DNA from: Chloroflexota bacterium
GTDB taxonomy: Bacteria > Chloroflexota > Anaerolineae > UBA4142
Reading direction: 5' to 3'
Assembly: GCA_016223105.1 (NCBI GenBank)
Contig: JACRPR010000083.1
Coordinates: 32,724 to 96,723, forward strand
DNA length: 64,000 nt
A program made the translations under genes and the position numbers. Shown in pieces: positions 1 to 64,000 of the stretch. The notes below the pieces were generated by a model, which searched no databases, had not been told where the DNA came from, and saw only the letters and a list, made by a program, of their open reading frames with translations. Within the stretch, counting starts at the first letter, position 1. Every line of letters starts with the position of its first letter.

Positions 1-1290
1 TTAAAAAGCGGCGTAACCTTTCACGACGGCACACCGTTCAACGCCGACGCGGTGCAATTCACATTCAAACGTTTCAAAGAATCGGGAACAAAATCGCCGA
101 TTTACGGTTCGATTCAACAAATTGCCGGAATCGAGGTCGTGGATGATTTGACTGTGCGCTTTACGTTCAAAGAACCGGCGGCGAATTTTTGGAGCACGCT
201 CGCGATGCCGTATGCCGGGATCATCAGTCCCGAATCCGCGCGCAAGAGTGGCGGACAACTCGCGGGCACCGGCGCGTTCATTCTCGACGAGTGGCGCGCG
301 GGACAAGCGATCACACTCAAACGTAACCCCGCGTACAAATGGGGGAGCGCGGTTACGCAAAATCGCGCCGCGCCGCATCTCGACAAACTTGTGTTCAAAG
401 TGATTCCCGACGCGACAACGCAACTCGCCGCGCTCGAAACCGGCGAAGTGGATGTGTTGTTCATCAATCAACCGGAGCATCGCGCGAAACTCGAAAAGAA
501 TTCGAACGTGCGACTCGAAGAAACCGAGTTGAACAGTTTGATCTATCTGGGTTTCAATTGCAATAAACCGCCGTTCAACGATGCGCGCGTACGCCGCGCG
601 CTGTCGCACGCGATCAACAAAAATGAAATCGTGAACATCGCGCTCGGCGGCATTGGCAAGGTCGCGTCCGCGCCGCTCGCGCCGACGATCCCAGGTTTCG
701 ATCCGTCGCTCAAACAATTCGAACTCGGCTACGCCGCGAAAAAATCGCAGGCGTTACTCCGCGAAGCCGGGTTTACACAAGCGAACGACGGCGCGTGGTC
801 GCGCGACGGGCAAACGCTCAAAGGTGTTTTGCTCACGTCGAATCGCGCGCCAAACGACGCCATCGCGACGCTCGTGCAAAGTCAACTTAAAGCGATTGGC
901 GTGCCGGTCGAAATTCAACAACTCGACAGCAAAGCGGTGATGGACGCGTCGAGCGCGGGCAAATTCGATTTGCTTGTGTGGCGGTACGATTGGAACGATC
1001 CCGACGCGCTCAACATTTATCTCGGCTCGGATCGCATCGGCTCGACGAATCGCGTTGCGTACAAAAACGCGGAGGTGGATCAGTTGTTCGCGCAAGGCGC
1101 GCGTGAACTCGGCGAAGCGAAACGCGTGCAGTTGTACATCGCCGCGCAAAAAATAATTTTGCAGGACGCGCCCTGGCAACCGCTTTACATCCCGACTGAT
1201 GTGATGGCGATCCACAAACGCGTGGACGGCGTTCGCATCGGGTATATGGGGCGAATGTTGGTGAACGACGCGGTGGTGGTGGCGAAATAG
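1..1290 (+). CDS. ABC transporter substrate-binding protein, peptide/nickel (family 5) type; 5' end cut by window edge
   Basis: Frame 1 is open from nt 1 (LKSGVTFHDGTPFNADAVQF...), so the listed 52..1290 ORF is only part of the gene. The sequence looks like a family-5 SBP. DppB/DppC-like permeases follow. Confidence 0.85.
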   Translation, partial: LKSGVTFHDGTPFNADAVQFTFKRFKESGTKSPIYGSIQQIAGIEVVDDLTVRFTFKEPAANFWSTLAMPYAGIISPESARKSGGQLAGTGAFILDEWRAGQAITLKRNPAYKWGSAVTQNRAAPHLDKLVFKVIPDATTQLAALETGEVDVLFINQPEHRAKLEKNSNVRLEETELNSLIYLGFNCNKPPFNDARVRRALSHAINKNEIVNIALGGIGKVASAPLAPTIPGFDPSLKQFELGYAAKKSQALLREAGFTQANDGAWSRDGQTLKGVLLTSNRAPNDAIATLVQSQLKAIGVPVEIQQLDSKAVMDASSAGKFDLLVWRYDWNDPDALNIYLGSDRIGSTNRVAYKNAEVDQLFAQGARELGEAKRVQLYIAAQKIILQDAPWQPLYIPTDVMAIHKRVDGVRIGYMGRMLVNDAVVVAK

Positions 1291-1291
1291 A

Positions 1292-1391
1292 AATTGGGAA
1301 TTGGAAGTTCGAGATTGGAAGTTGGAATTTGGAAACGTATCGCATCCAACCTCCAATTTCCAACTTCTAACTTCCAACTTCCAACTTCCAA
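1292..1391. repeat. Long imperfect hairpin built from tandem GGAAGTT-like units (left arm) and TTCCAAC-like units (right arm)
   Basis: The left arm aattgggaattggaagttcgagattggaagttggaatttggaa pairs with the right arm tccaacctccaatttccaacttctaacttccaacttccaacttccaa. It fills the SBP-permease intergenic gap. Confidence 0.85.
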
Positions 1392-1394
1392 AAG

Positions 1395-2324
1395 ATGCCT
1401 CGACATTTGGCGCGCCGGCTTGCCGGCACATTGATCACGTTGATCGTCGTCGGGTTCGTCACGTTCGTCGCGCTCGATGCGACGCCGGGCGACGCCGCAA
1501 GCGCGCTCATCGGCGAAAGCGCGTCGCAAGCGCAATTGCAAGTTTTGCGCGCGCAGATGGGACTCGATCAACCACTCGTCGCGCGTTACGCGACGTTTCT
1601 CACAAACCTGGTTTCGCGCGGCAACCTGGGACAATCGCTCGTCAATTCACGCGCGGTCAGTGGCTTGTTGATCGAGCGTTTGCCGTACACGCTGATTCTC
1701 GCGTTCACCGCGACCACGCTCGCGGTTTCGATCGGCTTGACGCTCGGAATGATCGCGGCGACGCGCGCGGGTTCACGGCTCGACACCGCGTTGATGAGCG
1801 GCGCGGCAGTGTCGCTCGCCGTGCCGACATTTTGGAGCGCGCTGGTGTTGCTGTTGATCTTTTCGGTCAACTTGCGTTGGTTGCCGGTTGTCGGCGCGGA
1901 ATCGCCGCGCCATTTTATTTTGCCGGTGATCACGCTCGCGTTGCCGACCTCCGCGATCATCGCGCGAATGATCCGCGCGAGTCTGCTCGATGTGTTCGGC
2001 GCGGATTACGTTCGCACCGCGCATGCGAAAGGCGTCGCGCCGCGCCCGGTGTTGACGCGCCACATTTTACGCAACAGTTTGATCCCGGTGGTTACGATGC
2101 TCGGTTTGCATCTCGGTCATCTCTTGGGCGGCGCGTTTATCGTCGAAACGATTTTCGGATTGCCGGGGCTGGGACGCTTGATCGTGCAAGCGATTTTTGA
2201 TCGCGATGAGCCGGTCGTGCTCGGCGCGACGTTGTTGATCGCGGCGATGTATCTCGCGATCAATTTGCTTGTGGATGTCGCGCATGGCTGGCTCGATCCG
2301 CAAGTCGCGCACGAGGCGGTGTGA
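1395..2324 (+). CDS. ABC transporter permease (DppB/OppB-like)
   Basis: 309 aa, polytopic. It has a typical peptide-permease core (SLLDVFGADYVRTAHAKG...) and lies in an operon with the SBP. Confidence 0.85.
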   Translation: MPRHLARRLAGTLITLIVVGFVTFVALDATPGDAASALIGESASQAQLQVLRAQMGLDQPLVARYATFLTNLVSRGNLGQSLVNSRAVSGLLIERLPYTLILAFTATTLAVSIGLTLGMIAATRAGSRLDTALMSGAAVSLAVPTFWSALVLLLIFSVNLRWLPVVGAESPRHFILPVITLALPTSAIIARMIRASLLDVFGADYVRTAHAKGVAPRPVLTRHILRNSLIPVVTMLGLHLGHLLGGAFIVETIFGLPGLGRLIVQAIFDRDEPVVLGATLLIAAMYLAINLLVDVAHGWLDPQVAHEAV

Positions 2325-3241
2325 TGTTGGTGGAAGTTGGAGGTTGGAAATTGGAAATTGGAAATTGGATTCAACGCTTTAGCGGGTTGCGTATTTTTGA
2401 AAAACCGCGTAAACTCGCGAATCCAATTTCAACAAATTTGTGGATCGGCGGCACAATTTTGATCGCGATTTTTTTTGCCGCGATCTTTGCGCCTCTGCTC
2501 GCGCCGCATCCGCCCGACCTGGTTTTGGCGGGCGCCAAATTGAGCGCGCCGAGTTTCGCGCATCCGTTCGGCACGGACAACCTGGGACGCGATGTGTTGA
2601 GCCGCGTGTTGTTCGGCGCGCGCATCGCGATTGGGATCGCGCTCGTCGGTGTCGCGATTTCGGCGGGACTGGGCATTCCGCTCGGATTGATCGCAGGCTA
2701 TCGCGGCGGCTGGCTCGATCAAGGGATCGCGCGCGCGATGGATGTGTGGCTCGCCTTCCCCGGTTTATTGCTCGCGCTCGTGATCGTCGCGCGTTTGGGA
2801 CCATCGCTCGAAAACACAATCGTCGCGCTCGGCGTAATGACCGCGCCCGGTTTTTTTCGCATCACGCGGAGCGCGACGATTTCCGCGCGACGCGCGATGT
2901 ACGTTCAAGCCGCGCAAGCCGTCGGCGCGAGTGAACTGCGAATTATGGCGCGCCACATTTTGCCGAACCTGGCTTCCGCGTTGATCGTGCTGGCGACTCT
3001 GCGCGCCAGCACAATGGTTCTTGCCGCGGGCGGTTTGAGTTTTATCGGACTCGGCGCGCAACCGCCTCTGCCGGAATGGGGCGCGTTACTTGCGAGTGGA
3101 CGCGGTTATCTCGACACCGCGCCCTGGCTCGCGATTTTTCCCGGCGCGTGCATCACACTCACGAGCGCGGGATTGAATTTGCTCGGTGATGGCTTGCGCG
3201 ATTATTTTGATCCGCAACAAATGAAAAAACCAGGTTTCTAA
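2321..3241 (+). CDS. ABC transporter permease (DppC/OppC-like); true start probably downstream (e.g. TTG 2438)
   Basis: Contains HPFGTDNLGRDVLSRVLFGARIAI and a polytopic core. The first ~40 codons of the listed ORF only translate an intergenic repeat (WKLEIGNW), so the N-terminus is doubtful. Confidence 0.8.
   Translation: MMLVEVGGWKLEIGNWIQRFSGLRIFEKPRKLANPISTNLWIGGTILIAIFFAAIFAPLLAPHPPDLVLAGAKLSAPSFAHPFGTDNLGRDVLSRVLFGARIAIGIALVGVAISAGLGIPLGLIAGYRGGWLDQGIARAMDVWLAFPGLLLALVIVARLGPSLENTIVALGVMTAPGFFRITRSATISARRAMYVQAAQAVGASELRIMARHILPNLASALIVLATLRASTMVLAAGGLSFIGLGAQPPLPEWGALLASGRGYLDTAPWLAIFPGACITLTSAGLNLLGDGLRDYFDPQQMKKPGF
2326..2430. repeat. Composite repeat: a GGAARTT heptamer run followed by a GGATTC..GCTTTAGCGGGTTG palindromic element
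   Basis: The run is ggaagtt ggaggtt ggaaatt ggaaatt ggaaatt. It is followed by ggattcaacgctttagcgggttg...aaccgcgtaaactcgcgaatcc, the same family as 52619-52683 and 55379-55469. Confidence 0.75.
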
Positions 3242-3259
3242 AAGAAACCTGGTTTTTCG
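3225..3259 (+). terminator. Rho-independent terminator candidate
   Basis: A perfect stem (aaaaaccaggtttc / gaaacctggttttt) has a taaaa loop and is followed by a T-run. It overlaps the permease stop codon. Confidence 0.6.
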
Positions 3260-3268
3260 TTATGCGGT

Positions 3269-3296
3269 TTGACGCCACGACAATACGCGTTATAAT
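3269..3296 (+). promoter_or_regulatory. Sigma-70-like promoter candidate (TTGACG-16 nt-TATAAT)
   Basis: The -35 is at 3269-3274 and the -10 at 3291-3296, 18 nt upstream of the ATG at 3314. Confidence 0.45.
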
Positions 3297-3313
3297 CAGG
3301 CGGGGAGAAAAAT

Positions 3314-4690
3314 ATGGGGACTGGGCTCATCGATCATCTGCCGCGCCAACCCCGCACGGTCGCGGAAACCGGGTTGAGTTTAAGTTTGCTCGCCGAACTT
3401 ACGCTCAAAAACATTCATTTTCAAAGTGTCTTGAGCGCGCAAGAAATCGCGGACGCGCTCAAATTGCCGTTGGGGAATGTGATTCGCGAGACGTTGGATC
3501 ATTTACAACGCGAACGCCTGGTGGATCTGCGAGCATCCGAAGGCGCCGCGCCGGTCGCGCGCCTGTACAGCGTTTCGCATATCGGACAACGCCGGATTCG
3601 CGAAATGTTGGATCACAGCCGGTACGTCGGACCTGCGCCGGTGGAACTCGAACAGTACGTCCAAATGGTGCACGCGCAATCGTTCGCGAGCGAAGCCGTC
3701 ACGCCAGCGGCGATCCGCGCCGCGCTCGCGCATCTCGTGCTCAACGACGATATCCTCGCGCACTTGGGTCCCGCAATTACCGGCGGCAAATCGGTTTTTC
3801 TATTTGGCAATACCGGGAATGGCAAAACTTCGATTGGTCTGGGACTGGGCACGTTATTGACCGGCGCGATTTGGATTCCGTACGCGATTGAAGTGCAAGG
3901 GCAAATCATCAAGGTCTTTGATCCGTTGCGGCATCGGATCGTGCCGCAACAAACCGAAAGCGAGAGCGCGATCCTGCGCCGCAAAGGTTTGCTCAATCAA
4001 CTCGCGCGTGGTCAAGTGGAGCTCGAGGCGACGTTCATTCTCCCGGCGAATCAACCGTATGATCAACGCTGGATTCCGATTCGGCGTCCGTTGATTGTCG
4101 GCGGCGGCGAGTTGACGCTGGCGAATCTTGATCTCATCTTTGATCCCGCCACGCGCTATTATGAAGCGCCGCAACAAATGAAAGCGAACGGTGGAATGTT
4201 TCTGCTCGACGACCTGGGACGCCAAGCCGCCGCGCCGCGCGAAATTCTCAATCGGTGGATCGTGCCGCTCGACCGGCGCGTGGATTATTTGCAACTCGCC
4301 TCCGGGCATCGCTTTCAAACGCCGTTCGACGTGGCGGTTGTTTTCGCGACCAATCTCACCCCCAGCGATCTCGTGGAAGAATCGTTTCTGCGGCGCATTC
4401 GTTCCAAACTGTATATTCCCGATCCGACCTGGGATCAGTTTCGCGAGATTTTTATTCACGAGGCGGCGCATCACGGCGTCGCGTACTCGGAGCAAAATTT
4501 ACAGTATTTGATCAGCGAGTACTATCACAAGCCGAACCGCGCGCCGCGCGGCGCGCACCCGCGCGATCTGCTCGACGCGTTAGTGGATATTGCCAAATTC
4601 CAAAACTGCGCGCCGACGATGTCCAAGCCGCTCGTAGACGCGGCGTGTCAATTTTATTTGATGAATGAGCATCCGGCGACGAGCGCGTAA
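3314..4690 (+). CDS. AAA+ family ATPase with an N-terminal winged-helix-like region (function unknown)
   Basis: Walker A is FLFGNTGNGKTS and Walker B-like is MFLLDDLGR. The C-terminal region reads FATNLTPSDLVEESFLRRIRSKLYIPDP. The gene has its own promoter-like and terminator-like flanks. Confidence 0.6.
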   Translation: MGTGLIDHLPRQPRTVAETGLSLSLLAELTLKNIHFQSVLSAQEIADALKLPLGNVIRETLDHLQRERLVDLRASEGAAPVARLYSVSHIGQRRIREMLDHSRYVGPAPVELEQYVQMVHAQSFASEAVTPAAIRAALAHLVLNDDILAHLGPAITGGKSVFLFGNTGNGKTSIGLGLGTLLTGAIWIPYAIEVQGQIIKVFDPLRHRIVPQQTESESAILRRKGLLNQLARGQVELEATFILPANQPYDQRWIPIRRPLIVGGGELTLANLDLIFDPATRYYEAPQQMKANGGMFLLDDLGRQAAAPREILNRWIVPLDRRVDYLQLASGHRFQTPFDVAVVFATNLTPSDLVEESFLRRIRSKLYIPDPTWDQFREIFIHEAAHHGVAYSEQNLQYLISEYYHKPNRAPRGAHPRDLLDALVDIAKFQNCAPTMSKPLVDAACQFYLMNEHPATSA

Positions 4691-4769
4691 AAAATCCGCT
4701 CAAGTCAAACCACAGATTGCACAGATGATTTATTTCTGTGAAATCAGTGTGATCAAGACGAAAAAATAA

Positions 4770-4825
4770 AACGCGGACGAACGCGGAAAAGTTTTCCGCG
4801 TTCGTCCGCGTTTGTCTGCGTCCAA
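4770..4825. repeat. Palindromic element of the CGCGGACAAACGCGGA / TCCGCGTTTGTCCGCGTCCAA family
   Basis: The sequence is aacgcggacgaacgcggaaaagttttccgcgttcgtccgcgtttgtctgcgtccaa. Related copies lie at 28780-28856, 55315-55348 and 55489-55506. Confidence 0.8.
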
Positions 4826-4829
4826 TTAT

Positions 4830-5729
4830 TTACTGCCGCGCTAGAAAAATTTCCACTTGCGCGCGCGTCGGCAACGAAGGTTGCGCGCCGAAACGCGTTA
4901 CGCTCAACGCGCCGACCGCGCAGGCGTACCGCACCGCGCCCGGTAAATCCTCGCCGCGCGCGAGCGCGACAGCCAACCCGCCGTTGAACGCATCGCCGGC
5001 GGCGGTCGTGTCCACCGCTTGCACGCGAAATCCTTCGATCACGCGCGACTCGTCCGGCGTCGCGAGCAACGCGCCGCGCGCGCCGAGCGTCATCACGACC
5101 GCGCGCGCGCCGAGCGCGAGCAAACGCGTCGCGGCGCGGGCGGGATCATCTTCGCCAGTGAGATGCGCGGCTTCGGTTTCGTTCGGCGTGAGCAAAACAT
5201 CGCGATACAATTCGCTCGGCAATTCGCGCGCGGGCGCGGGATTGAGAATGACGCGCGCGTTCGATTGACGCGCGAGATCAATCGCGGCGATCACGGTGTC
5301 GAGCGGAATTTCCAATTGCGCGAGCAAAACATCCGCCGCGCGGATCGCCGGTTCCGCGCGCGCAACATCGGCAGGCGTGAGTGTCGCGTTCGCGCCAGGC
5401 GCGACGCCGATCAAATTTTCCGCGCGCGCGTCCACCATAATCAACGCGACGCCGGACGCGGCGCGTTCATCGCGCGTGAGGTACGCGCAATCAATTCCGG
5501 CGGCGCGATAATTTTGCTCCGCCTGATCGCCCATCCAATCGCGACCGAGTCGCGCGACGAACGTAACCTCCGCGCCAAGTCGCGCCGCGGCGACGGCTTG
5601 GTTCGCGCCTTTGCCGCCCGCGGCAATCGCGAACTCGCCGCCGAGAATCGTTTCGCCGGCGCGCGGCAAACGTTCGCATTTCAAAATCATATCGGTATTC
5701 GCGCTACCGACGACGATGATGTTGTTCAT
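4830..5729 (-). CDS. rbsK: Ribokinase
   Basis: VVGSANTDM..GGKGANQAVAAARLG..DTTAAGDAFNGGLAVALA are classic PfkB/ribokinase motifs. Confidence 0.85.
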   Translation of the reverse strand: MNNIIVVGSANTDMILKCERLPRAGETILGGEFAIAAGGKGANQAVAAARLGAEVTFVARLGRDWMGDQAEQNYRAAGIDCAYLTRDERAASGVALIMVDARAENLIGVAPGANATLTPADVARAEPAIRAADVLLAQLEIPLDTVIAAIDLARQSNARVILNPAPARELPSELYRDVLLTPNETEAAHLTGEDDPARAATRLLALGARAVVMTLGARGALLATPDESRVIEGFRVQAVDTTAAGDAFNGGLAVALARGEDLPGAVRYACAVGALSVTRFGAQPSLPTRAQVEIFLARQ

Positions 5730-7264
5730 CGCGGCACCTCTTCGCCGAACGCGGGCGCGAGCATTTGATCCACCGGCGCGTACTGATCAGTGAGCGTTAC
5801 GCGGCGCACGTCCGCGAACATCGCGCGCAGATCGTCCTCGTTTACGATCAAGCGCGCGAGCAACGCGTCGCCATCGCCGCCGTCCGCGCGCGCGAGCGCG
5901 CTCAAATCCACCGGCACTTTCGATGCAAAGATCGTAAAGAAACTGCGCGGCTGTCTGCGCCAATCGCGATTGCCCATTCCCAAATACACGTACGGAAATG
6001 TTTGGCGCATCGTGTTGTAAAACGCGTTCACAAATTCGCCTTGCGGTCCGTCAATCAAATTCGCGATGTACATTCCATCGTCTTCAAGCCACGCGAACAC
6101 GCGGTCGTTAAATTCTTTCGTCGTCAAATGATACGGCACGGAATAGTGATTGATCGCATCGCCGCAAATCAAATCGTACCGCGTTGTCGGCGCGCGCACG
6201 AAAAATAATCGCGCGTCTTCGTTGTACGAAACGATCCTGGTATCGCGCTTGAGCGCGAGATGCTCGAACGTAAATTCGGTCAAGCCCGGATCAATCTCGA
6301 CGACGTGCGTCGCAATGTTGGGATAGACCGTTTCCAGATAACGCGGAAACGCGTAACCGCCGCCGCCGATGACCATCACGCGATTCAAGCGGTTGAAAAA
6401 TTGATCGCGATAGTCCGCGACTTCGGCAAATACTTTTTCTTGCGGATACTCGAGCAGTTTCGGATTCGCCGGCGAAATGTAACTGTGGACGAGATGATCG
6501 AGAACGACCGCGATCACTTGATCGCCGTTGCGTTCTTCGGTGAAAACTTTGATGCAAAAATAATTCGTCTCGCGCGCACACGGACCGCGCAACCAGCCCT
6601 GGTTTGAAATGGACGTCCACGCGCCAACGATCAACACGAGCGATAGCACCGCGGCGTACCAGCGCGCGCCCAGTACGAAAAACACGCCCATCAGCATCAA
6701 CGCGAGCGCGACCGCGAGAACAACAGTGAACGAGCCGAACCACGAGATCAGAAAAAAGCCGGTGGCGAACGTGCCGAGGATACTGCCGAACGCGCCCGCG
6801 GCATAAATTTTTCCGACCGTGCTTCCGGTTTTCGCGAGATCGCTCACCGCGAGTTTCGCGACGATGGGCGAAATCATTCCCAGGATCGTGCACGGTAGAA
6901 AAAATAATCCAAACGTGAGGATGACCAGTTTCGTTACAATCGGCAAATCGCGCGGAATCATTTGGTTGATCGGCTCCACCGCGAGAATCGTGAGACACGC
7001 AAGCGCGGAAAGCAAATAGATCGCGCCGAGAAAACGGAGCGATGCCCACTTGTCCGCGAGCCATCCACCCAAATAATTGCCGAGCATAATCCCGGCAAGC
7101 ACGATGCCGATAATGCTCGTCCAAGTGTAGAGCGATGTGCCGACGAGCGGCGCGATGATGCGGCTCGCGACGAGTTCGAGCACCATAATGCACGCGGACG
7201 AGATAAAAACAATCGCGTTCGGTTGCCACAGAATCGAACGCGCGGTGGAGGGCTGAGCGGACAT
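5726..7264 (-). CDS. Fused MFS-like membrane domain / spermidine-synthase-like methyltransferase-fold protein
   Basis: The N-terminal part has ~8 TM segments. The C-terminal part reads VMVIGGGGYAFPRYLETVYPNIATHVVEIDP. I chose the ATG at 7264, which has a GAGGAG RBS upstream, rather than the listed start at 7336. Confidence 0.7.
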   Translation of the reverse strand: MSAQPSTARSILWQPNAIVFISSACIMVLELVASRIIAPLVGTSLYTWTSIIGIVLAGIMLGNYLGGWLADKWASLRFLGAIYLLSALACLTILAVEPINQMIPRDLPIVTKLVILTFGLFFLPCTILGMISPIVAKLAVSDLAKTGSTVGKIYAAGAFGSILGTFATGFFLISWFGSFTVVLAVALALMLMGVFFVLGARWYAAVLSLVLIVGAWTSISNQGWLRGPCARETNYFCIKVFTEERNGDQVIAVVLDHLVHSYISPANPKLLEYPQEKVFAEVADYRDQFFNRLNRVMVIGGGGYAFPRYLETVYPNIATHVVEIDPGLTEFTFEHLALKRDTRIVSYNEDARLFFVRAPTTRYDLICGDAINHYSVPYHLTTKEFNDRVFAWLEDDGMYIANLIDGPQGEFVNAFYNTMRQTFPYVYLGMGNRDWRRQPRSFFTIFASKVPVDLSALARADGGDGDALLARLIVNEDDLRAMFADVRRVTLTDQYAPVDQMLAPAFGEEVPR

Positions 7265-7334
7265 TGCAAATTTTCTCCTCAAATGATTTTGGCGCGCTCC
7301 GATTATAACTATCGCGAGTTTGTTGGCAAGTGGC

Positions 7335-7373
7335 AAAAAGAAACCCGCAGGGTCTTGCAGACCCTGCGGGTTT
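7335..7373 (-). terminator. Rho-independent terminator candidate for the exosortase operon
   Basis: The minus strand has a perfect stem (aaacccgcagggtct gca agaccctgcgggttt) followed by tttcttttt. Confidence 0.6.
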
Positions 7374-7377
7374 GCGA

Positions 7378-7875
7378 TTAGATTTGCTCGACGCGAATTC
7401 TAGCGACCACGCGCAGAACTTCCGCAATCGGCACGAGTTTGCCGACGGTCGTGTACCGCGCGTCGCCGACCGGCGTGGTCGTCGCGCGTTCTTGGAACCG
7501 ATCACAGTTTTGCAAAAACCATTCGCGCGTTTCACGCACCGGCAAAATGTACAGCGTGCGCGGCGCGACGAAATAGTAAAACAACCAATCGGCTTGCGTG
7601 TACAGAAAACAGCCCGGCGTGTTGCGTTCGCGATTGCTCGCCGTCTCAAAGAAAAAGTTGCCGGTGCGATGATACCGATCCGCTTTGATTTCGATCTGGC
7701 GCGCGCCCTCGCGCGTGACCCAGATCAGATCAACATCCATTTTTTGATAACGCGGATCGGCTTCGACGTTTTCGACGCGAATCGTTTCCGCGCGATTCGT
7801 GAGCCACGCGATTATTTCGCGCGTCGCGTTGGCGGCGACGGCGTTCGTCGCGTCCATCGTGTACGCGCGCGGCAT
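7378..7875 (-). CDS. Hypothetical protein with a possible PD-(D/E)XK-like motif
   Basis: The ATG at 7873-7875 overlaps the TGA of the upstream gene (ATGA coupling). DVDLIWV...QIEIKAD resembles a nuclease-fold D..(D/E)xK signature, but this is weak. Confidence 0.45.
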   Translation of the reverse strand: MPRAYTMDATNAVAANATREIIAWLTNRAETIRVENVEADPRYQKMDVDLIWVTREGARQIEIKADRYHRTGNFFFETASNRERNTPGCFLYTQADWLFYYFVAPRTLYILPVRETREWFLQNCDRFQERATTTPVGDARYTTVGKLVPIAEVLRVVARIRVEQI

Positions 7876-10754
7876 CACGCGACTCCGCGCGCGGCAACGC
7901 GCGTTTTGTAGATGTACCCTAACGCAACCAACGCGAGCGCGATCAACAACCATTCGTGCGGTTCCGGCACCGCGGTTACATCGAGCGCGTTTTGTCCAAG
8001 CGTCTCGCCCACCTGTTCCACTTCGCGATCAAAGCGATCACCCTGTTGCTCAAGTTGTTTCAACAATTGGAGTTGTTGCGCGTTAACCAGGACGAGCATC
8101 GAAGAGAATGGCGTTACGATGCTGTGCTTGATCGCGATCGCGTGCAATTGATCGAGCGTCGTCAGCTGGCGCAGGTTGGCGCGATTGCGATACATCGCGT
8201 CGAGGATCACGCGGCGCGCGGCGAACGGCGCGAAATCATCATTCGTGATCGCACTTGACGATTTCACCCCGGAGGACGCGCCGGTGATCGTGAACCACGC
8301 GTAACCGTCCACCCAATCCACCGTCGCGTTTGCCGGGATGTCGCTCGACGCGATCGCTTTCGCGTTCAACGCGACCGCGACGCGATTGAGCGCGTCCTCG
8401 ACACTCGTCGTTACGCCGCCGCCACTCGCTTGAATCGCTTCGAGCGTCGCGTCATCGTAACCGAGCGGCAACGCGCCGCCGAGATGAATCATCCACACCG
8501 GCGCGTTCGGAATCGGCACCTTGACCGGACTCTCGCCGAGTTCGTAACCCGATCCATCGGTTACGACAAAAATCGCGTCGTACGAATCGTTCGCGCGCAA
8601 CGCGTCGAATTGCGCGAGCAGTTCGCCCGCGTGTTGTCCGCCGAGATATTCGATCCGATCCAGGTTGAGCGCATCCAACTTTGCGCGCGATGCTGGCTCG
8701 CCGCGATACTGGGACGCGGTGAGATACACATCCGCGTTGGCGAATTGGTCAAGTCGCGCCACAGTTGTCTTTACATCCGCCGCGAATTTTTGCATACTGA
8801 GCGAACGATCCAACACGACCGCGACGCGCAGATTGTCGCGCAACGCGGGCAGATTCAGCGCGGACAATGGACGCGCGATCACGGTTTCGCCGGTCACAAA
8901 TTCGATCTGATGCGCGACCTGGGTCGGCGGCGAGGTCGCGGGGATAGACGCGGGCAACCACGCGTCGGTTTGCAGTGCTTTGCCATTGAGGACGCGCGTC
9001 GTCGTCGCGTCCCAGTACACATTCCGTTTTTCCGCGAGACGCGGCAATGCCCACGCGTTATCGCGCGCCAGAACGCGATAGGTCAGCCACATGTGCATTC
9101 GCGCGGCGTCGGTGATCGTCGAGCGAAACGCGTTGGGATCGCGTCGAAACAAACGCGGCTCAATCGGAAAAATTCGCAGACGATATTGGCGCGGTCCGAT
9201 TTGCTCGACGAGCGCGGGGTCCACATTGCGGCGCACTTCGTTGCGATACACGGCTTGCGCCGCGCCGCGCGGCGCGACACGATACGCAAAGCGCGCGTTG
9301 CGATCATCGCTCGCGCCGAGCCACACGCCGGTAACGACCGCGGATTCCGGCAGTGAAAAATAGTACACCACTTCCTGGCGTTGCGTCGTTTGATTTTGAT
9401 AGACCTCATGCAATTCAACGTCCGCCCAATCACCGCGCTCGCTGATCGTGATCGCTTGATGCGTCAACAAAATTTCGTGATCATCCACCGCTTGCAGAGC
9501 GGCTTCGGCTTGCGATGCCGACCAGGTCGCGCGCACCGTGTTCGCGATGATTGTGCGCTCGCCGTCGAGGATGCGTTCATCGAACACGGCTTTGTACATT
9601 TTCGCGGCTTGCTCCGGTTCCTGACGTAACGCGCGACCATCTTCGCGATTGTCCGGCTTGGCAGGATTGATCGGTTCGTACAACAACGGACTTGCAACGG
9701 TTTCGTACAACGCTTGCACTTGGAGCGCGTCTGCGAGCGATAATTTCATTGACCACTTGTACATTTCGCCGATGTGTTTCACTTCACCGACCGCGCTGAT
9801 GTACCGGAATTGCGCGAGGTACGTGTTGAGCAATCCCGCGCGCAACGTGTCCGCTTGGCGCATCAGCGCGCGCCCGGCGTCCAATGTCGCGGGCGGAGTT
9901 TGCAAACGCGCGAACGCCTCGCGTTGCGGTTGTTGATTCGCGATGATGACCGCCGTAATCGAAATGAGTATCACCGACGCGACGAGCGCGTACGCGGGCA
10001 CTGCGCGCGTGCGATTGATCAACGCGCGCACGCCGCGCCACCACGCGCGCATCGCGAGAATCGGTACGGCGATTGGAGTGATCGCGAGCAATGTCGCGCT
10101 GTAACCGAACAAGAGACCGCTCAAAATCGAAAATGGCACTGCCCAGGTCAACGTCCAGAGCGCGCGCCAATCGAACGTCGTGATGAATCGCCAGAACGCG
10201 TTCGGCAATTCGATCACCACATTCACGATTTGCGCGGCGAGCGGCACCGCGTAAAACGCGATCCACGCGGAAGCGTACAAATAGGTGAGCAGGAGAAACG
10301 TCAAACCAATCGCGCGCGCCATCGCGAACGGCGCGCCGCGCTCATCAATTTTCGGATCGAGCAGTTGCCACATTAGCGTCGCCATTCCGATCAGCGCGAG
10401 CGTCATAATCAGCGCGACCGCCGGGTTTGCATCGCGAAACAAAAAGAAGCGCAAGCCGAGCATAAACATTAGGGGCCACTCGATGCCGTACGCGAGCGCG
10501 AATAATTTTTCCGGCGCGCGGCGCAGTGGAAAGATCGCGAGAAGGATCGCGGCGACCGGGATCAGCGTCAACGTGATGCCGGCTACGAGAAAGAGCGGCG
10601 GGACGATGTTCGTGGTAACGCCGGCGATCAAATCGGGAAGCATTTGCGGCGCGAATCCCAGGAGCATAAACGCGACAAAGATGAGATTCCACGTCCAGAA
10701 CAATCCGTACGCCCACACGCGCGGATCGAAAATAAATCGCAATACTTGTTTCAT
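7875..10754 (-). CDS. PEP-CTERM integral membrane protein with VIT-like and vWA domains
   Basis: The N-terminal ~340 aa are polytopic. A VIT-like segment follows (VVYYFSLPESAVVTGVWLG...DPALVEQIGPRQYRLRIFPIEP), then a vWA MIDAS motif (VAVVLDRSLSM). The C-terminus reads VPEPHEWLLIALALVALGYIYKTR, i.e. PEP + TM + basic. Confidence 0.75.
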   Translation of the reverse strand: MKQVLRFIFDPRVWAYGLFWTWNLIFVAFMLLGFAPQMLPDLIAGVTTNIVPPLFLVAGITLTLIPVAAILLAIFPLRRAPEKLFALAYGIEWPLMFMLGLRFFLFRDANPAVALIMTLALIGMATLMWQLLDPKIDERGAPFAMARAIGLTFLLLTYLYASAWIAFYAVPLAAQIVNVVIELPNAFWRFITTFDWRALWTLTWAVPFSILSGLLFGYSATLLAITPIAVPILAMRAWWRGVRALINRTRAVPAYALVASVILISITAVIIANQQPQREAFARLQTPPATLDAGRALMRQADTLRAGLLNTYLAQFRYISAVGEVKHIGEMYKWSMKLSLADALQVQALYETVASPLLYEPINPAKPDNREDGRALRQEPEQAAKMYKAVFDERILDGERTIIANTVRATWSASQAEAALQAVDDHEILLTHQAITISERGDWADVELHEVYQNQTTQRQEVVYYFSLPESAVVTGVWLGASDDRNARFAYRVAPRGAAQAVYRNEVRRNVDPALVEQIGPRQYRLRIFPIEPRLFRRDPNAFRSTITDAARMHMWLTYRVLARDNAWALPRLAEKRNVYWDATTTRVLNGKALQTDAWLPASIPATSPPTQVAHQIEFVTGETVIARPLSALNLPALRDNLRVAVVLDRSLSMQKFAADVKTTVARLDQFANADVYLTASQYRGEPASRAKLDALNLDRIEYLGGQHAGELLAQFDALRANDSYDAIFVVTDGSGYELGESPVKVPIPNAPVWMIHLGGALPLGYDDATLEAIQASGGGVTTSVEDALNRVAVALNAKAIASSDIPANATVDWVDGYAWFTITGASSGVKSSSAITNDDFAPFAARRVILDAMYRNRANLRQLTTLDQLHAIAIKHSIVTPFSSMLVLVNAQQLQLLKQLEQQGDRFDREVEQVGETLGQNALDVTAVPEPHEWLLIALALVALGYIYKTRVAARGVA

Positions 10755-10771
10755 CGTGCCTCCTTTGCACT

Positions 10772-10865
10772 GTCATTGCGAGGAGCATCGTGAGCGGAGT
10801 CGAACGATACGACGAAGCAATCTCCGATCTGAAAGTGGGGATTGCTTCGCTTTGCTCGCAATGAC
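10772..10865. repeat. MITE-like palindromic element (GTCATTGCGAG...CTCGCAATGAC family)
   Basis: The terminal inverted repeats are gtcattgcgag / ctcgcaatgac, with an internal gaagcaatc...gattgcttc pair. It sits between the exosortase stop and the start of its target gene. Confidence 0.8.
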
Positions 10866-10867
10866 AT

Positions 10868-12370
10868 TCATTTTTTGTTCAGATTGCGCGCAACCGCATC
10901 GCGCACCGCGCGGAAAAATGTTTGCAGTTCCAGCGTGTTCGGATCGCGCGCGTCGTTGAACAAAATCGAAACCAAGACCCAGCGTTTGGGCTGGAGCGTT
11001 ACATCATCCCAAATGCGCGTGCCGTAATCATCGGTTACGCGCTCCGCCGATTGAAACCAGTACGCCGCCGACCAGGTTTGTTGTTTGCGCGCATCGCCGA
11101 GCGCGACGCGAAGAACAGAAAAATCGGGCGCGACGAGAAAGGCGCGCGAGTCATTGATCGCGAGCCCGTACACTTCAAAGCATCGTTCGGGGCGATGATG
11201 CGCGCGCCAGGTCGCGCTCGTAACGAGAATCATCGAGCCGGACAGATCGCGCCAGGTGAAACGAAAGCGGTCGGCGCCTTCAGCATTATCGCGCATCAAC
11301 CAACGCAGTTCGTCCGGCTTGAGCGGCGCGGACTGCGCGATGATGTCGGCGGGAAACGTCCACGCAATTGTCGCCTGCGTCAACCCGGTTTGCGGGCGCG
11401 GCGTGTAGAGTAAACCCATCCCGAAAATTGCAACTATGAGAATCGCGCCAAGCCATGCGGAGTTGGAATTGAGATTGGAGATTGGAGCTTCGAGATTGAG
11501 CGATTGCGTCGGCAAGAGTCGCAACAACGCGACGGCGGCGGCGCACGCGATCACAAATCCCAAGACGCCGAGCGGAACGTGAATCATTTCCGCCGCGAGC
11601 CGCGCGTTCAACACTTGCCCGACGACGACCAGGATCGCGACGCGCGCGAGGTTCGTGATGAAAAGTAAAAGCGCAAACGCGATTGCGATCACGCACCAGC
11701 GCGCGTTGAGTGGTCGTCGTTCGATCCAGGTCGCGGCGATCAGAAACAGCGCGCCCGTCCACAAACTTTTGACGCCACTGCACGGCAGATCAATTTGCGA
11801 CACGCCATTTTCGAGAATCAAAATCGTGTCCACGCCAATCGAACCGATGCCCGCGAGCGCGAGCCCATCGCGCACGATGGACGCGGTGAGGATCCGCATG
11901 GGATAGCCGATGAACGTTTGCATATGTTCGCCGAACGGCAGAACGCCGACGATCAACAGTGCGGCGGGCAAACCCGCGCGCCAACGTTGCGGCGCGATCC
12001 ACAAACCGAGCAAGCCATAACTCGCGAGAAAAAAGATACTCGCGGAAATTGTGTTGATGTCGAGCCAGCGTTCGACGATGAGATACAAAATCGAACCGGC
12101 AAAAACCAGGATGAGCGCGGAGAGATGCCATCGAGGAAGCGCGTCGAATTTAAGCGACCATTTTTCTTTGCGCGCTTGCAACGCGATCAGAACGATCACG
12201 CCGACGAGGACGATTTGATTCGTGCGAAAATCTTCGTACGTGAAAATGATCGCGAGATAGGCGAACACGGCGCGATACAACCACAGCCACAATGCGAGGA
12301 TGAGCGCGTTCGCGGTGATGTGAGTTGCGCGAATCGAATTGGTTGGTGCGGAAGTTTCAAGCATTGCCAT
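10868..12370 (-). CDS. Exosortase fused to a C-terminal EpsI-like domain
   Basis: The polytopic N-terminal part carries an exosortase-type Cys motif (DLPCSGVKSLW). The C-terminal ~170 aa carry an EpsI-like HRPERCFEVYG motif. Confidence 0.75.
   Translation of the reverse strand: MAMLETSAPTNSIRATHITANALILALWLWLYRAVFAYLAIIFTYEDFRTNQIVLVGVIVLIALQARKEKWSLKFDALPRWHLSALILVFAGSILYLIVERWLDINTISASIFFLASYGLLGLWIAPQRWRAGLPAALLIVGVLPFGEHMQTFIGYPMRILTASIVRDGLALAGIGSIGVDTILILENGVSQIDLPCSGVKSLWTGALFLIAATWIERRPLNARWCVIAIAFALLLFITNLARVAILVVVGQVLNARLAAEMIHVPLGVLGFVIACAAAVALLRLLPTQSLNLEAPISNLNSNSAWLGAILIVAIFGMGLLYTPRPQTGLTQATIAWTFPADIIAQSAPLKPDELRWLMRDNAEGADRFRFTWRDLSGSMILVTSATWRAHHRPERCFEVYGLAINDSRAFLVAPDFSVLRVALGDARKQQTWSAAYWFQSAERVTDDYGTRIWDDVTLQPKRWVLVSILFNDARDPNTLELQTFFRAVRDAVARNLNKK
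11459..11500. repeat. AGATTGG-type heptamer run lying inside the exosortase CDS (linker)
   Basis: The run ggagttggaattgagattggagattggagcttcgagattgag is translated on the minus strand as LNLEAPISNLNSNS, between the exosortase and EpsI-like parts. Confidence 0.7.
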
Positions 12371-12423
12371 TTTCGATCATTATGCTAACGCTTTTGCGCG
12401 CACAAGTCAAGCACTCGGGTGCG

Positions 12424-12465
12424 AAAAAAAGAGACCTGGAAGGTTTGGAAAACCTTCCAGGTCTT
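12424..12465 (-). terminator. Rho-independent terminator candidate after the YCII-like gene
   Basis: The minus strand has a 14-bp perfect stem (agacctggaaggtt / aaccttccaggtct) followed by ttttttt. Confidence 0.65.
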
Positions 12466-12491
12466 GACATCGAAATCCAGCGGATACCACT

Positions 12492-12812
12492 TTACATCGC
12501 GTTGAATGTTTCGTACACAGTAATTTTTGCGCCGCCCAGAAAAACCGGGCAACTTTTGGCGAATTCAATCGCCGCGTTGAGCGAATCGGCTTTGATGACC
12601 GAGTATCCAGTTGCCATCGTGCCGACCGGACCGTCACTGACTTTGCCCTCTGCTGTGATGGTCTTGGCAGTTTGCGTAAACGGATTGCCTCCATCCACCA
12701 AATTGCTACCCAGTTTGCCCATCCACGCGCCCCAGTCTTGCATCACTTTATCTTTTTCCGCTTGGTTCGCGGGCATTCCACCACCGCTATAGAGTAACAC
12801 AAAATTTGCCAT
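12492..12812 (-). CDS. YCII-related (DGPF) domain protein
   Basis: MANFVLLYSGGG...GGNPF...GYSVIKADSLNAAIEFAKSCP. I chose the ATG at 12812 because it has a GGAGAA RBS. The listed 28-codon upstream extension is unsupported. Confidence 0.7.
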   Translation of the reverse strand: MANFVLLYSGGGMPANQAEKDKVMQDWGAWMGKLGSNLVDGGNPFTQTAKTITAEGKVSDGPVGTMATGYSVIKADSLNAAIEFAKSCPVFLGGAKITVYETFNAM

Positions 12813-13026
12813 CGTTTGTTCTCCTTCCAAAGTTTCTTGGAGTTGAGAAATCTTGACGCGCTCAAGAATCTGATCCAAGTGAATTGAGCATATCACAAAA
12901 GTTTCAATTTTGTATTAGAGCCAACCCTGCCAAGTATCAATTCTTTATTTGAAAATTCGCGTTGGTTTCGACACGAAAAGTTGTGCGGAAAAAAAGACGG
13001 CAGTCAACTTAATGACTGCCGTTGGA

Positions 13027-13040
13027 TGTGTCGGGGCGAG
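13027..13040. repeat. Degenerate third copy of the tRNA-Pro att core
   Basis: tgtg--tcggggcgag compares with the att core tgtgagtcggggcgag. It lies at the left edge of the low-G+C tract. Confidence 0.3.
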
Positions 13041-13149
13041 CTGATCTGGATTTGATAGTTTGCTGATCATGGTTTGTGAGATATTGAGTTAGCTCCAGTT
13101 GGGACAAATGGACTTGAAGATACCTCACTGGTATTCCTCGATCAAGCAT

Positions 13150-14076
13150 TTAGAAAGGGACGTCTTCGTCGATTTTGGAAGGTTGGGGTGGGGCAAATTC
13201 AATATTGATCCGAAATCGGTAATCATGGTATCGCGTTGGAGTATGCAGTCGCAATCGATACTGCAAGCCGCCATCAAACCAGCCTTCTTGAAATTCAAAA
13301 TGGATCTTGGCAAACTCAACAGCACTAGGAGGGAGACTGGGGACTTTGATTTCCAACCGATACTGTCTCACCAAACCATCTTCCGCATCAATTGCACTTG
13401 CCTTGAAGGATTCGATATTTCCCATAGGTCCTGAATGTATCGGGATATAAAGCGCATCTTCTGAAGTGAAAAGATACACATGGGTTATTCCACCTGCTAC
13501 TTCCAGGCTATCGTTCCTTATATGAATGGGCAAAACGAACCGTTTCGTCTTTATCGTTCCAGTTATTGTGGGATTTTCCCCTTCGGAGCCGATCTCTGGT
13601 ATCGCTTTCTCTAGGATCGTCACTGACAAGTGTTCGGAGGTTAGTGCCACTTTTCGGGCACGCGATTCTTCAATCGCCCATTGCAAAGTTGTAGCCAGTT
13701 CTTTTCTAAGTGTCTCTATCTTTCCAGCATAAACTGTGTGTTGTCTATGTTTCAGGTCAAATGGAATGTCATCAGCATTCTGCGTCAGAAGGAGAACGAG
13801 TTTTCCCAGCGCGTGAGCGTAACCAACCTCATAGAACACATTGGGATTCCTACCCGTCATATCAGCTACAATAACATCGGCTTTGTTGATCTGATTGAAT
13901 ATTCTGTCTAGTATTCCTTCAGAGAACTTTTGCTCATCTACGCGTTCCGCATATGCTCCAACATCATCCGCTGCGCCTTTGATGCCAAACTGGTAGATGT
14001 CGTTAAACTTAGAGTCAAATGGCATCAGTACGAAAACGATAGGTTTAGGACGAGTAGATTTCGAAATGTCAGCCAT
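13150..14076 (-). CDS. Nucleoside 2-deoxyribosyltransferase-like / TIR-like Rossmannoid domain protein with an unknown beta-rich C-terminal domain
   Basis: The N-terminal part reads IVFVLMPFDSKFNDIY...ADVIVADMTGRNPNVFYEVGYAHALGKLVLLL, i.e. an MPF..., NxNV.YE.G.A.A.GK pattern. The C-terminal ~160 aa have no motif I recognise. The gene is low in G+C. Confidence 0.45.
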   Translation of the reverse strand: MADISKSTRPKPIVFVLMPFDSKFNDIYQFGIKGAADDVGAYAERVDEQKFSEGILDRIFNQINKADVIVADMTGRNPNVFYEVGYAHALGKLVLLLTQNADDIPFDLKHRQHTVYAGKIETLRKELATTLQWAIEESRARKVALTSEHLSVTILEKAIPEIGSEGENPTITGTIKTKRFVLPIHIRNDSLEVAGGITHVYLFTSEDALYIPIHSGPMGNIESFKASAIDAEDGLVRQYRLEIKVPSLPPSAVEFAKIHFEFQEGWFDGGLQYRLRLHTPTRYHDYRFRINIEFAPPQPSKIDEDVPF

Positions 14077-14318
14077 TGTAGTGCCTTTTCAAATTGAGCA
14101 TCTGAGTTGTTTGATTCATCATGATTGACACGTAAATTTGCAGATGGACCCTGTGCTGATGAAAAACACGCTGATCACACCAATACCATTTTTTATTTGT
14201 CTTCCCACTTTCGCGAGTAAGTGTGTTCCAATCTATTTCTTGTTCCCGATTTTCTTTTAACCGCAGACTCTACATTGCAGAAAACCCGCAGAATCTTTGC
14301 GTCTGATTCTACGGGTAT

Positions 14319-14344
14319 TGTGAGTCGGGGCGAGAGGACTTGAA
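14319..14344. repeat. att site (left), a 26-bp direct repeat of the tRNA-Pro 3' end
   Basis: tgtgagtcggggcgagaggacttgaa is identical to 24450-24475. Confidence 0.9.
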
Positions 14345-14426
14345 AAAGGTCTTTTTTTTGGATGACCCATTTTGAACCAGGTCGAGTCAACGGTAAGGAA
14401 TGACATCTGTTTTGGTTGACCTCGTA

Positions 14427-15308
14427 TCATTCACCTGGCATGTTGTCCAAAAACGAAAGTTGCTTGTAGGTTTGTCGGATTCGCTCGAGCGACGTGGACA
14501 CGTAAATCATTGTGGTTGTGATATCTTCGTGACCCAGGAGCGTTTGCAAGTCGTGAATGTTTCCACCACGATCAAGATAGTTTGTTGCGAAGGTGTGCCG
14601 AAGCGCGTGAGTGCTGACATTTACGCCGGCGGTTTTTGCGACACGCTTGATGATTTTGTAGATCGCGGGTGCGTTCATTGGCTTGCCGTGTCGTGATGTG
14701 AATAGGGCTGTTACTCCTGGTTGTGCTCTTCGTTCGTTTATCCACTTTTCAAGTTCCTTGGTTGTCTTCTTCGCGAAAATCACCCATCTCTCTTTATCAC
14801 CCTTTCCGTGTTTGACGTGTGCCATTCCTCGCACAAGGTCTAGGTCATCAATTTCGAGTTGTGCGACTTCTCCGCGTCTCATTCCAGAGTCTAGGATGAG
14901 AAAAATGATTGCGCGATCGCGTGTAGCGGTTTCTGCCGAAATGAGTTTGTGAATTTGGTCGGGTGGTAAGCATTTCGGTAGTTTGTGTGGCTTCTTGGGG
15001 ATAATAAATCCAATGTTGGGATTGTCGGTGACGATTCCTGTTTCGTGAATCCATCGTGCGAAGGTTCTGATCGTCTTGGCTCTCTGCCGTATCGTTGTTG
15101 GCGAGAGTTTTTTTTCGCAATCGCGCAGGTGACTGACATATTCATTCAAGATTTTTGATGTGACGATCTCGATGTTGGTACTGTGATGTTTTTCAAGCCA
15201 TCGAGCGAGTAGTGAAAGTTGGCGTGAGTAGGTTTTGATCGCGTTAGGGTTGCATTCGCGTTTTTCTCGATTGTTCAAAAAGTTTTGAATGACGGCGAAG
15301 ATTTCCAA
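14427..15308 (-). CDS. Tyrosine recombinase / phage integrase
   Basis: Has an N-terminal SAM-like core-binding region. The catalytic motifs are ...DSGMRRGE..., HALRHTFATNYL and LLGHEDITTTMIY. The start is TTG with a GAGGA RBS. Confidence 0.9.
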   Translation of the reverse strand: MEIFAVIQNFLNNREKRECNPNAIKTYSRQLSLLARWLEKHHSTNIEIVTSKILNEYVSHLRDCEKKLSPTTIRQRAKTIRTFARWIHETGIVTDNPNIGFIIPKKPHKLPKCLPPDQIHKLISAETATRDRAIIFLILDSGMRRGEVAQLEIDDLDLVRGMAHVKHGKGDKERWVIFAKKTTKELEKWINERRAQPGVTALFTSRHGKPMNAPAIYKIIKRVAKTAGVNVSTHALRHTFATNYLDRGGNIHDLQTLLGHEDITTTMIYVSTSLERIRQTYKQLSFLDNMPGE

Positions 15309-15374
15309 GTGTGATCCTCGATTGAATGATGGGTGATTGTGCCCACATTATATCAAATTTCTGGAGGTGGTTCG

Positions 15375-15686
15375 ATGCAAGTGTCGGGTTTGATTATGAA
15401 GAGTCGCTCGTCTGCGTACCCAAACAAAAAGACTGGTGAGTTGATCCACATGGTCTATTTTGATTTGTATGACGACACGGCGGGTCTGATTCAGTGTGAA
15501 ATTAAGGCGAATGGCGCGGAGCCGCCGGATGGTTCGAAGGTTGTCGGCGATGTGCAGTTCCTGCGCAAGATCGCGTTTGGTCAAGGTGTGTCGGTCGCGC
15601 TCAAGTCGTTTCGTGTGCTCGATGTCAAATCGGATGCGCCGGGTTGGGTGCCGCCGCTTCCGCCGGGTGTGGGTCCGAAAAAGTAG
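15375..15686 (+). CDS. Hypothetical 103-aa protein (ssDNA-binding protein by position only)
   Basis: ATG with a GGAGGTG RBS. It is the first gene of the plus-strand module and is small, soluble and beta-rich in appearance, with a Pro-rich tail. I recognised no motif. Confidence 0.4.
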   Translation: MQVSGLIMKSRSSAYPNKKTGELIHMVYFDLYDDTAGLIQCEIKANGAEPPDGSKVVGDVQFLRKIAFGQGVSVALKSFRVLDVKSDAPGWVPPLPPGVGPKK

Positions 15687-15689
15687 AAA

Positions 15690-16004
15690 ATGTTTCCAAG
15701 TTCTGTGCTGACCGGGACACTTGTAAGCGCGTTGGGTGATCAATCATCTTTTGCGCTTTACTATACGGTCCCGACGAGCGGTTTGCTTGCGGCAACGTTG
15801 GGTATGTTGCTCATTCTCACGTTGTTCATTATTGCGAATCGTTTGCAAATGTGGGCAATTCTGTATTCGATTATCTTGGCGATGTTCTTCGTTCCGTTTG
15901 CGACAACGGCGTATGCGCCTTCTGTGGTGGTTATGTGTTTGATCGCGCTGGTTGTTGTCCTGGTTGGTCGGTTCTTCGTCAAGGTGCTGGGCTGGGGGAC
16001 GTGA
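15690..16004 (+). CDS. Small integral membrane protein (3-4 TM)
   Basis: 104 aa, very hydrophobic, tightly packed with its neighbours. Confidence 0.5.
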   Translation: MFPSSVLTGTLVSALGDQSSFALYYTVPTSGLLAATLGMLLILTLFIIANRLQMWAILYSIILAMFFVPFATTAYAPSVVVMCLIALVVVLVGRFFVKVLGWGT

Positions 16005-16159
16005 TGACGCTTCCAAATTGGACGTTTAACGAAGTGATGATTGAAGTCACGAACTTTTTGCAAAATTCGGTTGTGGCTGGTTTGGTGATGACATCGCTTG
16101 CGTTGTCGGTCGTCAGTTTGCTCGTTTCGACTTTGCAAAACATTTTTCGGCGTCAGTAG
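16004..16159 (+). CDS. Small single-TM protein (51 aa), coat-protein-like layout
   Basis: The ATG overlaps the upstream TGA (GTGATGA). The sequence is MTLPNWTFNEVMIEVTNFLQNSVVAGLVMTSLALSVVSLLVSTLQNIFRRQ: an acidic N-terminus, a hydrophobic core and a basic C-terminus. It is below the ORF-track cutoff as a separate ORF. Confidence 0.45.
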   Translation: MTLPNWTFNEVMIEVTNFLQNSVVAGLVMTSLALSVVSLLVSTLQNIFRRQ

Positions 16160-16213
16160 TTGGCGGGTTCGTGCCGCTTTCTATAAATCTGATATCGAAG
16201 GGAGGTGAGAACA

Positions 16214-16378
16214 ATGTTTGGTACCGGCTTTTCGCTCGGATTCACGATTTCGGATATTCAAACTCAAGTTTCGATGTTGCTCGCGAATGCGGTCGTGCTT
16301 GGTCTGGTCGCTGGTTCGTTGGCGCTGACGATCACTCCACGGATTATCGGTGTTGTGAAGGGCATGTGGCGGCACTAG
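16214..16378 (+). CDS. Small single-TM protein (54 aa), major-coat-protein-like layout
   Basis: Not in the ORF track (<60 aa). It has a strong RBS (GGGAGGTGAGAACA-ATG). The sequence is MFGTGFSLGFTISDIQTQVSMLLANAVVLGLVAGSLALTITPRIIGVVKGMWRH. Confidence 0.5.
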   Translation: MFGTGFSLGFTISDIQTQVSMLLANAVVLGLVAGSLALTITPRIIGVVKGMWRH

Positions 16379-16449
16379 GCGCGATTCGCGCGATTTTCTG
16401 ATTGTCTGGGGGTTCGTTGTTTGAATCCCCAGATTTACGAGGTGTAGAC

Positions 16450-16605
16450 GTGGCGGCTCCCACTCTTCCCAGTTTGTGGACTGATGTTTTGACCCAACTG
16501 AATACGTTCCTGGCTTGGGATGTCGTCAAGGGTTATATCGTGTTATCTCTTGGCATGTCGTTTGGTGCTTTGGCTCTCCGCATGCTGGGTCGCGCGGTTC
16601 GGTAA
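16450..16605 (+). CDS. Small single-TM protein (51 aa), paralog of 16651-16836
   Basis: GTG start with a GAGGTG RBS. It shares the FLAWDVVKGYIVLSLG...RMLGRAVR pattern with the next gene. Confidence 0.45.
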   Translation: MAAPTLPSLWTDVLTQLNTFLAWDVVKGYIVLSLGMSFGALALRMLGRAVR

Positions 16606-16650
16606 TTTGTGGGGCGGTCTTTGATCGCCCTACATTTGTTGAGGTGATAG

Positions 16651-16836
16651 ATGATTCCATTTCAAGGTTTGTTTGGTGCAGGTGCGTTTCAGTGGGAAGC
16701 TGGTTATGGATTATCTGGTGTGTTTAACATGCTTTCCGCTATTTTGGCATGGGATGTTGTGCGTGGTTCGTTGGTTTTTATTCTCACGCTGGCGTTGGTT
16801 GGTCAGGTGATTTCGATGATGCGAGGTGTTAGATGA
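16651..16836 (+). CDS. Small single-TM protein (61 aa), paralog of 16450-16605
   Basis: ATG with a GAGGTG RBS. It contains ILAWDVVRGSLVFILTLALVGQVISMMRGVR. Confidence 0.5.
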   Translation: MIPFQGLFGAGAFQWEAGYGLSGVFNMLSAILAWDVVRGSLVFILTLALVGQVISMMRGVR

Positions 16837-17081
16837 ATTGGAATGCAATGCTGTTTGATCCAACTGTTTTTACTGATCATCTCAAGACCTGGTTTGCCGC
16901 GTTGTTGGGTGTCTATAATGCCGGTGGTAATGGTATGTTGACACCTTATATTTTGTTTTCTATCGCCTTGATGATTGCTGGCTCGATCCTGGTTACATTT
17001 CGTCGAGCAACTTCTGGCAAATCGGATTTGGCTCAACCGCAACAGCAACAGCAAAAACAGAATCAATGGCGAGGTGATTGA
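16833..17081 (+). CDS. Small membrane protein with a Q-rich C-terminus
   Basis: 82 aa. Its start overlaps the upstream stop (ATGA). It has one or two TM segments and a QPQQQQQKQNQ tail. Confidence 0.5.
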   Translation: MNWNAMLFDPTVFTDHLKTWFAALLGVYNAGGNGMLTPYILFSIALMIAGSILVTFRRATSGKSDLAQPQQQQQKQNQWRGD

Positions 17082-18223
17082 TGCGGATCGCACTATTTTC
17101 GTGTCTAGTTTGCCTGGTGCTCGCGGTGGTGTGGTTTGCTGTGCCTGGTGTTGGGGCACAAGGTATTTATCCGTTCAATGGCGAGTTTGATTATGGTTTG
17201 TCTGGTTGGACCACTTACAGTTCTACTCTGACTTCATCTTATTGTTATACGGGGCAGTGCGTATACTTTCCTCAGTTGTATTCTTCATTGTTTTCAAATC
17301 CGTTTATTGTTGGCAATGGTAGTCTTGTTTTGTGGGGTCGTGCTGTTTCATCGACACTCAATGTTCATATTTATGCAATTGATTTTTCAAATTCTGCGTT
17401 GCCTCAATATTACATAACTACTACAGTTTTCAGTTCCTCTGGATTGGTTAAGGCAATTCCTGTTCCGTCGGCGATTGTTGATCACGCGATTCAATTGCTC
17501 TTTGTGATTTATGATTCTTCATCTGGTGCTGGTTCGTTGGATCATATTTATTTGACGTCTGCAATTGGGTATGGTTTTCCCTATGGCGCAAATACTCCAA
17601 TTCCGATCAATTGGTCTGGCTATCCTACTCCTGTCCCTTATCCGACATTTCCTGCATTCCCAACCGCGATTTCAAATGTCAACAACACGACGAATAACAC
17701 GACGAACAACACGACGAACAATAACACGTACGGTGGTATCTCCGGCGCGACGATCAACGTGACTGGTGGTCTCACGTTGAATATGACACCTTTTCCGTAC
17801 GGTGCTGGTACTCCAATGCCGATCTACGATGCGTCCACGCGGACGCCAACGCCTACGCCGGTGTCGCAAGCTCAAGCGGCTCAACGTTTGGCATGGTCGT
17901 CTGCTCCTGGCACTCCTCAATTCTATATTAATCCGTCTTCGCCGGCGTCTGCGGGTGATTTGTCGTTGGGTGCTGGGACAAATTCGGCGAGTCCGTTTGA
18001 CTTGGTGATGACTGAAGAACTTTTGAATTATGATTTCAAGTTTTCTGATTTGGGTTACCCTTACACCACGATCACCTTTGGCTTACCTGATTGGCATTTC
18101 ATTGTTCATTACAAGTATCCGACAAAATTTATTTTTGCGGGTGAAGATTTGTTGAATCAGGTTTATGCGATTATGGGTTTGTTCTACTTCGCGACGTGCT
18201 TGACGGTTATTCGTAAAGGATGA
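17078..18223 (+). CDS. Secreted, C-terminally anchored protein with a low-complexity NNTT linker (pIII/adsorption-protein-like architecture)
   Basis: Signal peptide: MMRIALFSCLVCLVLAVVWFAVPGVGAQG. Linker: NVNNTTNNTTNNTTNNNT. C-terminal hydrophobic anchor: VYAIMGLFYFATCLTVIRKG. Confidence 0.55.
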   Translation: MMRIALFSCLVCLVLAVVWFAVPGVGAQGIYPFNGEFDYGLSGWTTYSSTLTSSYCYTGQCVYFPQLYSSLFSNPFIVGNGSLVLWGRAVSSTLNVHIYAIDFSNSALPQYYITTTVFSSSGLVKAIPVPSAIVDHAIQLLFVIYDSSSGAGSLDHIYLTSAIGYGFPYGANTPIPINWSGYPTPVPYPTFPAFPTAISNVNNTTNNTTNNTTNNNTYGGISGATINVTGGLTLNMTPFPYGAGTPMPIYDASTRTPTPTPVSQAQAAQRLAWSSAPGTPQFYINPSSPASAGDLSLGAGTNSASPFDLVMTEELLNYDFKFSDLGYPYTTITFGLPDWHFIVHYKYPTKFIFAGEDLLNQVYAIMGLFYFATCLTVIRKG

Positions 18224-18227
18224 TTCG

Positions 18228-18365
18228 ATGACTCCTCTCGAGATCACAGTTTACTTTCCTGCTCCGCCGAATGTGTTTTACGCATTTGTCCTTTTGACTT
18301 CGGTGATGACGATTGTCTGGGTTGCCAAATTTGTGATTCGTCTTGTAACCGGCTTTTCCTCATGA
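18228..18365 (+). CDS. Small TM protein (45 aa)
   Basis: Not in the ORF track. The sequence is MTPLEITVYFPAPPNVFYAFVLLTSVMTIVWVAKFVIRLVTGFSS. It lies 5 nt after the upstream stop. Confidence 0.35.
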   Translation: MTPLEITVYFPAPPNVFYAFVLLTSVMTIVWVAKFVIRLVTGFSS

Positions 18366-18481
18366 ACTCGCCCGGCTTTTTCTATTCTAATCTCATAGCA
18401 AGTGGGATTGTTGGTATGTTCTGTTTTCTGATTTGTTTCAATATTGTCGAGGTGATCTCAAACGATGTTCCTCGCCGCTGA
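18362..18481 (+). CDS. Small TM protein (39 aa)
   Basis: Not in the ORF track. The sequence is MNSPGFFYSNLIASGIVGMFCFLICFNIVEVISNDVPRR. It overlaps both neighbours by a few nt. Confidence 0.3.
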   Translation: MNSPGFFYSNLIASGIVGMFCFLICFNIVEVISNDVPRR

Positions 18482-19259
18482 TAAATTTTTCCAAGAGTTG
18501 ATGGGGATTCGATCCTGCGCGCTGACTGGGCATGTTGGTTCTGGAAAAACTCTCGGTGCGATTGCGATTGCGTGTGAGTTACTGCGGCGGCAATTCGTCT
18601 CTGGTGTGTGGGGCAATCTGAATCATTCGTTACCTCATTCTGAATCGCTCGAGCGGTCCTGCATTATTTTGGATGAAGCATCCATTGTGATGGACTCGCG
18701 CTGGTCATCGGTCTGCTTCGATCTCTACGGTTCGTTTGTCCGCAAGTACAAGGGTGTCTATCTTTATCCGTCTGTGCACCAGGTTGACAAGCGCGCGCGC
18801 AATCTCGAAGTGATGCGTTTGGTAGATATTGACACGATTCCTTTTTTGCGAACCTGGGTTTATCGCTGGGAATCTACATCGGGGGCAAAGGGCACTTTTT
18901 TTCTTCTTCGTCCTCAAGAATATTTCGACTATTACGATCACGAATTTGTTCCGACTAGTGACGGTGGGACGCTCGAGGCGTTGTGCTCGATGTATCCTGA
19001 AACGGTCAATGAGATTTTAGAATCTCGGTCGGGTAAACGATTGCAGAGGTTGATGGGTTATGACACTGGATCACGTTCTGGCGGTTCGCGTTCTGTATCT
19101 GGTAGTGTGGTTTCTGGTCTTTCGGAGCGTGTGGAACGACTTGAAGCAGAGTTAGAAAATGTAAGGATGATGGTTTATGGACTCACCGGTAACATTGAGT
19201 CAACGTCTAATGGCGCAAGCCAAGGCGAAGCAACAGCAATTGAGCGATGGCGCGCCTAA
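18465..19259 (+). CDS. P-loop NTPase, Zot / inovirus pI-like assembly ATPase candidate
   Basis: Walker A (LTGHVGSGKT) lies near the N-terminus and Walker B is SCIILDEAS. ATG with a GAGGTG RBS. The position after the pIII-like gene and small TM genes matches inovirus order. The call is by motif and position only. Confidence 0.55.
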   Translation: MFLAADKFFQELMGIRSCALTGHVGSGKTLGAIAIACELLRRQFVSGVWGNLNHSLPHSESLERSCIILDEASIVMDSRWSSVCFDLYGSFVRKYKGVYLYPSVHQVDKRARNLEVMRLVDIDTIPFLRTWVYRWESTSGAKGTFFLLRPQEYFDYYDHEFVPTSDGGTLEALCSMYPETVNEILESRSGKRLQRLMGYDTGSRSGGSRSVSGSVVSGLSERVERLEAELENVRMMVYGLTGNIESTSNGASQGEATAIERWRA

Positions 19260-20052
19260 GCAATTGAAAGAGTACGGTACTGTCAATGATGATTCGGCGA
19301 AAGGTCGCCGATGGCAGATGCTTTTTTTCGTTGTGATTCCGCTGATTTGTGTTTGTATCGCGGTCTGGTTCGGTTTTGGTGGTGGATCCCAAGCCGCGGT
19401 AGATGCCAGTAAGCCAGTAGGTGCTTCAACAATTGCGCCGGCAAATCTCGATTCAATTGTGCAAGGTAGTCAGTTTGCTTTTGCCTCGCCGCCGGCGCAG
19501 AAAGTTGCTCAAGCAGTTACACCCGATTCGCGGATTCGTTGTTATGCGATTCGCGATACGGTTTCGATCTCGAATGTAATTATTTACAAAGAAGGTTTGT
19601 TCTTGGCTGATCGTTGGTCCCGTGTGAACGGTGGTTTGCTTGGTTCGAAGACTGCCGGCTGGTTTCCTGCAACTGATTTTGGGTGCCAAGGTGATCTTAC
19701 TTCTCTCGAAGTTGAATATATGATGCCTGTGCCTTCTCCGACTGCAACAAAGCGTGTGGTTGTGATTGTTCCGACGAAAATACCGACATCATTTCCGACT
19801 GCAACTTTATCGCCGACATTAGCGAATGGAATTCTTCGCCTCGATGCAAGTGGTTGTGATGTGTCCTGGTTGGTCTGGAATGCTCAAGCGGTTTGGATTG
19901 AGTATGCCGGTAAGCGTGAAGGTGTTGCCGGTGATTCTGCTGGCAAGCCGATTTTTCGTTCGATGTGTCCATATACCGGCACAGTCAAGCTTGATGCTTG
20001 GATGAAAGATGGCACGCGTCAAAATCGTTCGGTTTCGCTTGGAGGTCAGTGA
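19177..20052 (+). CDS. Single-pass membrane protein with an extracytoplasmic domain
   Basis: The TM segment is WQMLFFVVIPLICVCIAVWFGFGG. The gene overlaps the 3' end of the ATPase gene by 83 nt in another frame. Confidence 0.5.
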   Translation: MDSPVTLSQRLMAQAKAKQQQLSDGAPKQLKEYGTVNDDSAKGRRWQMLFFVVIPLICVCIAVWFGFGGGSQAAVDASKPVGASTIAPANLDSIVQGSQFAFASPPAQKVAQAVTPDSRIRCYAIRDTVSISNVIIYKEGLFLADRWSRVNGGLLGSKTAGWFPATDFGCQGDLTSLEVEYMMPVPSPTATKRVVVIVPTKIPTSFPTATLSPTLANGILRLDASGCDVSWLVWNAQAVWIEYAGKREGVAGDSAGKPIFRSMCPYTGTVKLDAWMKDGTRQNRSVSLGGQ

Positions 20053-20056
20053 TCGT

Positions 20057-20112
20057 GGGGGCGGCGGTCGGCGGGCGGGGACCCCTCTGGGGTGCCCGAC
20101 GACCGCGCCCCC
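20057..20112 (+). other. GC-rich imperfect hairpin in the intergenic region upstream of rep (packaging signal / origin / terminator candidate)
   Basis: The arms gggggcggcggtcggcgggc...gcccgacgaccgcgccccc enclose a ggggacccctctggggt tip. A second 10-bp-stem hairpin lies at 20156-20188. Confidence 0.5.
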
Positions 20113-20202
20113 TTGGTACTATATGCGAAATTTGCGTCCACTTTGGTCAGTGCTTTTTTCGTGTCTTCGGTCGAGGATGACACGAAAATAGTCTAATCGA
20201 AG

Positions 20203-21282
20203 TTGTGGGGGGGGGTAGTGGATGATCGGCTAAGGCGGGTTCAAAGATGGATTCTCCAAAGTGCCGCTAGAGAGCTGATGCCGAAAGAATTAGTGTTCAA
20301 GTGTTTACGGTGGTGGATTCCGAAATCTGTTTTCATTGATGTGCTCTACTCTGCGCGAGTGCAACGCGCACATTACAAAAATCTGATGGTGTGTGCGTCG
20401 GTCTGGATGTGTCCGATTTGCTCTGCAAAAATCAGTGAGCGTCGGCGAGTAGAGTTGGCCGGGGCGATTGATGCGAATGCGGATGAATTACAAGTTGCGT
20501 TGGTGTCGTTCACTCTGCATCATTCTGCGAAAGATAGTTTGAAAGTCATGTTGAATCGTCTGCTTGAATCGTATCGCGAATTGAAATCGGGGCGAACCTG
20601 GAAAGATTTCTCGCAAGAATCTCTTCTGGTTGGTTCTATTCGTTCGCTTGAAACGACGTACGGCGTGAATGGTTGGCATCCGCATTTGCATGTTCTGATG
20701 TTCTTTTGTAAGGGTGCAAATCTTGATGCTGTTGAGGAGTTTCTTAAAACGCGTTGGCTTTATGTGCTTGATCGTAATGGCGCAACGGCCTCGTATCGTC
20801 GCGGTGTGGACTTTCGGACGGCTGATCGTGATGTTGCAGAATATGTCGCCAAGTTTGGTCACGAGCCGGTGAATCTCAAGCGTCCTGGTAAGTGGACTAT
20901 GGAACACGAATTGACAAAAGGTGTTGCCAAGATCGCGCGTGGTGCAAAAGGAAAATCGCCGACTCAACTGCTTGCTGATTTTGTGGATGGTGATCGAGCA
21001 TCTGCGATGTTGTGGCAAGAGTACGCGCGTGCGTTCAAGGGCAAGCGTCAATTGGTGTGGTCCCGAGGTTTGCGGACTAAACTCGGGTTGGGTTACGAAG
21101 AAACAGATGAAGCGATCGCCAAGCGTGAAGATGAACAAGCGGTTCGATTATTGTCGCTGACGTTGCGACAATGGCGGACCGTGCTCGGTAATGATGCTCG
21201 CGGCGAAGTGTTGGAGATTGCAAGTTCTGGAGATCGTGACCAGGTCTTGGAGTTTCTCGAAAGGATTGGCGCATGCGATTGA
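20203..21282 (+). CDS. Rolling-circle replication initiator, HUH superfamily (pC194/phiX174-like Rep)
   Basis: Motif 1-like is LVSFTLHH. The HUH motif is [13 protein letters not shown]. The Tyr motif is VAEYVAKFG. An N-terminal CPIC zinc-finger-like pair is present. The start is uncertain (TTG 20203 to ATG 20278). Confidence 0.8.
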
Positions 21283-21611
21283 ATGTTGCGGATCGCTTTT
21301 GGGCGAAGGTGACCAGGTCTGCCGATTGTTGGTTGTGGCAATCAGAACGCGACGAAAAGGGCTATGGTCGGTTTCTGTATCTTGGTCGCAAAATGAATGC
21401 ACATCGGGTTGCGTGGTTGGTCACATTCGGCGAGATTAAACCTGGTTTGCAAGTGTGCCACAAGTGCGACAATTCATCGTGTGTAAATCCAGCGCATCTT
21501 TTTCTCGGCACGGTGCAAGACAATTTCAATGATGCGGTCCTTAAGCATCGGCGGTATTCACGATACCTGGTTGGAGTGATGCCAGGTCAAATCAGAATGG
21601 AGGGCTTATGA
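21273..21611 (+). CDS. HNH endonuclease (HNH_3-type)
   Basis: Contains GYGRF...AHRVAW...[24 protein letters not shown]. Confidence 0.75.
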
Positions 21612-21772
21612 AGTGGAGATGAAAAAAATATCGCGGTCGAGTTGGCTACTCGCCGCGACAAATTCCAACGGGTGAGCGTTGGAACTGTGGAGATTATATC
21701 ACGGTTTCATTCGCGCACCAAGTGGCGCGTTTTTTATTTCGTGTTTTCGACGATTCACAATGGAGGTGTGAA

Positions 21773-21991
21773 ATGTCTGTTCGTGTTCTTGATCCGATTG
21801 CGGAATTACGTTGGGTGTGCAAGATTTTGGATATGGTTTGTAATTGTGCTTTTCCGCAGGATCGTGAAGCGCTGAAAGATTTCCAGGTTATTTTGATTCA
21901 AGCGTCCTGGAAAGTTGGCGTGTTGCTTGAGCGTGTTGATAGCGAATTGAACCCGGTTTCCGAGTCTTCGGATGATGAACTCCCGTTCTAG
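21773..21991 (+). CDS. Hypothetical protein (72 aa)
   Basis: ATG with a GGAGGTG RBS and an acidic C-terminus. No motif recognised. Confidence 0.35.
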   Translation: MSVRVLDPIAELRWVCKILDMVCNCAFPQDREALKDFQVILIQASWKVGVLLERVDSELNPVSESSDDELPF

Positions 21992-22041
21992 TCGGCGAGC
22001 GTCTACAGCGTTTCTGCGGGGCAAAACGGTTTTCGAGTCCT

Positions 22042-22686
22042 GTGATACCTGGGGCGAAAAATCGCTTTTCTCGACGCACAACAAAACGCAACAAAACGGG
22101 CGGAAAATGTCAATTTTGGGTTTCCGACGGAAAGTTGAAATTGAGCATTGAGTGGGGTAGGGCAAGCGTGAAATTTCAGTCAAAAAACCAACTTGCGGCA
22201 AAGTTAAAATGGTCTCTCGGCGAGGTGCGTGCGTTTCAAAAAACCTTGCGCGATTTTCGGCGAATGTTGAATTACGACAATCGCGACCTGGCTCAAGCGT
22301 TGGACTATTCGACGGCGTATGTGCGAATGATGCAAGGGCATTGGAATTGCACGCGACAACCGTCCCAGGAATTTGTAATTCGCTTCAATGCGTTTCGTTC
22401 AACCTCGCCGAAGGCAAAACCAGGTTTCGCGTCTGTTGCGGTTTATGATCCCAATGAACATTCGATCCCGATGTCGCGGATTCTCGCCGCGTTCAAACAA
22501 TGTCCCGAATGTGTTTGGGAAATGCACAAGGGGTATCGCGATGAACGTGAGACCTGGTGGGCAATGCGGGTCCCGCAACAGCGATATCACTCAAAGGATC
22601 ATCGGCACGCGGCGGCATTGCGTCGGCGAAGGAAACGACAAAAGCAACAAAGGGAGAATCGCAAAAAACCAGGACGAAAAAAATAG
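22042..22686 (+). CDS. Hypothetical protein with an HTH-like middle region, a CPEC pair and a highly basic tail
   Basis: The HTH-like region is NRDLAQALDYSTAYVRMMQG. It also has QCPECVW and a C-terminal RRRRKRQKQQRENRKKPGRKK. The start is uncertain. Confidence 0.4.
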   Translation: MIPGAKNRFSRRTTKRNKTGGKCQFWVSDGKLKLSIEWGRASVKFQSKNQLAAKLKWSLGEVRAFQKTLRDFRRMLNYDNRDLAQALDYSTAYVRMMQGHWNCTRQPSQEFVIRFNAFRSTSPKAKPGFASVAVYDPNEHSIPMSRILAAFKQCPECVWEMHKGYRDERETWWAMRVPQQRYHSKDHRHAAALRRRRKRQKQQRENRKKPGRKK

Positions 22687-22796
22687 TTCGTCGTCGAGAG
22701 TTGCGATCTTGACGACGAACGTCCAACTTTGCGCGGTGTGGGAGGGGACTCCGATCCGCGCGAAATGATTCTACCACAAATTTAAAAGGGGACAAA

Positions 22797-23024
22797 ATGT
22801 CGAACAAGAAAAAATCACGCAAGGGGTTTGCGAGTGATGCGGTCGTTTACCGTGTGTCTGCAGTTGCTGGTAAACATCGTGTTCGGTGTGTGGAATGTAA
22901 TGCAGTGATTCCGGAGGGACAACCGTTTGAACGTTTTGGGACTCGTGATCCCGATTCTGGCGGTGTTGAATACTGGGTTAACGTGTGCCTGGCATCGGTT
23001 AACAAAGTGCTGGGGAGGGCGTAG
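22797..23024 (+). CDS. Hypothetical small protein
   Basis: 75 aa, with a CVECN motif and an RBS-like AAAGGGGA upstream. Confidence 0.35.
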   Translation: MSNKKKSRKGFASDAVVYRVSAVAGKHRVRCVECNAVIPEGQPFERFGTRDPDSGGVEYWVNVCLASVNKVLGRA

Positions 23025-23025
23025 T

Positions 23026-23250
23026 ATGGCAACTGTTCGGAGTGGTGTACGGTTCGACATGTTCGGGAAAAATGTTTGTGATATGTGTTCGAACCTGGTC
23101 AAGCAAAGCGGCGGTCGCGGGCGTGTGCGTCGCTATTGCTCGAATCGTTGCAAAATGCGGGCGCGTAATCAGCGCGTTGCTCAAGAACGTTTGGAACGTC
23201 ATCGTGCTCGGTATGCCGCGTTTCGTCGTCGAGAGGATGCACGCAAATAA
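23026..23250 (+). CDS. Small zinc-ribbon-like basic protein
   Basis: ATG at 23026 with a GGGGAGGG RBS. It contains CDMC...RRYCSNRCKMRARN. Confidence 0.4.
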   Translation: MATVRSGVRFDMFGKNVCDMCSNLVKQSGGRGRVRRYCSNRCKMRARNQRVAQERLERHRARYAAFRRREDARK

Positions 23251-23336
23251 AGTGTTTATCGCCGGCGAATGACACGCTTTAACGTAGATCGGGATGGGTG
23301 TTGTGCCTGTCCCGGTTTTATTTTCTCAATCTCTCT

Positions 23337-23354
23337 TTCTTCTTTTCTTGATTT
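23337..23354 (+). promoter_or_regulatory. Candidate RCR double-strand-origin nick motif (TTCTTCTTTTCTTGATTT)
   Basis: A CTTGAT core (23347-23352) sits in a polypyrimidine tract within the ~400-nt non-coding gap of the element. It resembles the CTTG/ATA nick core of pC194/pUB110/phiX174-type origins (recalled from the literature, not searched). Confidence 0.35.
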
Positions 23355-23658
23355 GCTCCTTTTCTTTTCTCTTAAAAAATTAAAATAAAAAAAATACCTT
23401 ATTCTCCACCGGTTTAGATTTCAACGGTTGTGCTTATTGTCTATGAATGGATCAGGTTGACCACGCGATTTTTGATTCTGTAAAATGGATGTATCGAGAG
23501 CGGTTTACGTCCCGATAATTTCTCTCAGATGGTGTGCCCACATTCTGGGTAAGGGATAGTGCATCAACCGTGAGTCAAACAATGTCTGTGCTGGTTTGGT
23601 GTTGTGCTCTAAATGATTTCTGGGGTTGTTACTTTCTCGAGATAGCCTATACGGTCTT

Positions 23659-24054
23659 TCATTGGTGGATGAGTGTTAGGATTACTATTAGGATGGTTGT
23701 ATAGATTGCCAGGACTCCTAGGGCAAGGATTTCAAGGACAATGATTTGTTGTATGGTGAGAGGAAACTTAAAGGTGGATACTGTTGGTGCCGTGTAGGTG
23801 ATTGATGCTGGTCGCGGCGCGTGTTGCTCGCGCTCGGCGAGCATGTGTGGATGCTTTTCTGCGTGGCAATTCTCACAAAGAGTTTGGAGATTGTTGGGGT
23901 GATTTGTTCCACCGCGCGAGAGAGGAATGATGTGATGCGCGTGTAGAACCTCGTCGGTTGCTCCACACTCAACACAACGCATCCCATCGCGACGTTTGAC
24001 GAACCACGCGAGTCGCGTCCAATTTTCGGGATATGCCGAAAATTCGTGTGGCAT
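23659..24054 (-). CDS. HNH endonuclease with a C-terminal hydrophobic segment
   Basis: Contains CVECGATDEVLHAHHIIPLSRGGTNHPNNLQTLCENCHAEKH. The C-terminal segment is IIVLEILALGVLAIYTTILIVILTLI. It has a strong AAGGAG RBS. Confidence 0.75.
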   Translation of the reverse strand: MPHEFSAYPENWTRLAWFVKRRDGMRCVECGATDEVLHAHHIIPLSRGGTNHPNNLQTLCENCHAEKHPHMLAEREQHAPRPASITYTAPTVSTFKFPLTIQQIIVLEILALGVLAIYTTILIVILTLIHQ

Positions 24055-24107
24055 TTTTGCTCCTTGACAACTGTGGTGATCTGGGTATAATTTGACTGCA
24101 TAAGAAT

Positions 24108-24314
24108 TTATGCAGTCTTTTTTGGACCGTGTGCTGGGCGAACTTTGATTTTCTTCAATTCCAAAGGTGGGATGATGTATAGGTTGCCTTTTAACTCGGC
24201 AAGAATTTCTCCTCGCCGAATCTGTCTTCGGACCGTGTCGGTGTGTATTCCTCGCAATTCCGCGGCTTCACGGATTGTATATCCCATTGTTACGTTCTTT
24301 CTAGTTGGCGGCAT
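24108..24314 (-). CDS. Excisionase-like MerR/HTH_17 DNA-binding protein
   Basis: YTIREAAELRGIHTDTVRRQIRRGEI. It lies adjacent to the tRNA-side att. The start is at 24314 (RBS GAAGG) or 24287. Confidence 0.6.
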   Translation of the reverse strand: MPPTRKNVTMGYTIREAAELRGIHTDTVRRQIRRGEILAELKGNLYIIPPLELKKIKVRPAHGPKKTA

Positions 24315-24449
24315 GATGCGCCTTCTTTCGGTTCTCAATTGTAACATTTTGATTTGCTCCCTGCAAGGGGTGTAAAAATAGGCATAAGACGTTTGCGGCG
24401 TCTTATGCCTTTGTGCTTTGTGCGCCGATCCTTACCAAACGAATACGGC

Positions 24450-24475
24450 TGTGAGTCGGGGCGAGAGGACTTGAA
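24450..24475. repeat. att site (right), a 26-bp direct repeat overlapping the tRNA-Pro 3' end
   Basis: Identical to 14319-14344. It covers the last 20 nt of the tRNA plus 6 nt downstream. Confidence 0.9.
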
Positions 24476-24528
24476 CCTCCGACCTCAGCGTCCCGAACGC
24501 TGCGCGCTACCAACTGCGCTACGCCCCG
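24456..24528 (-). tRNA. tRNA-Pro (anticodon CGG)
   Basis: Manual cloverleaf, 73 nt: CGGGGCG-TA-GCGC-AGTTGGTA-GCGC-G-CAGCG-TTCGGGA-CGCTG-AGGTC-GGAGG-TTCAAGT-CCTCT-CGCCCCG-A. CCA is not encoded. Confidence 0.9.
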
Positions 24529-24592
24529 ATTGCGGGCGCATTATATCGCGAATCACTATTTTTGCAAACTATCCAACTTTCCAACTAACCAA

Positions 24593-25297
24593 CTATTCAA
24601 CATTGCGAAGCAACGCGCCCACCTCGCGCAGAGTGCCGCGCCAATCCGCCGGCACATCGGTCGGGAAAAAACCAACATCGGTGATCCAAAATGTTTTCAT
24701 TCCAATTTTGCGCGCGGGCAAAATATCCATCTGCACATCGTTACCGATCATCAAACATTCTGCCGGCGCGACATTCAACCGCGCCGCGATCTCGCGATAG
24801 TATGCCGCGTGCGGTTTGCACGCGTGCATATTTTCGTAGCTGGTTACGAACGCGTAAGAAAAATTTGCGAGCCCGCCCCACTCCAAACGTTGCTGGAGCG
24901 CGGTGAGTGGAAAAAATGGACCGGTCGCGATCACGACCTGTCGGTTCGCTTCAAACGCGCGCGCGATCACCGCGCGCGCGCCCTCGACCGGGCGCGTGAA
25001 CACGCGCAGATCGCGATACTCGCGCGCGTAGAAATCTTCAAACACCGGTTCGAGTTGCGCGCGCGGCACGCCGACTTGCGGATAAAAATCGGCGGCGAAC
25101 ACCTCCGCGAGCGTGCGCGTCGCGTCGCGATTGTGCATCATCACTTGCGTTGACGCGCGCAATTGCGCGATCAATTTTTCCGGCGCGACCAGATGCGCCA
25201 TTTTTTTCGAGAGCGCGGCAAAGTACGGCGGCAAAAATGTTTCCATCGAATTTTCGATCAGCGTGCCGTCCATATCGAACAAGATCGCTTTGAGCAT
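24593..25297 (-). CDS. HAD-superfamily hydrolase
   Basis: Motif I is MLKAILFDMDGTL, starting at the ATG at 25297. The listed 50-codon upstream extension only translates a repeat hairpin. Confidence 0.8.
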   Translation of the reverse strand: MLKAILFDMDGTLIENSMETFLPPYFAALSKKMAHLVAPEKLIAQLRASTQVMMHNRDATRTLAEVFAADFYPQVGVPRAQLEPVFEDFYAREYRDLRVFTRPVEGARAVIARAFEANRQVVIATGPFFPLTALQQRLEWGGLANFSYAFVTSYENMHACKPHAAYYREIAARLNVAPAECLMIGNDVQMDILPARKIGMKTFWITDVGFFPTDVPADWRGTLREVGALLRNVE

Positions 25298-25307
25298 GGG
25301 GTCCTCG

Positions 25308-25443
25308 AAGATCAGAAGGGATAAGAAGGGCAGAGAAGGCGTGCGCGGGCGGAGAGGGCGCAGAAGTGATGGAGGACGTGCTTCCTCTTCTCCGCCCTCT
25401 TTGCCTTCTCTGCCCTCGCCTTCCCTCTTTACCCTTCTTCTAT
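25308..25443. repeat. Long purine-rich/pyrimidine-rich hairpin (GAAGGG-type units)
   Basis: gaagatcagaagggataagaagggcagagaaggcg... pairs with ...cgccttccctctttacccttcttc. Confidence 0.75.
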
Positions 25444-27383
25444 TCAAACACGATCACACCTCGCGCGACATTCCCCGATTCCATACCCGCGAACGCGGTT
25501 GCGATGTCACCGAGCGCGTACCGTTTCGTGACGAGTTCATCGAGCGGCAAACGGCGCGCGCGATACAACTCGACCAGGTGTGGCAAATCCACTTGCGGGC
25601 GAATCGAACCGACGAACGAACCGAGCAGTTTTTTATTTTGGAAAATCAGCGCGCCCGCCGGGATCGGCACATCTTGTTTCGCGGCGTGCATTCCAATAAT
25701 GACTGCCGTGCCGCCCGGGCGCGCACTCTGCAACGCTTGCGCGATCGTGATCGGCGAACCGACCGAATCGAAAACGTAATCGGTGCCGCCGCGCGAAAAT
25801 GATTTGATCGTGCTGGGAATGTCGCACTGCAGAGGATTGAATGTTTCGGTCGCGCCGAGTTGTTTCGCAAACTCCAATTTATTTTCAAGAACGTCCACCG
25901 CGAAAATCGGATAACACCCGGCGAGCTGGCATCCCAGGAGCGCGCTCAACCCGACGCCGCCGCAACCGATCACGGTGGCGGAACTGCCCGGCTCGATGCG
26001 CGCGGTGTTCAACACCGCGCCGACGCCGGTCGCGACCGCGCAACCGATGATCGCCGCGATCTCGAACGGCACATCGTCGGGAAACGGAATCGCGCTCGCT
26101 TGATCGATCACGATCCATTCGCTCATCGTCGCCGCGCTGAGATAATGTTTGAGCGCGATGCCATCGCGCGTTTTCAAGCGCGAGGTACCGTCCGGCAAAA
26201 ATCCGGCGAACGTCGTTTTCGGAAAACGTTCGCACAAGTTCGGTTGCCCGCGCAAACACGCGGGGCAGGTCTCATCGGCAGGCAACCAATTGACCAGGAC
26301 GCGATCACCGGGTTTAATGCGCGTTACATTCGCGCCGACCGATTCGACAACCCCCGCGCCTTCGTGTCCCAGGACGAGCGGCGGCGGCGTGCGAAGTTCG
26401 CCGCGCAGAGTATGCAAATCGGAATGGCACACGCCCGCGGCGCGCACGCGCACCAGCACCTCGTTCGCGCGCGGCGGATCGAGTTCAATCGTTTCAACCG
26501 TGAGACAATTTAATTCGCGCACCACTACGGCCAACATCGTTTGCACTTGGACGTTGCCGAAATAATCGTGCGCCGCCGGCATCGTCGGCGCGATCTCCAT
26601 GAAGATGTCGTGAATGTGACACGCATCCGAAAAACAAAACGCGCTGATCGCGTCCGCGACAAAATCGTTTGTGTCGTACAGATTATGCCAGCGCGCAACA
26701 TTCGTCGGCGCGATTACTCCCAGGTTGCCATCGCGCACACGCGTCTTGATCAGTTTGCCCAGCGGACAACCGAGCGTGAACCATTGCGCGATTTTGTAGC
26801 GGGACGCGAATTTTTTCAACACGTCGAACGAAACAACCGTGCCGAGCGAATGGCTAACCAGGACGATTTCGTCGAAATCGTGCGCGGCTTGATCGAGCGC
26901 GTTGACGAGGCGCTCCTGCACTTGCGCCGCGGCATTCGCGTCGAACAAATACCCGGCGACTTCTTTGATCGCTTCCGTGAGCCCGGGATCAATTCCGAGA
27001 AAACCCATCGCGACCATTCCGCGCGCGGGATGATCTTCTTGCGCGCGCGCGTGCGCGAGCCGTAATTGTTTTTCGTACTCGGCCTTGAATTTTGCAACCT
27101 CCGGCGATTCGACCGCCGCCGCGATGCCCATTGCCGGCTTGGTCATCACGTCGGAATAGTACGCGGAGATGAACGCGAGCGGCTTGGGCAATTGCGCGTT
27201 GATCGCTTGCACCAAACTTTCGTAATAATCTTCGGGAATCGCGCCGCCGCCGTGAACGAACACCATCACGCGGCGCGGCGTTTTCGGCGCGGGCGGTTTC
27301 TTTGCCGCTTTGCTAGTGATACCCAGCGCGCGTTTCGCGCGTGGTCGTGCATTTAAATTCTTTTTCAATTTCTTGTGCGCCAT
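25440..27383 (-). CDS. Fusion protein: N-terminal alpha/beta-hydrolase-like domain + C-terminal zinc-dependent alcohol dehydrogenase
   Basis: ATG at 27383 with a GGAGGA RBS. The N-terminal part has VMVFVHGGG and LVSHSLGT. The C-terminal 365 aa have GVCHSDLH, GHEGAGVV and GCGGVGLS. There is no stop between the two parts. Confidence 0.7.
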   Translation of the reverse strand: MAHKKLKKNLNARPRAKRALGITSKAAKKPPAPKTPRRVMVFVHGGGAIPEDYYESLVQAINAQLPKPLAFISAYYSDVMTKPAMGIAAAVESPEVAKFKAEYEKQLRLAHARAQEDHPARGMVAMGFLGIDPGLTEAIKEVAGYLFDANAAAQVQERLVNALDQAAHDFDEIVLVSHSLGTVVSFDVLKKFASRYKIAQWFTLGCPLGKLIKTRVRDGNLGVIAPTNVARWHNLYDTNDFVADAISAFCFSDACHIHDIFMEIAPTMPAAHDYFGNVQVQTMLAVVVRELNCLTVETIELDPPRANEVLVRVRAAGVCHSDLHTLRGELRTPPPLVLGHEGAGVVESVGANVTRIKPGDRVLVNWLPADETCPACLRGQPNLCERFPKTTFAGFLPDGTSRLKTRDGIALKHYLSAATMSEWIVIDQASAIPFPDDVPFEIAAIIGCAVATGVGAVLNTARIEPGSSATVIGCGGVGLSALLGCQLAGCYPIFAVDVLENKLEFAKQLGATETFNPLQCDIPSTIKSFSRGGTDYVFDSVGSPITIAQALQSARPGGTAVIIGMHAAKQDVPIPAGALIFQNKKLLGSFVGSIRPQVDLPHLVELYRARRLPLDELVTKRYALGDIATAFAGMESGNVARGVIVFE

Positions 27384-27399
27384 TTTTTCCTCCTTCAAT

Positions 27400-27450
27400 G
27401 TGGCGCGGGCTTTCCAGCCCGCAATGCGGCGAACTAAAAGTCCGCGCCAC
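27400..27450. repeat. Palindromic element GTGGCGCGG...CCGCGCCAC with an inner GGGCTTTCCAGCCC hairpin
   Basis: Inverted repeats at 27400-27408 and 27442-27450. It is intergenic. Confidence 0.6.
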
Positions 27451-27456
27451 GCTTGT

Positions 27457-28836
27457 TCACGGTGCGCGCGTCGCGGTCGGCGCGAGCGCGGTGAACGTTG
27501 CCGCCGAAATCGGGACCGCGCGAAAATCAATTCCGCGCGGCGTGTTGAGATAACCCTGCGCTTTGCCGGTGATTGCTTGCGCGCCATATTGCCACACGAT
27601 GCGCCCGGCGCGATTCACGATCACGACGCGATGATTATAGTCATCGCTGAACGCAAAATTTCCGTTCGGCAATTCGATGACGTGCGACGGACGATCCAGC
27701 CAATCGTTTTCCGCGCGCGGAAAAAATTCCCAGACGACGCGCCCGTTCCACGCGAGTTCGATGATGCGACCTGGTTTTTCGTACGCCGCGAGCAGAACAT
27801 TGCCGGCGCGCGTGATTTGCGCTTCGGACGGATACGCGAGATTCGGCAGAGCGACCGAACGATACACCTTGCCTTGCAAATCCATTTCGCTCACGCGACG
27901 ATTCCCGGCTTCGGTGATGAGCAAGCGTCCATTCGCGAGCGGCGTCGCGCCAATCGGTTGATCGAGCAAACCAGGTTCGCCGCCGCACTGCGCGGTCTTG
28001 CCGATCTGCGCGACGACGCGCTTGTCCGGCGCGATGACGACGACGCGACAGTTGCGCGTGTCCGCGACAATCGTTGATCCGTCGGACAAACGTCGCGCGC
28101 TCGCGGGCGTGTTGAGATGCGCGTCATCCGGCGCGGCGACACCAGCTTCGCCGAACGACCACAACATTTTGCGCGATGCGATTTCGATCTCGACGACGCG
28201 ATTGTAGCGCGCGTGATTTGTGATGATCGAATTGCCGGTCGGCGCGAGCGTCGCATCGTCCGGCGCGTCGGTCGCGATTTCCCAGATCACGCGTTTGTCG
28301 TTTGTAACTTCGATCACGCGATTGTTGCCGGTGTCCGCGATGATGAGCGTGCCGGGCAGTGGCAAGCGATCACCCGCGGGAACGAGCGGCGTGATGCTGG
28401 GCGTTGATGTTACGCGCGGCGTCGCGCTGGGCGTCGCGGTGAACAGTAATGTCGGCGCGCGCGTCGGCAACGCGGCGACTGCGCGCAGAACGACAAGCCG
28501 TTGCGCGAGAAATGTCTCGCGATTTGTCGCGCGTCCTTCGATGCGAACCAGGTCGCCGTCTTTCAAATCGAGCAAACTGATTGGCTGTTGATCCGCGCCG
28601 ATGATCTCCGCGCCTTCGCTCAAAGTGATTTTCTGAAACGGTTCCGCGCGTTGATCGAGAATGAGCGCGCGTTCGTCGAACAAAATCGCGGCGATGCCGG
28701 CTTGGATCGCGAGCGGCGGTGTCGGCGATGGCATTGGCGTTGCAACACTTGTACACGCGACCAACAAAAACAAAACCAATTGGGACGCGGACAAACGCGG
28801 ACGCACGCGGATTTTTATTTTTCTCTCCGCGTTCAT
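27457..28836 (-). CDS. Secreted beta-propeller repeat lipoprotein (NHL/YncE-like repeats)
   Basis: The lipobox is LFLLVAC. A repeated blade motif recurs: DTGNNRVIEV, NRVVEIE, TRNCRVVVI, AGNRRVSEM, NHRVVIV. The start is uncertain (28836 or 28866). Confidence 0.6.
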   Translation of the reverse strand: MNAERKIKIRVRPRLSASQLVLFLLVACTSVATPMPSPTPPLAIQAGIAAILFDERALILDQRAEPFQKITLSEGAEIIGADQQPISLLDLKDGDLVRIEGRATNRETFLAQRLVVLRAVAALPTRAPTLLFTATPSATPRVTSTPSITPLVPAGDRLPLPGTLIIADTGNNRVIEVTNDKRVIWEIATDAPDDATLAPTGNSIITNHARYNRVVEIEIASRKMLWSFGEAGVAAPDDAHLNTPASARRLSDGSTIVADTRNCRVVVIAPDKRVVAQIGKTAQCGGEPGLLDQPIGATPLANGRLLITEAGNRRVSEMDLQGKVYRSVALPNLAYPSEAQITRAGNVLLAAYEKPGRIIELAWNGRVVWEFFPRAENDWLDRPSHVIELPNGNFAFSDDYNHRVVIVNRAGRIVWQYGAQAITGKAQGYLNTPRGIDFRAVPISAATFTALAPTATRAP

Positions 28837-28856
28837 CTGCGTTTGTCCGCGTCCAA
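28780..28856. repeat. Palindromic element of the TTGGACGCGGACAAACGC family
   Basis: ttgggacgcggacaaacgcggacgcacgcggattttt...ccgcgttcatctgcgtttgtccgcgtccaa. It contains the lipoprotein's candidate ATG. Confidence 0.8.
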
Positions 28857-28858
28857 TT

Positions 28859-31192
28859 TTATTCATATCGCAAAACCTGACCGACGCGCAAACGCGCGGC
28901 GGCAAGCGCGGGCGCGAGACTCGCGAGGATCGCGAGCGCGAGCGCGAACACCAAACTCGCAAGCACCATCGCGGGTGTCACCAGGTAATCAATGTGAAAC
29001 AAAACCGCTTGCATCAAATTCAACAACAATTGTCCGAGCGGATACCCAATCGCCAAACCGCCGAGCCAACCGACGAGACCCATCGTGATCCCTTCGGTGA
29101 GAAAAACTTGCACCAGGTTCGCGTCGAGCGCGCCCATCGCGCGCAAGATGCCGATCTCGCGACGACGTTCGAGGACGTTGAGCGTGAGCGTGTTCAACAC
29201 ACCGAGCGCGCCCATCGCGCCGATGAGCAGAGACATCGCGTACAACGCGAACGACAAAATGCGCGATTGTTCTTTCGCCGCGCGCACTTCGCGATACGCC
29301 GCGCCACCGCCCATCTGATATTTTTTGAAACGCGCGGCGAGTTCGCCCAAGCGTTTTTCGACCGTCGCCGGATCGCTTGCGTCGAAACCGAGCGCGAAAA
29401 AGGTCGTCCATCCTTCGCGGTTCTGCATTTTTTCGACAACCTCTTCCGGCAAAAACACTTTGCCCGCGACGCGACTGCCGAGAAAAATCGAATTGTCAAT
29501 CGTGATGCCAACGACGCGAAACGCGCGGCGCGTGTCACTTAATTCAATTTCGATTGAATCACCGACGCGCAGATTGCGTTCTTGCGCGAGATCGGTTGAA
29601 ACGATCACCGCGTCCGTTTCGCCGATTTGCAACCAACGTCCCGCGATCAAGCGCGGCGCGTACATTTTCGTGTCTTCCGGCAAACCCCACACGCGCACGC
29701 GACTCGCCTCGACCCAGCCATCGGTCAGCGTCCAGACTTCGGCGGCGCGCACGCCTTCGACCGCGCGAAAATTCGCGACGAAATTCGAGCCGACCCATTG
29801 ATCGAACCAGACCCAGGCATCGGTGTGAAATGTTTGGAACAAACCGTCAATCGCCGCGTCCACCGACGCGCTCGTGCTTTGCGCGGCAAGCGAAGTCGCG
29901 ACCGCGATCGCGATCACCGTCGTCGTGATGAGCGAACGCGTTTTTCGGCGCGCGAGATTGCGTAACGACATCGCGGCAAGCGGCGGCAACGCGATCATTT
30001 TTTGCGCGACGCGATCCATCCAGCCACGTCCGTACGTCGAAGTGATCCCGTACGCTTCGAGCGCATCTTTCACGCGAATCCCGGTCGCCGCGAACGATGG
30101 AATCAATCCCGCGAAAATCGTTACGCCGATGCCGACACTCGCGCCGAGCGCGAGCGCTTCCGGCGAAATGCTCAAACTCGAATCGAGATTGAGCAAGCCG
30201 CCGATGTACGCGAGCAATTGCCAACTCGCGAACGCGCCGAGCGCGATCCCGGCGAGCGTGCCGAAAATTCCGTACAGTGTGGACGCGATCAAATAAATCG
30301 CGAGCACTTGTACGCGCGTGCCGCCGACCGCTTTCACCGTGCCGATCTCGCCGACTTGTTCTGCCGTCATCGCCGCGAGCGTGTTCGCGACGAGAAAGCC
30401 GCTCGTTACAAGACCGACGATTGAAAAAACCGTGAGCAAAACAAACAGCGCGTCGAGTTCGCGCTTGCCGAGATAATTCAACGGATCGCGAATCGTCGGC
30501 GCGCCGCGCGGGATGCCGCGCCGATCCAATAATTTCGCGGCGGCATCCGCGGTTTCGCGCGCTTGCAAAATATCGTCAACTTTGATCAATGCCTGGTTCG
30601 CGCCGCCGATGCCGAGCAAGCGTTGCACATCGGACGCGTTCGCGTACACAGTCGCGAAATCGAGAATCGTCGCGGTCGGATAATTCGGGCTCTGTGCAAA
30701 GCCGGCGAGCGTGAGCGCACGAAACGAGCCATCGCTCGCGCGGCATTGAATCGTTTCGCCGGGTTGCGTCGAAAATAATTCGCGCACCGTAACTTCGGCG
30801 ACGAATTCGCCGGCGTTCGGCGCGCGATTCAACATGCGGATTTGATTGACGCGCGCGCCATCAAAACTTTGCAAGCCGAAAAAATTAACTTCGCGAAAAA
30901 CGCCGTTCCATTTGCATTTGGTGAAATAATTATTGCGGAGTTCGGCTTGCGCGATGTTCGGAATGTCAGCGAGCGCGCGTTCGGTCGCGAGCGGCGCGTC
31001 CCAGACCCAAAATGAAATGTCGGCTTGCGACGCGTTGAGGTACGCGGCGGCTTGCGCGCGCGTGAGGTTTTGCGCGGTCGAAACAATCGCGACAATACCC
31101 GCGACGCCGATGGCGATCGCGCCAATCGTGAGGAGCGAACGCAAGCGGCGTTTGGTGAGATCGCGATATGCTTTGCGGAAAAGTGCGCGCAT
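28859..31192 (-). CDS. ABC transporter permease, FtsX/MacB-like with two FtsX domains
   Basis: 777 aa. The N-terminus reads MRALFRKAYRDLTKRRLRSLLT. It has two 4-TM FtsX-type modules with large extracytoplasmic loops. No ATPase gene is adjacent. Confidence 0.8.
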   Translation of the reverse strand: MRALFRKAYRDLTKRRLRSLLTIGAIAIGVAGIVAIVSTAQNLTRAQAAAYLNASQADISFWVWDAPLATERALADIPNIAQAELRNNYFTKCKWNGVFREVNFFGLQSFDGARVNQIRMLNRAPNAGEFVAEVTVRELFSTQPGETIQCRASDGSFRALTLAGFAQSPNYPTATILDFATVYANASDVQRLLGIGGANQALIKVDDILQARETADAAAKLLDRRGIPRGAPTIRDPLNYLGKRELDALFVLLTVFSIVGLVTSGFLVANTLAAMTAEQVGEIGTVKAVGGTRVQVLAIYLIASTLYGIFGTLAGIALGAFASWQLLAYIGGLLNLDSSLSISPEALALGASVGIGVTIFAGLIPSFAATGIRVKDALEAYGITSTYGRGWMDRVAQKMIALPPLAAMSLRNLARRKTRSLITTTVIAIAVATSLAAQSTSASVDAAIDGLFQTFHTDAWVWFDQWVGSNFVANFRAVEGVRAAEVWTLTDGWVEASRVRVWGLPEDTKMYAPRLIAGRWLQIGETDAVIVSTDLAQERNLRVGDSIEIELSDTRRAFRVVGITIDNSIFLGSRVAGKVFLPEEVVEKMQNREGWTTFFALGFDASDPATVEKRLGELAARFKKYQMGGGAAYREVRAAKEQSRILSFALYAMSLLIGAMGALGVLNTLTLNVLERRREIGILRAMGALDANLVQVFLTEGITMGLVGWLGGLAIGYPLGQLLLNLMQAVLFHIDYLVTPAMVLASLVFALALAILASLAPALAAARLRVGQVLRYE

Positions 31193-31202
31193 AGTTGGTG
31201 GA

Positions 31203-31237
31203 ATAAACCCGAAGGGTCTTGAAGACTCTTCGGGTTT
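31203..31237 (-). terminator. Rho-independent terminator candidate after the DsbA-like cluster
   Basis: The minus strand has the stem aaacccgaagagtcttcaagacccttcgggttt followed by a T-rich tract. Confidence 0.5.
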
Positions 31238-31844
31238 TCATTTTTTCAAAAAGATGTTGATGACGCGTTCGAATTGTTCGTACGGTTGCGCGCCGACAAT
31301 TTTTTGTCCGTTGATGAAAAAGGTCGGGGTGGAGGTAACGCCTTTTTCGGTGTTGGCGCGCGTTTCCGCGCGCACGAGTTCGAGGTGTTTATCGGTGTCG
31401 AGGCAATAATTGAACGTTGGCGCATCCACGCCCAGTTCGAGCGCGAATCGTTTCAAGTTGGCTTGGTTGAACGGCACATTGCCCTGGTTCTCGAACAACT
31501 TGTTATAGTACTCCGCACTCTGCCGCCGCCGCCGCGAGTTCGGATTCCGGTCCCAGGATCGCGTAATGCCGATACGTCATTTTGATCTTGCCGGTCGCGA
31601 CAAAGTTCGCATCAATTCGACGACCCGCGTCGAGGGCAAAACGCCGACAGTACGGTCACTGGAAATCGGACAGTTCGATCATTTCGACAGACGCGCTCGC
31701 GTTGCCTTTCGTTTTGCCGGGCGCGCGCGTATCGAACTCACCGCGCTTGCGCCCGGTGAGTTGACTGAAATCGAACGTGAACACGCCGAACACCAACACC
31801 GCGAATGCCGCGATGCCGACGACGAGCGGCAAATTTTTTTTCAT
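31238..31844 (-). pseudogene. DsbA-like paralog a: in-frame TGA at the CxxC position plus a frameshift/deletion (probably decayed)
   Basis: SDFQ-TGA-PYC at 31656-31658. Relative to paralogs b and c, ~8 codons (ANEQ..FW) are missing near 31505-31522 and the frame shifts (...AAAAAECGVL* versus EYYNKLFENQG...). There is no convincing RBS. Confidence 0.6.
31616..31634 (-). promoter_or_regulatory. SECIS-like hairpin, paralog a
   Basis: RNA: UCGACG-CGGGU-CGUCGA, starting ~21 nt 3' of the UGA. Confidence 0.45.
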
Positions 31845-31869
31845 TGGGAAATCATTTTTGATGCTACCA

Positions 31870-31933
31870 TCATTCTGAGCGAAGCGAAGAATCTTGGTCG
31901 GAACCGGAGACCCTTCGCTACGCTCAGGGTGAC
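31870..31933. repeat. MITE-like palindrome (CATTCTGAGCGAAGCGAAGAATC...CGCTCAGGGTGAC)
   Basis: Inverted termini flank a short core. It lies between DsbA paralogs a and b. Confidence 0.7.
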
Positions 31934-31948
31934 ATTGCGTAACGTCAA

Positions 31949-32632
31949 TTATTTTCCGAGCGCATCGAACGCACGCGCGAATTCAGCATAGTCGAGTGCG
32001 CGCGGGCGAAACGGCGCGTTGTTGATGAAAAACGACGGGGTCGAGTTAATGCCCAGACGCGTGCCTTCGGCGATGTCGGCTTGAATCGTGGACGCGAATT
32101 TCAGCGTGTCCGCGCAGGTATTGAATTTATTCGCATCCAAGCCCAACTCGGTCGCGTATTTTTTCAAATTCGTTTGATTGAACACACTGCGCCCGGCGAT
32201 CGCTTCCGCGACCAGGCGGTCGTGATAGTCCCAGAACCGGGCTTGCTCGTTCGCGCACTCGCTCGCGTTCGCCGCCCACAACGATTCGCCGCTGGGGTCA
32301 ACGACGAGAAAATGTTTGTAGGTGAATTTAACTTTGCCGGTCTTGACGTACGTTTCTGCAATCTGACGCGCCGCGCCAGCTCCAAATTGGATGCAGTAAA
32401 TTCACTTGAAATCGCCAAACTCGATAAACGCAATCGGCGCATCGGCGTTCCCTTTCGTTTTGCCGGACGTGAGCACATTCGATGACGCGGGCGCGGGCGC
32501 GCTCGGTGTTTGCAAAACAAACAACACCGCCGCCGCGATCACGACGAGCACACCGAGACCGATCGCGATTGCCCACATCGGCAATCCGTTTTTTTGCGAT
32601 TCCTTTAGCGGAATCGCTCTACGTGGAGACAT
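31949..32632 (-). CDS. Membrane-anchored DsbA-family thiol:disulfide oxidoreductase, candidate selenoprotein (U-I-Y-C; TGA 32402-32404 read as Sec)
   Basis: The two listed ORFs (32402..32632 and 31949..32281) are in the same frame, joined through a single TGA at the first-Cys position. It has an N-terminal TM anchor, an AAAGGA RBS, and a DsbA-like C-terminal half (AANASECANEQARFWDYHD...STPSFFIN). Confidence 0.6.
32363..32379 (-). promoter_or_regulatory. SECIS-like hairpin, paralog b
   Basis: RNA: CUGGCG-CGGCG-CGUCAG (6 bp including one G-U), starting 22 nt 3' of the UGA. Confidence 0.45.
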
Positions 32633-32650
32633 GCATAATCCTTTCGTTTT

Positions 32651-33325
32651 TTATTTTGGCAGTAATGAATTGATGATCTGCGCGAACTGTTCGTACGGCA
32701 GTGCGCCTTCCAAAAATTTTCCGTTGATGAAAAATGACGGCGTGGAGCGCACGCCCATCTGTTGCGCTTTGGCAGTATCCGCGCGCACCTTCGCCAAATA
32801 CTTGTCCTGGTCAAGACACGGATCGAATTTCGCGCTGTCGAGTCCGATTTCTTTCGCGAACCGTTTCAACACCGGCTTGGCATACGCGCCCTTGTTTTCG
32901 CCGCCCTGGTTTTCGAATACCTTGTCGTGATATTCCCAAAACTTGCCTTGCTCGTTCGCGCACTCGGTCGCGTTCGCCGCCCATTCGGATTCGTTGCCGA
33001 TGAACGCCATATGCAAGTACACGAATTTTACTTTGCCGGTTTTGACAAAATTCTGATCGATTCGACGTCCCGCGTCGAACGCAAATGTTTTGCAATACGG
33101 TCACTGAAAATCGGAAACTTCGATGATCTCGACCGGCGCGTTGGCTTCGCCTTTCATATTCCCGGCTTTAGCGACATCCACCGTCGGCGCGACGGCGGGA
33201 GTTTGCACGACAAACAACACGCCCGCCGCGATGACGACGAGCGCGCTAATGCCCACGACGATTGCCCACGTCGGCAATCCCGATTGTTTTTCTTGTTTTT
33301 TGAGAGCAGATCTACGCGGTGACAT
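32651..33325 (-). CDS. Membrane-anchored DsbA-family thiol:disulfide oxidoreductase, candidate selenoprotein (U-P-Y-C; TGA 33101-33103 read as Sec)
   Basis: The listed ORFs 33101..33406 and 32651..33022 are in-frame across one TGA. I chose the start MSPRRSALKK at 33325 (AAAGGA RBS) by homology to paralog b. The C-terminal half reads AANATECANEQGKFWEYHD...STPSFFING. Confidence 0.6.
33061..33080 (-). promoter_or_regulatory. SECIS-like hairpin, paralog c
   Basis: RNA: UUCGACG-CGGGA-CGUCGAA (7 bp perfect), starting ~21 nt 3' of the UGA. Confidence 0.45.
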
Positions 33326-33400
33326 TATCGTCCTTTCTGAATTGAGATGCGTGTCCATTATCCGAAAAACGCGTATAAATGTCAAACGCAAAAAAACAAT

Positions 33401-33460
33401 TCCCACGGATACACAAGAACACGGATAATTTTTTATCTGCGTTCCTGTGTGCCCGTGGGA
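33401..33460. repeat. Palindromic element TCCCACGGATACACAAGAACACGGATAA...
   Basis: Near-perfect inverted repeat, related to 54411-54479. Confidence 0.7.
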
Positions 33461-33475
33461 AAAATTGGAGAAACG

Positions 33476-34483
33476 TTACCACGCGCCAGCGGTTTTGCCC
33501 GGCTCGATGATGCCGCCGCCCGCGCGATAAATTTCGTCCATCAATTCGAGCGCGCGCCGCGCGTCCGTGATCGTAACTTGCGGCGCGATTTTTTCGCGCA
33601 CGACCGCGCAAAAATGGATCAACTCGTACGCGTACCCGGTCAACATCACCGACGCGTTTTGCGCCGACGGCACGGTTGGATTCGGTTCCCAAATTTCGCC
33701 CGCGCCGTCCGGCGGATGATACTCGTAGCGAATTACATTGTCCACGCGCGCAAAGTGTCCCTGCCCGGTGATCTCGACAAACTCGTTGTGCTTACGCCAC
33801 GATTGCGTGTTTGCGAGATGCAACATTCCGAGCGCGCCATTCGCAAACCGAAACGTAACCGCGTACGACCAACGCCTGTCGCCCCAATCCGTTTTTTCAA
33901 CCGATACGCGTTCGACCTCGCCCATAAAAAATCGCGCGAGATCAACCAGGTGAATCGGATTGTCCACGAGGTACGTGTACTCGTCGGGATACAATCCCGC
34001 GCCAACGACGAACTTGCCAACGAACGCGGTCGGCGCACCGAAATTTTCTTTCGCCATCGCTTGCTTTGCCATTCGATATGCCGGCGCAAAGCGTTTCATA
34101 AATCCGACCTGGATCGGCTTGCCGGCGCGGTGCGCGCGTTGTTCGATTTCAATCGCTTGCGCGACCGAACCCGCGCCCGGTTTTTCGCAAAAAATCGGCA
34201 AGCCCGCGTCGAGCACGCCGGTCAAAACGTGAAAATAATCCGGCGGCTTGACCGCGACGATGCACGCGTCGAGTTTTTCTTGCGCCAGCATTTCTTCAAA
34301 GCCGCCGACGTAAAATTTCGGCGCGCCAAAATTGCGCGCGGCAATCTGCGCTTCCTCTTCGCCCAACGCGGCAACCGCGACGAGGTCGATTGGCGCGTAG
34401 CGCAACGACGGATACAAAATGTTCGACGCGTGCCGTCCCGCGCCGATGAAACCGATCCGAACTTTGTCCATTGTTTGCTCCAC
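33476..34483 (-). CDS. Gfo/Idh/MocA family oxidoreductase
   Basis: Has an N-terminal Rossmann motif (VRIGFIGAGRHA) and the typical family length. Confidence 0.85.
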   Translation of the reverse strand: MEQTMDKVRIGFIGAGRHASNILYPSLRYAPIDLVAVAALGEEEAQIAARNFGAPKFYVGGFEEMLAQEKLDACIVAVKPPDYFHVLTGVLDAGLPIFCEKPGAGSVAQAIEIEQRAHRAGKPIQVGFMKRFAPAYRMAKQAMAKENFGAPTAFVGKFVVGAGLYPDEYTYLVDNPIHLVDLARFFMGEVERVSVEKTDWGDRRWSYAVTFRFANGALGMLHLANTQSWRKHNEFVEITGQGHFARVDNVIRYEYHPPDGAGEIWEPNPTVPSAQNASVMLTGYAYELIHFCAVVREKIAPQVTITDARRALELMDEIYRAGGGIIEPGKTAGAW

Positions 34484-34489
34484 TTGATT

Positions 34490-35512
34490 TTAGGGTTCGA
34501 CTAAAATTTTGATGCCCTCACCGCGCCGCATTGTTTCGATTGCGCTTGCCGCGTCGTTCAAAGCAAAACGATGCGTGATCAGTTTTGCGAGCGGTAAGGT
34601 TCCGCTTTCGATGAGTTGAACGGCGCGCGGGAAGGAATGTTTTGCGATGTAACTGCCGTGGATCGCGATCTCGCCGCGCGTGATGATGCTCTGCGAAATT
34701 TTTGGCGCGGCGTGCGAATTGAATCCGAATAACAAAATTCGTCCGCCGCGCCGAACCGCTTGCACCGCGACATCGAACAACGCGCCGACCGCGTCTACAA
34801 CCACGTCCGCGCCGATGCCGGTCTCGCGCTTGACCAGCGCGACCAGGTCTTGCGTTTGCGGATTGACGACAAGATGCGCGCCATTGTCGCGCGCTATCTG
34901 CGCGCGCGCGTCGGAAATTTCGGAAACGATGATTTGCGCCGCGCCCGCCGCGCGAAAAAATTGCGCGAACAGCAAACCGATCGGACCCGCGCCGAGAATG
35001 AGTGCCGCTTCGCCGGGCTGAACGTGAATTTTTTCCGCGCCATTAATCACGCACGCCAGCGGCTCGGCGAGCGCGGCTAAATGCGCGGGCACCTCCGCGC
35101 GAATTTTGTGCAAGGCGCGCGCCGGCGCGATGTTGAATTCCGCGAGTCCGCCATCGCGCGTAACGCCCAGCGTCGCAATCGCGAGACAACAATTCAACAA
35201 CCCGCGCCGACAATACTCGCACACGCCGCATGTGATGCTGGGATCAACGACGACACAATCGCCAGGCTGGGACTGCGAAACACGCGCGCCGACTTGAACG
35301 ACGGACGCGGTGTACTCGTGTCCCAGGATCGAACCGGGTTGAACAGGAATGGGCGAAGGATTGGCGAGGATGTGAACATCGGTGCCGCAAATTCCACACG
35401 CGCGAACGCGGAGCAAAACGTCGTCGTCGTTTTGCAGAGCTGGCGTCGCGCGCTCGCGCAATGCAAACACGCCGGGCGATTCAAACACTCCTGCCAACAT
35501 CGCGCGGCTCAC
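34490..35512 (-). CDS. Zinc-dependent alcohol/polyol dehydrogenase (MDR family)
   Basis: Contains CGICGTDVHIL, GHEYTA and GAGPIGLL. Confidence 0.85.
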   Translation of the reverse strand: MSRAMLAGVFESPGVFALRERATPALQNDDDVLLRVRACGICGTDVHILANPSPIPVQPGSILGHEYTASVVQVGARVSQSQPGDCVVVDPSITCGVCEYCRRGLLNCCLAIATLGVTRDGGLAEFNIAPARALHKIRAEVPAHLAALAEPLACVINGAEKIHVQPGEAALILGAGPIGLLFAQFFRAAGAAQIIVSEISDARAQIARDNGAHLVVNPQTQDLVALVKRETGIGADVVVDAVGALFDVAVQAVRRGGRILLFGFNSHAAPKISQSIITRGEIAIHGSYIAKHSFPRAVQLIESGTLPLAKLITHRFALNDAASAIETMRRGEGIKILVEP

Positions 35513-36324
35513 CCTTGCGCGAGACGCGGGCGCAGATGTTCGGCGGCGCGCTCAAGTTGCTCGCGATTGTACGCGGCGGTCGAGTCGCGATACTCAAGTT
35601 CCAAACTATAGTCGCCGCGATAACCGCGCGCCTGGATCGCTTTGAAAAAACCGGCAAAATCACATTCGCCGTCGCCCGGCGTGGTGAGGATACTGCCGTC
35701 TTTGAAATCGCGAACGTGAACGTGGCACACGCGGTCGCCGTATGTTTTCACCGCCGTTGCTAAATTCGATCCGCCGTTGTGAATGTGGCTCGTGTCGAGC
35801 GCGACGCCGACCAGGTCGGGATCGATCATTTCGAGAAATTCCAACGCTTGCGAAAATGTTTCGGCGAGCGTGCCTTTGTGCGGCGCTTCGACCGCGAGTC
35901 GCACACCCAGGTCGCGCGCAAACTTGCCGAGTTCGTTGACGTGATGCGCGACCAAGCGCGCTTGCGCGAGCCATTCCGTTTCGGCTTTGCGCCCGGGTTG
36001 CATCGAGAGCGCGTAACCGCCGAGCGCGGATGCGAGTTGCAGAGACGCGCGTACCCACGCGATCTCTTCGTCGGGACCTTCGGGGCGATTGAGCGCGGTG
36101 AGCGACCACGCGTTGATTGACGATACGCGCAAACCGCGTTCGCCGATTTCGTCCGCGATCCGTTTGTGATCGTCGCGCGTCGTTTTCGTCGGATCAACGT
36201 GCGGGCAAAATTTCGCAATCACACCCAGGTCAATCGTTTTGAATCCGTCCGCCGCGATCCAATCGAGCGCGGTGTTGAGATCAAGCATCCGAAAAGTGAG
36301 AGTCGAACAACCGAGTTGATTCAT
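35509..36324 (-). CDS. Sugar phosphate isomerase/epimerase (xylose isomerase-like TIM barrel)
   Basis: 271 aa, AP-endonuclease-2/TIM-barrel-like sequence. It lies in the operon with the dehydrogenases and is 4-nt coupled. Confidence 0.8.
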   Translation of the reverse strand: MNQLGCSTLTFRMLDLNTALDWIAADGFKTIDLGVIAKFCPHVDPTKTTRDDHKRIADEIGERGLRVSSINAWSLTALNRPEGPDEEIAWVRASLQLASALGGYALSMQPGRKAETEWLAQARLVAHHVNELGKFARDLGVRLAVEAPHKGTLAETFSQALEFLEMIDPDLVGVALDTSHIHNGGSNLATAVKTYGDRVCHVHVRDFKDGSILTTPGDGECDFAGFFKAIQARGYRGDYSLELEYRDSTAAYNREQLERAAEHLRPRLAQG

Positions 36325-36373
36325 TTTGATTTCCTATCGCATCGAAGTGGAATTATCATTTGCCAATTACAAA

Positions 36374-37201
36374 TTACCCTTTCAGCGCGCCCGCGGTAAT
36401 CCCCGCGACAAACGTTCGCATCGAAACCAGGAATAAAATCACCATCGGGATCGCGGCGATGACTGCCGCCGCCATTCCCGCGCCGGGTTCGGGGCGAAAC
36501 ATTCCATCGTTGAAAAAAATCACTGCGGCGACAGCCGTGCGCGCTTCGGGCGCGTTCGCGACGAGCGAGGGCCAGGCGTAATCGTTCCAAATCCACCAGA
36601 TTTGAAAGATCGCCATCGCACTCATCACCGGCAAAGAGAGCGGAATCGCGATGCGCGTGAACAATTGCCACACGCCCGCGCCATCCACTTTTGCGGCATC
36701 GAACATTTCGGAAGGCAGTTCCGCGAAAAATGATCGCAGGACGACGATGATCAAACTTTGATGCGCGGCGTACGGTAGAATCAACGACCACAAGGTATTT
36801 TGCAAACTGAATTGAATGATCAGTTGATAGGTCGGCACGAACAACACGGTGCTGGGCACGAGCAGGATAAGCATCAGCGCGCCAAACAACCAGTTGCGAC
36901 CTGGGAATTCAAATCGCGCAAAGACGAATGCCGTCGCCGCCGCCATTGCAATGCTCGCGGTGATCGAAACGATGCCGACGATGATATTGTGCAACAGCGG
37001 GTCTTGCATAAATCGCCACGCGAGCGCGTAATTCTCAAACGTGAGCGGCGACGCGGGCCCCATCGGGTCCACGTTGAATTGATACGGGTCTTTGAACGAA
37101 AGATTGACGAGCGTGATCAGCGGAATGGCGGTAAAGATCGCGAGAATGAGGAGGATCGCGTGAATCGCGTACTGACCCAGGTGGCGGCGGAAATGAGCCA
37201 T
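36374..37201 (-). CDS. Carbohydrate ABC transporter permease (MalG-like)
   Basis: 6 TM, with an EAA-loop-like FDAAKVDGAG. Confidence 0.85.
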   Translation of the reverse strand: MAHFRRHLGQYAIHAILLILAIFTAIPLITLVNLSFKDPYQFNVDPMGPASPLTFENYALAWRFMQDPLLHNIIVGIVSITASIAMAAATAFVFARFEFPGRNWLFGALMLILLVPSTVLFVPTYQLIIQFSLQNTLWSLILPYAAHQSLIIVVLRSFFAELPSEMFDAAKVDGAGVWQLFTRIAIPLSLPVMSAMAIFQIWWIWNDYAWPSLVANAPEARTAVAAVIFFNDGMFRPEPGAGMAAAVIAAIPMVILFLVSMRTFVAGITAGALKG

Positions 37202-37246
37202 TAGGTTCTCCCAAGCAGTAGGGCAAACGCTTCGCGTAAATTTGCC

Positions 37247-38203
37247 TTACGCATCACTTTTCTGTCGGCGACTGATCAATTGATTGATCAGCATCAAGCC
37301 GAGCGTAACCACGAACAGCACCGTGCCAATCGCGGAACCGTAACCCAGGTCGAGATCATCGCGCACGGCGCGATACATTTGCAAACCGGGGACGAGCGTG
37401 CCCGCCATTCCCGGTCCGCCGTTCGTCATAATCAACGGCGCGTCAAACGAGCGCAAGTAAAAAATAAACGTCAGCACGATGAGCACCATCATTTGATTGC
37501 GAATGAGCGGCAGTTCGATTTGAAAAAATCGGCGGAACGCGCTCGCGCCATCCACGCGCGCGGCGTCGAGCAATTCTTCCGGGATCGATTGCAACGCCGC
37601 AAGGTAAATTAAAAAGTTGAGCCCCGCGACCCAGGGAAACCCTGTGCCGATAATCGCCCACAATGCGGTGGCATTTTCACCGAGCCAGAGATGCGTCAGT
37701 GCGCCCAAGCCGAGCGCGCGCAGAATCGTGTTCAATCCGCCGTCGCCGCCGTAGAACCAGCGCCACACAAACACGACGACGGTCGCGGGCACGACAATCG
37801 GCATCACGAACATCATGCGCCAACCGTACTGCGCGAGCCCCGGGCGCAGATGCGCGACCAACGCCGCGCCGAGCAAAGGTGTCGTCATCACGATCACGAG
37901 TTGCGAAACCAGGATCGTGAGCATATTGCGCCACGCCGCGAGCGCGACCGGATCATCGAACATCCGCTGATAATTTTCGAAACCGATCCAAATCGTGCGC
38001 TTGATGTCCCAATAGGTGAACGAGTGATAAATGCCGGATGCCATCGGGTAATAATAAAACGCGATGGAAAATAAAAATGTCGGGAGAATCAAAACGTACA
38101 ACAACCAATTACGCCGCACGCCCTCGACGAGCGTGGCGACGCGCTGGCTTGATTTTGCGCGCGGGATCGGTTTCGCTATCGTGAGTTCTTGACTCATCAT
38201 CAC
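37247..38203 (-). CDS. Carbohydrate ABC transporter permease (MalF-like)
   Basis: 6 TM, with the EAA loop LLDAARVDGAS. Confidence 0.85.
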   Translation of the reverse strand: MMMSQELTIAKPIPRAKSSQRVATLVEGVRRNWLLYVLILPTFLFSIAFYYYPMASGIYHSFTYWDIKRTIWIGFENYQRMFDDPVALAAWRNMLTILVSQLVIVMTTPLLGAALVAHLRPGLAQYGWRMMFVMPIVVPATVVVFVWRWFYGGDGGLNTILRALGLGALTHLWLGENATALWAIIGTGFPWVAGLNFLIYLAALQSIPEELLDAARVDGASAFRRFFQIELPLIRNQMMVLIVLTFIFYLRSFDAPLIMTNGGPGMAGTLVPGLQMYRAVRDDLDLGYGSAIGTVLFVVTLGLMLINQLISRRQKSDA

Positions 38204-38211
38204 ACCGTCAT

Positions 38212-38301
38212 CGTGAAACGTAATGCGTGATGCGTGAACGCTTCGCGCGCATCACGCATCACGCATTACCACTTACCATTTACTACTTACCAGTTTACCA
38301 C
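38212..38301. repeat. Heptamer-unit hairpin (GCGTGAT / ATCACGC) followed by a TTACCAN tandem run
   Basis: A hairpin (gtaatgcgtgatgcgtgaacgc...gcgcatcacgcatcacgcattac) is followed by cacttac catttac tacttac cagttta ccac. Confidence 0.8.
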
Positions 38302-39938
38302 TTGTCCGCGTTCCACTCGGGATGTTGGCGAATCGCCGTATCCGCGAGTTGATCGAGCAAACGTTGATACGCGGTGAGCGCCTGATCGAGCGTCATCGCG
38401 CCGCTGAGATAATCCTGGAAAATTTTCGTCTCATTCGTCGTGCTGGCTTGACCGTAGGTATTGTTAATGTCCAAGCCGCGCACGCGATTATCCACCGCGG
38501 GCGGTTCGATGAAACCGCGATAGCGTTCTTGCATCACCGCGTTGCCCGGGAACACTTTCTCAATGCCAGAGCCAGGTTGATAGCACGGCACGGTTTGTAG
38601 CGTGCACCAGTACTCGATGCTCTTGGGCGCGGTAACGTACTGCAACAGATCGAGCGCGAGATCGAGTTTGCCCTTATCCTGGGTCGTCTTGGGGATGAAC
38701 ATGTACTGCGAGCCGGAACCCGCGCCCGCGTTGCCGACGCGACGCGCTTGCCCCTGCAACGGCGGCAGGTAGAACGAACCCCATTTGAATTTCACGTTCG
38801 GATCGTTTTCGACGAACGGCATGTTGATGCGGACGATTGAACGAAACGCGACCTTGCCTTGAATGAACGGATCGCCCGCGGGCGGCGGCGCTTGATAACC
38901 CTCGTGCCAATACGCCGACCACTTTTTCATTTCTTCAAAAAGCTTGGTGGTGCCGAGATGCTTGGAGCTCAATTTTGCTTTCTTGATGCACCACGAGATT
39001 TCCATTTGGGAAATGCGATTATCTTTCTTGTCACCCGCCGCGCCATCACATTCTTTGATCGCGTCATCATAAAGTTGATCGGCGAGAATGTTCACGTACC
39101 ACGTAAAGATGTACGCTTCGTTGCCCGCCATCGGCATATACCAGGGTTGCGCGCCGGCGGTTTTGAGTTTCGCCATCGCATCGTAAAACTCCGCCCAGGT
39201 CTTGGGCAAAGTTTTGATGCCGGCTTTGTCGAGCCATTCCTGGTTGTAGAGAATTGCGGTGTCGCCCAGGTCGCCGACGTACGTCGTGCCGACCATCAAC
39301 ACCTTGTCTTTGACGGTAACATCGTTCAGCGCGACCGCGCTCAATGGAAAATCTTCTTTCCAGGTTTTGTTCGCGCTGTACGGATTTTGTTTCGCGAGGT
39401 CTGCGCTAAAATCATATTGCAAATCGGGATCGAGTTGTGCGGGCGAGGGGAACACTTGCATCACGCCGTCCGCCAAAGTTTTCGAGCGCAGGTTCGTCGT
39501 GATGTAACCGAAAATTTCGACGACGGTGCCGAGCATCGGTTGATATTTGATCGTTACGCCCGGATGATTTTTTTGCCACTCTTGAAACAAGAGATACAAT
39601 GTGTAATTGGGATGTTTGGGATCCGCGCCAATGTCGCGCCAGGTGTTCATCACGAGTTCGCCTTTGAGATTCGCGCGACTCGCGGCGGTCGCGACCGGCG
39701 CGGCTGGTTTCGCGGCAGTGGTTGGCGCGGGTGGTTTCGTCGCTTCCGGCGGTTTCGTGGCGGCGGGCTGTGGCGCAGTTGTCGCCGGCGGTTTCGTCGC
39801 TTCCGGCGCTTTTGTTGGCGCAGGCGCGGCGGTTGGCGGCGCGGATGTTGGCGCGGCAGTCGGTGCCGCGCATGCGACGACGAGCATCAACAACAGCGCC
39901 AGCGCGAGCCAGATCGGAATTTTTCGTAAAGCAAACAT
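38295..39938 (-). CDS. Extracellular solute-binding lipoprotein (carbohydrate ABC transporter) with a long Pro/Thr/Ala-rich tether
   Basis: The lipobox is LMLVVAC. There is a ~70-aa PT/A-rich linker and an SBP family-1-like body. The RBS is GGAGGAGGAG. Confidence 0.8.
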   Translation of the reverse strand: MFALRKIPIWLALALLLMLVVACAAPTAAPTSAPPTAAPAPTKAPEATKPPATTAPQPAATKPPEATKPPAPTTAAKPAAPVATAASRANLKGELVMNTWRDIGADPKHPNYTLYLLFQEWQKNHPGVTIKYQPMLGTVVEIFGYITTNLRSKTLADGVMQVFPSPAQLDPDLQYDFSADLAKQNPYSANKTWKEDFPLSAVALNDVTVKDKVLMVGTTYVGDLGDTAILYNQEWLDKAGIKTLPKTWAEFYDAMAKLKTAGAQPWYMPMAGNEAYIFTWYVNILADQLYDDAIKECDGAAGDKKDNRISQMEISWCIKKAKLSSKHLGTTKLFEEMKKWSAYWHEGYQAPPPAGDPFIQGKVAFRSIVRINMPFVENDPNVKFKWGSFYLPPLQGQARRVGNAGAGSGSQYMFIPKTTQDKGKLDLALDLLQYVTAPKSIEYWCTLQTVPCYQPGSGIEKVFPGNAVMQERYRGFIEPPAVDNRVRGLDINNTYGQASTTNETKIFQDYLSGAMTLDQALTAYQRLLDQLADTAIRQHPEWNADKW

Positions 39939-39968
39939 TTCTCTCCTCCTCCTGTAGAATCTTTCGGA

Positions 39969-39997
39969 ATTTTATCATAATTTTTCGATAGTGTCAA
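39969..39997 (-). promoter_or_regulatory. Sigma-70-like promoter for the sugar ABC operon (TTGACA-17-TAAAAT on the minus strand)
   Basis: The -35 is the reverse complement of 39992-39997 and the -10 the reverse complement of 39969-39974. Confidence 0.5.
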
Positions 39998-40020
39998 TAT
40001 CCGAAAATAATCGAAAGATA

Positions 40021-40049
40021 TTGACAATTTATCGAAAGCGAAATATAAT
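40021..40049 (+). promoter_or_regulatory. Consensus sigma-70 promoter for the DeoR regulator (TTGACA-17-TATAAT)
   Basis: The -35 is at 40021-40026 and the -10 at 40044-40049. ATCGAAA(G) repeats are interleaved with it. Confidence 0.55.
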
Positions 40050-40055
40050 CTTGAT

Positions 40056-40098
40056 GTCATTGCGAGCGGAGCGAAGCATTCCCCGGTTTTGCAATGAC
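40056..40098. repeat. Short MITE-like hairpin (GTCATTGCGAGCGGAGCGAAGCATT...GCAATGAC) in the deoR 5' leader
   Basis: Same family as 10772-10865 and 63041-63114. Confidence 0.75.
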
Positions 40099-40119
40099 CG
40101 AATCCAAGGAGATGCGATT

Positions 40120-40890
40120 ATGCTTGCCGTTGCCAGGCGCGACAAAATTCTCGCCGTGCTTCAAACCAAACACCGCGCGAGCGTTGGCGAATTGAGTAAA
40201 GCGTGCAAAGTGTCCGAAGTAACGATTCGCACCGATCTCAATCAAATGGCGCGCGATGGTTTGCTCGCGCGCACACGCGGCGGCGCGACGCTCACCGACC
40301 GCGCGAATCGCGAATTGAATTTTTCCGCGCGCGATCATTTGAACGCGGACGCGAAACAACGCATCGGCGCGCTGTCCGCGACGCTCGTCAATTCCGGCGA
40401 TTCGATCATCGTGGACGCGAGCACGACTGCGCTCTACGTCATCCGCGCGATTATGCGCCGCGCGGAATTGCATGATCTCACGATCATCACGAACGGGATC
40501 CAGACCGCGCTCGAGCTCGTCAATCGTCCCGACATTACCACGATGCTGACCGGCGGAATTTTGCGAATGACTTCGATCTCGCTCGTCGGCGCGATTGGCT
40601 GGGAAGTACTCGGCAAGATCAACGCGAACAAGGGTTTCTTTGGCACGCGCGGGATCAGCATCGAAGCCGGGTTGACCGACGTGAACATGCTCGAAGCGAA
40701 CACCAAAAAAGCGATGGTCGAACGATGCCAGGAAGTGATCGCGGTTGCGGACGCGTCCAAGTTCGGCGAAACGTCGCTCGTCTCGTTCGCGCCGATTGAT
40801 AAAGTGACGCGCATTATCACCGACAATTCCGCGCCGCGCGCCGCGCTTGATCCTCTGCGCGCGCGCGGGATTCAAGTGATGTTGGCGTAA
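40120..40890 (+). CDS. DeoR-family transcriptional regulator (candidate regulator of the rhamnose/fucose locus)
   Basis: The ATG at 40120 has an AAGGAG RBS. The N-terminal HTH is ASVGELSKACKVSEVTIRTDLNQM, and a DeoR C-terminal sensor domain follows. Confidence 0.85.
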   Translation: MLAVARRDKILAVLQTKHRASVGELSKACKVSEVTIRTDLNQMARDGLLARTRGGATLTDRANRELNFSARDHLNADAKQRIGALSATLVNSGDSIIVDASTTALYVIRAIMRRAELHDLTIITNGIQTALELVNRPDITTMLTGGILRMTSISLVGAIGWEVLGKINANKGFFGTRGISIEAGLTDVNMLEANTKKAMVERCQEVIAVADASKFGETSLVSFAPIDKVTRIITDNSAPRAALDPLRARGIQVMLA

Positions 40891-40920
40891 ACATTTTACG
40901 CATTACGTTTTTCGAGTTAC

Positions 40921-42207
40921 GTGATCGGGAGGAAAACTTTGGCTCACGAGACCTGGTTTCGCGACGCGCGCTATGGCGCGATGATTCATTTCGGCACGTA
41001 TGCGCTCACCGGTTGGGAAGCCGCGTGGTCACTGCAATGGGGCGCGATGTCGTATCGCGATTACGATGCACTCGCGGATCGCTTCAATCCACAAAAATAC
41101 GATCCGCGCGCATGGGCGCAATTGATGATCGAGTCCGGGATCAAGTACGTTGTCTTTACCGCGAAACATCACGACGGCTTTGCGTTGTGGGATACGCAAC
41201 TCTCCGATTACTCTGCGCCGAAACGCGCCGCGCAACGCGACCTGGTGCGTCCGTATGTTGAAGCATTTCGCGCGGCAGGATTGCGCGTCGGACTTTACCT
41301 CACGCTTCCCGATTGGCATCACCCCGATTATCCGGCGGGCATCATCAATCCATTGCCGCGCCGCGTGCGTCCCGCGTCCGCGTTGCCGCCGAATGTTCCG
41401 GCGAGTATCGCCGACGCGCCAGAACGCTGGGAGCGCTACATCGCGTTTCTGCACGGTCAAGTCCGCGAACTCTTGACGATGTTTGGCAAAATTGATCTCT
41501 TTTGGTTCGATGGTCACTGGGAACACACCGCCGATGAATGGCGCGGACGCGAGCTCGTCGCGCTGATGCGCGAACTGCAACCTGGGATCGTGATCAATGA
41601 TCGTTTGGGCGAACCTGGGATTGGCGATTACGGCACGCCGGAACAATTCATTCCCATCGAACCACTGCAAGGCGATTGGGAAACATGTATGACCGTGAAC
41701 GAGACCTGGTCGTTCAGCCCAACCGATATGGCGTTCAAATCCGGCGCGGAATTGATCGCGACGCTCGCGGATGTTGTCGCGCGCGGCGGGAATCTTTTGC
41801 TCGGCATTGGCGCAACAGCGGACGGCGAGATTCCGCCGGAATTTTCATCGCGCCTGCGCGTGGTCGGCAAATGGCTCGAACGCAACGGCGAATCTATTTA
41901 CGGCGCGGGACGCGGCTTGCCGCTCGGCGTGTGTCATTATCCGACGACCGCGCGCGACAATGCGATTTACATTCACGTCCTGGGTCGTCCCGCCGGCGAT
42001 GTCGTGCGCGTGCTTGTGTTGGATCGCCGCGTGCGCGATGCGCGCGTGCTCGCGACCGGCGAACCGCTCGCACTCGATCCGGATCGCGCGCATCCGCGCG
42101 ATGTGATTCGCAATCCGCCGCACGTTTCGCCATTGCGAATTCATTTGCCGTCCGAGTTGCTCGATCCATACGACACGGTGATCAAATTAGAATTGAGTGA
42201 CCAGTAA
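40921..42207 (+). CDS. Alpha-L-fucosidase (GH29)
   Basis: Contains YGAMIHFGTYAL...VVFTAKHHDGFALWDT. The start could be the TTG at 40939, which follows GGGAGG. Confidence 0.8.
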   Translation: MIGRKTLAHETWFRDARYGAMIHFGTYALTGWEAAWSLQWGAMSYRDYDALADRFNPQKYDPRAWAQLMIESGIKYVVFTAKHHDGFALWDTQLSDYSAPKRAAQRDLVRPYVEAFRAAGLRVGLYLTLPDWHHPDYPAGIINPLPRRVRPASALPPNVPASIADAPERWERYIAFLHGQVRELLTMFGKIDLFWFDGHWEHTADEWRGRELVALMRELQPGIVINDRLGEPGIGDYGTPEQFIPIEPLQGDWETCMTVNETWSFSPTDMAFKSGAELIATLADVVARGGNLLLGIGATADGEIPPEFSSRLRVVGKWLERNGESIYGAGRGLPLGVCHYPTTARDNAIYIHVLGRPAGDVVRVLVLDRRVRDARVLATGEPLALDPDRAHPRDVIRNPPHVSPLRIHLPSELLDPYDTVIKLELSDQ

Positions 42208-42261
42208 ACAGTTGACTGTTCACTGTTCACTGTTCACTGCTCACTGTTTACTGCACACTGC
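42202..42261. repeat. Tandem GTTCACT heptamers flanked by a 10-bp inverted repeat
   Basis: cagtaaacag ... ctgttca ctgttca ctgttca ctgctca ... ctgtttactg. Confidence 0.8.
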
Positions 42262-42276
42262 TACCAGGAGTTTCAA

Positions 42277-43452
42277 ATGGCGAACGAGATCAAGCCCGCG
42301 CTCAAAGCGCTCCGCATCGAACTCCCCTCGTGGGGCTTTGGCAATTCCGGCACGCGGTTCAAAGTTTTTCCGCAAGCCGGCGCGCCGCGCACGCTGTACG
42401 AAAAACTCGAAGACGCCGCGCTGGTGAACCAACTGACCGGCACTTGTCCCTCGGTCGCGATTCATATTCCCTGGGATCGTGTGGACGATTGGTCGAAGAC
42501 GATCGCGTACGCGCGCGAACGCGGTCTCGCGATTGGCGCGGTCAATCCGAATGTGTTTCAAGATGAAGAGTACAAATTCGGAAGTGTGTGTCATCGCGAT
42601 CCTGGGATTCGCCGCCGCGCGATTGATCATATGCTCGAATGTGTCGCGATTGCAAAACAGATTGGCTCGACCGTGTTGAGTTTGTGGTTCGCGGACGGCA
42701 CGAATTACGCCGGGCAAGACGACATTCGCGCGCGCAAAGCGCGGATGGCGGATGCGCTCGCGGAGGTCTACGCCGCGATGCCGGACGCGATGCGAATGTT
42801 GATCGAGTATAAATTTTTTGAGCCGGCGTTTTATCACACCGATCTCGCGGATTGGGGAATGTCATTCTGGCACGCAACGCGGCTGGGATCGCGCGCGCAG
42901 GTGCTGGTGGATACCGGGCATCACGCGCAAGGCACGAACATCGAACACATCGTCGCGTTTCTGATTGACGAAGGCAAACTCGGCGGCTTTCATTTCAACA
43001 ATCGCAAGTACGCCGACGACGATCTCATGGTCGGCTCGGTCAATCCGTACGAACTTTTTTTGATCTTTCACGAAATCATCAGCGCGGGACGCGACCCGCG
43101 TTGCGCGACGACCGTGCAAAATATCGCGTATATGTTGGACCAATCGCACAACATCGAACCGAAAGTCGAAGCGACGATTCAATCGGTGTTGAATGTGCAA
43201 TCGGCGTACGCGAAAGCATTGCTCGTCGATCGCGACGCGCTCGTCGACGCGCAAGCGCGCGACGATGTGCTGGGCGCGAATCGCGTTTTGCAAAACGCGT
43301 TTGAAACCGATGTGCGTCCCTTGCTCGCGGACGTGCGCCAAGAACTCGGCGCGGCGCGCGATCCAATCGCGACATATCGCGCGAGTGGTTACGCCGAACG
43401 CGTCGCGCGCGAACGCGGGCGGGCGAAATCTGGCGGCGGTTATACGGGGTAA
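42277..43452 (+). CDS. rhaI: L-rhamnose isomerase, actinobacterial/Gram-positive subtype (xylose isomerase-like TIM barrel)
   Basis: ~390 aa, with an N-terminal [16 protein letters not shown]. The gene context includes rhaB, rhaEW and GH78. Confidence 0.7.
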
Positions 43453-43488
43453 ATCGTAATTGGTAATTACCAATCAAAAAGGATTTAG

Positions 43489-44283
43489 ATGAAATATATT
43501 TCTTCCGATGGCTTGAACATCGCGGTCGAAGAATTTGGACAGGGGCAACCGCTCATTTTCGCGCACGGACTGACCGGCAATCGGCACGGCAGTCGCGATC
43601 AATTGTTGCCGCTCGCCGACAAGTATCGCGTGATCATTTACGATCAGCGCGGACATTGCGATTCGACGCCGGTGATTGATCCGGCGTTCTACGATCCGGA
43701 TCGAATGGCGGAAGATATGACGGCGGTGCTGGACGCGCTCGGAATTGAACGCGCGATTGTCGGCGGCGAATCAATGGGTTCGACGACGACACTCAAATTC
43801 GCGCTCGCGCATCCGGATCGCGTCGAAAAAATCGTGTTGACCGCGCCCGCGTTCGGTGATCGTGAAAATCCCGAACGCCAACGCTTGAGCGATATGGGCA
43901 AGGTGATCAGAGAGATCGGTTTGGAAAAATTTTTGGATGCCGCCGCAATCCGCCAACGCGATGAACTTGGTTGGTCGCCGCAAGTGATCGCGTACGTGCG
44001 TGCAAATTTCGCGTCACACAAGGCGGAGAGTCTTGCGACCGCGTTGCAAACCGTGGTCGGGTGGCGACCATTTCCCGATCTCGATGTCTTTGCGCGTCTC
44101 ACCTGCCCAGTGTACATTCTCGCCTGGGACGGCGATACTCTGCATCCGTATGAACTCGCGCAACGCATCGCCAACATTTTTCCACACGCGCAGTTGGAAA
44201 AAATTCCAACACTCCCGGCGATTTTTGAAAATCCACCGATGGTCGGCGAAGCGTATCGGCGCTTTCTCGAAAGCGGTCAATGA
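43489..44283 (+). CDS. Alpha/beta-fold hydrolase
   Basis: The HG box is LIFAHGLTGN and the nucleophile elbow is GESMGS. Confidence 0.8.
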   Translation: MKYISSDGLNIAVEEFGQGQPLIFAHGLTGNRHGSRDQLLPLADKYRVIIYDQRGHCDSTPVIDPAFYDPDRMAEDMTAVLDALGIERAIVGGESMGSTTTLKFALAHPDRVEKIVLTAPAFGDRENPERQRLSDMGKVIREIGLEKFLDAAAIRQRDELGWSPQVIAYVRANFASHKAESLATALQTVVGWRPFPDLDVFARLTCPVYILAWDGDTLHPYELAQRIANIFPHAQLEKIPTLPAIFENPPMVGEAYRRFLESGQ

Positions 44284-45266
44284 ACTCTAGACAACGCGTG
44301 CTCGCCGCGATCCAACATCAAGAACCGGATCGCGTGCCGCTCGGCATTTGGTTGTATCAAAAAATTTTTGGCAGTGAAAAACTCAAAGCCGAGATCGAAT
44401 TCAAGTACGGCAGTTTGGAAAAATTTTACGCCGCGTTTGGAATTGATCTACTGCTCTACGTGATGCCGTTCCCGTACAAAAATTACGTCCCAGGATTGGG
44501 CGGCACATTTCAAACCGGCTTGGGCGGCGTTGCGCTTGAAGCAATCACCGCCGATCATTTTCGCGATCCCGATGATGACGCGTTGTACACCGGCATCGAA
44601 CAATTCATTGCGACGCATCCCGCGCAAGCCATCGCCGCGCATGTGTGGGGCGTTGTCGAAGCCGCGTACAGTTTTATGGGCGTCGAAGCGACGTTGATGA
44701 ATATGGTCGCGCAACCGGAGTTGATAGCGCGTTTATTTTTTCAACTCGGGCAATGGTCGGCGCGAATGGCGGAGAACGCGATCACGCGCGGCGCGGACCT
44801 TGTGCAGATTTCGGCGGACGCCGGCGCGAGCAACGGAATGTTGTTCAGCCCCAAGCAATGGTGGTCGCTGGTTTTCCCGAATGACAAATTAATCGCGGAC
44901 GCGATTAAAGCGCGCGGCAAACCGGTCGCGATGCACAACGACGGCAACATCTGGCAAATTATGGATGGCATTGTTGCAATGGGCGTAGATGTTCTGCATC
45001 CGCTTCAAACTTCGGCAGGAATGGATTTGATCGCGGTGAAGCAAAAATACGGCGACCGCTTGACGATCAACGGCGGCTTGGACATTACGCGCGGGCTCGC
45101 CGAAACAACCGATGCCGAACTCATCGCGACGATTCGCGAGTATATGCGCGCGCTCAAACCGCGCGGCGGTTTCATTGTGAACACGGAACATTTTATTCCC
45201 GAAACGATTCCGCTCGCGCGCATTGAACTGGCGTACCAGACGGCATTACGCGAGGGCTGGTATTGA
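44280..45266 (+). CDS. Uroporphyrinogen decarboxylase (URO-D)-like family protein
   Basis: The N-terminus reads RVLAAIQHQEPDRVPLG. It is of URO-D/MtaA-like length and is 4-nt coupled to the upstream gene. Confidence 0.7.
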   Translation: MNSRQRVLAAIQHQEPDRVPLGIWLYQKIFGSEKLKAEIEFKYGSLEKFYAAFGIDLLLYVMPFPYKNYVPGLGGTFQTGLGGVALEAITADHFRDPDDDALYTGIEQFIATHPAQAIAAHVWGVVEAAYSFMGVEATLMNMVAQPELIARLFFQLGQWSARMAENAITRGADLVQISADAGASNGMLFSPKQWWSLVFPNDKLIADAIKARGKPVAMHNDGNIWQIMDGIVAMGVDVLHPLQTSAGMDLIAVKQKYGDRLTINGGLDITRGLAETTDAELIATIREYMRALKPRGGFIVNTEHFIPETIPLARIELAYQTALREGWY

Positions 45267-45285
45267 TGATTAAAAAGGATAAATA

Positions 45286-47391
45286 ATGCCAACGAATTTT
45301 TGGAATGACGCGCACACCGCGCAATTAGATGAACTCGGTTTGCTCACGCATCGCTCGAATTTGCTCGGACACGATCGCTCGGTCGCGAACTGGGGCGGCG
45401 GCAATACTTCGATGAAAACGCTCGAACACGATTTTCGCGGGCGCGCGACGCGCGTGCTGTGGGTGAAAGGAAGCGGATCCGATCTCGCGACGATCACGCG
45501 CAAAGGATTTACCGCGTTGCGTTTGGACGACACCCTGCCCTTGATCGAACGCGCCACGATGAGCGACGACGAGATGGTGAATTATCTCGCGCACTGCGCG
45601 TTTACACCGGGACATCCGCGCGCGTCCATCGAAACGTTGATGCAGGAGTTCATTCCGGCGGCGCATGTGGATCACACGCACGCCGACGCGGTGATCGCGT
45701 TTTGTTGCGCGGTGAATAGCGAAGCGCTTACGCGCGAGGTCTTTGGCGACGATGTGATCTGGTTGCCGTACATTCGACCTGGTTTTCCGCTCGCCAAATT
45801 GATCGCGCAGGCGGTCGCGCAACGCCCGCACGCGCGTGCGGTGTTTATGGCGAAACACGGTCTCGTAACCTGGGGCGATTCCGCGCGCGCGAGTTATCAC
45901 AACACGCTCGCGATCATTCAACGCGCGGAAGATTACATCGCGCAACGCGCGCAAGGCAAGTCCGCGCTCGGCGGCGCGCGATTCGACGCGTTGCCGGAAG
46001 CGGAACGCCGCGCGCTGTTCGTGCAGATCGCGCCGATTGCGCGCGGCGCGGTCAGTCAACGCCGCCACACGCTTTTGCATTTCGACGATAGCGCGACGAC
46101 ACTCGCGTTCATCAATGCAGTCGAAGCGAAATCGCTCGCGTTGAGCGGCGCGGCGTGCCCCGACCATCTCGTTCACACGAAACCGACGCCGCTCTGGATT
46201 GATTGGACATCGCCGGACGATCTCGAAACAAATTTGCGCGCGGGGTTGGAATCATTCGCGCAATCGTACCGCGAATACTACGAAGCCGAAACACGCGCGC
46301 AAAATCTGAAATCTGAAATTCAAAATTTGAAATCAATTGCGATGGATGATCCGCACCCGCGCATCATTTTGATTCCGCGCGTCGGTTTGATCGCGACCGG
46401 CAAGGACGCGGCGACCGCGCAAATCAGCGCGGAGATTTATCAGCGCGCGATTGCGGTGATGCGCGGTTCGCACGCGCTCGGCGGATTTGTGCCGCTCACG
46501 CCAACCGAAGATTACGGTGTCGAGTATTGGCCCCTCGAACGCTACAAACTGACGCTCGCACCGCCGCCGCGCGAACTTGCCGGCAAGATCGCGTTCGTTA
46601 CCGGCAGCGCGAGCGGGATCGGTCGCGCGATTGCTCTGCGTCTCGCGCAGGAAGGCGCGCACGTTGTGATCGCGGATCTCAATCGCGCGGGCGCGCACGC
46701 GGTCGCGCAAACGATCGCGGAAAAATTTGGCGCGGGACGCGCGCTCGCGATGCAATGCGATGTAACGTGCGAAGACCAGGTCGTCGCCGCGTTCGATCAA
46801 ACCATCGCGCGGTACGGCGGACTCGACATCCTGGTTGCGAACGCCGGGCACGCGAGCGCGCATCCGATTGATCAAACCTCGCTCGCGGAGTGGAATCGCA
46901 TCCACGCGGTGCTTGCGACCGGCTATTTTCTCACCGCGCGCGAAGCGTTCAAAACGATGAAAGCACAGGCGCGCGGCGGACAAACTGCAAGTCCCTTTGG
47001 GATCATTTTTATTGCGTCGAAAAACGCGATCGCGCCGGGCAATGGCGCGGCGGCGTACAGCGCGGCGAAAGCGAGTGAACTACATCTCGCGCGTTGTCTC
47101 GCGGAAGAAGGCGGTGCGTTCGGCATTCGCGTCAACAGCGTTTGCCCCGACGCTGTGCTCGAAGGTTCGACGATCTGGAACAGCGAATGGCGCGCGCAAC
47201 GCGCGCGCGAGTACGGCATCGCGCCGGAGCAACTCGAAGAATTTTATCGCAAACGCAACACGCTCAAAGTAAACGTGTACGCGGAAGATGTCGCGGAAGC
47301 CGTTCTATTTCTGGTATCCGCGCGTTCCGCGAAAACGACCGGCGCGGTGTTGAACGTGGACGGCGGCGTGCCGGGAGCGTACGTGCGGTGA
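45286..47391 (+). CDS. rhaEW: Bifunctional rhamnulose-1-phosphate aldolase / short-chain dehydrogenase (RhaEW-type)
   Basis: The N-terminal class II aldolase-like part reads YRSNLLG..NWGGGNTSMK. The C-terminal SDR part has TGSASGIGRA and a YSAAK catalytic motif. 701 aa. Confidence 0.8.
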   Translation: MPTNFWNDAHTAQLDELGLLTHRSNLLGHDRSVANWGGGNTSMKTLEHDFRGRATRVLWVKGSGSDLATITRKGFTALRLDDTLPLIERATMSDDEMVNYLAHCAFTPGHPRASIETLMQEFIPAAHVDHTHADAVIAFCCAVNSEALTREVFGDDVIWLPYIRPGFPLAKLIAQAVAQRPHARAVFMAKHGLVTWGDSARASYHNTLAIIQRAEDYIAQRAQGKSALGGARFDALPEAERRALFVQIAPIARGAVSQRRHTLLHFDDSATTLAFINAVEAKSLALSGAACPDHLVHTKPTPLWIDWTSPDDLETNLRAGLESFAQSYREYYEAETRAQNLKSEIQNLKSIAMDDPHPRIILIPRVGLIATGKDAATAQISAEIYQRAIAVMRGSHALGGFVPLTPTEDYGVEYWPLERYKLTLAPPPRELAGKIAFVTGSASGIGRAIALRLAQEGAHVVIADLNRAGAHAVAQTIAEKFGAGRALAMQCDVTCEDQVVAAFDQTIARYGGLDILVANAGHASAHPIDQTSLAEWNRIHAVLATGYFLTAREAFKTMKAQARGGQTASPFGIIFIASKNAIAPGNGAAAYSAAKASELHLARCLAEEGGAFGIRVNSVCPDAVLEGSTIWNSEWRAQRAREYGIAPEQLEEFYRKRNTLKVNVYAEDVAEAVLFLVSARSAKTTGAVLNVDGGVPGAYVR
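46301..46337. repeat. AAATCTG-type heptamer run inside the rhaEW CDS
   Basis: aaaatctg aaatctg aaattca aaatttg aaatcaa is translated as QNLKSEIQNLKSI in the inter-domain region. Confidence 0.7.
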
Positions 47392-47392
47392 G

Positions 47393-47466
47393 TTCCTTTA
47401 TTTCCCTTATTTCCCTCATTTCCTTTGGGGCGAGGGAAATAAAGGAAATGATGGAAATCTGGGAAT
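47393..47466. repeat. Hairpin of TTTCCCT/AGGGAAA-type units
   Basis: ttcctttatttcccttatttccctcatttcc pairs with gggaaataaaggaaatgatggaaat. Confidence 0.8.
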
Positions 47467-47470
47467 TGTG

Positions 47471-48940
47471 ATGTCACTAAACTTGCTCGCGCTCGATCTC
47501 GGCGCGGAAAGCGGGCGCGCGATCCTGGGTCGGTTCGACGGTGCGCGGATCACGCTCGAAGAAATTCATCGCTTTGCAAACGAAGGTGTGCGCGTGAATG
47601 ATTCACTGCACTGGGACACGGCGCGCTTGTGGAGCGAAATCAAACACGCGCTCGCGTGCGCGCCGCGCGATGTCGCGAGCATCGGTCTCGATACCTGGGG
47701 CGTGGATTTCGGATTGCTCGATCAGAACGATCAATTGATCGACGCGCCGTTTCATTATCGCGATGCGCGCACCGATGGAATGATGGACGCCGCATTGCGC
47801 GTCACGTCGCGCGAAGAAATTTTTGAACAGACCGGCATTCAGTTTATGCCGATCAACACGCTCTATCAATTGCTCGCGATGCGCCGCGCGAACGCGCCCG
47901 CGCTCGCATCGGCGCAAACATTTTTGATGATGCCCGACCTGTTCAACTTTTGGTTGACCGGGCGCAAAGCATCCGAGTTCACGATTGCCAGCACGTCGCA
48001 ATGTTATGATCCACGCGCGCACCGTTGGGCAACGCCACTCCTCGAACGTTTGGAAATTCCAACGCGCATTTTCCCCGACATCATTCCGCCCGCGACGATC
48101 CTGGGATCACTCGCGCCATCGGTCGCAGATGAAACCGGCTTGCGCGACGCGCGCGTGATCGCGCCGGCGTGCCACGATACCGCGGCGGCGGTCGCGGCAG
48201 TGCCGGTATCGCAAGATGATTTTGTGTATCTCAGTTCCGGCACTTGGTCGTTGATGGGCGTCGAGACGCGCGCGCCGATCATCACGCCCGCGTCGCTCGC
48301 GAATAATTTTACGAACGAAGGCGGCGTCGCCGGGACGTTTCGCTTTTTGAAAAACATTATGGGCTTGTGGTTGATTCAAGAATGTCGCCGCGCCTGGGCG
48401 CGCGCCGGGCAAACGTTTTCGTACGACGATCTCACTCAACTCGCGGCAATCGCGCCGCGTTTCGTCGCGCTGATCGATCCGGACGACACGCGTTTTTTGC
48501 ATCCCGCCGATATGCCCGCGCAAATTCAAGCGTACTGCGCGGACACGCGTCAGACAATTCCACAAACACACGGCGAAATCGCGCGGTGCATTTTTGAGGG
48601 ACTCGCATTGAAATATCGGTGGACGCTGGAACGCATCGAGGAAATGACCGGGCAACACGCGAACGCGATTCACATTGTCGGCGGCGGCGCGCAAAATAAA
48701 ATGCTGTGCCAATTCACCGCCGATGCGACCGCACGCCCGGTGATCGCCGGACCAATCGAAGCGACCGCGAGCGGCAACGTGCTGATGCAAGCGCTCGCGC
48801 TCGGACACCTGGGATCCATCGCGGACGCGCGCCAGGTCGTGCGCGCGTCGTTTCCGCTTGCGACGTACGAACCGCGCGAGACGCCGGTGTGGGATGAGGC
48901 GTACGCGCGGTTTAGGAAAATCGCGTCAACGAACAAGTAA
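47471..48940 (+). CDS. rhaB: Rhamnulokinase (FGGY family)
   Basis: Has LALDLGAESGR and FGGY C-terminal motifs. A GTG at 47468 is an alternative start. Confidence 0.8.
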   Translation: MSLNLLALDLGAESGRAILGRFDGARITLEEIHRFANEGVRVNDSLHWDTARLWSEIKHALACAPRDVASIGLDTWGVDFGLLDQNDQLIDAPFHYRDARTDGMMDAALRVTSREEIFEQTGIQFMPINTLYQLLAMRRANAPALASAQTFLMMPDLFNFWLTGRKASEFTIASTSQCYDPRAHRWATPLLERLEIPTRIFPDIIPPATILGSLAPSVADETGLRDARVIAPACHDTAAAVAAVPVSQDDFVYLSSGTWSLMGVETRAPIITPASLANNFTNEGGVAGTFRFLKNIMGLWLIQECRRAWARAGQTFSYDDLTQLAAIAPRFVALIDPDDTRFLHPADMPAQIQAYCADTRQTIPQTHGEIARCIFEGLALKYRWTLERIEEMTGQHANAIHIVGGGAQNKMLCQFTADATARPVIAGPIEATASGNVLMQALALGHLGSIADARQVVRASFPLATYEPRETPVWDEAYARFRKIASTNK

Positions 48941-48993
48941 CGAATAAACGAATGGCATCACTCATTCGTTTATTCGTTTCCATTCGTTGACGC
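48923..48993. repeat. Hairpin of CGAATAA/TTATTCG-type units overlapping the rhaB stop
   Basis: gcgtcaacgaacaagtaacgaataaacgaatgg...ccattcgtttattcgtttccattcgttgacgc. Confidence 0.75.
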
Positions 48994-48998
48994 GGTTC

Positions 48999-49475
48999 CT
49001 AATTCATTTCCGTAACTTGGGCAGTCAAATAGCGCAATTCGTTTGAGAGGAAATTCCAACGGAGAAAAATCGGATTGGGCTGGGCGCGCGTTTCTTGCAA
49101 CGCGAGCGGACTGCGCGCGACGCGATCAAAGAAGGGTTCGATGTGGGCGCGTGGCGCGCACGCCGCGATCAGTTGATCGAAAAAGGGATGCGCGCGACGC
49201 TGGCGCGCGGCATCACACAAAACACCCAGCACAGCGCTATCGCCTTGCGCGCGCGTCGCGGCTAATAATTTTTCCGGGTTAATCCGATCAATCTCGCGCA
49301 CGAGCCAATCAAGCACAACCCAGGTCAAGCGACCCGATTCGCGACAATGCGCGGTGCTTTCAGCAATCACAATTTCCGGCGCGCGCGCGTGGATGGCTGG
49401 TTCGATACGGGCGAGCAACACCGCACCGCCAAGCCGATGCCATTCTTGAAAAAGATATTCTAGTCGCTCCACCAC
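48999..49475 (-). CDS. Hypothetical protein, partner of the upstream nucleotidyltransferase-like gene
   Basis: A candidate GTG start overlaps the upstream stop. No motif was recognised. The start is uncertain (49472-49514). Confidence 0.35.
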   Translation of the reverse strand: MVERLEYLFQEWHRLGGAVLLARIEPAIHARAPEIVIAESTAHCRESGRLTWVVLDWLVREIDRINPEKLLAATRAQGDSAVLGVLCDAARQRRAHPFFDQLIAACAPRAHIEPFFDRVARSPLALQETRAQPNPIFLRWNFLSNELRYLTAQVTEMN

Positions 49476-49984
49476 CCTTGCTCCTGCATAAAGTACTGTA
49501 ATTTCTGCGCCCAATCTTGGCGAAAGCGCGCGACGTGATGCGCGATTTGGATCAAGACCTGTTTTTCGGATTCGGACATTTGCGGCAACAAGATTTCCAA
49601 ATCTTCCAGGTCTTGTTCGCGCAGTGCGATAATTTTCATTGCGGCTTGCTCGGGACGACCGAGAAAATAAATTCGCAAATGCTTCAATCCAAAGTCAAAC
49701 GACGACAGTCGCGTTTGAAAGTCTGATGGTAAAATGCCCGCAAATCCTTTTGCCGCGTCACTCAGCCAATTTTCCGGCAAGCCGCGCGCGTGCGCGACAA
49801 ATTGGATCGCGCGGCGCAATTCCGCAATATCGCCTTGAAGTACGAGCGCGTCAATATCGCGCGTCGCGCGCGGCGCGGCGAAATGCAAAATCATTGCCGC
49901 GCCACCGATGACGATCAGATCGAAAGGCGATGTGACCTGCGAGTCCAAATCGCGCAGGGCTTGAATCAATTCATTGCGATCCAT
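49460..49984 (-). CDS. Nucleotidyltransferase-fold-like protein (DUF6036-like)
   Basis: DLIVIGGAAMILHFAAPRATRDIDAL resembles the minimal NTase G[GS]..D.D pattern. It is a small two-gene cassette on the strand opposite to the rhamnose genes. Confidence 0.45.
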   Translation of the reverse strand: MDRNELIQALRDLDSQVTSPFDLIVIGGAAMILHFAAPRATRDIDALVLQGDIAELRRAIQFVAHARGLPENWLSDAAKGFAGILPSDFQTRLSSFDFGLKHLRIYFLGRPEQAAMKIIALREQDLEDLEILLPQMSESEKQVLIQIAHHVARFRQDWAQKLQYFMQEQGWWSD

Positions 49985-50070
49985 TGTTTTATCCCGATGC
50001 GAAACACACTAACCATTTCGCGAAATCAGTATACTCTAAAGTTATAACGGTTGGCAAGTGGTTCGGCTTG

Positions 50071-50124
50071 CGTGATTCACGCATCACGCCTCACGTTTCA
50101 CCCAATTACAAATAACCAATAACC
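50071..50124. repeat. Tandem CACGCNT / TAACCAA heptamer-like run upstream of GH78
   Basis: cgtgatt cacgcat cacgcct cacgttt caccc aattaca aataacc aataacc. Confidence 0.7.
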
Positions 50125-52611
50125 ATGAACCATTTTTTCCGTCGCGCCGAATTTATTTGGCGACCGCGCGATCTAACGCGCGTAACATTTTCGACCGCCG
50201 CGCCGCGTGTGCCGGCAGAAACGAATCGCTTTGTGTACTTTCGTCGCGTGATCGAAATCGCGGACGCGATTCAATCTGCGCCGGTGATGGTTACGGCGGA
50301 TGGACGCTACCAACTTTTCGTCAACGGCGTCCTAGTTGGACGCGGACCCGCACGCAGTAGCGCGGCGTATCGCTACGCCGATCCGTACGATCTCGCGCCG
50401 TACTTGAAACCGGGACGCAACGTGATCGCCGCGCTCGCGCACTCGTACGGACGTAATACCGCGTGGTACGAATTGCCGGGTTGGGATTACGCGCGCGCGT
50501 TTGGATGCGGCGGATTTTTTCTGCAAGGCGAAGTTGTAACCGCGCGCGATGTGGTGCAACTCGACACCGACGCGTCGTGGCGATGTTTGACCGCCGACGT
50601 GTGGCAACGCGATGTGCCATCGAACAGTCTCGGTTTTTCCGAAGTGTACGACGCGCGCCGCGCGCCGGAAAACTGGAACGCGCTCGCGTTCGATGACACA
50701 AGTTGGGAGCACGCGGAAATTTTGCGCGTGCCCGGACGCAATTACACCGGCGATGTGATCCCGTTTCAATTTCTCGCCGTGCGCGATATTCCCGCGCAAC
50801 GCGAAGGTCCGCTCGCGTTTGGCGCGGTGTTGTCGTGCAATGAAATCGCTAACGCGCCGACGTCAAACGATCTCGCCGCGCAAATGGATCAAGAAATCTT
50901 TTTGCCGTTGACGCATTGCCGCGTGATTAATGTCATTGCGAGCGAAGCGAAGCACTCCCCGACTACTGAAATCACCACGACCGACGCGCACAGCGTTTCC
51001 ATCGTGTACGATTTCGGGCAAGTCGTCGCCGGTTATATTCGATTTGAACTCGAAGGCGCGGCGGGCGCGCTTGTGGATTTTTATCCCGGCGAACAACTCT
51101 TGCCCGATGGACGCGTGCGAATCTTCGATGGCATTCCTGGTTTCGACGCGCCAATCGCGCATCGCTACATTTTGTGCGACGGCGCGCAAACCTGGGAACG
51201 CTTCGAGTGGAACGGTTTGCGCTATCTCCAGGTTACGTATCGCAACTGCGCGCAACCTCTGCATGTGCGCGCGGTCGCAGTCAATCAAACCGGGTATCCG
51301 GTTCAAGCGCGCGGACAATTCGAATGTTCCGACGACACGCTCAATCGCATCTGGCACGCCGGCGCGCGCACATTGCAACTGTGTATGCACGACGCGTTTG
51401 TGGATTGCCCTTCGCGCGAGCAACGTCAATGGATGGATGCGTATCTCGACACGCGCATCAATTACGCCGCGTTCGGCGACGCGCAACTCGCCGCGCGAAT
51501 GATGCGGCAGATCGCGCTCTCCCAACGTCCCGAAGGTCTCACGATGATGGCGGCGCCCGGTGATTTCTCAGTCCTGGGTTTCACGAACATCCCCGATTTT
51601 TGTTTGTACTGGATAATGACGATTGGCGATTACATTCAATTCACCGGCGAAACAAAAATCGTGGACGAGTTGTATTCGTCCGTCGTTAAAGCGATTCAAT
51701 GGTTCGAACGCCAACTCAACGCCGAAAATTTATTGACCGATGTGCCGCACTGGGTTTTCGTCGAGTGGGCGGAGACGGATAAAAAAGGTCAGGTCGCCGC
51801 GCTCAACGCGCAATTTGTCGCGGCATTGTGCGTTGCCGCGCAGATCGCGCGCATTGCCGAACATTCGCGCGCCGCGATTTATTTCGATGCACTCGCAACG
51901 CGCGTGCGCGACGCGCTCAACGAATTATTGTGGGATGAATCGCGCGGCGTGTACGCCGATGCGCGACGCGACGGAAAGTTGAGTCGCCGCATCAGCCAGC
52001 AGAGCAACGCGGCGATGATCGCGTTCGACATCGCGCCGCGCGAACGCTGGGATCGAATGTTCGAAACGATCCTCGATGAATCGCGACTCGTGCTCACGCA
52101 CGCACTCGGACACGACGGCGAAGTTACGCCGTTCGATGAAGAAAAAAATGTCGTGCAAGCGCAACCGTTCTATTCACATTTTTTGCACCGGGCATTGCGT
52201 CAAGCCGGAAAATTTGATAATATCATCGCCAACATTCGCGCGCGCTGGAGCGCGATGATCGCGAATGGCGAAAGCACGTTCCGCGAAACGTGGCAGTTGG
52301 AACCGATCACGAGCAAATGTCACGCGTGGTCGGCGACACCGACCTTCGATCTCTCGACCGACATCCTGGGCATCGCGCCGCTCGAACCTGGTTTCGCGCG
52401 ATTCCGCGTCGCGCCGCAAATCGAAAATCTCGCTTGGGCACGCGGCGCGTTCCCAACGCCGCGCGGCGATATTCAAGTCGCGTGGCGTCGCGACGCCAAT
52501 CGTTTTGAATTGTCGCTGACCGTCCCGGAAAATACGCAAGCCGAAATCGTTTTGCCCGCGCGCGAGATAATGATCGTCGGCGCGGGAACACATCGCGTTG
52601 TGGTCGAGTGA
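50125..52611 (+). CDS. Alpha-L-rhamnosidase (GH78)
   Basis: The N-terminal domain reads VTADGRYQLFVNGVLVGRGP. The catalytic (alpha/alpha)6 region has DAFVDCPSREQRQWMDAY. 828 aa. Confidence 0.8.
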   Translation: MNHFFRRAEFIWRPRDLTRVTFSTAAPRVPAETNRFVYFRRVIEIADAIQSAPVMVTADGRYQLFVNGVLVGRGPARSSAAYRYADPYDLAPYLKPGRNVIAALAHSYGRNTAWYELPGWDYARAFGCGGFFLQGEVVTARDVVQLDTDASWRCLTADVWQRDVPSNSLGFSEVYDARRAPENWNALAFDDTSWEHAEILRVPGRNYTGDVIPFQFLAVRDIPAQREGPLAFGAVLSCNEIANAPTSNDLAAQMDQEIFLPLTHCRVINVIASEAKHSPTTEITTTDAHSVSIVYDFGQVVAGYIRFELEGAAGALVDFYPGEQLLPDGRVRIFDGIPGFDAPIAHRYILCDGAQTWERFEWNGLRYLQVTYRNCAQPLHVRAVAVNQTGYPVQARGQFECSDDTLNRIWHAGARTLQLCMHDAFVDCPSREQRQWMDAYLDTRINYAAFGDAQLAARMMRQIALSQRPEGLTMMAAPGDFSVLGFTNIPDFCLYWIMTIGDYIQFTGETKIVDELYSSVVKAIQWFERQLNAENLLTDVPHWVFVEWAETDKKGQVAALNAQFVAALCVAAQIARIAEHSRAAIYFDALATRVRDALNELLWDESRGVYADARRDGKLSRRISQQSNAAMIAFDIAPRERWDRMFETILDESRLVLTHALGHDGEVTPFDEEKNVVQAQPFYSHFLHRALRQAGKFDNIIANIRARWSAMIANGESTFRETWQLEPITSKCHAWSATPTFDLSTDILGIAPLEPGFARFRVAPQIENLAWARGAFPTPRGDIQVAWRRDANRFELSLTVPENTQAEIVLPAREIMIVGAGTHRVVVE
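50932..50960. repeat. Half MITE (GTCATTGCGAGCGAAGCGAAGCACTCCCC) inside the GH78 CDS
   Basis: Translated in-frame as VIASEAKHSP. Confidence 0.7.
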
Positions 52612-52618
52612 AACAATT

Positions 52619-52683
52619 GGATTCGACGCTTTAGCGGGTTGTTGGTCGAGCAATTCACAACAACCCGCTAAAGCGTCGAGTCC
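52619..52683. repeat. Palindromic element GGATTCGACGCTTTAGCGGGTTG...CAACCCGCTAAAGCGTCGAGTCC
   Basis: Near-perfect 27-bp arms immediately after the GH78 stop. Confidence 0.85.
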
Positions 52684-52721
52684 GGGAAAATTTCCAAAAT
52701 AATTTTCAAAAGGAGGCAACG

Positions 52722-54347
52722 ATGCAAGGTTTGATGATGGACTATCAATTGACGTTGACGCCGCTGATGGAACGCGCGCGGCGACTCTTTCCGAAGAAAG
52801 AGATCGTTACCAAAGCCGGTCCGGGTTTGGAGCGGTACACGTACGCGCAAATGACCGAACGCGTTGCGCGGCTCGCGAACGCGCTCGAAAAGTTGGGCGT
52901 CAAGCGCGGCGATCGCGTCGCGACGTTCGCGTGGAACAATGCGCGCCATCTCGAATTGTATTGGGCAGTGCCGTGTATGGGCGCGGTTCTGCATCCGCTC
53001 AATCTGCGTTTGCCCGGCGATCAACTCGCGTACATCGTCGCGCACGCGGACGATCAAATTTTATTTGTTGACCCATCGCTTTTGCCGGCAGTCGAAAAAC
53101 TCGCGCCGCATTTGAAATCGGTGAAACATTTTGTCGTGATGGGCGACAAGGTTCCCGAAGGCACGACGCTCAGCCCGGTTTCGGCGTACGAAGATTTGTT
53201 GAAAAATGCCAGCCCCGAATATCCGTGGCCCAATTTGCACGAGAACGACGCGGCGGCGATGTGTTACACATCGGGAACGACCGGGAATCCGAAAGGCGTC
53301 GTGTATTCGCATCGCGCGATTTATTTGCACTCGCTCGGGATCAGTATGGGCGATTCGTTTGGCTTGTCGGAACGCGACGCGCTGATGCCGGTCGTGCCAA
53401 TGTTTCATGTGCTCGCGTGGGGCACACCGTTTGCGTGCACAATGCTCGGCGCGAAAATCGTTTTTCCCGGACCGCATCTGCAACCGCGCGATCTCGCGGA
53501 ATTGATCCAAGCCGAAAAAGTTACGCTCACTGCCGGCGTGCCGACCTTGTGGATGGGCTTGCTCCACTTGCTCGAAACCGAACGCTACGATCTGTCGAGT
53601 CTGCGCGGCATGATCGTCGGCGGCGCGGCGGCACCGCGATCGATGATCGAAGCGTACGAGAAGAAACATGGTTTGACCGTGATGCACGCGTGGGGCATGA
53701 CCGAGATGACGCCGCTCGGCACCGTGAGCCGGCTCAAAAGTTATCAACTCGATTTGCCGGAAGCGGAACGCTTTGCGATTCGCGCCAAGCAAGGCACAGC
53801 TGTTCCTGGTGTTGAAATTCGCGCGATGGATGAAAGCGGCAAAGAAATTTCCTGGGACGGTAAAGCGTTCGGCGAATTGCAAGTGCGCGGTCCGTGGATC
53901 GCGAGCAGTTATTACAACGACGAACGTTCCGCCGATTCGTTCAAGGATGGTTGGTTCCGCACCGGCGATGTCGTAACGATTGATTCCGAAGGGTTCATTA
54001 TGATCGTGGATCGATCCAAGGATGTGATCAAGAGCGGCGGCGAATGGATTTCGAGCCAGGATTTGGAAAACGCGATTATGGCGCATCCGCAAGTGTTGGA
54101 AGCCGCGGTGATCGCGGTCGCGCATCCGAAATGGCAAGAGCGACCGCTTGCGTGCGTCGTGCCGAAACCGGATTTCAAAGCGACGCTGACGAAAGAAGAC
54201 ATCCTCAAGCACTTGAGTGCGCGCTTTACCAAGATGTATCTGCCGGACGATGTGGTGTTCATCGAAGCCGTGCCGAAAACGAGCGTCGGCAAGTTCGACA
54301 AAAAAGTTTTGCGCGCGCAGTTCAAAGATTACAAATTACCAGAGTAG
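52722..54347 (+). CDS. Fatty-acid/acyl-CoA ligase (AMP-dependent synthetase)
   Basis: The AMP-binding motif is YTSGTTGNPKGVVYSH, with a downstream GWFRTGD. Confidence 0.85.
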   Translation: MQGLMMDYQLTLTPLMERARRLFPKKEIVTKAGPGLERYTYAQMTERVARLANALEKLGVKRGDRVATFAWNNARHLELYWAVPCMGAVLHPLNLRLPGDQLAYIVAHADDQILFVDPSLLPAVEKLAPHLKSVKHFVVMGDKVPEGTTLSPVSAYEDLLKNASPEYPWPNLHENDAAAMCYTSGTTGNPKGVVYSHRAIYLHSLGISMGDSFGLSERDALMPVVPMFHVLAWGTPFACTMLGAKIVFPGPHLQPRDLAELIQAEKVTLTAGVPTLWMGLLHLLETERYDLSSLRGMIVGGAAAPRSMIEAYEKKHGLTVMHAWGMTEMTPLGTVSRLKSYQLDLPEAERFAIRAKQGTAVPGVEIRAMDESGKEISWDGKAFGELQVRGPWIASSYYNDERSADSFKDGWFRTGDVVTIDSEGFIMIVDRSKDVIKSGGEWISSQDLENAIMAHPQVLEAAVIAVAHPKWQERPLACVVPKPDFKATLTKEDILKHLSARFTKMYLPDDVVFIEAVPKTSVGKFDKKVLRAQFKDYKLPE

Positions 54348-54410
54348 GACAAACGCTTTGCGTAAATTTGTCCCAATGACAATGCCTTTGCCAAACGGTC
54401 AGATACTTTT

Positions 54411-54479
54411 TCCCACTGACGGAAAAGAACACGGACGATCAAAAATATAAAATGTCCGTGTTCCCTTCCGTCAGTGGGA
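54411..54479. repeat. Palindromic element TCCCACTGACGGAAAAGAACACGGAC...
   Basis: Inverted arms around an A/T-rich loop, related to 33401-33460. Confidence 0.7.
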
Positions 54480-54516
54480 AAAACGATTGGGGGCTTGGCG
54501 GGGTATTCGATGCGAG

Positions 54517-54945
54517 ATGATAAAGATGATTGATCGCGCACAAGTCGAAACGATGTTTGCAAAATTCGCCGCGAAAGATTTGAACGCGGTGATGGCAATG
54601 TTCGCGGAGGATGCGGTCGTCTTCGATCCGCATTATCCGATCCCGGAAATGAAAGGTAAAGCCGCGATTCAACGCGGGTTTGAGTGGGGCTTGGGCAATA
54701 TCGAAAAACCAGGTTTCAAGTTCCGCAATTTTTGGGCGGACGGCGACAAAGCCGTCGTGGAAGTGGATACGCATCACGTTTTCAAAGGCGGAATGGAATT
54801 GAAATTTCCACAAGTGTTTGTGATCGAAACGCGCGACGGGCGCGTCACGCGTTTGCAAGCGTACGTGCCGTATCCGCCGCCCGGCATCGGCGGTTTGCTC
54901 GCCGGGTTGACGCGCGTAATTTGGAAATTACAGGGGAAACGATGA
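54517..54945 (+). CDS. SnoaL-like / NTF2-fold protein
   Basis: Contains MFAKFAAKDLNAVMAMFAEDAVVFDP. I chose the start at 54517, but it is uncertain. Confidence 0.6.
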   Translation: MIKMIDRAQVETMFAKFAAKDLNAVMAMFAEDAVVFDPHYPIPEMKGKAAIQRGFEWGLGNIEKPGFKFRNFWADGDKAVVEVDTHHVFKGGMELKFPQVFVIETRDGRVTRLQAYVPYPPPGIGGLLAGLTRVIWKLQGKR

Positions 54946-55313
54946 AACAAGTGATTCGAACAAACGATGCGCCCGCGCCGAAAGGTCCGTACTCGCAAGC
55001 GATTCGCGCGAACGGATTTATTTTCGTCGCGGGGCAAATTCCGATTGACGCGCGCGGCAATCTCGCGCCCGGCGAAATCGAAGATCAAACGCGTGTCGTG
55101 CTGAACAACCTGCGCGCGATTTTGCAATCTGCCGGGAGCGATCTGAACAAGGTCGTCAAAACGACCGTGTTCATCGCCGACCTGGGTTTGTTCGCGCGGA
55201 TGAACGCGGTGTACGCGGAATTTTTCGCGACCGACGCGCCCGCGCGCTCAACCGTCCAGGTTGGCTTGCCGCCGGGAATGTTGCTCGAAATCGAGTGCAT
55301 CGCGACAGAATGA
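54942..55313 (+). CDS. RidA family (YjgF/TdcF) enamine/imine deaminase
   Basis: Contains APAPKGPYSQAI...GFIFVAGQIP...ARSTVQV..LP....EIE. It shows ATGA coupling with the upstream gene. Confidence 0.85.
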   Translation: MKQVIRTNDAPAPKGPYSQAIRANGFIFVAGQIPIDARGNLAPGEIEDQTRVVLNNLRAILQSAGSDLNKVVKTTVFIADLGLFARMNAVYAEFFATDAPARSTVQVGLPPGMLLEIECIATE

Positions 55314-55314
55314 A

Positions 55315-55506
55315 TTGGACGCGGACAAACGCAGATGAACGCGGATAATTTTTTTCACATTGCGGTCTGGCGACACCTGGATTCGACCCCTTCGGCTTCG
55401 CTCAGGGCAATTGGCTTTAGCGGGTTGTTTGTCCGGTCCGCGAAGCGAACCGCGTAAACGCTCGAATCCCAAAGTGCGATCAGTGCCAGCGTTCGTCCGC
55501 GTCCAA
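55315..55506. repeat. Nested repeats: a GGATTCGAC..GCTTTAGCGGGTTG element (55379-55469) inside a split TTGGACGCGGACAAACGC element
   Basis: The left half (55315-55348) and right half (55489-55506) of one family flank a copy of a second family. Confidence 0.7.
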
Positions 55507-55525
55507 ATTTTTCAAGGAGATTTCA

Positions 55526-56491
55526 ATGGCTGATCTACATCGCGACAGCATAATCATTGATGGTTTGAACGCGAGCAATTTTTACGCGCCGCGCGTGTTT
55601 GATCGTTTGCGCGCGGGCGGCGTAACCGCGGCGAACGTAACGCTTGCCGCGTGGCACGATTTACAGGAAACGATGAAGATTATCGCGGACATGCTTCACC
55701 TGATCGAAGCGCGCGACGATCTGATCCAGGTGCGCGACGCGGACGACATTACGCGCGCCAAAGCCGCGAACAAACTTGGGATCATTTTCGGTTTTCAAGA
55801 CACCGCGCCGATTGGCGATAATTTGAAAATGCTCGCGGTGTATCGCGCGCTCGGCGTGCGAATCATTCAGTTGACTTACAATCACACGAACCGGGTCGGG
55901 AGCGGCAACTTGATCCCAGACGATCCCGGCTTGACCCAGTTCGGGCGCAACGTGATCGCGGAGATGAATCGGCTTGGCATCCTGGTTGATCTCTCGCACT
56001 GCGGCGTTCGCACAACCTGGGACGCGATTGAAGCGTCAACTAAACCGGTCGCGTTCACGCACGCGAATCCGTTCGCGCTCTGTCCGCATCCGCGCAACAA
56101 ATCGGACGACGCGCTCAAAGCGGTCGCGGCAAAAGGCGGCGTCGTCGGCGGCGTCGTCTTTGCGCCGATGTTGACCGGCGCGGCAACCGCGACGCTCGAC
56201 GAATACCTGCAACGCGTGGATTATCTCGTCAACTTGATCGGCGTTGATCACGTCGGCATCGGTCCCGATTTTATGGAGGAGATGACCGAGGAAGTTTCGG
56301 CGCGCGCGTTAAGTGGGATGCCGCCCGAGGTCGCCGCGAAATTTCGCGCGGTGCAACCGACCCAGGGTTTTGAATCGATCGCGGCGTGCGCGAATGTTAC
56401 GGCAGGTTTAAGCGCGCGCGGTTATCGCGACGCAGATGTGAAAAAAATTATGGGCGAAAATTGGTTGAGATTGTATCGCGCGGTGTGGTAG
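55526..56491 (+). CDS. Membrane dipeptidase (peptidase M19 family)
   Basis: Contains IIDGLN, VDLSHCG and FTHANP. Confidence 0.85.
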   Translation: MADLHRDSIIIDGLNASNFYAPRVFDRLRAGGVTAANVTLAAWHDLQETMKIIADMLHLIEARDDLIQVRDADDITRAKAANKLGIIFGFQDTAPIGDNLKMLAVYRALGVRIIQLTYNHTNRVGSGNLIPDDPGLTQFGRNVIAEMNRLGILVDLSHCGVRTTWDAIEASTKPVAFTHANPFALCPHPRNKSDDALKAVAAKGGVVGGVVFAPMLTGAATATLDEYLQRVDYLVNLIGVDHVGIGPDFMEEMTEEVSARALSGMPPEVAAKFRAVQPTQGFESIAACANVTAGLSARGYRDADVKKIMGENWLRLYRAVW

Positions 56492-56534
56492 GGCAAATTT
56501 CCAATTTGCCCCGTTCGCAAATTGGAAATTTGCG
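56491..56534. repeat. Double hairpin GGGCAAATTTCCAATTTGCCC / GCAAATTGGAAATTTGC
   Basis: Same family as 60914-60960. Confidence 0.8.
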
Positions 56535-57404
56535 TTACGGCATTCCTTCAATCGCGATCTCGCCGCAATAGACCGGCGAGAGGTTGCCCTGCGCGTCGCG
56601 GTATTGCGCGTGCAGTTTGAACGTTTGCCAATTGATCGCGACGCGCACGGGATAAATTTTTTCAGCAACAAAATTTTCCCAGGGCGCGTCGCTCATTTCT
56701 TCGGGCGTTAAACAACGTCCGACCGGACTAGAATTGACGCGCATCTCTTTGATCGCCGCGCGCGGGCTCGTCGCCTCGAATTTGACTTTGATGTCGAGCG
56801 CGCTTCCGGCTTTGCCGCCGACAATCGGTCGCTCACCCACCTCAATTTTTCCACTGATCGGAAACGCCATGCGCGCGTTCGCAATGATCGTTTGCAACGC
56901 GGGCGGTTGCGCGGCGACCGGCGTGCGCTCATCCAGCGCGCCGGTGATTGGCATCCAATTGCTTGCGCGTTCCGCGAAATTATTTCCCGCCGGAATAATC
57001 CCGCCGCGCGCGTCGCGAAATTGCGCGGTCACGCCGTACTCGCGCAAGCCGATCCAATCCACGTTCACTTGCGCGCGCACAGAATTCGCGAACGGCATCC
57101 ACTGCGCCGGCAAATCACACGCGCGCCCCGCGCCGACGCAGTAACGCATTTCCGCGATGTTGTGATCTTTCCAATCGGTTTCGCTCGTTGCATCCATTTG
57201 TTTGAACGGTCGAAACGCGATCGTGATCGTGATCGAATTACCGATGCCGGTCGTGATCGCGCCCGCGCCACCTTCGCCAAAAATCGCGAGGACGACGTGA
57301 CCTTTGATCACGGTAGTTGGCGATGGCACGGGTGTGGGCGTGAGCGGCGCGGCGCATCCCATCGCGCAAACCAGGATCGCGATCCACAGACTCGGAATTT
57401 TCAT
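56535..57404 (-). CDS. Lipoprotein with two copies of an uncharacterised ~95-aa domain
   Basis: The ATG at 57404 has a GGAGG RBS and the lipobox is VCAMGC. The internal repeat pattern is I.EMR..C...W..F...V.V.W....AQ.RDA.G..P. Confidence 0.5.
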   Translation of the reverse strand: MKIPSLWIAILVCAMGCAAPLTPTPVPSPTTVIKGHVVLAIFGEGGAGAITTGIGNSITITIAFRPFKQMDATSETDWKDHNIAEMRYCVGAGRACDLPAQWMPFANSVRAQVNVDWIGLREYGVTAQFRDARGGIIPAGNNFAERASNWMPITGALDERTPVAAQPPALQTIIANARMAFPISGKIEVGERPIVGGKAGSALDIKVKFEATSPRAAIKEMRVNSSPVGRCLTPEEMSDAPWENFVAEKIYPVRVAINWQTFKLHAQYRDAQGNLSPVYCGEIAIEGMP

Positions 57405-57480
57405 TTCGCCTCCGCCGATAGTATAACACAAATCGGCGGGGGAGGCGGACGCGGCGGGCAAGGCGGGCGAGCCGCCCGCG

Positions 57481-59151
57481 CTACTTGGACGCCATCGGCA
57501 AAAAGAGCGCGTGCGCGGTCAGCGCGGCAGTGTACGCGCCGGCGGTGCTGGGCGATGCGCGCACACTGCCCGCGCGATCGCGCGGGATCGCGTTGCTCAA
57601 ATTGCCGGCGGGCACAACCGGCGCAGTCGGCGCGTCGCTCCAACTAAAATCAGGAATCGCGAATGTCGTCGCGCTAAACACATTGCCGCCCGGCGTCGGA
57701 CGAAAATTCCCGGTCGCGGGACTGAGAAACTGCGGTTCAATCGTGTTGATTGAATTGTCCGCGCGCAGTTGCGTCGCGTTGCACGTCGCGTTCGAGGGCT
57801 GGCAACCCTGGGATGAATCTTCAATGCCGAGCGGCATCCCGGTTGAACCGTTCCAAATAATGTTGCCGCGAATTTGCAGATTAACATCCACGCGTGATGG
57901 ATTCGGAATGTTGCGCGTGTGCGCGGGCGGCGTGATCGCGCCGGGAATGTAGAAATGACTGTAGAGCGTTTGCAGAGGCGCGGGGTTGTAAAAAATGTTG
58001 TTGTAGACAAACACACTGCGATTCGGAATCCACTCGCCGCCGTACGCGTATCCTTCGGAAGCCGTGCCCCAGCCGCCCGCGTTCAAAAATCCGTTGCAAA
58101 TCGCGAACGCATTGCCAACGCCGTTCTCGGAAAAATCAATACACCCGCGTCCGCCGCGCGTCGCGTGAACAAGCGAATAGCCGACGCTTGCATCGGTCGC
58201 AACGCGATAGAGTGTGTTGTGCGCGAACAAAATATTGTAACCGCCCGCCGCGCGCAATCCCAGCCCCACGATGTCGCGCAAAATGTTGTTGACGAATTTG
58301 ATGTCGTATGCTTCGTAATGCAACCAGGGCGATTGCATCACTTCGAAATTCGAACCCTCGCCGGCGGAAAATCCAAAACGACAATCGAACAACTCGTTGC
58401 CCTCGACGCGCAGGTACGCTGAGCCGCCTTTCACGTACATACACCACTCGCCCGAATTGTGGAAACGACTGTTGAGAATGTGTCCACTGCGAACCGCGAA
58501 ATAGTCCAACACGGTTTGGTACGTGCCGGACAGATCGCTGTTTTCGAGATAGAGGTAATCGGATTGATTCGCTTTGAACACTTCTTGAAAATCGCCGGGC
58601 GTCAAGCCGGTGATCGTAAGCCCGCGCAGTAAAACGTGATCGCACTGGTCGCAGTGCAAAACATTATTCGCGAACGCGCCCGCCGCGCCGCCGGCTTGAA
58701 TCGTCAAATCGTACAGATAAAGATAATCTACGCTCGCGAGGTTGAGTCCGCCTTGAAGCGTTACCGTGCCCGCGCCGTTCATCGCGCGAATAATCAATGG
58801 ATGCGCGTATGTGCCGTGCCGATTGTCGAAATAGTTGATGCAATCGCCGTAGCACGGAATCGCGCCGGGCAAAATGTTGATGCGATACGCGTGCGTCGTC
58901 AACGAAACCGGGACGAGATTCCACGCGGCGAATAAACCGCGCACCGCGCGATTGCTCGCCAAGCCGTCGTTGCCGTCATCGCCATTCACTGGGTCAACCC
59001 AGAGTTCGATGATGGGACTGGGATTGCCTGGATCGTAATCACGCGGGGCGCGCGTTTGGCTCTGCGCGGACACGGGTGAAAGCAAAAACACAAAACCAAT
59101 CACAACGATCAAAGCCAGCATAGTTGGATTGCACGCGTCACTGTTTTTCAA
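57481..59151 (-). CDS. Secreted right-handed parallel beta-helix repeat protein (polysaccharide lyase/hydrolase-like)
   Basis: It has a signal peptide and beta-helix-type repeats (NNVLHCDQCDHVLLRGLTITG, NILFAHNTLYR and others). Confidence 0.55.
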   Translation of the reverse strand: MKNSDACNPTMLALIVVIGFVFLLSPVSAQSQTRAPRDYDPGNPSPIIELWVDPVNGDDGNDGLASNRAVRGLFAAWNLVPVSLTTHAYRINILPGAIPCYGDCINYFDNRHGTYAHPLIIRAMNGAGTVTLQGGLNLASVDYLYLYDLTIQAGGAAGAFANNVLHCDQCDHVLLRGLTITGLTPGDFQEVFKANQSDYLYLENSDLSGTYQTVLDYFAVRSGHILNSRFHNSGEWCMYVKGGSAYLRVEGNELFDCRFGFSAGEGSNFEVMQSPWLHYEAYDIKFVNNILRDIVGLGLRAAGGYNILFAHNTLYRVATDASVGYSLVHATRGGRGCIDFSENGVGNAFAICNGFLNAGGWGTASEGYAYGGEWIPNRSVFVYNNIFYNPAPLQTLYSHFYIPGAITPPAHTRNIPNPSRVDVNLQIRGNIIWNGSTGMPLGIEDSSQGCQPSNATCNATQLRADNSINTIEPQFLSPATGNFRPTPGGNVFSATTFAIPDFSWSDAPTAPVVPAGNLSNAIPRDRAGSVRASPSTAGAYTAALTAHALFLPMASK

Positions 59152-59281
59152 TCTAATCCTCCCCAGAAAATCAACTTTGATTATACGGTTACGCCAGATT
59201 ATAACAACAGGAAATTGTGGGGATAGGCGAACAAAAAACCTTGCGAATGGCTTTGAACTTTCGCAAGGTTTTGTTTCACAT

Positions 59282-60895
59282 TTACTTTTCCGTTTCGCGT
59301 TGGCGCAACTTGAACCGTTGAATTTTTCCCGTCGCGGTTTTGGGCAGTTCGCTCACAAATTCGATCCAGCGCGGATATTTGTACGGCGCGATTTTATCTT
59401 TGACAAATGATTTTAATTCGGCTTCCAATTCCGGCGACGACGCGAATCCTTGTTTCAACACGACGAACGCTTTCGGCTTGAGGAGTTCGTCCTTGTCCAT
59501 CAATCCGATCACCGCGCACTCGAACACCGCCGCGTGCAACATCAACGTCGCTTCGACTTCGACCGGCGAAACCCAGATGCCGCCGGCTTTGAGCATATCG
59601 TCCGAGCGACCTTGGTACCAAAAATATCCGTCCGCATCAATCGAGTACTTGTCGCCGGTGCGAATCCATTCGCCGACAATCGTCTCTTTGGTTTTCGTGT
59701 GCTTGTTCCAGTACAGCGCGCAGATTGAATCGCCGCGAATCAACAAATTGCCGACTTCGCCTTGCGGCAATTCCTGATCGTTCTCGTCCGCGATTTTTGC
59801 ATCGTAACCGGGGACGAGTTTGCCGGACGAACCAGGTCGCGCCTGGTTTGCGCGATTCGAAATGAAAATGTGCAAAATTTCGGTCGAGCCGATGCCGTCC
59901 AAAATTTCGACGTTCCATTTCGCAAGCCACTTGTCGTACAACGCTTTCGGCAATGCTTCGCCCGCGCTGATGCACTGGCGCACCGAACTCAAATCGTACG
60001 CGGACGTGTCGTCGAGCGCGAGCAAACCGGCGTACGCGGTCGGCACGCAAAAGAACAAGGTGGGTTTCGTTTTAGTGATTGTTTCGTAAATTGCTTTTGG
60101 TTCGGGACGACCCGGATACAAGATTGTCGTCGCACCGACGTAGAAGGGAAAATACAATGCGTTGCCGAGACCGTACGCGAAAAATAATTTTGCGACCGAG
60201 AACGTGCGATCGTTTTCGTTCATGTTCAACACGCCGCGCGCGTAATTTTCCGCGCAGTAAATCATATCGTGTTGCAAATGCACCGCGCCTTTGGGAAAAC
60301 CGGTTGTGCCGGAACTGTAAAGCCAAAAACACGCGTCATCGCGCGCGGTGTCCGCCGGCGCGAGCTTGGGCGATTCGTGCGCGATCCAATCCGCAAAATT
60401 GATCGTGCCGGGAGGATTCGCGCTGAGCGAAGTCGAAGCGTTGAGCGAAGTCGAAGCACTGAGCGAAGTCGAAGCGCGGACAACGATGATGTGCTTGAGC
60501 CATTTGAGATTCGCGCGCACCGGCTCGATACTCGCGTAGAGCGGCTCGCTCACGATCAACACGGTCGCGCGCGAATCGTTGAGAAAGTATTCGTAATCGG
60601 CGGGCTTTAACAATGTGTTCGTCGGGATCGGAAGCGCGCCGATGCGGATCGCGCCGAAAAAACTCGCGACAAATTCCGGCGAATCGAGCAAGAGACACAT
60701 CACGCGTTGTTCCATCTGCACGCCCAGTTTCAACAGCGCGTTGCCGGTGCGATTGACCATTGCGGCGACATCGTTGTAGGTGAACGATTGATCGCCGTAC
60801 ACAATCGCGGTTTTCGATCCGCGCCCGGCTTGCAGATTCGCGTCAATAAATGTGGTCGAAGCGTTGTACCGATCCGGCAGTACTGGCACAGTCAT
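59282..60895 (-). CDS. Benzoate-CoA ligase family aryl-CoA ligase
   Basis: The ATG at 60895 has a GGGAGG RBS. It contains YNASTTFIDANL, YSSGTTGFPKGAVH and the C-terminal GKIQRFKLR. Confidence 0.8.
   Translation of the reverse strand: MTVPVLPDRYNASTTFIDANLQAGRGSKTAIVYGDQSFTYNDVAAMVNRTGNALLKLGVQMEQRVMCLLLDSPEFVASFFGAIRIGALPIPTNTLLKPADYEYFLNDSRATVLIVSEPLYASIEPVRANLKWLKHIIVVRASTSLSASTSLNASTSLSANPPGTINFADWIAHESPKLAPADTARDDACFWLYSSGTTGFPKGAVHLQHDMIYCAENYARGVLNMNENDRTFSVAKLFFAYGLGNALYFPFYVGATTILYPGRPEPKAIYETITKTKPTLFFCVPTAYAGLLALDDTSAYDLSSVRQCISAGEALPKALYDKWLAKWNVEILDGIGSTEILHIFISNRANQARPGSSGKLVPGYDAKIADENDQELPQGEVGNLLIRGDSICALYWNKHTKTKETIVGEWIRTGDKYSIDADGYFWYQGRSDDMLKAGGIWVSPVEVEATLMLHAAVFECAVIGLMDKDELLKPKAFVVLKQGFASSPELEAELKSFVKDKIAPYKYPRWIEFVSELPKTATGKIQRFKLRQRETEK
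60422..60475. repeat. 3 x 18-bp tandem repeat inside the aryl-CoA ligase CDS
   Basis: (c/t)tgagcgaagtcgaagc(g/a) repeated three times. On the minus strand it is translated as ASTSLS ASTSLN ASTSLS. Confidence 0.85.
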
Positions 60896-60913
60896 TGTGT
60901 CCTCCCAAATGTT

Positions 60914-60960
60914 GGGCAAATTTCTAATTTGCCCCTGAATGGCAAATTGGAAATTTGCCC
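60914..60960. repeat. Double hairpin GGGCAAATTTCTAATTTGCCC / GGCAAATTGGAAATTTGCC
   Basis: Lies between the amidohydrolase stop and the CoA ligase start. Same family as 56491-56534. Confidence 0.8.
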
Positions 60961-61811
60961 TACGCAAAAACTTTTAACGCGGTGTCGCGCAAAATTTTTC
61001 GTTGCGCTTGATCAGAAATCGGAAGCGTTTTGAATTTTTCAATGTTCGCGCCAATGTCTTTGACAAACGGTCCGGGCCAATCCGATCCAAACATCGTTTG
61101 GTCCGCGATCTGTTCGAGGCGCGGAAAATATTCCAACAGGTTTTGCGGCGGGATGTTGGAAATTTCGAGAAAGACATTTTTGCTCCGCCGCACGAGAAAG
61201 AATGCTTCGTCCATCCAGAGCGGACGACCGCCATGCGCGAGGATTATACGCAGTTTCGGAAAATCTACAATTAAATCGTCCGCGTAAATCGGTTGCGCGT
61301 ATTTGTTGCGCGCGCGCGGAAACACCGACGTGCCGGTGTGAATCATCACCGGCAAACCCAGGTCTTGCGCGCGTTCGTACAGTTTGGCTTGTTGCGGCAA
61401 ATTGTCGCGATATTGATTCGGGTAAATTAATTGATGCGCGGGATGCACCTTGAGCAATTTGATGCCCAGGTTTGCGAGCCGTTCCACTTCCGCCGCGCAA
61501 TCTTGTGTGAAGCGCGGATGCACCGAGCCGCACGCGATCAAACGATCGGGCGCGGCTTGCACATAGCGCGCGACCCAGTCGTTTGTCTCCGCGGTAAAGC
61601 CCATCACGTCCGGCGCGACGTAATTGATCAGCACCGCTTTTTCGACGCCGACACGATCGAGGTACGCGAGCAGTTTTGCCGGGTCGCGCATCATCGCGAC
61701 CACCTCGTCGAAATTCGCGAGATGCGCGCCGAACGCTTTGAATGTTTCCGGGTTCAACATTTCGAGCGGTTGGATGTGGATGTGAACGTCAATGGCAAGG
61801 TAATTGTTCAT
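60960..61811 (-). CDS. Amidohydrolase-2 family metal-dependent hydrolase
   Basis: Has an N-terminal IDVHIHI and a TIM-barrel hydrolase pattern. Confidence 0.8.
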   Translation of the reverse strand: MNNYLAIDVHIHIQPLEMLNPETFKAFGAHLANFDEVVAMMRDPAKLLAYLDRVGVEKAVLINYVAPDVMGFTAETNDWVARYVQAAPDRLIACGSVHPRFTQDCAAEVERLANLGIKLLKVHPAHQLIYPNQYRDNLPQQAKLYERAQDLGLPVMIHTGTSVFPRARNKYAQPIYADDLIVDFPKLRIILAHGGRPLWMDEAFFLVRRSKNVFLEISNIPPQNLLEYFPRLEQIADQTMFGSDWPGPFVKDIGANIEKFKTLPISDQAQRKILRDTALKVFA

Positions 61812-61846
61812 AGATGATCCAAGACCCTAAAGGTTTTCAAAAACCT

Positions 61847-62422
61847 TTAGGGTCTGCGCGCGGCTTGCGCCTGGCGCACAATGTCCGCGAGTTGATTGAG
61901 ATGATCGTTGTCGTGTTTCAAGCCGAACACAAAACGCGTGATCGCGTTGAGCGGTTCGAAACCAGGACGGCTCTCGTACGCGTTTTGCAAATCCGGTTTT
62001 GGGGGCCATGCATCGAGCAGTGCCAATCTCATTCGCCGCGATTCTTCCAACCGTTCGCGACATTGCGCGATGGTTGTGATCGTATCCCAGGGAATTTCGT
62101 ACCGCGACCGTCCGCCGCGATGCGGCACGCCACGCGCGAGTTCGGCGGCGATGAACGCGGATTCTTCCGCGGACGCGGTAACGTGGGCGATGACGTGTCC
62201 CAGCGTCCACGCGAGATGCACCAGGTCGGGATCGTCGGCGAATGAATCGTACGCGTTCGCGTCTTTGGGGACGAACGTAACATCCTCATCCGCGCAGTTC
62301 GCGATCAGGTTTTGCATCGTGTCAAGCATTTCGTTTGTGAGCGCGCGCAAATCATTCGGCGTAAGATTCTCCGTGAGTTGGCGCATCTTGATGCCTTTGC
62401 CGAGCGCAGTGAAATCGAGCAT
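61847..62422 (-). CDS. DinB-family protein
   Basis: The ATG at 62422 has an AAGGAG RBS. It shows a four-helix DinB His pattern (HVIAH..., HDNDHLNQL). The listed N-terminal extension only translates a repeat. Confidence 0.7.
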   Translation of the reverse strand: MLDFTALGKGIKMRQLTENLTPNDLRALTNEMLDTMQNLIANCADEDVTFVPKDANAYDSFADDPDLVHLAWTLGHVIAHVTASAEESAFIAAELARGVPHRGGRSRYEIPWDTITTIAQCRERLEESRRMRLALLDAWPPKPDLQNAYESRPGFEPLNAITRFVFGLKHDNDHLNQLADIVRQAQAARRP

Positions 62423-62432
62423 AGTCTCCTTG

Positions 62433-62503
62433 ATGTTGGAAGTTGGATGTTGGAAATTGGAAAGTGGAATCCAACATCCAACTTCTAACTTCCAACTTCC
62501 AAC
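62433..62503. repeat. Hairpin of GGAAGTT/AACTTCC units (same family as 1292-1391)
   Basis: atgttggaagttggatgttggaaattggaaagtggaatccaacatccaacttctaacttccaacttccaac. Confidence 0.85.
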
Positions 62504-64000
62504 GCACCTTTCAGCCACTCTTTATTCGCCGGCAGATTATAACACCGAATCCCGGTCGCGTTAAATATCGCATTGATGATCGCGGGCGCGGTCGGGATCG
62601 ACGCGAGTTCGCCGACGCCTTTCGCGCCATAGGGGCCGTCTTTTGTTTCGTCTTCGACAAAAAATGCGGTGATCTCCGGCGTTTGATCAATCGTCGGCAG
62701 ATTGCATTTGTGAAGCGAATCGGTTTGCACGTAACCATCCTTCATCACAAAATTTTCTTGCAATGCCATTCCGAGCCCCATCGAAATACTGCCTTCGACT
62801 TGACCGAGCAGAGCGAGCGGATTCATCACGCGCCCAACATCGCACGCGGCGATCACTTGCAAAACCTGGGTCGCGCCGGTTTTCACATCCACTTCCACAA
62901 GCGCGGCTTGCGCGCCGAATCCAAACGCGACGTGTTGATATTTTTCAGTGTGCGGCGCGACGTACTGATAACTGATTTTCGGAATGCGACCTTCGCGGCG
63001 CGCGGCTTGTACGACATCGTTCAACGCGACGCGACGATCTGTCATTGCGAGCGGTTTCTGCGAAGCAATCTCCAAATCGCGATCTGGAGATTGCTTCCCT
63101 TCGCTCGCAATGACATACCCATCCACAAACACCAAACTTTCCGGCGACGCATCCAACATCTCCGCCGCGACCTGGCTGAGCAACGCGCGTGCTTCGCGAC
63201 ACGCGTGGCGCGCCGCGTTGCCGGTGACGTACGTTTGGCGCGACGCGGTTGTCGCAAAACCATCGAGTGTTAAATCGGTGTCCGCGACCAACACATCAAC
63301 TTGCTCATACGGCACGCCGAGTTCTTCCGTAACGATTTGCGCGAGCACACCGACGAGTCCTTGTCCGATTTCTGCCGCGCCCGCGCGAATCGCCGCGCGA
63401 CCGTCCGCGAATAATTCAACTTCCGCGCCAGCCGCATCGTACGCGCCACTGCCAAAGCCGGTATTTTTGTACGCGCACGCGACGCCCCACGCGCGGCGTT
63501 TGTCGCCTTCGACCGCGACGACCTGGTGTTTGTTCATCGCGGCGATCACTTTTTCCAAACACTCGTCAAGTCCGCAACTTTCGGTCATCACTTGCCCGGC
63601 GAGCGTGCGCTTGCCGTACTTTAAAATGTTTTTGCGGCGAATTTCAATCGGCGAAATGGTGAGCGCGCGCGCGAGTTCGTCCATCTGGCTTTCCATCGCG
63701 AACGCAGACTGCGTAACGCCGAATCCGCGAAACGCGCCGGACGGCACATTGTTCGTGTACATCGCGAACGTGTTGACGCGCACATTTTCGACCTGGTATG
63801 GTCCCGCGGCGTGTGTCGTCGAGCGCAACATCACATGATTGCTGAGCGATGCGTACGCGCCACCGTCGCCATAAATTTCAACTTCGTGCGCGACGAGCGT
63901 GCCATCCTTGCGCGCGCCGGTTTTCATTTTGATTTGCGTCGCGTGGCGTTTCGGATGGACGAGCAGAGATTCTTTGCGTGTGAAGACCAATTTGACCGGG
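62485..64000 (-). CDS. Xanthine dehydrogenase/aldehyde oxidase family molybdopterin-binding subunit; 5' part lies beyond the window
   Basis: The frame is open to nt 64000. It contains GFGVTQSAFAMESQMD, GQGLVGVLAQIV and PYGAKGVGE. Confidence 0.8.
   Translation of the reverse strand, partial: PVKLVFTRKESLLVHPKRHATQIKMKTGARKDGTLVAHEVEIYGDGGAYASLSNHVMLRSTTHAAGPYQVENVRVNTFAMYTNNVPSGAFRGFGVTQSAFAMESQMDELARALTISPIEIRRKNILKYGKRTLAGQVMTESCGLDECLEKVIAAMNKHQVVAVEGDKRRAWGVACAYKNTGFGSGAYDAAGAEVELFADGRAAIRAGAAEIGQGLVGVLAQIVTEELGVPYEQVDVLVADTDLTLDGFATTASRQTYVTGNAARHACREARALLSQVAAEMLDASPESLVFVDGYVIASEGKQSPDRDLEIASQKPLAMTDRRVALNDVVQAARREGRIPKISYQYVAPHTEKYQHVAFGFGAQAALVEVDVKTGATQVLQVIAACDVGRVMNPLALLGQVEGSISMGLGMALQENFVMKDGYVQTDSLHKCNLPTIDQTPEITAFFVEDETKDGPYGAKGVGELASIPTAPAIINAIFNATGIRCYNLPANKEWLKGALEVGS
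63041..63114. repeat. Complete MITE-like palindrome inserted in-frame in the molybdoenzyme CDS
   Basis: gtcattgcgagcg...gaagcaatctcc...ggagattgcttc...cgctcgcaatgac is translated as VIASEGKQSPDRDLEIASQKPLAMT. Confidence 0.8.

Follow-up and report, generated by a model that had tools for sequence, protein, structure and literature searches.

A likely inovirus-like prophage in a tRNA-Pro gene of a Chloroflexota bacterium

Roux et al. (2019) define a complete inovirus prophage by a pI-like gene accompanied by a direct repeat, 10 bp or longer, in a tRNA, and report eight inovirus species in Chloroflexi, all of them 'Densinoviridae'. Among individual systems, M13, Pf1, B5 and the Zot-bearing pBbsII share one gene order. 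In coarse layout, the pleolipovirus HRPV-1 has a rolling-circle (RCR) Rep and a small membrane protein, followed by a spike that bears a signal peptide and is anchored at its C-terminus, and after some small ORFs an NTPase without a transmembrane (TM) segment. Here we describe an element, in a 64,000-nucleotide stretch of Chloroflexota DNA (the window), that fits the Roux et al. (2019) definition and has the gene order of M13, Pf1, B5 and pBbsII. We consider it likely to be a chronic, inovirus-like phage (Tubulavirales-type) integrated in the genome of its host, an uncultured Chloroflexota bacterium, and probably still functional. An earlier note on this DNA had offered the inovirus-like reading, which the grouping of the ATPase, the conservation of the small ORFs and the gene content of relatives all favour. 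It had also called the virus-host pairing poorly documented if the host were Chloroflexota-like, which the eight Chloroflexi species contradict; because Chloroflexi inovirus prophages were already in Roux et al. (2019), novelty is modest. The element adds a well-supported case to a kind of virus whose presence in Chloroflexota had been predicted before; it is not a new kind of system.

Boundaries, integration and replication

The element is bounded by two exact copies of the 26-bp direct repeat TGTGAGTCGGGGCGAGAGGACTTGAA, as the earlier note, which had not mentioned the tRNA gene, had stated; the chance expectation for such an exact pair in 15 kb is ~1e-8. The 10,131 bp between them have a GC content of 0.45-0.50, against 0.57-0.61 outside, and only here is the + strand rich in G and T (GC skew +0.17, AT skew -0.18). 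The low-GC tract begins near 12000, ~2.3 kb left of attL.

14319-14344, unstranded: attL, the left repeat copy, read from the sequence
24450-24475, unstranded: attR, the right repeat copy, with 21 nt from the 3' end of the tRNA gene and 5 further nt
24455-24528, - strand: tRNA-Pro(CGG), the integration target (ARAGORN; Rfam RF00005, 67.7 bits)
14427-15308, - strand: XerC/D-like tyrosine integrase, 293 aa (PF00589, 1.6e-40; SAM-like N-terminal domains)
24108-24347, - strand: excisionase-type HTH_17 protein, 79 aa (PF12728, 2.1e-6)
20203-21282, + strand: Rep_1-family HUH rolling-circle initiator (PF01446, 1.5e-12, 48 bits against a cutoff of 33.2)

The last three genes had been proposed from the letters alone, and profile searches recovered each. 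The integrase (phrog_1, 5e-53) lies 83 nt from attL, and in a circular form it would adjoin the Xis-type gene across attP. Both have orthologs in two full sister elements: L016 (10.9 kb, in tRNA-Gly, with a 48-nt att repeat) and L020 (a circular contig of 11,818 bp). The Xis orthologs are 49-51% identical and adjoin the att sites of their elements. The earlier note had proposed looking for a circular form of the element; among the sisters, L020 exists as one.

The Rep, whose start NCBI places at 20278, matches phrog_11698 (5e-71) and has the motifs FTLHH, HPHLHVL and YVAKF, with H136, H138, Y189 and K192 invariant in alignment A6. L020 carries the same Rep; the replication module of L016 differs and is possibly primase-type. 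We found no confident Rep nick site in the element.

A conserved morphogenesis module

Between the integrase and Rep genes lie the following features.

15375-15686, + strand: soluble 103-aa protein, function inferred from position only (ribosome-binding site, no TM segment)
15690-16004, + strand: 104-aa polytopic membrane protein, ~3 hydrophobic segments (hydropathy; orthologs in L016 and L020)
16004-16159, + strand: coat-like s51, paralog family member 1 (orthologs 51% in L016, 45% in L020)
16214-16378, + strand: coat-like s54, member 2 (orthologs 53% in L016 and L020)
16402-16605, + strand: coat-like s67, member 3 (64% ortholog in L020)
16608-16634, + strand: GC hairpin with T-rich tail, terminator- or attenuator-like, directly after the s67 stop codon (z -4.5)
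16651-16836, + strand: coat-like s61, member 4 (TM/charge layout, paralogy)
16833-17081, + strand: 82-aa single-TM protein with Q-rich tail (positional orthologs of 148 aa in L016, 86 aa in L020)
17078-18223, + strand: 381-aa adsorption/cap-like protein of pIII-like architecture
18228-18365, + strand: 45-aa single-TM protein with conserved YFPAPP motif (orthologs in seven loci)
18362-18481, + strand: 39-aa single-TM protein whose gene runs into that of the ATPase (position, length, hydrophobicity)
18465-19259, + strand: pI/Zot-like morphogenesis ATPase, 264 aa (family profile, AlphaFold model)
19177-20052, + strand: 291-aa single-pass membrane protein (TM at about residues 43-71)
20057-20112, unstranded: 57-nt GC-rich hairpin between the module and rep (dG -30 kcal/mol, z -6.1)
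20153-20191, unstranded: second hairpin upstream of rep (z -4.5)

The ATPase has Walker A at residue 22, Walker B (ILDE), a VDKRAR motif and a C-terminal coiled coil; because it has no TM segment, it fails two Roux et al. filters for genuine pI. Direct Pfam and PHROG scans gave no significant Zot match, and only two of 125 family members have one. The Zot/pI-like label of the earlier note gains no support from direct scans; family profile and fold support it. A profile built on 531 metagenomic relatives (representative search) matched a 5-sequence pI/Zot alignment from Walker A to the VDKxAR motif (hhalign 97%, E 1e-10), plectrovirus SpV1 ORF2 (96%), M13 pI (94% over 100 columns) and the NCBI-annotated Zot of Brevibacillus pBbsII (94%); phage B5 Orf8 was unmatched (7%). 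On the grouping of the ATPase, which the note had proposed to check, F-plasmid SopA/ParA, TraC/VirB4 and TraD (T4CP) reached only 1-3%, over the P-loop only, and we reject a partition or conjugation identity. The AlphaFold model (pLDDT 87) has Inoviridae Zot proteins as its first named viral matches in BFVD (E 3e-8 to 1e-3); its PDB fold matches are generic RecA/KaiC-type ATPases. The 291-aa gene, correctly described before as encoding a single-pass membrane protein, always lies directly 3' of the ATPase gene (orthologs of 35-48% in L004, L012/13, L016 and L020), and we propose its product as a membrane partner of the ATPase.

The run of small membrane-protein genes, counted earlier as at least seven, comprises eight, most of them preceded by GGAGGTG-type ribosome-binding sites; the four at or below 60 aa (s51, s54 and the 45-aa and 39-aa proteins) are borne out. 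The four tandem coat-like proteins of ~50 aa, s51 among them, have an acidic N-terminus, one TM segment and a basic C-terminus, the layout that Roux et al. (2019) used as the inovirus coat signature for detection. They are related to one another: s54 cross-matches orthologs of s51, and s67 and s51/s54 detect each other by HMM. Among them, s67, whose true start may lie later, is our leading candidate for major coat protein. The hairpin after its stop codon has a counterpart at the same place in L016 and L020, and resembles in this the terminator annotated behind the coat gene of Pf1.

The 381-aa protein has the signal peptide, linker and C-terminal anchor ascribed to it earlier, the linker being N/T-rich with FPYGxxTPxP repeats on either side. 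It has orthologs of 29-48% in L016, L020, L005, L011 and L012; neither it nor any other structural protein of the element has a match in Pfam or PHROGs. The 103-aa protein begins at ATG 15375, preceded by GGAGGTG, or as far upstream as GTG 15333 (103-117 aa). It has an ortholog in L020 (38%, E 8e-17) and a weak match in L016 (E 0.001). Its position and size range are those of the inovirus ssDNA-binding protein, as had been claimed, but a gene-V-like role finds no sequence support: comparison with M13 gV, Pf1 SSB and other SSBs gave no similarity.

In L016 and L020 the morphogenesis module is complete and its gene order unchanged, the small ORFs included, and fragments L004-L006 and L011-L015 retain parts of it. 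Third-codon-position substitutions are in excess in the small ORFs; the differences between the 45-aa gene and its L004 counterpart fall 16/8/27 by codon position. The 39-aa protein is poorly conserved in sequence, with position, length and hydrophobicity kept in L004 and L020. Purifying selection acts on the 11-gene membrane/ATPase module in elements that differ in Rep and in tRNA target. Of the gene classes that the earlier note had held to be absent, Pfam and PHROGs gave no match to a capsid, tail or secretin family among the 21 ORFs, and no terminase gene was found; conjugation families had no match either, and the ORFs scanned in related elements include no capsid or conjugation genes.

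Rival readings and a proposed life cycle

A possible objection is that the element is a non-viral integrative element, such as an integrative rolling-circle plasmid or mobilizable island, or a defective relic, its membrane-protein and ATPase module not serving virion assembly or no longer working. Roux et al. (2019) found the plasmid-inovirus boundary tenuous, and the Rep is no nearer to inovirus Reps than to those of small RCR plasmids, its relatives occurring in both; it shares 34-38% identity with the Reps of numerous small non-mobilizable RCR plasmids, and 59-61% with those of ~7-kb integrative Int/Xis/PrimPol elements without the ATPase. The structural proteins lack database matches, and IMG/VR pattern scans found no relative. 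We nevertheless consider this explanation unlikely. First, module order and purifying selection persist across the differing Reps and tRNA targets. Second, no ORF is disrupted, and the two att repeats are identical. Third, the ATPase matched none of 72,556 plasmids (tblastn) and bears no resemblance to partition or conjugation ATPases, and family scans found no relaxase, T4SS or partition gene.

Less likely again, and in our view improbable, is a pleomorphic virus of pleolipovirus or plasmavirus type that buds from the membrane. A lipid vesicle enclosing the genome would then hold the small TM proteins and, as an anchored spike, the 381-aa protein, and the ATPase would be a VP8-like NTPase. 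HRPV-1 shares the coarse layout, the ATPase profile matches HRPV-1 VP8 (61%) and plasmavirus L2 ORF3 (56%) weakly but not negligibly, L2 ORF3 and the archaeal-type AMDV2_16 are among the top BFVD fold matches, and a 2026 IME1 preprint voices the same filament-versus-pleomorphic ambiguity for Chloroflexota elements, but the pI-type matches are better and over more columns, the four tandem proteins bear the inovirus coat signature, gene order is identical to that of pBbsII, and the + strand G/T skew resembles that of phage B5, with none comparable in HRPV-1.

For the inovirus-like phage we propose an ssDNA genome and a filamentous virion. Int and Xis would excise a 10.1-kb circle, and Rep would nick the + strand for rolling-circle replication yielding G+T-rich + strand ssDNA. 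The ssDNA, which the 103-aa protein may coat on the way, would then reach an assembly site in the membrane, formed by the ATPase and its 291-aa partner, where membrane-inserted coat paralogs would take over from any cytoplasmic coating. The s67 product would be the major coat protein; as in Pf1, a hairpin, here a conserved one, lies just after its gene. The filament would be extruded without lysis, capped by the 381-aa, 45-aa and 39-aa proteins; no secretin would be needed because the host, as we propose, lacks an outer membrane. Strong ssDNA-type hairpins precede rep. That at 20057-20112, which none of 200 shuffles equals in folding and in whose place L004 has analogous GC hairpins, is a candidate packaging signal, single-strand origin or terminator.

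Accessory genes and non-coding regions

21273-21611, + strand: HNH_3 homing-type endonuclease, accessory (PF13392, 5.6e-12)
21722-21991, + strand: 89-aa acidic protein (ORF only, no family match)
22042-22686, + strand: 214-aa basic protein, probable regulator (weak HTH; weak L016 ortholog, itself HTH_31)
22797-23024, + strand: 75-aa Zn-ribbon-like protein (orthologs in L016 and L004)
23026-23250, + strand: 74-aa Zn-ribbon/basic protein, most likely start (phrog_16925, 1.4e-4)
23251-23658, unstranded: largest non-coding region, with a terminator-like hairpin (23286-23318), a pyrimidine-rich tract and CTTGAT
23659-24054, - strand: HNH endonuclease, 131 aa, with C-terminal TM segment, accessory (PF01844, 1.4e-12)
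24380-24410, unstranded: hairpin with a perfect 12-bp stem in the interval from xis to attR, resembling a terminator on either strand

Both HNH nucleases that had been noticed earlier are present here, and L016 and L020 lack them. The only 'terminase small subunit' PHROG match came from the HNH domain of 23659-24054, and we reject it. Over 23251-23658 the whole-region fold is no better than shuffles (z +0.5); CTTGAT at 23347, the sole intergenic copy, is a weak candidate nick site. The small Zn-ribbon proteins described before are likewise present, with the start of ORF 22927-23250 revised; its L016 match spans residues 34-80 only.

Boundaries and gene content of the element

The element lies between exact copies of a 26-bp direct repeat (sequence comparison within the window), as the earlier note had read it, and its unit length is 10,131 bp. 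On the right, the repeat overlaps the 3' end of a tRNA-Pro(CGG) gene (ARAGORN; Rfam, 67.7 bits). This makes the insertion point a classical tRNA attachment site, and the att repeat restores the tRNA. Host DNA of high GC flanks it on both sides: GC content is 0.45-0.50 within the element versus 0.57-0.61 across the rest of the 64-kb window, and the host label in the NCBI MAG protein record (locus tag HZC40_12065, contig of 118.5 kb) is Chloroflexi bacterium. Solely inside the element the plus strand is enriched in G (28.5%) and T (30.2%), giving a GC skew of +0.17 and an AT skew of -0.18, comparable to the skews of filamentous phage B5 (+0.18 and -0.28). There are 21 genes (median 89 aa, 87% coding), 18 of them on the plus strand; those on the minus strand are the integrase, one HNH gene and xis, which in the circular form would make one leftward unit across attP. 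The main features are as follows.

14319-14344: attL, left copy of the 26-bp repeat
14427-15308, minus strand: integrase
15375-15686, plus strand: 103-aa protein
16004-16159, plus strand: coat paralog
16214-16378, plus strand: coat paralog
16402-16605, plus strand: coat paralog, candidate major coat gene
16651-16836, plus strand: coat paralog
17078-18223, plus strand: 381-aa protein
18228-18365, plus strand: 45-aa protein
18465-19259, plus strand: 264-aa P-loop ATPase
19177-20052, plus strand: 291-aa protein
20057-20112: 57-nt GC hairpin
20153-20191: second hairpin
20203-21282, plus strand: Rep (NCBI start at 20278)
23659-24054, minus strand: HNH endonuclease
24450-24475: attR, right copy of the repeat
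24455-24528, minus strand: tRNA-Pro(CGG)

Directly left of attL, at 12000-14318, we observed a low-GC islet (0.45-0.48) encoding a 308-aa protein (13150-14076, minus strand) with a nucleoside 2-deoxyribosyltransferase/TIR-like domain (PF05014, 2e-7; PADLOC TIR effector, 2.9e-11). It also holds a degenerate att-like copy (13025-13050; 18/26 identical) that has GTCGGGGCGAG in common with the att repeat. The islet may be what is left of an older insertion into this same tRNA-Pro, one bearing a defence-type gene.

Profile searches bore out the enzymes that the earlier note had named. The integrase is a tyrosine recombinase (PF00589, 139 bits, 1.6e-40; phrog_1, 5e-53) with an N-terminus matched by three SAM-like Pfam models, the 79-aa protein adjoining attR is an excisionase-type HTH_17 protein (Pfam), and Rep is a Rep_1 HUH initiator (PF01446, 48.0 bits against a cutoff of 33.2). 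Both of the two HNH endonucleases were likewise confirmed by Pfam; they are missing from the two sister elements described below and are therefore accessory. Pfam and PHROG scans of the element gave no match to capsid, tail, secretin, lysis, relaxase, T4SS or partition families, agreeing with the earlier reading that capsid, terminase, tail and secretin genes are lacking; the single PHROG match labelled 'terminase small subunit' is the HNH domain of 23659-24054 and not a terminase. That HNH protein is strongly hydrophobic near its C-terminus (residues ~104-129), an uncommon feature in an HNH nuclease. Between its gene and xis lies a perfect sigma-70 consensus on the plus strand (TTGACA, 16 nt, TATAAT; 12/12; window 24064-24117), followed immediately by a hairpin and T-run (24094-24117); this promoter-like site is antisense to xis.

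The stretch 15690-18481 encodes eight membrane proteins, where at least seven had been predicted, along with the 381-aa protein. By hydropathy, seven of the eight are short single-TM proteins (39-82 aa) and one is a 104-aa polytopic protein; they are conserved in the sister elements, and GGAGGTG-type ribosome-binding sites precede most of the small genes. The 381-aa protein has the predicted signal peptide, low-complexity linker and C-terminal anchor, the linker being N/T-rich and lying between flanking FPYGxxTPxP repeats. Four of the small proteins belong to a single paralogous family and share a layout in which an acidic N-terminus and a basic C-terminus flank one TM helix; HMMs built from one pair recover the other pair. 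A hairpin lies directly 3' of the 16402-16605 stop codon in all three complete elements, paralleling the terminator annotated after the coat gene of Pf1; on the basis of this conserved position and the Pf1 parallel we nominate 16402-16605 as the candidate major coat gene. In a comparison with a fragment of a relative (L004), differences at codon positions 1, 2 and 3 number 16/8/27 in the 45-aa gene and 61/51/129 in the ATPase gene, a pattern indicative of purifying selection. Together with the orthologs in relatives, this argues that the small ORFs are real and conserved.

One assignment went unsupported. The 103-aa protein is conserved (38% identical to its ortholog in the circular sister, E 8e-17), but the proposed gene V-like role gained no support, and a by-eye resemblance to M13 gV was not borne out: BLASTP, a PDB search and hhalign found no similarity to M13 gV, Pf1 SSB, the PMBT54 SSBs, the pBbsII 98-aa protein or F SSB.

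Relatives and replication modules

Three complete members were found, namely the window element and two sisters. The first sister (L016, JGI Ga0233425_10009788) is 10.9 kb long, is bounded by 48-nt repeats with 96% identity and sits at the 3' end of a tRNA-Gly(GCC) gene. It keeps, in the same order, orthologs of the integrase, the 104-aa protein, the four coat paralogs, the 381-aa and 45-aa proteins, the ATPase (48% identical), the 291-aa protein (41%), three small regulators and Xis; its replication module differs from that of the window element, with a weak RepB-primase-like match. At the start of this non-homologous module is another 48-nt direct repeat (6327-6374 and 6951-6998; 92% identical, 624 nt apart), which may be iteron- or origin-like. 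The second sister (L020, Logan SRR25436083_17500, 1-11848) has ends identical over 30 nt and is therefore a circle of 11,818 bp; its gene set is complete, with the 103-aa protein, Rep (58% identical) and the ATPase (44%) all present. An extra 177-aa gene in this circle (2446-2979) has a signal peptide and a C-terminus like that of the coat paralogs, and its product resembles a coat protein bearing a displayed domain.

Eight fragments of relatives (L004-L006 and L011-L015) keep a block consisting of the large protein, the 45-aa YFPAPP protein, a tiny TM protein, the ATPase and the ~290-aa membrane protein; one of them, L004, has yet another HUH Rep (weak PF23343 match). Around a divergent ATPase family member (L042) there is an inovirus-like array comprising 50-79-aa genes, a 796-aa protein and the ATPase. 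At locus L041, near a divergent family member, ACN-rich repeats with 18-nt periodicity (1-310 and 2227-2330) fall in two genes and encode T/P-rich peptide repeats. The morphogenesis module is a stable core and the replication modules are exchanged, a pattern typical of inoviruses.

The Rep of the window element has the motifs FTLHH, HPHLHVL and YVAKF, of which HPHLH and YxxK are invariant across 14 homologs. Its relatives in phage records are solely Tubulavirales (blackswan219-6, 36%; Pseudomonas PMBT54, 34%; B5 and other Bifilivirus, 24%), yet Reps from 147 small plasmids, most of them non-mobilizable, are equally close (34-38%), and Reps in ~7-kb Xis/PrimPol/Rep/Int elements without the ATPase are 59-61% identical to it. 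Neither the ATPase nor Zot is present at the GTDB loci recovered with Rep, and we therefore regard Rep as a promiscuous module that is, alone, no evidence for a virus. Two of the ~7-kb integrative elements are L019 (JGI Ga0484001_0000043, 5114-12016), which adjoins a tRNA-Arg(CCT) gene, and L022 (Verrucomicrobia MAG contig CAIQQM010000238.1); their gene order is Xis, small ORFs, a 318-326-aa protein, Prim-Pol, Rep_1 and Int. They are without a pI-like ATPase and are therefore a different element type sharing Rep. These Rep relationships are what a non-viral or defective integrative RCR element would also display; set beside the array of small membrane proteins and the ATPase that are kept together across the relatives, we consider that explanation of the window element unlikely.

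Between the morphogenesis module and rep, the 57-nt hairpin (dG -30 kcal/mol, z -6.1) and the second hairpin (z -4.5) have analogous hairpins at the same place in L004. The 408-nt intergenic region folds no better than shuffles. CTTGAT at 23347 was considered as a nick site but is not put forward as one: it is the sole intergenic copy, but there are 8 in the element, and it is unconserved near the rep of related phages. The hairpins and the strand skew would be consistent with an ssDNA and extrusion life style, as would the RCR Rep, the lack of lysis genes in the Pfam and PHROG scans and the circular form of L020.

Relation of the ATPase to pI/Zot proteins

The earlier note had called the ATPase Zot/pI-like. 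At the level of direct searches this failed: Pfam and PHROG scans gave no Zot hit at E <= 0.1, tblastn found no match in 50,697 GenBank phage records or in 72,556 plasmids (PLSDB), IMG/VR pattern scans with two ATPase alignments and with Rep returned no relative, and a GTDB genome scan for relatives of the ATPase found none. A word-indexed search for homologs returned only 3, and a second homolog search using the deep alignment just 7, swamped by P-loop words; an exhaustive profile search found 531 relatives (metagenomic cluster representatives at 50% identity), 310 of them at E <= 1e-10. Most members measure 200-290 aa and have their Walker A close to residue 22; on a crude scale most are without TM, and only 2/125 have a direct Zot match.

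The similarity to pI/Zot emerged when the family profile was aligned by hhalign to selected proteins. The pI/Zot alignment comprised five sequences (M13, Pf1, PMBT54, blackswan219-6 and one Zot-annotated metagenomic protein), and Thermus phage IN93 (NC_004462) provided the packaging-ATPase control.

Table. hhalign probability of the ATPase family profile against pI/Zot proteins and other ATPases
Target: probability
pI/Zot alignment: 97.0% (E 1e-10, 98 columns)
Plectrovirus SpV1 ORF2: 95.6%
Brevibacillus pBbsII Zot: 94.2%
M13 pI: 94.1% (100 columns)
blackswan219-6 Zot: 68.5%
HRPV-1 VP8: 60.6%
Plasmavirus L2 ORF3: 55.5%
IN93 packaging ATPase: 23.7%
Phage B5 Orf8: 7%
F-plasmid TraC (VirB4): 3.3%
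F-plasmid SopA (ParA): 2.5%
F-plasmid TraD: 1.4%
Pf1 pI: 1%

The match to the pI/Zot alignment spans Walker A, Walker B and the sequence up to a 'VDKxAR' motif. A partition or conjugation ATPase would have counted against the inovirus-like reading, but TraC, SopA and TraD (1.4-3.3%) match at the P-loop only. An AlphaFold model of the ATPase reached pLDDT 87 with a 125-sequence alignment (37 with 3 sequences). Among named BFVD entries it is matched best by 'Zonular occludens toxin [Inoviridae sp.]' (2.9e-8, 5.1e-7 and 1.1e-3), with AMDV2_16 and plasmavirus L2 ORF3 also among the top matches; against the PDB, Foldseek found generic RecA/KaiC/P4-type ATPases only (~1e-4), and an HMM search of PDB sequences gave only P-loop noise. 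Judged by profile alignment and predicted fold, the ATPase thus appears to be pI/Zot-like but divergent.

The inovirus filters of Roux et al. 2019 call for a pI protein whose closest Pfam domain is Zot, with 1-2 TM domains and without significant similarity to other ATPase types. The peak 19-aa hydropathy of our ATPase is 1.15, within the P-loop helix, so that there is no TM segment, and the published filters would probably discard the protein; B5 Orf8 and the 229-aa pBbsII Zot are likewise without a strong TM. A conserved single-pass protein, 291 aa long in the element, is always encoded directly after the ATPase and may make up for the missing TM. Fusion of the two ORFs by programmed frameshift was dropped as an idea, the overlap not being conserved (~4 nt in L016).

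Affiliation among known systems

Features that Roux et al. 2019 ascribe to inovirus prophages recur here: a length of 10,131 bp, short genes, several of them for 30-90-aa single-TM proteins, Rep_1, and an att repeat of at least 10 bp in a tRNA beside Int. We conclude that the inovirus-like interpretation is probably correct; the genome would be ssDNA and the particle a filament. The element is a new, well-delimited, divergent inovirus-like member of modest novelty, and it leaves the known picture of what inoviruses are unchanged. Some details are unusual: Zot models do not detect the ATPase, the coat paralogs number four, and the membrane partner is a protein of its own.

The host pairing proved better documented than the earlier note supposed: in their supplementary text, Roux et al. 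[quoted passage not shown] Kallotenue papyrolyticum), with 11 CRISPR spacer hits, and all in the proposed 'Densinoviridae'. Inovirus links to Chloroflexota that we found in the literature are computational or metagenomic predictions, without a cultured virus. What is added here is an inovirus-like prophage that is complete and exactly delimited, from a Chloroflexota genome outside the Dehalococcoidia, along with one circular relative and one sister that occupies a different tRNA. The 'Densinoviridae' have gene-dense genomes, come mainly from Bacilli and Chloroflexi, and include former Bacilli 'cryptic plasmids' (Roux et al. 2019); judged on that description, the element would fit among them by its gene density, its host, its Rep_1 and its short ATPase of Zot type, and also by its resemblance to pBbsII (below).

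We also entertain, tentatively and at well under even confidence, that the element and its sisters are a distinct family-level filamentous-virus lineage missed by current inovirus detection. A sizeable family of short, TM-less, pI-like ATPases evades direct Zot-model searches, and such searches would therefore miss the lineage. If the lineage is distinct, the membrane function of the ATPase would be delegated to a separate conserved partner protein, and the virion, built from up to four paralogous coats, may be a heteropolymeric filament. How filaments assemble in bacteria that have no outer membrane could be studied through the tandem coat paralogs and the separate membrane partner of the ATPase.

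Among other systems, IME1 of Dehalococcoides (21-28 kb, with a primase-helicase, a serine resolvase and a large metallophosphoesterase-type CDS, proposed to be dsDNA; bioRxiv 10.64898/2026.09.15.751708) shares with the element a Chloroflexota host, tRNA-adjacent integration by a tyrosine recombinase, HNH accessory genes, a pI-like ATPase, several small TM proteins and the absence of tailed-phage hallmarks. The published criteria (~23 kb, primase-helicase, large metallophosphoesterase-type CDS, terminal Cro/C1 repressor; bioRxiv 10.64898/2026.09.15.751708) exclude membership: the element is 10.1 kb, has an RCR Rep and has none of the IME1 domains by Pfam. A pleomorphic budding virus is very unlikely: alphapleolipovirus HRPV-1 and plasmavirus L2 resemble the element in their small circular genome, anchored spike, TM-less NTPase and, as predicted for the element, non-lytic release (HRPV-1 also in its RCR Rep), but they have archaeal or mollicute hosts and no array of ~50-aa coat-like proteins, and their ATPase similarity is weak (56-61%) and below that of pI proteins.

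To return to the inovirus-like interpretation, the Inoviridae M13 and Pf1 share the element's order of SSB-size gene, small coats, pIII-like, pVI-like and pI, and the M13 pI match of the ATPase profile includes the motif after Walker B. Unlike the Ff phages and Pf1, the element is without secretin (pIV), has a Rep of Rep_1 type rather than gpII, and carries a tyrosine integrase; its pI-like ATPase lacks the TM and periplasmic part of the Ff/Pf1 type and is followed by a separate membrane protein. Phage B5 (Bifilivirus, Paulinoviridae), a filamentous phage of the Gram-positive Propionibacterium, has the same order of small structural genes, large structural protein, small protein, Zot-like protein without a strong TM, and Rep. 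Its Rep is homologous to ours (24% over 87% of the length), and it too has no secretin and a similar plus-strand G/T skew, but it is 5.8 kb and non-integrating, and its Orf8 matches Pfam Zot. Membership of the Paulinoviridae was rejected, Rep alone being homologous (ATPase versus Orf8: BLASTP E 0.86, hhalign 7%).

The closest annotated analogue is pBbsII of Brevibacillus brevis (NZ_CP134051.1, 5,693 bp), which would be a member of the 'Densinoviridae'. It encodes a small soluble protein, three small TM proteins (one a classic signal-peptide coat), an anchored 295-aa protein, an 87-aa TM protein, a 229-aa protein annotated as Zot by NCBI, and Rep_1. The order that it shares with the element is small soluble, small TM coat-like, large anchored, small TM, TM-less Zot-type ATPase, one ORF and Rep_1, and the two Reps are 35.5% identical. 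Unlike pBbsII, the element is about twice the size and integrative (Int/Xis, tRNA att), has four coat paralogs and the 291-aa membrane partner, and has an ATPase unrecognised by Pfam Zot. pBbsII itself is a 'plasmid' by annotation with a complete filamentous-phage layout.

Follow-up and report, generated by a model that had tools for sequence, protein, structure and literature searches.

A complete palindromic repeat lies in frame within the gene for a xanthine-dehydrogenase-family molybdenum-binding subunit in the window, the 64,000-nt stretch of a Chloroflexota metagenome-assembled genome (MAG) analyzed here. The segment is an insertion, and it belongs to a repeat family with copies in many bacterial phyla. 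Very probably, a non-autonomous palindrome entered the codons of a hairpin turn and left the enzyme decorated, not broken, with an insert that is neutral or nearly so.

The palindrome and its host gene

The features concerned are as follows.

62485 to 64000, minus strand: host coding sequence, a xanthine-dehydrogenase/aldehyde-oxidase-family molybdopterin-binding subunit, C-terminal 504 codons plus stop (Pfam, PDB relatives).
63040 to 63115, no strand assigned: complete nested palindrome, TGTCATTGCGAGCGGTTTCTGCGAAGCAATCTCCAAATCGCGATCTGGAGATTGCTTCCCTTCGCTCGCAATGACA (fold and match to the subfamily consensus).
63040 to 63114, minus strand: 25 element codons, read in the host frame as VIASEGKQSPDRDLEIASQKPLAMT (translation, ortholog alignment, AlphaFold).

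The N terminus of the host protein lies beyond the window edge, and the frame is open from that edge to the stop codon at 62485-62487. Pfam recognized the domains MoCoBD_1 (6e-43) and MoCoBD_2 (8e-68), the PDB relatives include 1rm6_A (3e-60) and 3hrd_B (2e-53), and 6175 homologs were found at E ≤ 1e-30. The host combines the family fold with the two domains that mark a Mo-binding subunit of xanthine dehydrogenase (XDH) or aldehyde oxidase. Around the insert, the minus-strand frame reads ...SLVFVDGYVIASEGKQSPDRDLEIASQKPLAMTDRRVALNDVV..., and the predicted protein carries the peptides ...FVDGYVIASEGK and QSPDRDLEIASQK across the two junctions. A reading made earlier from the sequence only had placed a palindrome in frame within this gene, and the open minus-strand frame bears it out.

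The palindrome is real, although the span first proposed for it (63041-63114) omitted the T and A of its tags. At full length it is a near-perfect nested palindrome of 76 bases with the ends TGTCATTGCGAG...CTCGCAATGACA and perfect terminal inverted repeats of 11 to 13 bp. Its left half consists of a TGTC tag, the outer stem ATTGCGAGCG, a spacer, and the inner stem GAAGCAATCTCCA.ATCG; the right half mirrors it with CGAT.TGGAGATTGCTTC, a spacer, CGCTCGCAAT, and a GACA tag. Folded as RNA it reached -55.8 kcal/mol, compared to -27.1 ± 3.4 kcal/mol for 200 shuffled sequences, none of which equaled it (z = -8.45). Four of its six reading frames are free of stop codons. Its sequence suggests two REP-like units with TGTC tags, joined head to head as a dimer.

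Is the segment an addition to the protein? The comparison with orthologs that the sequence-only reading had proposed gave a clear answer. The corresponding segment is 32 residues long and without insert in 99 of 120 homologs, a length found exactly in both deep clades, versus 53 residues in the host. The core of that reading, a repeat element placed between conserved segments, is therefore well founded: the other sequences are uninterrupted there, and the DNA is an abundant palindromic repeat. Its estimate of 24 to 25 added residues was too high, since about 3 native turn residues were replaced and the net gain is 21.

Consequences of the insert for the enzyme

The insert does not disrupt the frame, and purifying selection acts on the gene outside it. 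Values of dN/dS for the host gene, which average over both lineages compared, were 0.075 against P0008, 0.090 against P0069, 0.044 against P0001, and 0.072 against P0012; because of this averaging, they are compatible with a function lost only here and only very recently. P0008 and P0069 both carry inserts in the same loop as the host. In the AlphaFold model (mean pLDDT of 79), the insert sits with low confidence at the tip of a beta-hairpin, where residues 299-322, mostly below 50, separate strands 295-298 and 323-325, and the flanking blocks score 90 to 96. The insert is thus predicted to be a disordered excursion, and the loop would be solvent exposed in the holoenzyme. Foldseek matched the model to 4-hydroxybenzoyl-CoA reductase (1rm6) with TM scores of 0.77 to 0.78.

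The same XDH loop holds inserts of this or other families in 13 to 14 other homologs, adding 8 to 56 residues. These inserts fall into types unrelated in sequence (the TGTC family, a VILSEAKNL type, a GNEGNK type, and others), and filled alleles persist and diversify in two separate subclades.

The sequence-only reading had left two alternatives: a tolerated surface loop or an inactivation not visible as a stop codon. Purifying selection outside the insert, measured also against insert carriers, makes tolerance much likelier than hidden inactivation, and the predicted fold and a loop that accepts up to 56 extra residues point the same way. The enzyme has presumably retained its activity.

We consider it unlikely that the gene is dead or crippled, with the 25-residue insert or a stable mRNA hairpin abolishing folding, assembly, or expression in the absence of a stop codon. 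The message would indeed contain a duplex of about 30 bp (-55.8 kcal/mol), which could be a substrate for RNase III or an obstacle to ribosomes, and contig L127 of one relative has the gene split into two called open reading frames (ORFs), so that decay does occur in this group. Against this, dN/dS is only 0.075 to 0.09 relative to proteins that also have inserts in the loop, all invariant family residues are kept, the frame is intact over 504 codons, the predicted fold is unchanged outside the insert, and filled alleles have persisted in the two subclades.

Persistence and diversification of the filled states could also be read as co-option, the peptide providing a new surface function or the mRNA hairpin tuning expression or co-translational folding; the repeated filling of the loop in several lineages would then be accounted for, and the strong preference of intragenic copies for one hydrophilic frame fits with it. 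We rate it as improbable, because the loop inserts are unrelated in sequence and vary from +8 to +56 residues, the same element decorates unrelated proteins, and disorder is predicted for the insert. As to the frame preference, purifying selection that removes copies read in hydrophobic frames or in frames with stops would be expected to produce it.

The repeat family and its relatives

An exact 11-mer, GTCATTGCGAG, occurs six times in the window. Counts of 11-mers with one mismatch are by themselves not beyond chance, whereas the long palindromes and the hundreds of matching copies elsewhere are. Three further copies were located.

10772 to 10865, no strand assigned: full 94-nt family copy between two minus-strand genes (11-mer and palindrome match).
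40056 to 40098, no strand assigned: 43-nt copy without the interior, consisting of the left arm and ...TTGCAATGAC, within the leader of a gene for a DeoR-like regulator (11-mer match).
50932 to 50965, plus strand: left-arm remnant (GTCATTGCGAGCGAAGCGAAGCACTCCCC...), in frame as VIASEAKHSP in the GH78 alpha-L-rhamnosidase-like coding sequence 50125-52611.

The first copy is separated by 2 nt from the stop codon of 10868-12370 on one side and by 17 nt from the start of 7875-10754 on the other. Both intergenic copies had been described before as the same element; the first is full, but the second has lost its interior and keeps only ...TTGCAATGAC of the right end. The remnant at 50932-50965 is a fourth copy in the window, absent from the earlier list. 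It is missing from the nearest ortholog of its gene (P0122, 86% identity), and another ortholog (P0123, 78% identity; locus L250) carries a full element in the same loop. The same loops and other loops have been hit repeatedly in related genomes.

Outside the window, the exact termini with an interior of 45 to 75 nt were found at no fewer than 120 genome loci in at least seven phyla. Taxa among the loci listed are Alpha-, Gamma-, and Deltaproteobacteria, Bacteroidota, Chloroflexi, Patescibacteria, Planctomycetota, Cyanobacteria, and Moduliflexus, and the listed loci are all built as GTCATTGCGAG-spacer-GAAGCAATC-loop-GATTGCTTC-spacer-CTCGCAATGAC. The base preceding GTCATTGC is C in 89 of 132 genome copies (67%) and T in 36 (27%), compared to T in 71 of 72 copies (99%) of a metagenome subfamily; the window copy, TGTC...GACA, agrees with the consensus of this subfamily in 61 of 70 defined columns. 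Following GCAAT, 125 of 234 arms (53%) have the tail CCA and 49 have CTC, which is also the tail of the window copy. Each unit has a 5-bp stem, ATTGC/GCAAT, that begins with AT; its loop measures 12 nt (91 arms), 18 nt (44 arms), or some other length (remaining arms). A single arm folded alone gave a median z of only -1.95. The search pattern itself required a dimer, and all copies retrieved with it have their tags outside; single arms occur at 50932 and 40056.

Variant inner-stem motifs (GTG and GCG) mostly face the common GAA type on the other arm, without compensatory signal, and covariation therefore gives no support for a selected long hairpin. In sister families (ATCCT/AGGAT and similar), the loci examined held too few cases for such a comparison. 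Rfam returned no family at the gathering threshold or at E ≤ 10, only chance microRNA matches, a literature search with the terminal 11-mers returned only unrelated primers, and further searches found no description in Chloroflexi. Joined insert peptides of 52 residues (window and P0046) had no match, and phmmer with 30 residues against 1.8 billion representatives had a single one, P0241; peptides this short are below the reach of such searches.

Copies inside genes are not confined to the molybdoenzyme. In the metagenome subfamily, at least 8 to 15 of 116 distinct copies (∼7 to 13%) lie in frame in Pfam-confirmed genes, among them GH67, RecD2, GH2, PriA, HemC, HflX, a NACHT protein, and TtuA, and these are mostly read in the same KQSPxRDLEIAS frame. 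In the genome set, GMP synthase (GuaA) and UvrA are hosts. Depletion of stop codons across the family is modest, with 41 to 53% of copies open per frame versus 28 to 38% of shuffled sequences.

The closest parallel is with CGTC-tagged REPs. According to Di Nocera, De Gregorio and Rocco (2013, BMC Genomics 14:522, PMC3733652), these have an unpaired terminal CGTC (TGTC or CCTC allowed), a stem of 8 to 9 bp starting with A-T, a loop of 4 to 5 nt, and a three-nucleotide tail with the consensus CCA, and they form mostly head-to-head dimers with the tags outside. They have no dedicated transposase, and the Rickettsia palindromic elements (RPEs) RPE-4 and RPE-6 belong to the group; intragenic dimers encode 20 to 30 residues, with uvrA among the hosts, and their presence is strong in Bradyrhizobium, sphingomonads, Micavibrio, and Bacteroidetes (PMC3733652). 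The present family shares the CGTC/TGTC tag, the A-T stem start, the CCA tail, the outside tags in the dimers retrieved, the lack of a target-site duplication and of a link to a flanking transposase (the last being a weak test), as well as in-gene dimers of 20 to 30 residues, UvrA as a host, and overlapping taxa. It differs from that published description in its unit, a 5-bp stem and a loop of 12 or 18 nt instead of 8 to 9 bp and 4 to 5 nt; aberrant loops are mentioned there for Bradyrhizobium CGTC-1, one of four CGTC families. The five phyla listed for CGTC repeats in PMC3733652 do not include Chloroflexi, Patescibacteria, Planctomycetota, or Cyanobacteria.

A second parallel is with the RPEs, described in PMC3184786 and PMC3733652 (citing Ogata et al. 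2000) as palindromic selfish DNA in frame in many genes, essential ones included, with hosts that stay functional and inserts in loops. The likeness is in-frame insertion into protein-coding genes, seen here in the XDH-family gene, GH78, PriA, HemC, HflX, RecD2, GH2, GH67, GuaA, and UvrA. It is drawn from these features. RPE-1 is longer (∼105 to 146 bp) and confined to Rickettsia, in contrast to the present family, which is distributed over many phyla and occurs in free-living bacteria.

REPINs are doublets of GTAG-tagged REPs that are mobilized by RAYT transposases. The present element resembles them in its two inverted REP-like units, the possibility of one long hairpin, its non-autonomous nature, the lack of a target-site duplication, and a usual position shortly downstream of genes, but the tag is C/TGTC, not GTAG, and no RAYT gene with these units at its flanks was found.

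The label "MITE-like" given to the palindrome at first fits loosely, through the terminal inverted repeats. Bacterial MITEs (Correia, Nezha, BOX/RUP) are small, have terminal inverted repeats and a stable RNA hairpin, and in some cases are fused in frame to ORFs (PMC3184786, PMC10969869); the present element has all of these traits, but neither a target-site duplication nor a linked parent IS element. Perfect 11- to 13-bp terminal inverted repeats, small size, and many copies would suit a classical MITE mobilized by an IS transposase that recognizes those repeats. We nevertheless find this origin very improbable. Flanking direct repeats of 1 to 6 nt were at or below chance in 132 genome and 72 metagenome copies, the flanks being inverted and not directly repeated; because of the missing duplication, the element is not a classical MITE. 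In a weak test, the 600 bp around each of 128 copies (120 loci) showed no enrichment of any neighboring gene family, and the tag, the AT-start stem, and the CCA tail are traits of tagged REPs (PMC3733652), the anatomy being that of a CGTC/TGTC-tagged REP dimer. The only Y1_Tnp gene encountered, in L127 (928-1401), was considered as mobilizer and rejected, as it is flanked by unrelated sequence and the window holds no Y1 transposase homolog.

Origin of the insert and its meaning

The sequence-only reading had named the same peptide in orthologs of unrelated taxa as the sign of an ancestral segment. A few homologs do carry it (P0069 and P0046; P0059 has it in decayed form, and P0008 keeps a remnant), but these carriers are minorities nested among empty relatives, and their DNA shows the segments to be copies of the same repeat; they therefore represent recurrence or inheritance of an insertion, not ancestral protein. 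That the segment is ancestral and was lost in most lineages gains some appeal from a similar peptide at the same junction in homologs only 57% identical (P0046, decayed P0059). We regard it as already contradicted and vanishingly unlikely: besides the uniform 32-residue length in both deep clades, the net gain of 63 nt is smaller than the 76-nt element, so the empty sites cannot be precise excisions; the DNA is near the consensus of a repeat with hundreds of non-genic copies; and the palindrome is intact although synonymous sites of the host gene are saturated (dS of 0.6 to above 1). An assembly artefact, a repeat-induced chimera, is just as implausible: the window comes from a MAG, and mis-joins typically fall at repeats, but the gene and its frame continue through both flanks, each of which aligns with orthologs, and filled alleles at this site occur in independent assemblies (L123, L126, and L128).

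A single origin of the XDH inserts in the two clades, based on common derived features, was considered and dropped, since the "GCGATTTGG" core and the "GCAAAAAACG" spacer are general traits of the abundant subfamily.

On the preferred reading, insertion into a tolerant turn, a non-autonomous selfish palindrome from a TGTC/CGTC-tagged REP-like dimer family of many bacterial phyla would have entered the DNA for a beta-hairpin turn of the second molybdopterin-cofactor-binding domain. It was probably mobilized in trans as single-stranded hairpin DNA, without target duplication, and a putative IS200/IS605- or RAYT-like tyrosine transposase is a candidate for the enzyme. The copy would have survived because the added length, after a small loss of native turn codons, was a multiple of three and because the frame in use was stop-free and encoded a hydrophilic peptide, rich in Ser, Pro, Asp, and Lys, able to hang off a solvent-facing turn; for the same reasons the enzyme would be decorated and not broken.

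A broader reading, possible but rather doubtful when its parts are taken jointly, has four components. The tagged REP dimers of the ATTGCGAG/GCAATC element may form a single lineage that spans at least seven phyla and has no known transposase. Coding DNA of Anaerolineae-type Chloroflexi may have been colonized at a rate like that of the Rickettsia RPEs, with about 1 in 10 copies in real genes and a single hydrophilic frame used almost throughout. Repeated hits on the XDH beta-hairpin and on the loop in GH78 may have come about through sequence- or structure-directed targeting, not only selective filtering. Finally, the element may have a parasite of its own, a 27-nt hairpin whose insertion point is exactly 3' of GCAA.

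In-frame palindrome events are already known from Rickettsia and other bacteria, and the present case adds a member. It is a clean, well-controlled example of selfish palindromes remodeling protein loops outside the classic Rickettsia setting; the bacteria are free-living Chloroflexi, and the protein is a redox enzyme whose relatives have solved structures. It flags a permissive site, a beta-hairpin turn that accepts up to 56 extra residues and may be of use in molybdoenzyme engineering. It also carries a warning for annotation, as numerous "hypothetical proteins" (VIARSEATKQS..., SLRGAKRRSN..., ...LLRFARND) are spurious products of the repeat, which also makes proteins look more divergent than they are. 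The wide spread of conserved 11-nt termini with no known transposase raises a question of mechanism. If the broader reading were true, these genomes would amount to a natural large-scale loop-insertion experiment and would offer a route to the mobilizing enzyme.

An in-frame repeat copy in a molybdoenzyme gene

The segment at 63040-63115, TGTCATTGCGAGCGGTTTCTGCGAAGCAATCTCCAAATCGCGATCTGGAGATTGCTTCCCTTCGCTCGCAATGACA as read directly from the window, is a nested palindrome whose inner stem of ∼16 bp lies within an outer stem, GTCATTGCGAGCG/CGCTCGCAATGAC. Its RNA fold has an energy of −55.8 kcal/mol, versus −27.1 ± 3.4 in shuffles (z = −8.45). Four copies of the element in all were located in the window by the exact terminal 11-mer:

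63040-63115, copy inside the xanthine-dehydrogenase (XDH)-family CDS
10772-10865, full copy of 94 nt, between two same-strand genes
40056-40098, internally deleted copy of 43 nt
50932-50965, plus strand, left-arm remnant in frame in CDS 50125-52611

The sequence-only reading had reported the copies at 10772-10865 and 40056-40098, and both are present; the remnant was absent from its list. On the minus strand, the host frame runs uninterrupted from the window edge as far as its stop codon (62485-62487); it translates as ...SLVFVDGYVIASEGKQSPDRDLEIASQKPLAMTDRRVALNDVV..., with Pfam domains MoCoBD_1 and MoCoBD_2. Among proteins of solved structure, the product is closest to 4-hydroxybenzoyl-CoA reductase alpha (1rm6_A, 3e-60) and nicotinate dehydrogenase (3hrd_B). 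On the basis of the palindrome sequence, open frame, domain content, and solved relatives, the earlier description of a palindrome in frame in an XDH-family CDS is correct. Four of the six frames of this copy are open; a TGA in ...GCAATGAC shuts one frame per strand.

Among the best 120 of 6175 homologs, the 'ASPESL'-to-'ARRE' segment measures exactly 32 residues in 99, versus 53 in the window, which supports insertion between conserved segments. In uninterrupted form it reads F-x-D-G-x-V-(S/R)-S-N-G-H-S-V-x-L, a tight beta-hairpin. The window protein carries 24 element-encoded residues in place of ∼3 turn residues, so that the proposed gain of roughly 24 to 25 residues holds for what the element encodes and not for the net addition. 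Because the element is 74 to 76 nt long and the net gain only 63 nt, a few native turn codons must have been lost in the event, and precise excision of an ancestral insert therefore cannot account for the empty sites. The palindrome is thus an insertion of a repeat-family copy with the frame preserved.

Does the enzyme tolerate this insertion in a surface loop, as had been proposed? Outside the loop, dN/dS was 0.075, 0.090, 0.044, and 0.072 against the homologous proteins P0008, P0069, P0001, and P0012, respectively, at synonymous divergences of 0.6 to above 1. All invariant columns of the family alignment are kept. The host gene is under purifying selection and looks alive, and because P0008 and P0069 also have loop inserts, much of the evolutionary path was traveled with a filled loop. 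An AlphaFold2 model with the homolog alignment as input (mean pLDDT, 79; pTM, 0.81) superposes on 1rm6 with a TM of 0.77 to 0.78. Strands are predicted at 289-292, 295-298, and 323-325, and the insert (299-322) maps between the latter two; its pLDDT is mostly below 50, with 90 to 96 in the flanking blocks. The insert is thus predicted to be disordered and located at the turn. Since relatives take +8 to +56 residues there, the turn probably faces solvent. The tolerance proposal agrees with the low dN/dS and the kept invariant residues.

Insertion recurs in the same loop and in other genes

At least 8 extra residues were found in the XDH segment of 14 of the 120 homologs, with that of P0016 just upstream of the turn. 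The same element occupies the same junction in P0069 (locus L128) and P0046 (L123), and a decayed copy lies in the loop of P0059 (L126). In P0008 (L124), the left terminus is degenerate (GTCATAGCGGGC) and the palindrome that comes after it is a different one, encoding GNEGNK and of a GGAAATAAGG type also found at window 47390-47465. The P0053 insert, VILSEAKNL...LRSAQHDK, is another repeat type, known from the peptide alone; the remaining inserts are unclassified. By neighbor joining, the filled alleles (marked +) group in two small subclades:

((P0002, P0069+), (P0033, (P0001+, (window+, P0008+))))
((P0059+, P0089), (P0049+, (P0046+, P0053+)))

The deep clades housing these subclades are only ∼57% identical; the loop has therefore acquired the element family at least twice, and inserts of other families in additional events. 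Once filled, the loop is inherited and remodeled. The shared junctions could reflect either targeting or only selective filtering. The 'GCGATTTGG' core and 'GCARAAAC(C)G' spacer that the inserts have in common are not a sign of common origin, as a metagenome scan found both to be general to an abundant subfamily.

A second hotspot follows window residue 158, where P0089 (L129 844-1005) carries an in-frame GGAAGTTGG-type palindrome. Its family (GGAAGTTGGA... / ...TCCAACTTCC, read WKLEVG / NFQHPTSN) occurs in the window at 1294-1391 and at 62435-62503; the latter copy overlaps the 3' end of the XDH-family CDS and contains its stop (62485-62487) and last ∼6 codons (...ALEVGS*). Separately, gene calling splits the XDH-family gene of L127 (close homolog P0001) into two ORFs, 4675-5979 and 6001-7485; an assembly error, a frameshift, or a stop codon could be the cause.

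The metagenome set of 120 loci comprised 116 distinct copies, which yielded 50 stop-free ORFs that spanned a copy and extended 80 codons or more to either side of it. Pfam identified real genes in 15 of the 20 longest; in at least 8 of these, the insert lies within a domain or separates two domain hits.

In-frame copies in other genes
L144, GH67 alpha-glucuronidase
L156, RecD2
L157, GH2
L181, TtuA
L201 2215-5802, PriA helicase, element just before the Walker A motif
L206, porphobilinogen deaminase
L214, HflX
L237, NACHT NTPase
L041 4466-4543, CGTC-tagged, GMP synthase, inside the GATase domain (cross-phylum genome set, uncultured gammaproteobacterial MAG)
L047 2835-2921, CGTC-tagged, UvrA (cross-phylum genome set, uncultured gammaproteobacterial MAG)

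The PriA ORF, at 1196 residues, is well above the usual PriA size and probably holds further inserts. Nearly all in-frame metagenome copies use the window's frame, ...KQSPxRDLEIAS..., which is hydrophilic and stop-free; stop-codon depletion across the whole family is only modest. In-frame residence is common for this element family. UvrA is already noted as a tagged-REP host by Di Nocera et al. (PMC3733652).

Relation to CGTC-tagged REPs

Searching one genome per species for the pattern GTCATTGCGAG-N45-75-CTCGCAATGAC gave at least 120 loci. The matches listed include isolates of Bradyrhizobium, Sphingomonas, Sphingobium, Mucilaginibacter, Pedobacter, and Flavobacterium and MAGs of Gamma- and Deltaproteobacteria, Chloroflexi, Patescibacteria/Berkelbacteria, Planctomycetota, Cyanobacteria, and Moduliflexus. 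In all listed copies, the tag leads into ATTGCGAG, then a small hairpin or short spacer, then GAAGCAATC(C/T) and a variable center, after which the modules follow in mirror image. GTC is preceded by C or T in 95% of the genome copies listed; in the metagenome subfamily, T takes this place in 99%. The arm unit is (C/T)GTC-ATTGC-loop-GCAAT-CCA, with a loop of 12 or 18 nt and the CCA tail in 53% of arms.

Direct repeats flanking the genome and metagenome copies compared were at chance level, indicating no target-site duplication. The element is not a classical MITE; of the earlier label 'MITE-like', the palindromic repeat family stands. No Rfam family matched the element (a tRNA gene at 24456-24528, minus strand, is the window's only match at gathering threshold), and a literature search for the terminal sequences found no paper describing them as a bacterial repeat.

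Of described repeats, the CGTC-tagged REP superfamily comes closest. As set out by Di Nocera et al. (PMC3733652), it has a CGTC or TGTC tag, an AT-start stem, and a CCA tail; occurs mostly as head-to-head dimers; is abundant in alphaproteobacteria and Bacteroidetes; and includes Rickettsia RPE-4 and RPE-6. Intragenic dimers there encode 20 to 30 residues and often lie in repair genes, uvrA among them. Like those repeats, described in that account as lacking a dedicated transposase, the element had no linked transposase candidate in searches for Y1 homologs in the window and for enriched gene families next to the listed copies. However, its unit has a 5-bp stem and a loop of 12 or 18 nt, versus 8 to 9 bp and 4 to 5 nt in theirs (PMC3733652), and we therefore file it as closely allied to CGTC-tagged REPs, not as a proven member. 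L127 holds a Y1_Tnp gene (IS200/RAYT-like, 157 residues, 928-1401) 3 kb upstream of its XDH-family gene, with flanks unrelated to the element.

Other palindromes also occur in and near the element. A ∼27-nt mini-palindrome, CACTTGCACCGCACGCAAGTGCAGGTG (read TLAPHASAGV), is nested in main-element copies at L128 (267-293), L131, L152-L154, L156, L165, L184, L188, L211, and L214. In nearly all of 14 cases its site is exactly A^TTGC (equivalently 3' of GCAA) with no duplication, a nesting reminiscent of IS200/IS605-type targeting. Short palindromic repeats of other families are plentiful in the window (4769-4813, 28778-28859, 38220-38269, 47390-47465, 48939-48978, 52619-52683, 54407-54483, 56488-56538, 60911-60963, and 61822-61855), two of which begin GTAGGGCAAATTTC... 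and are GTAG-tagged and REP-like.

Movement and decay of inserts

We infer that a single-stranded hairpin is the mobile form of the element, that no target sequence is duplicated on insertion, and that the mobilizing enzyme would act in trans. Survival of a copy would require a permissive turn as the insertion site, an open and hydrophilic reading frame, and a length divisible by three once small adjustments have been made. Expression of the host gene may be lowered by the stable mRNA hairpin. None of the rival readings was favored, whether cryptic inactivation of the gene, co-option of the insert, ancestral sequence, a true MITE, or an assembly artifact. The window insert is confirmed as a well-explained instance of a known phenomenon, new in its host lineage and variant repeat unit.

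The remnant at 50932-50965 is a second case, read in frame as VIASEAKHSP in the GH78 rhamnosidase-like CDS 50125-52611. The nearest ortholog, P0122 (86% identity), is empty (HCRV-NESR-DEIIT, versus HCRVI-N-VIASEAKHSP-TTEITT in the window), whereas the loop of P0123 (78% identity, L250) contains the whole TGTC element and one more nested hairpin. This makes the window copy a half-deleted relic, and it shows how inserts decay into loop sequence of ordinary appearance.
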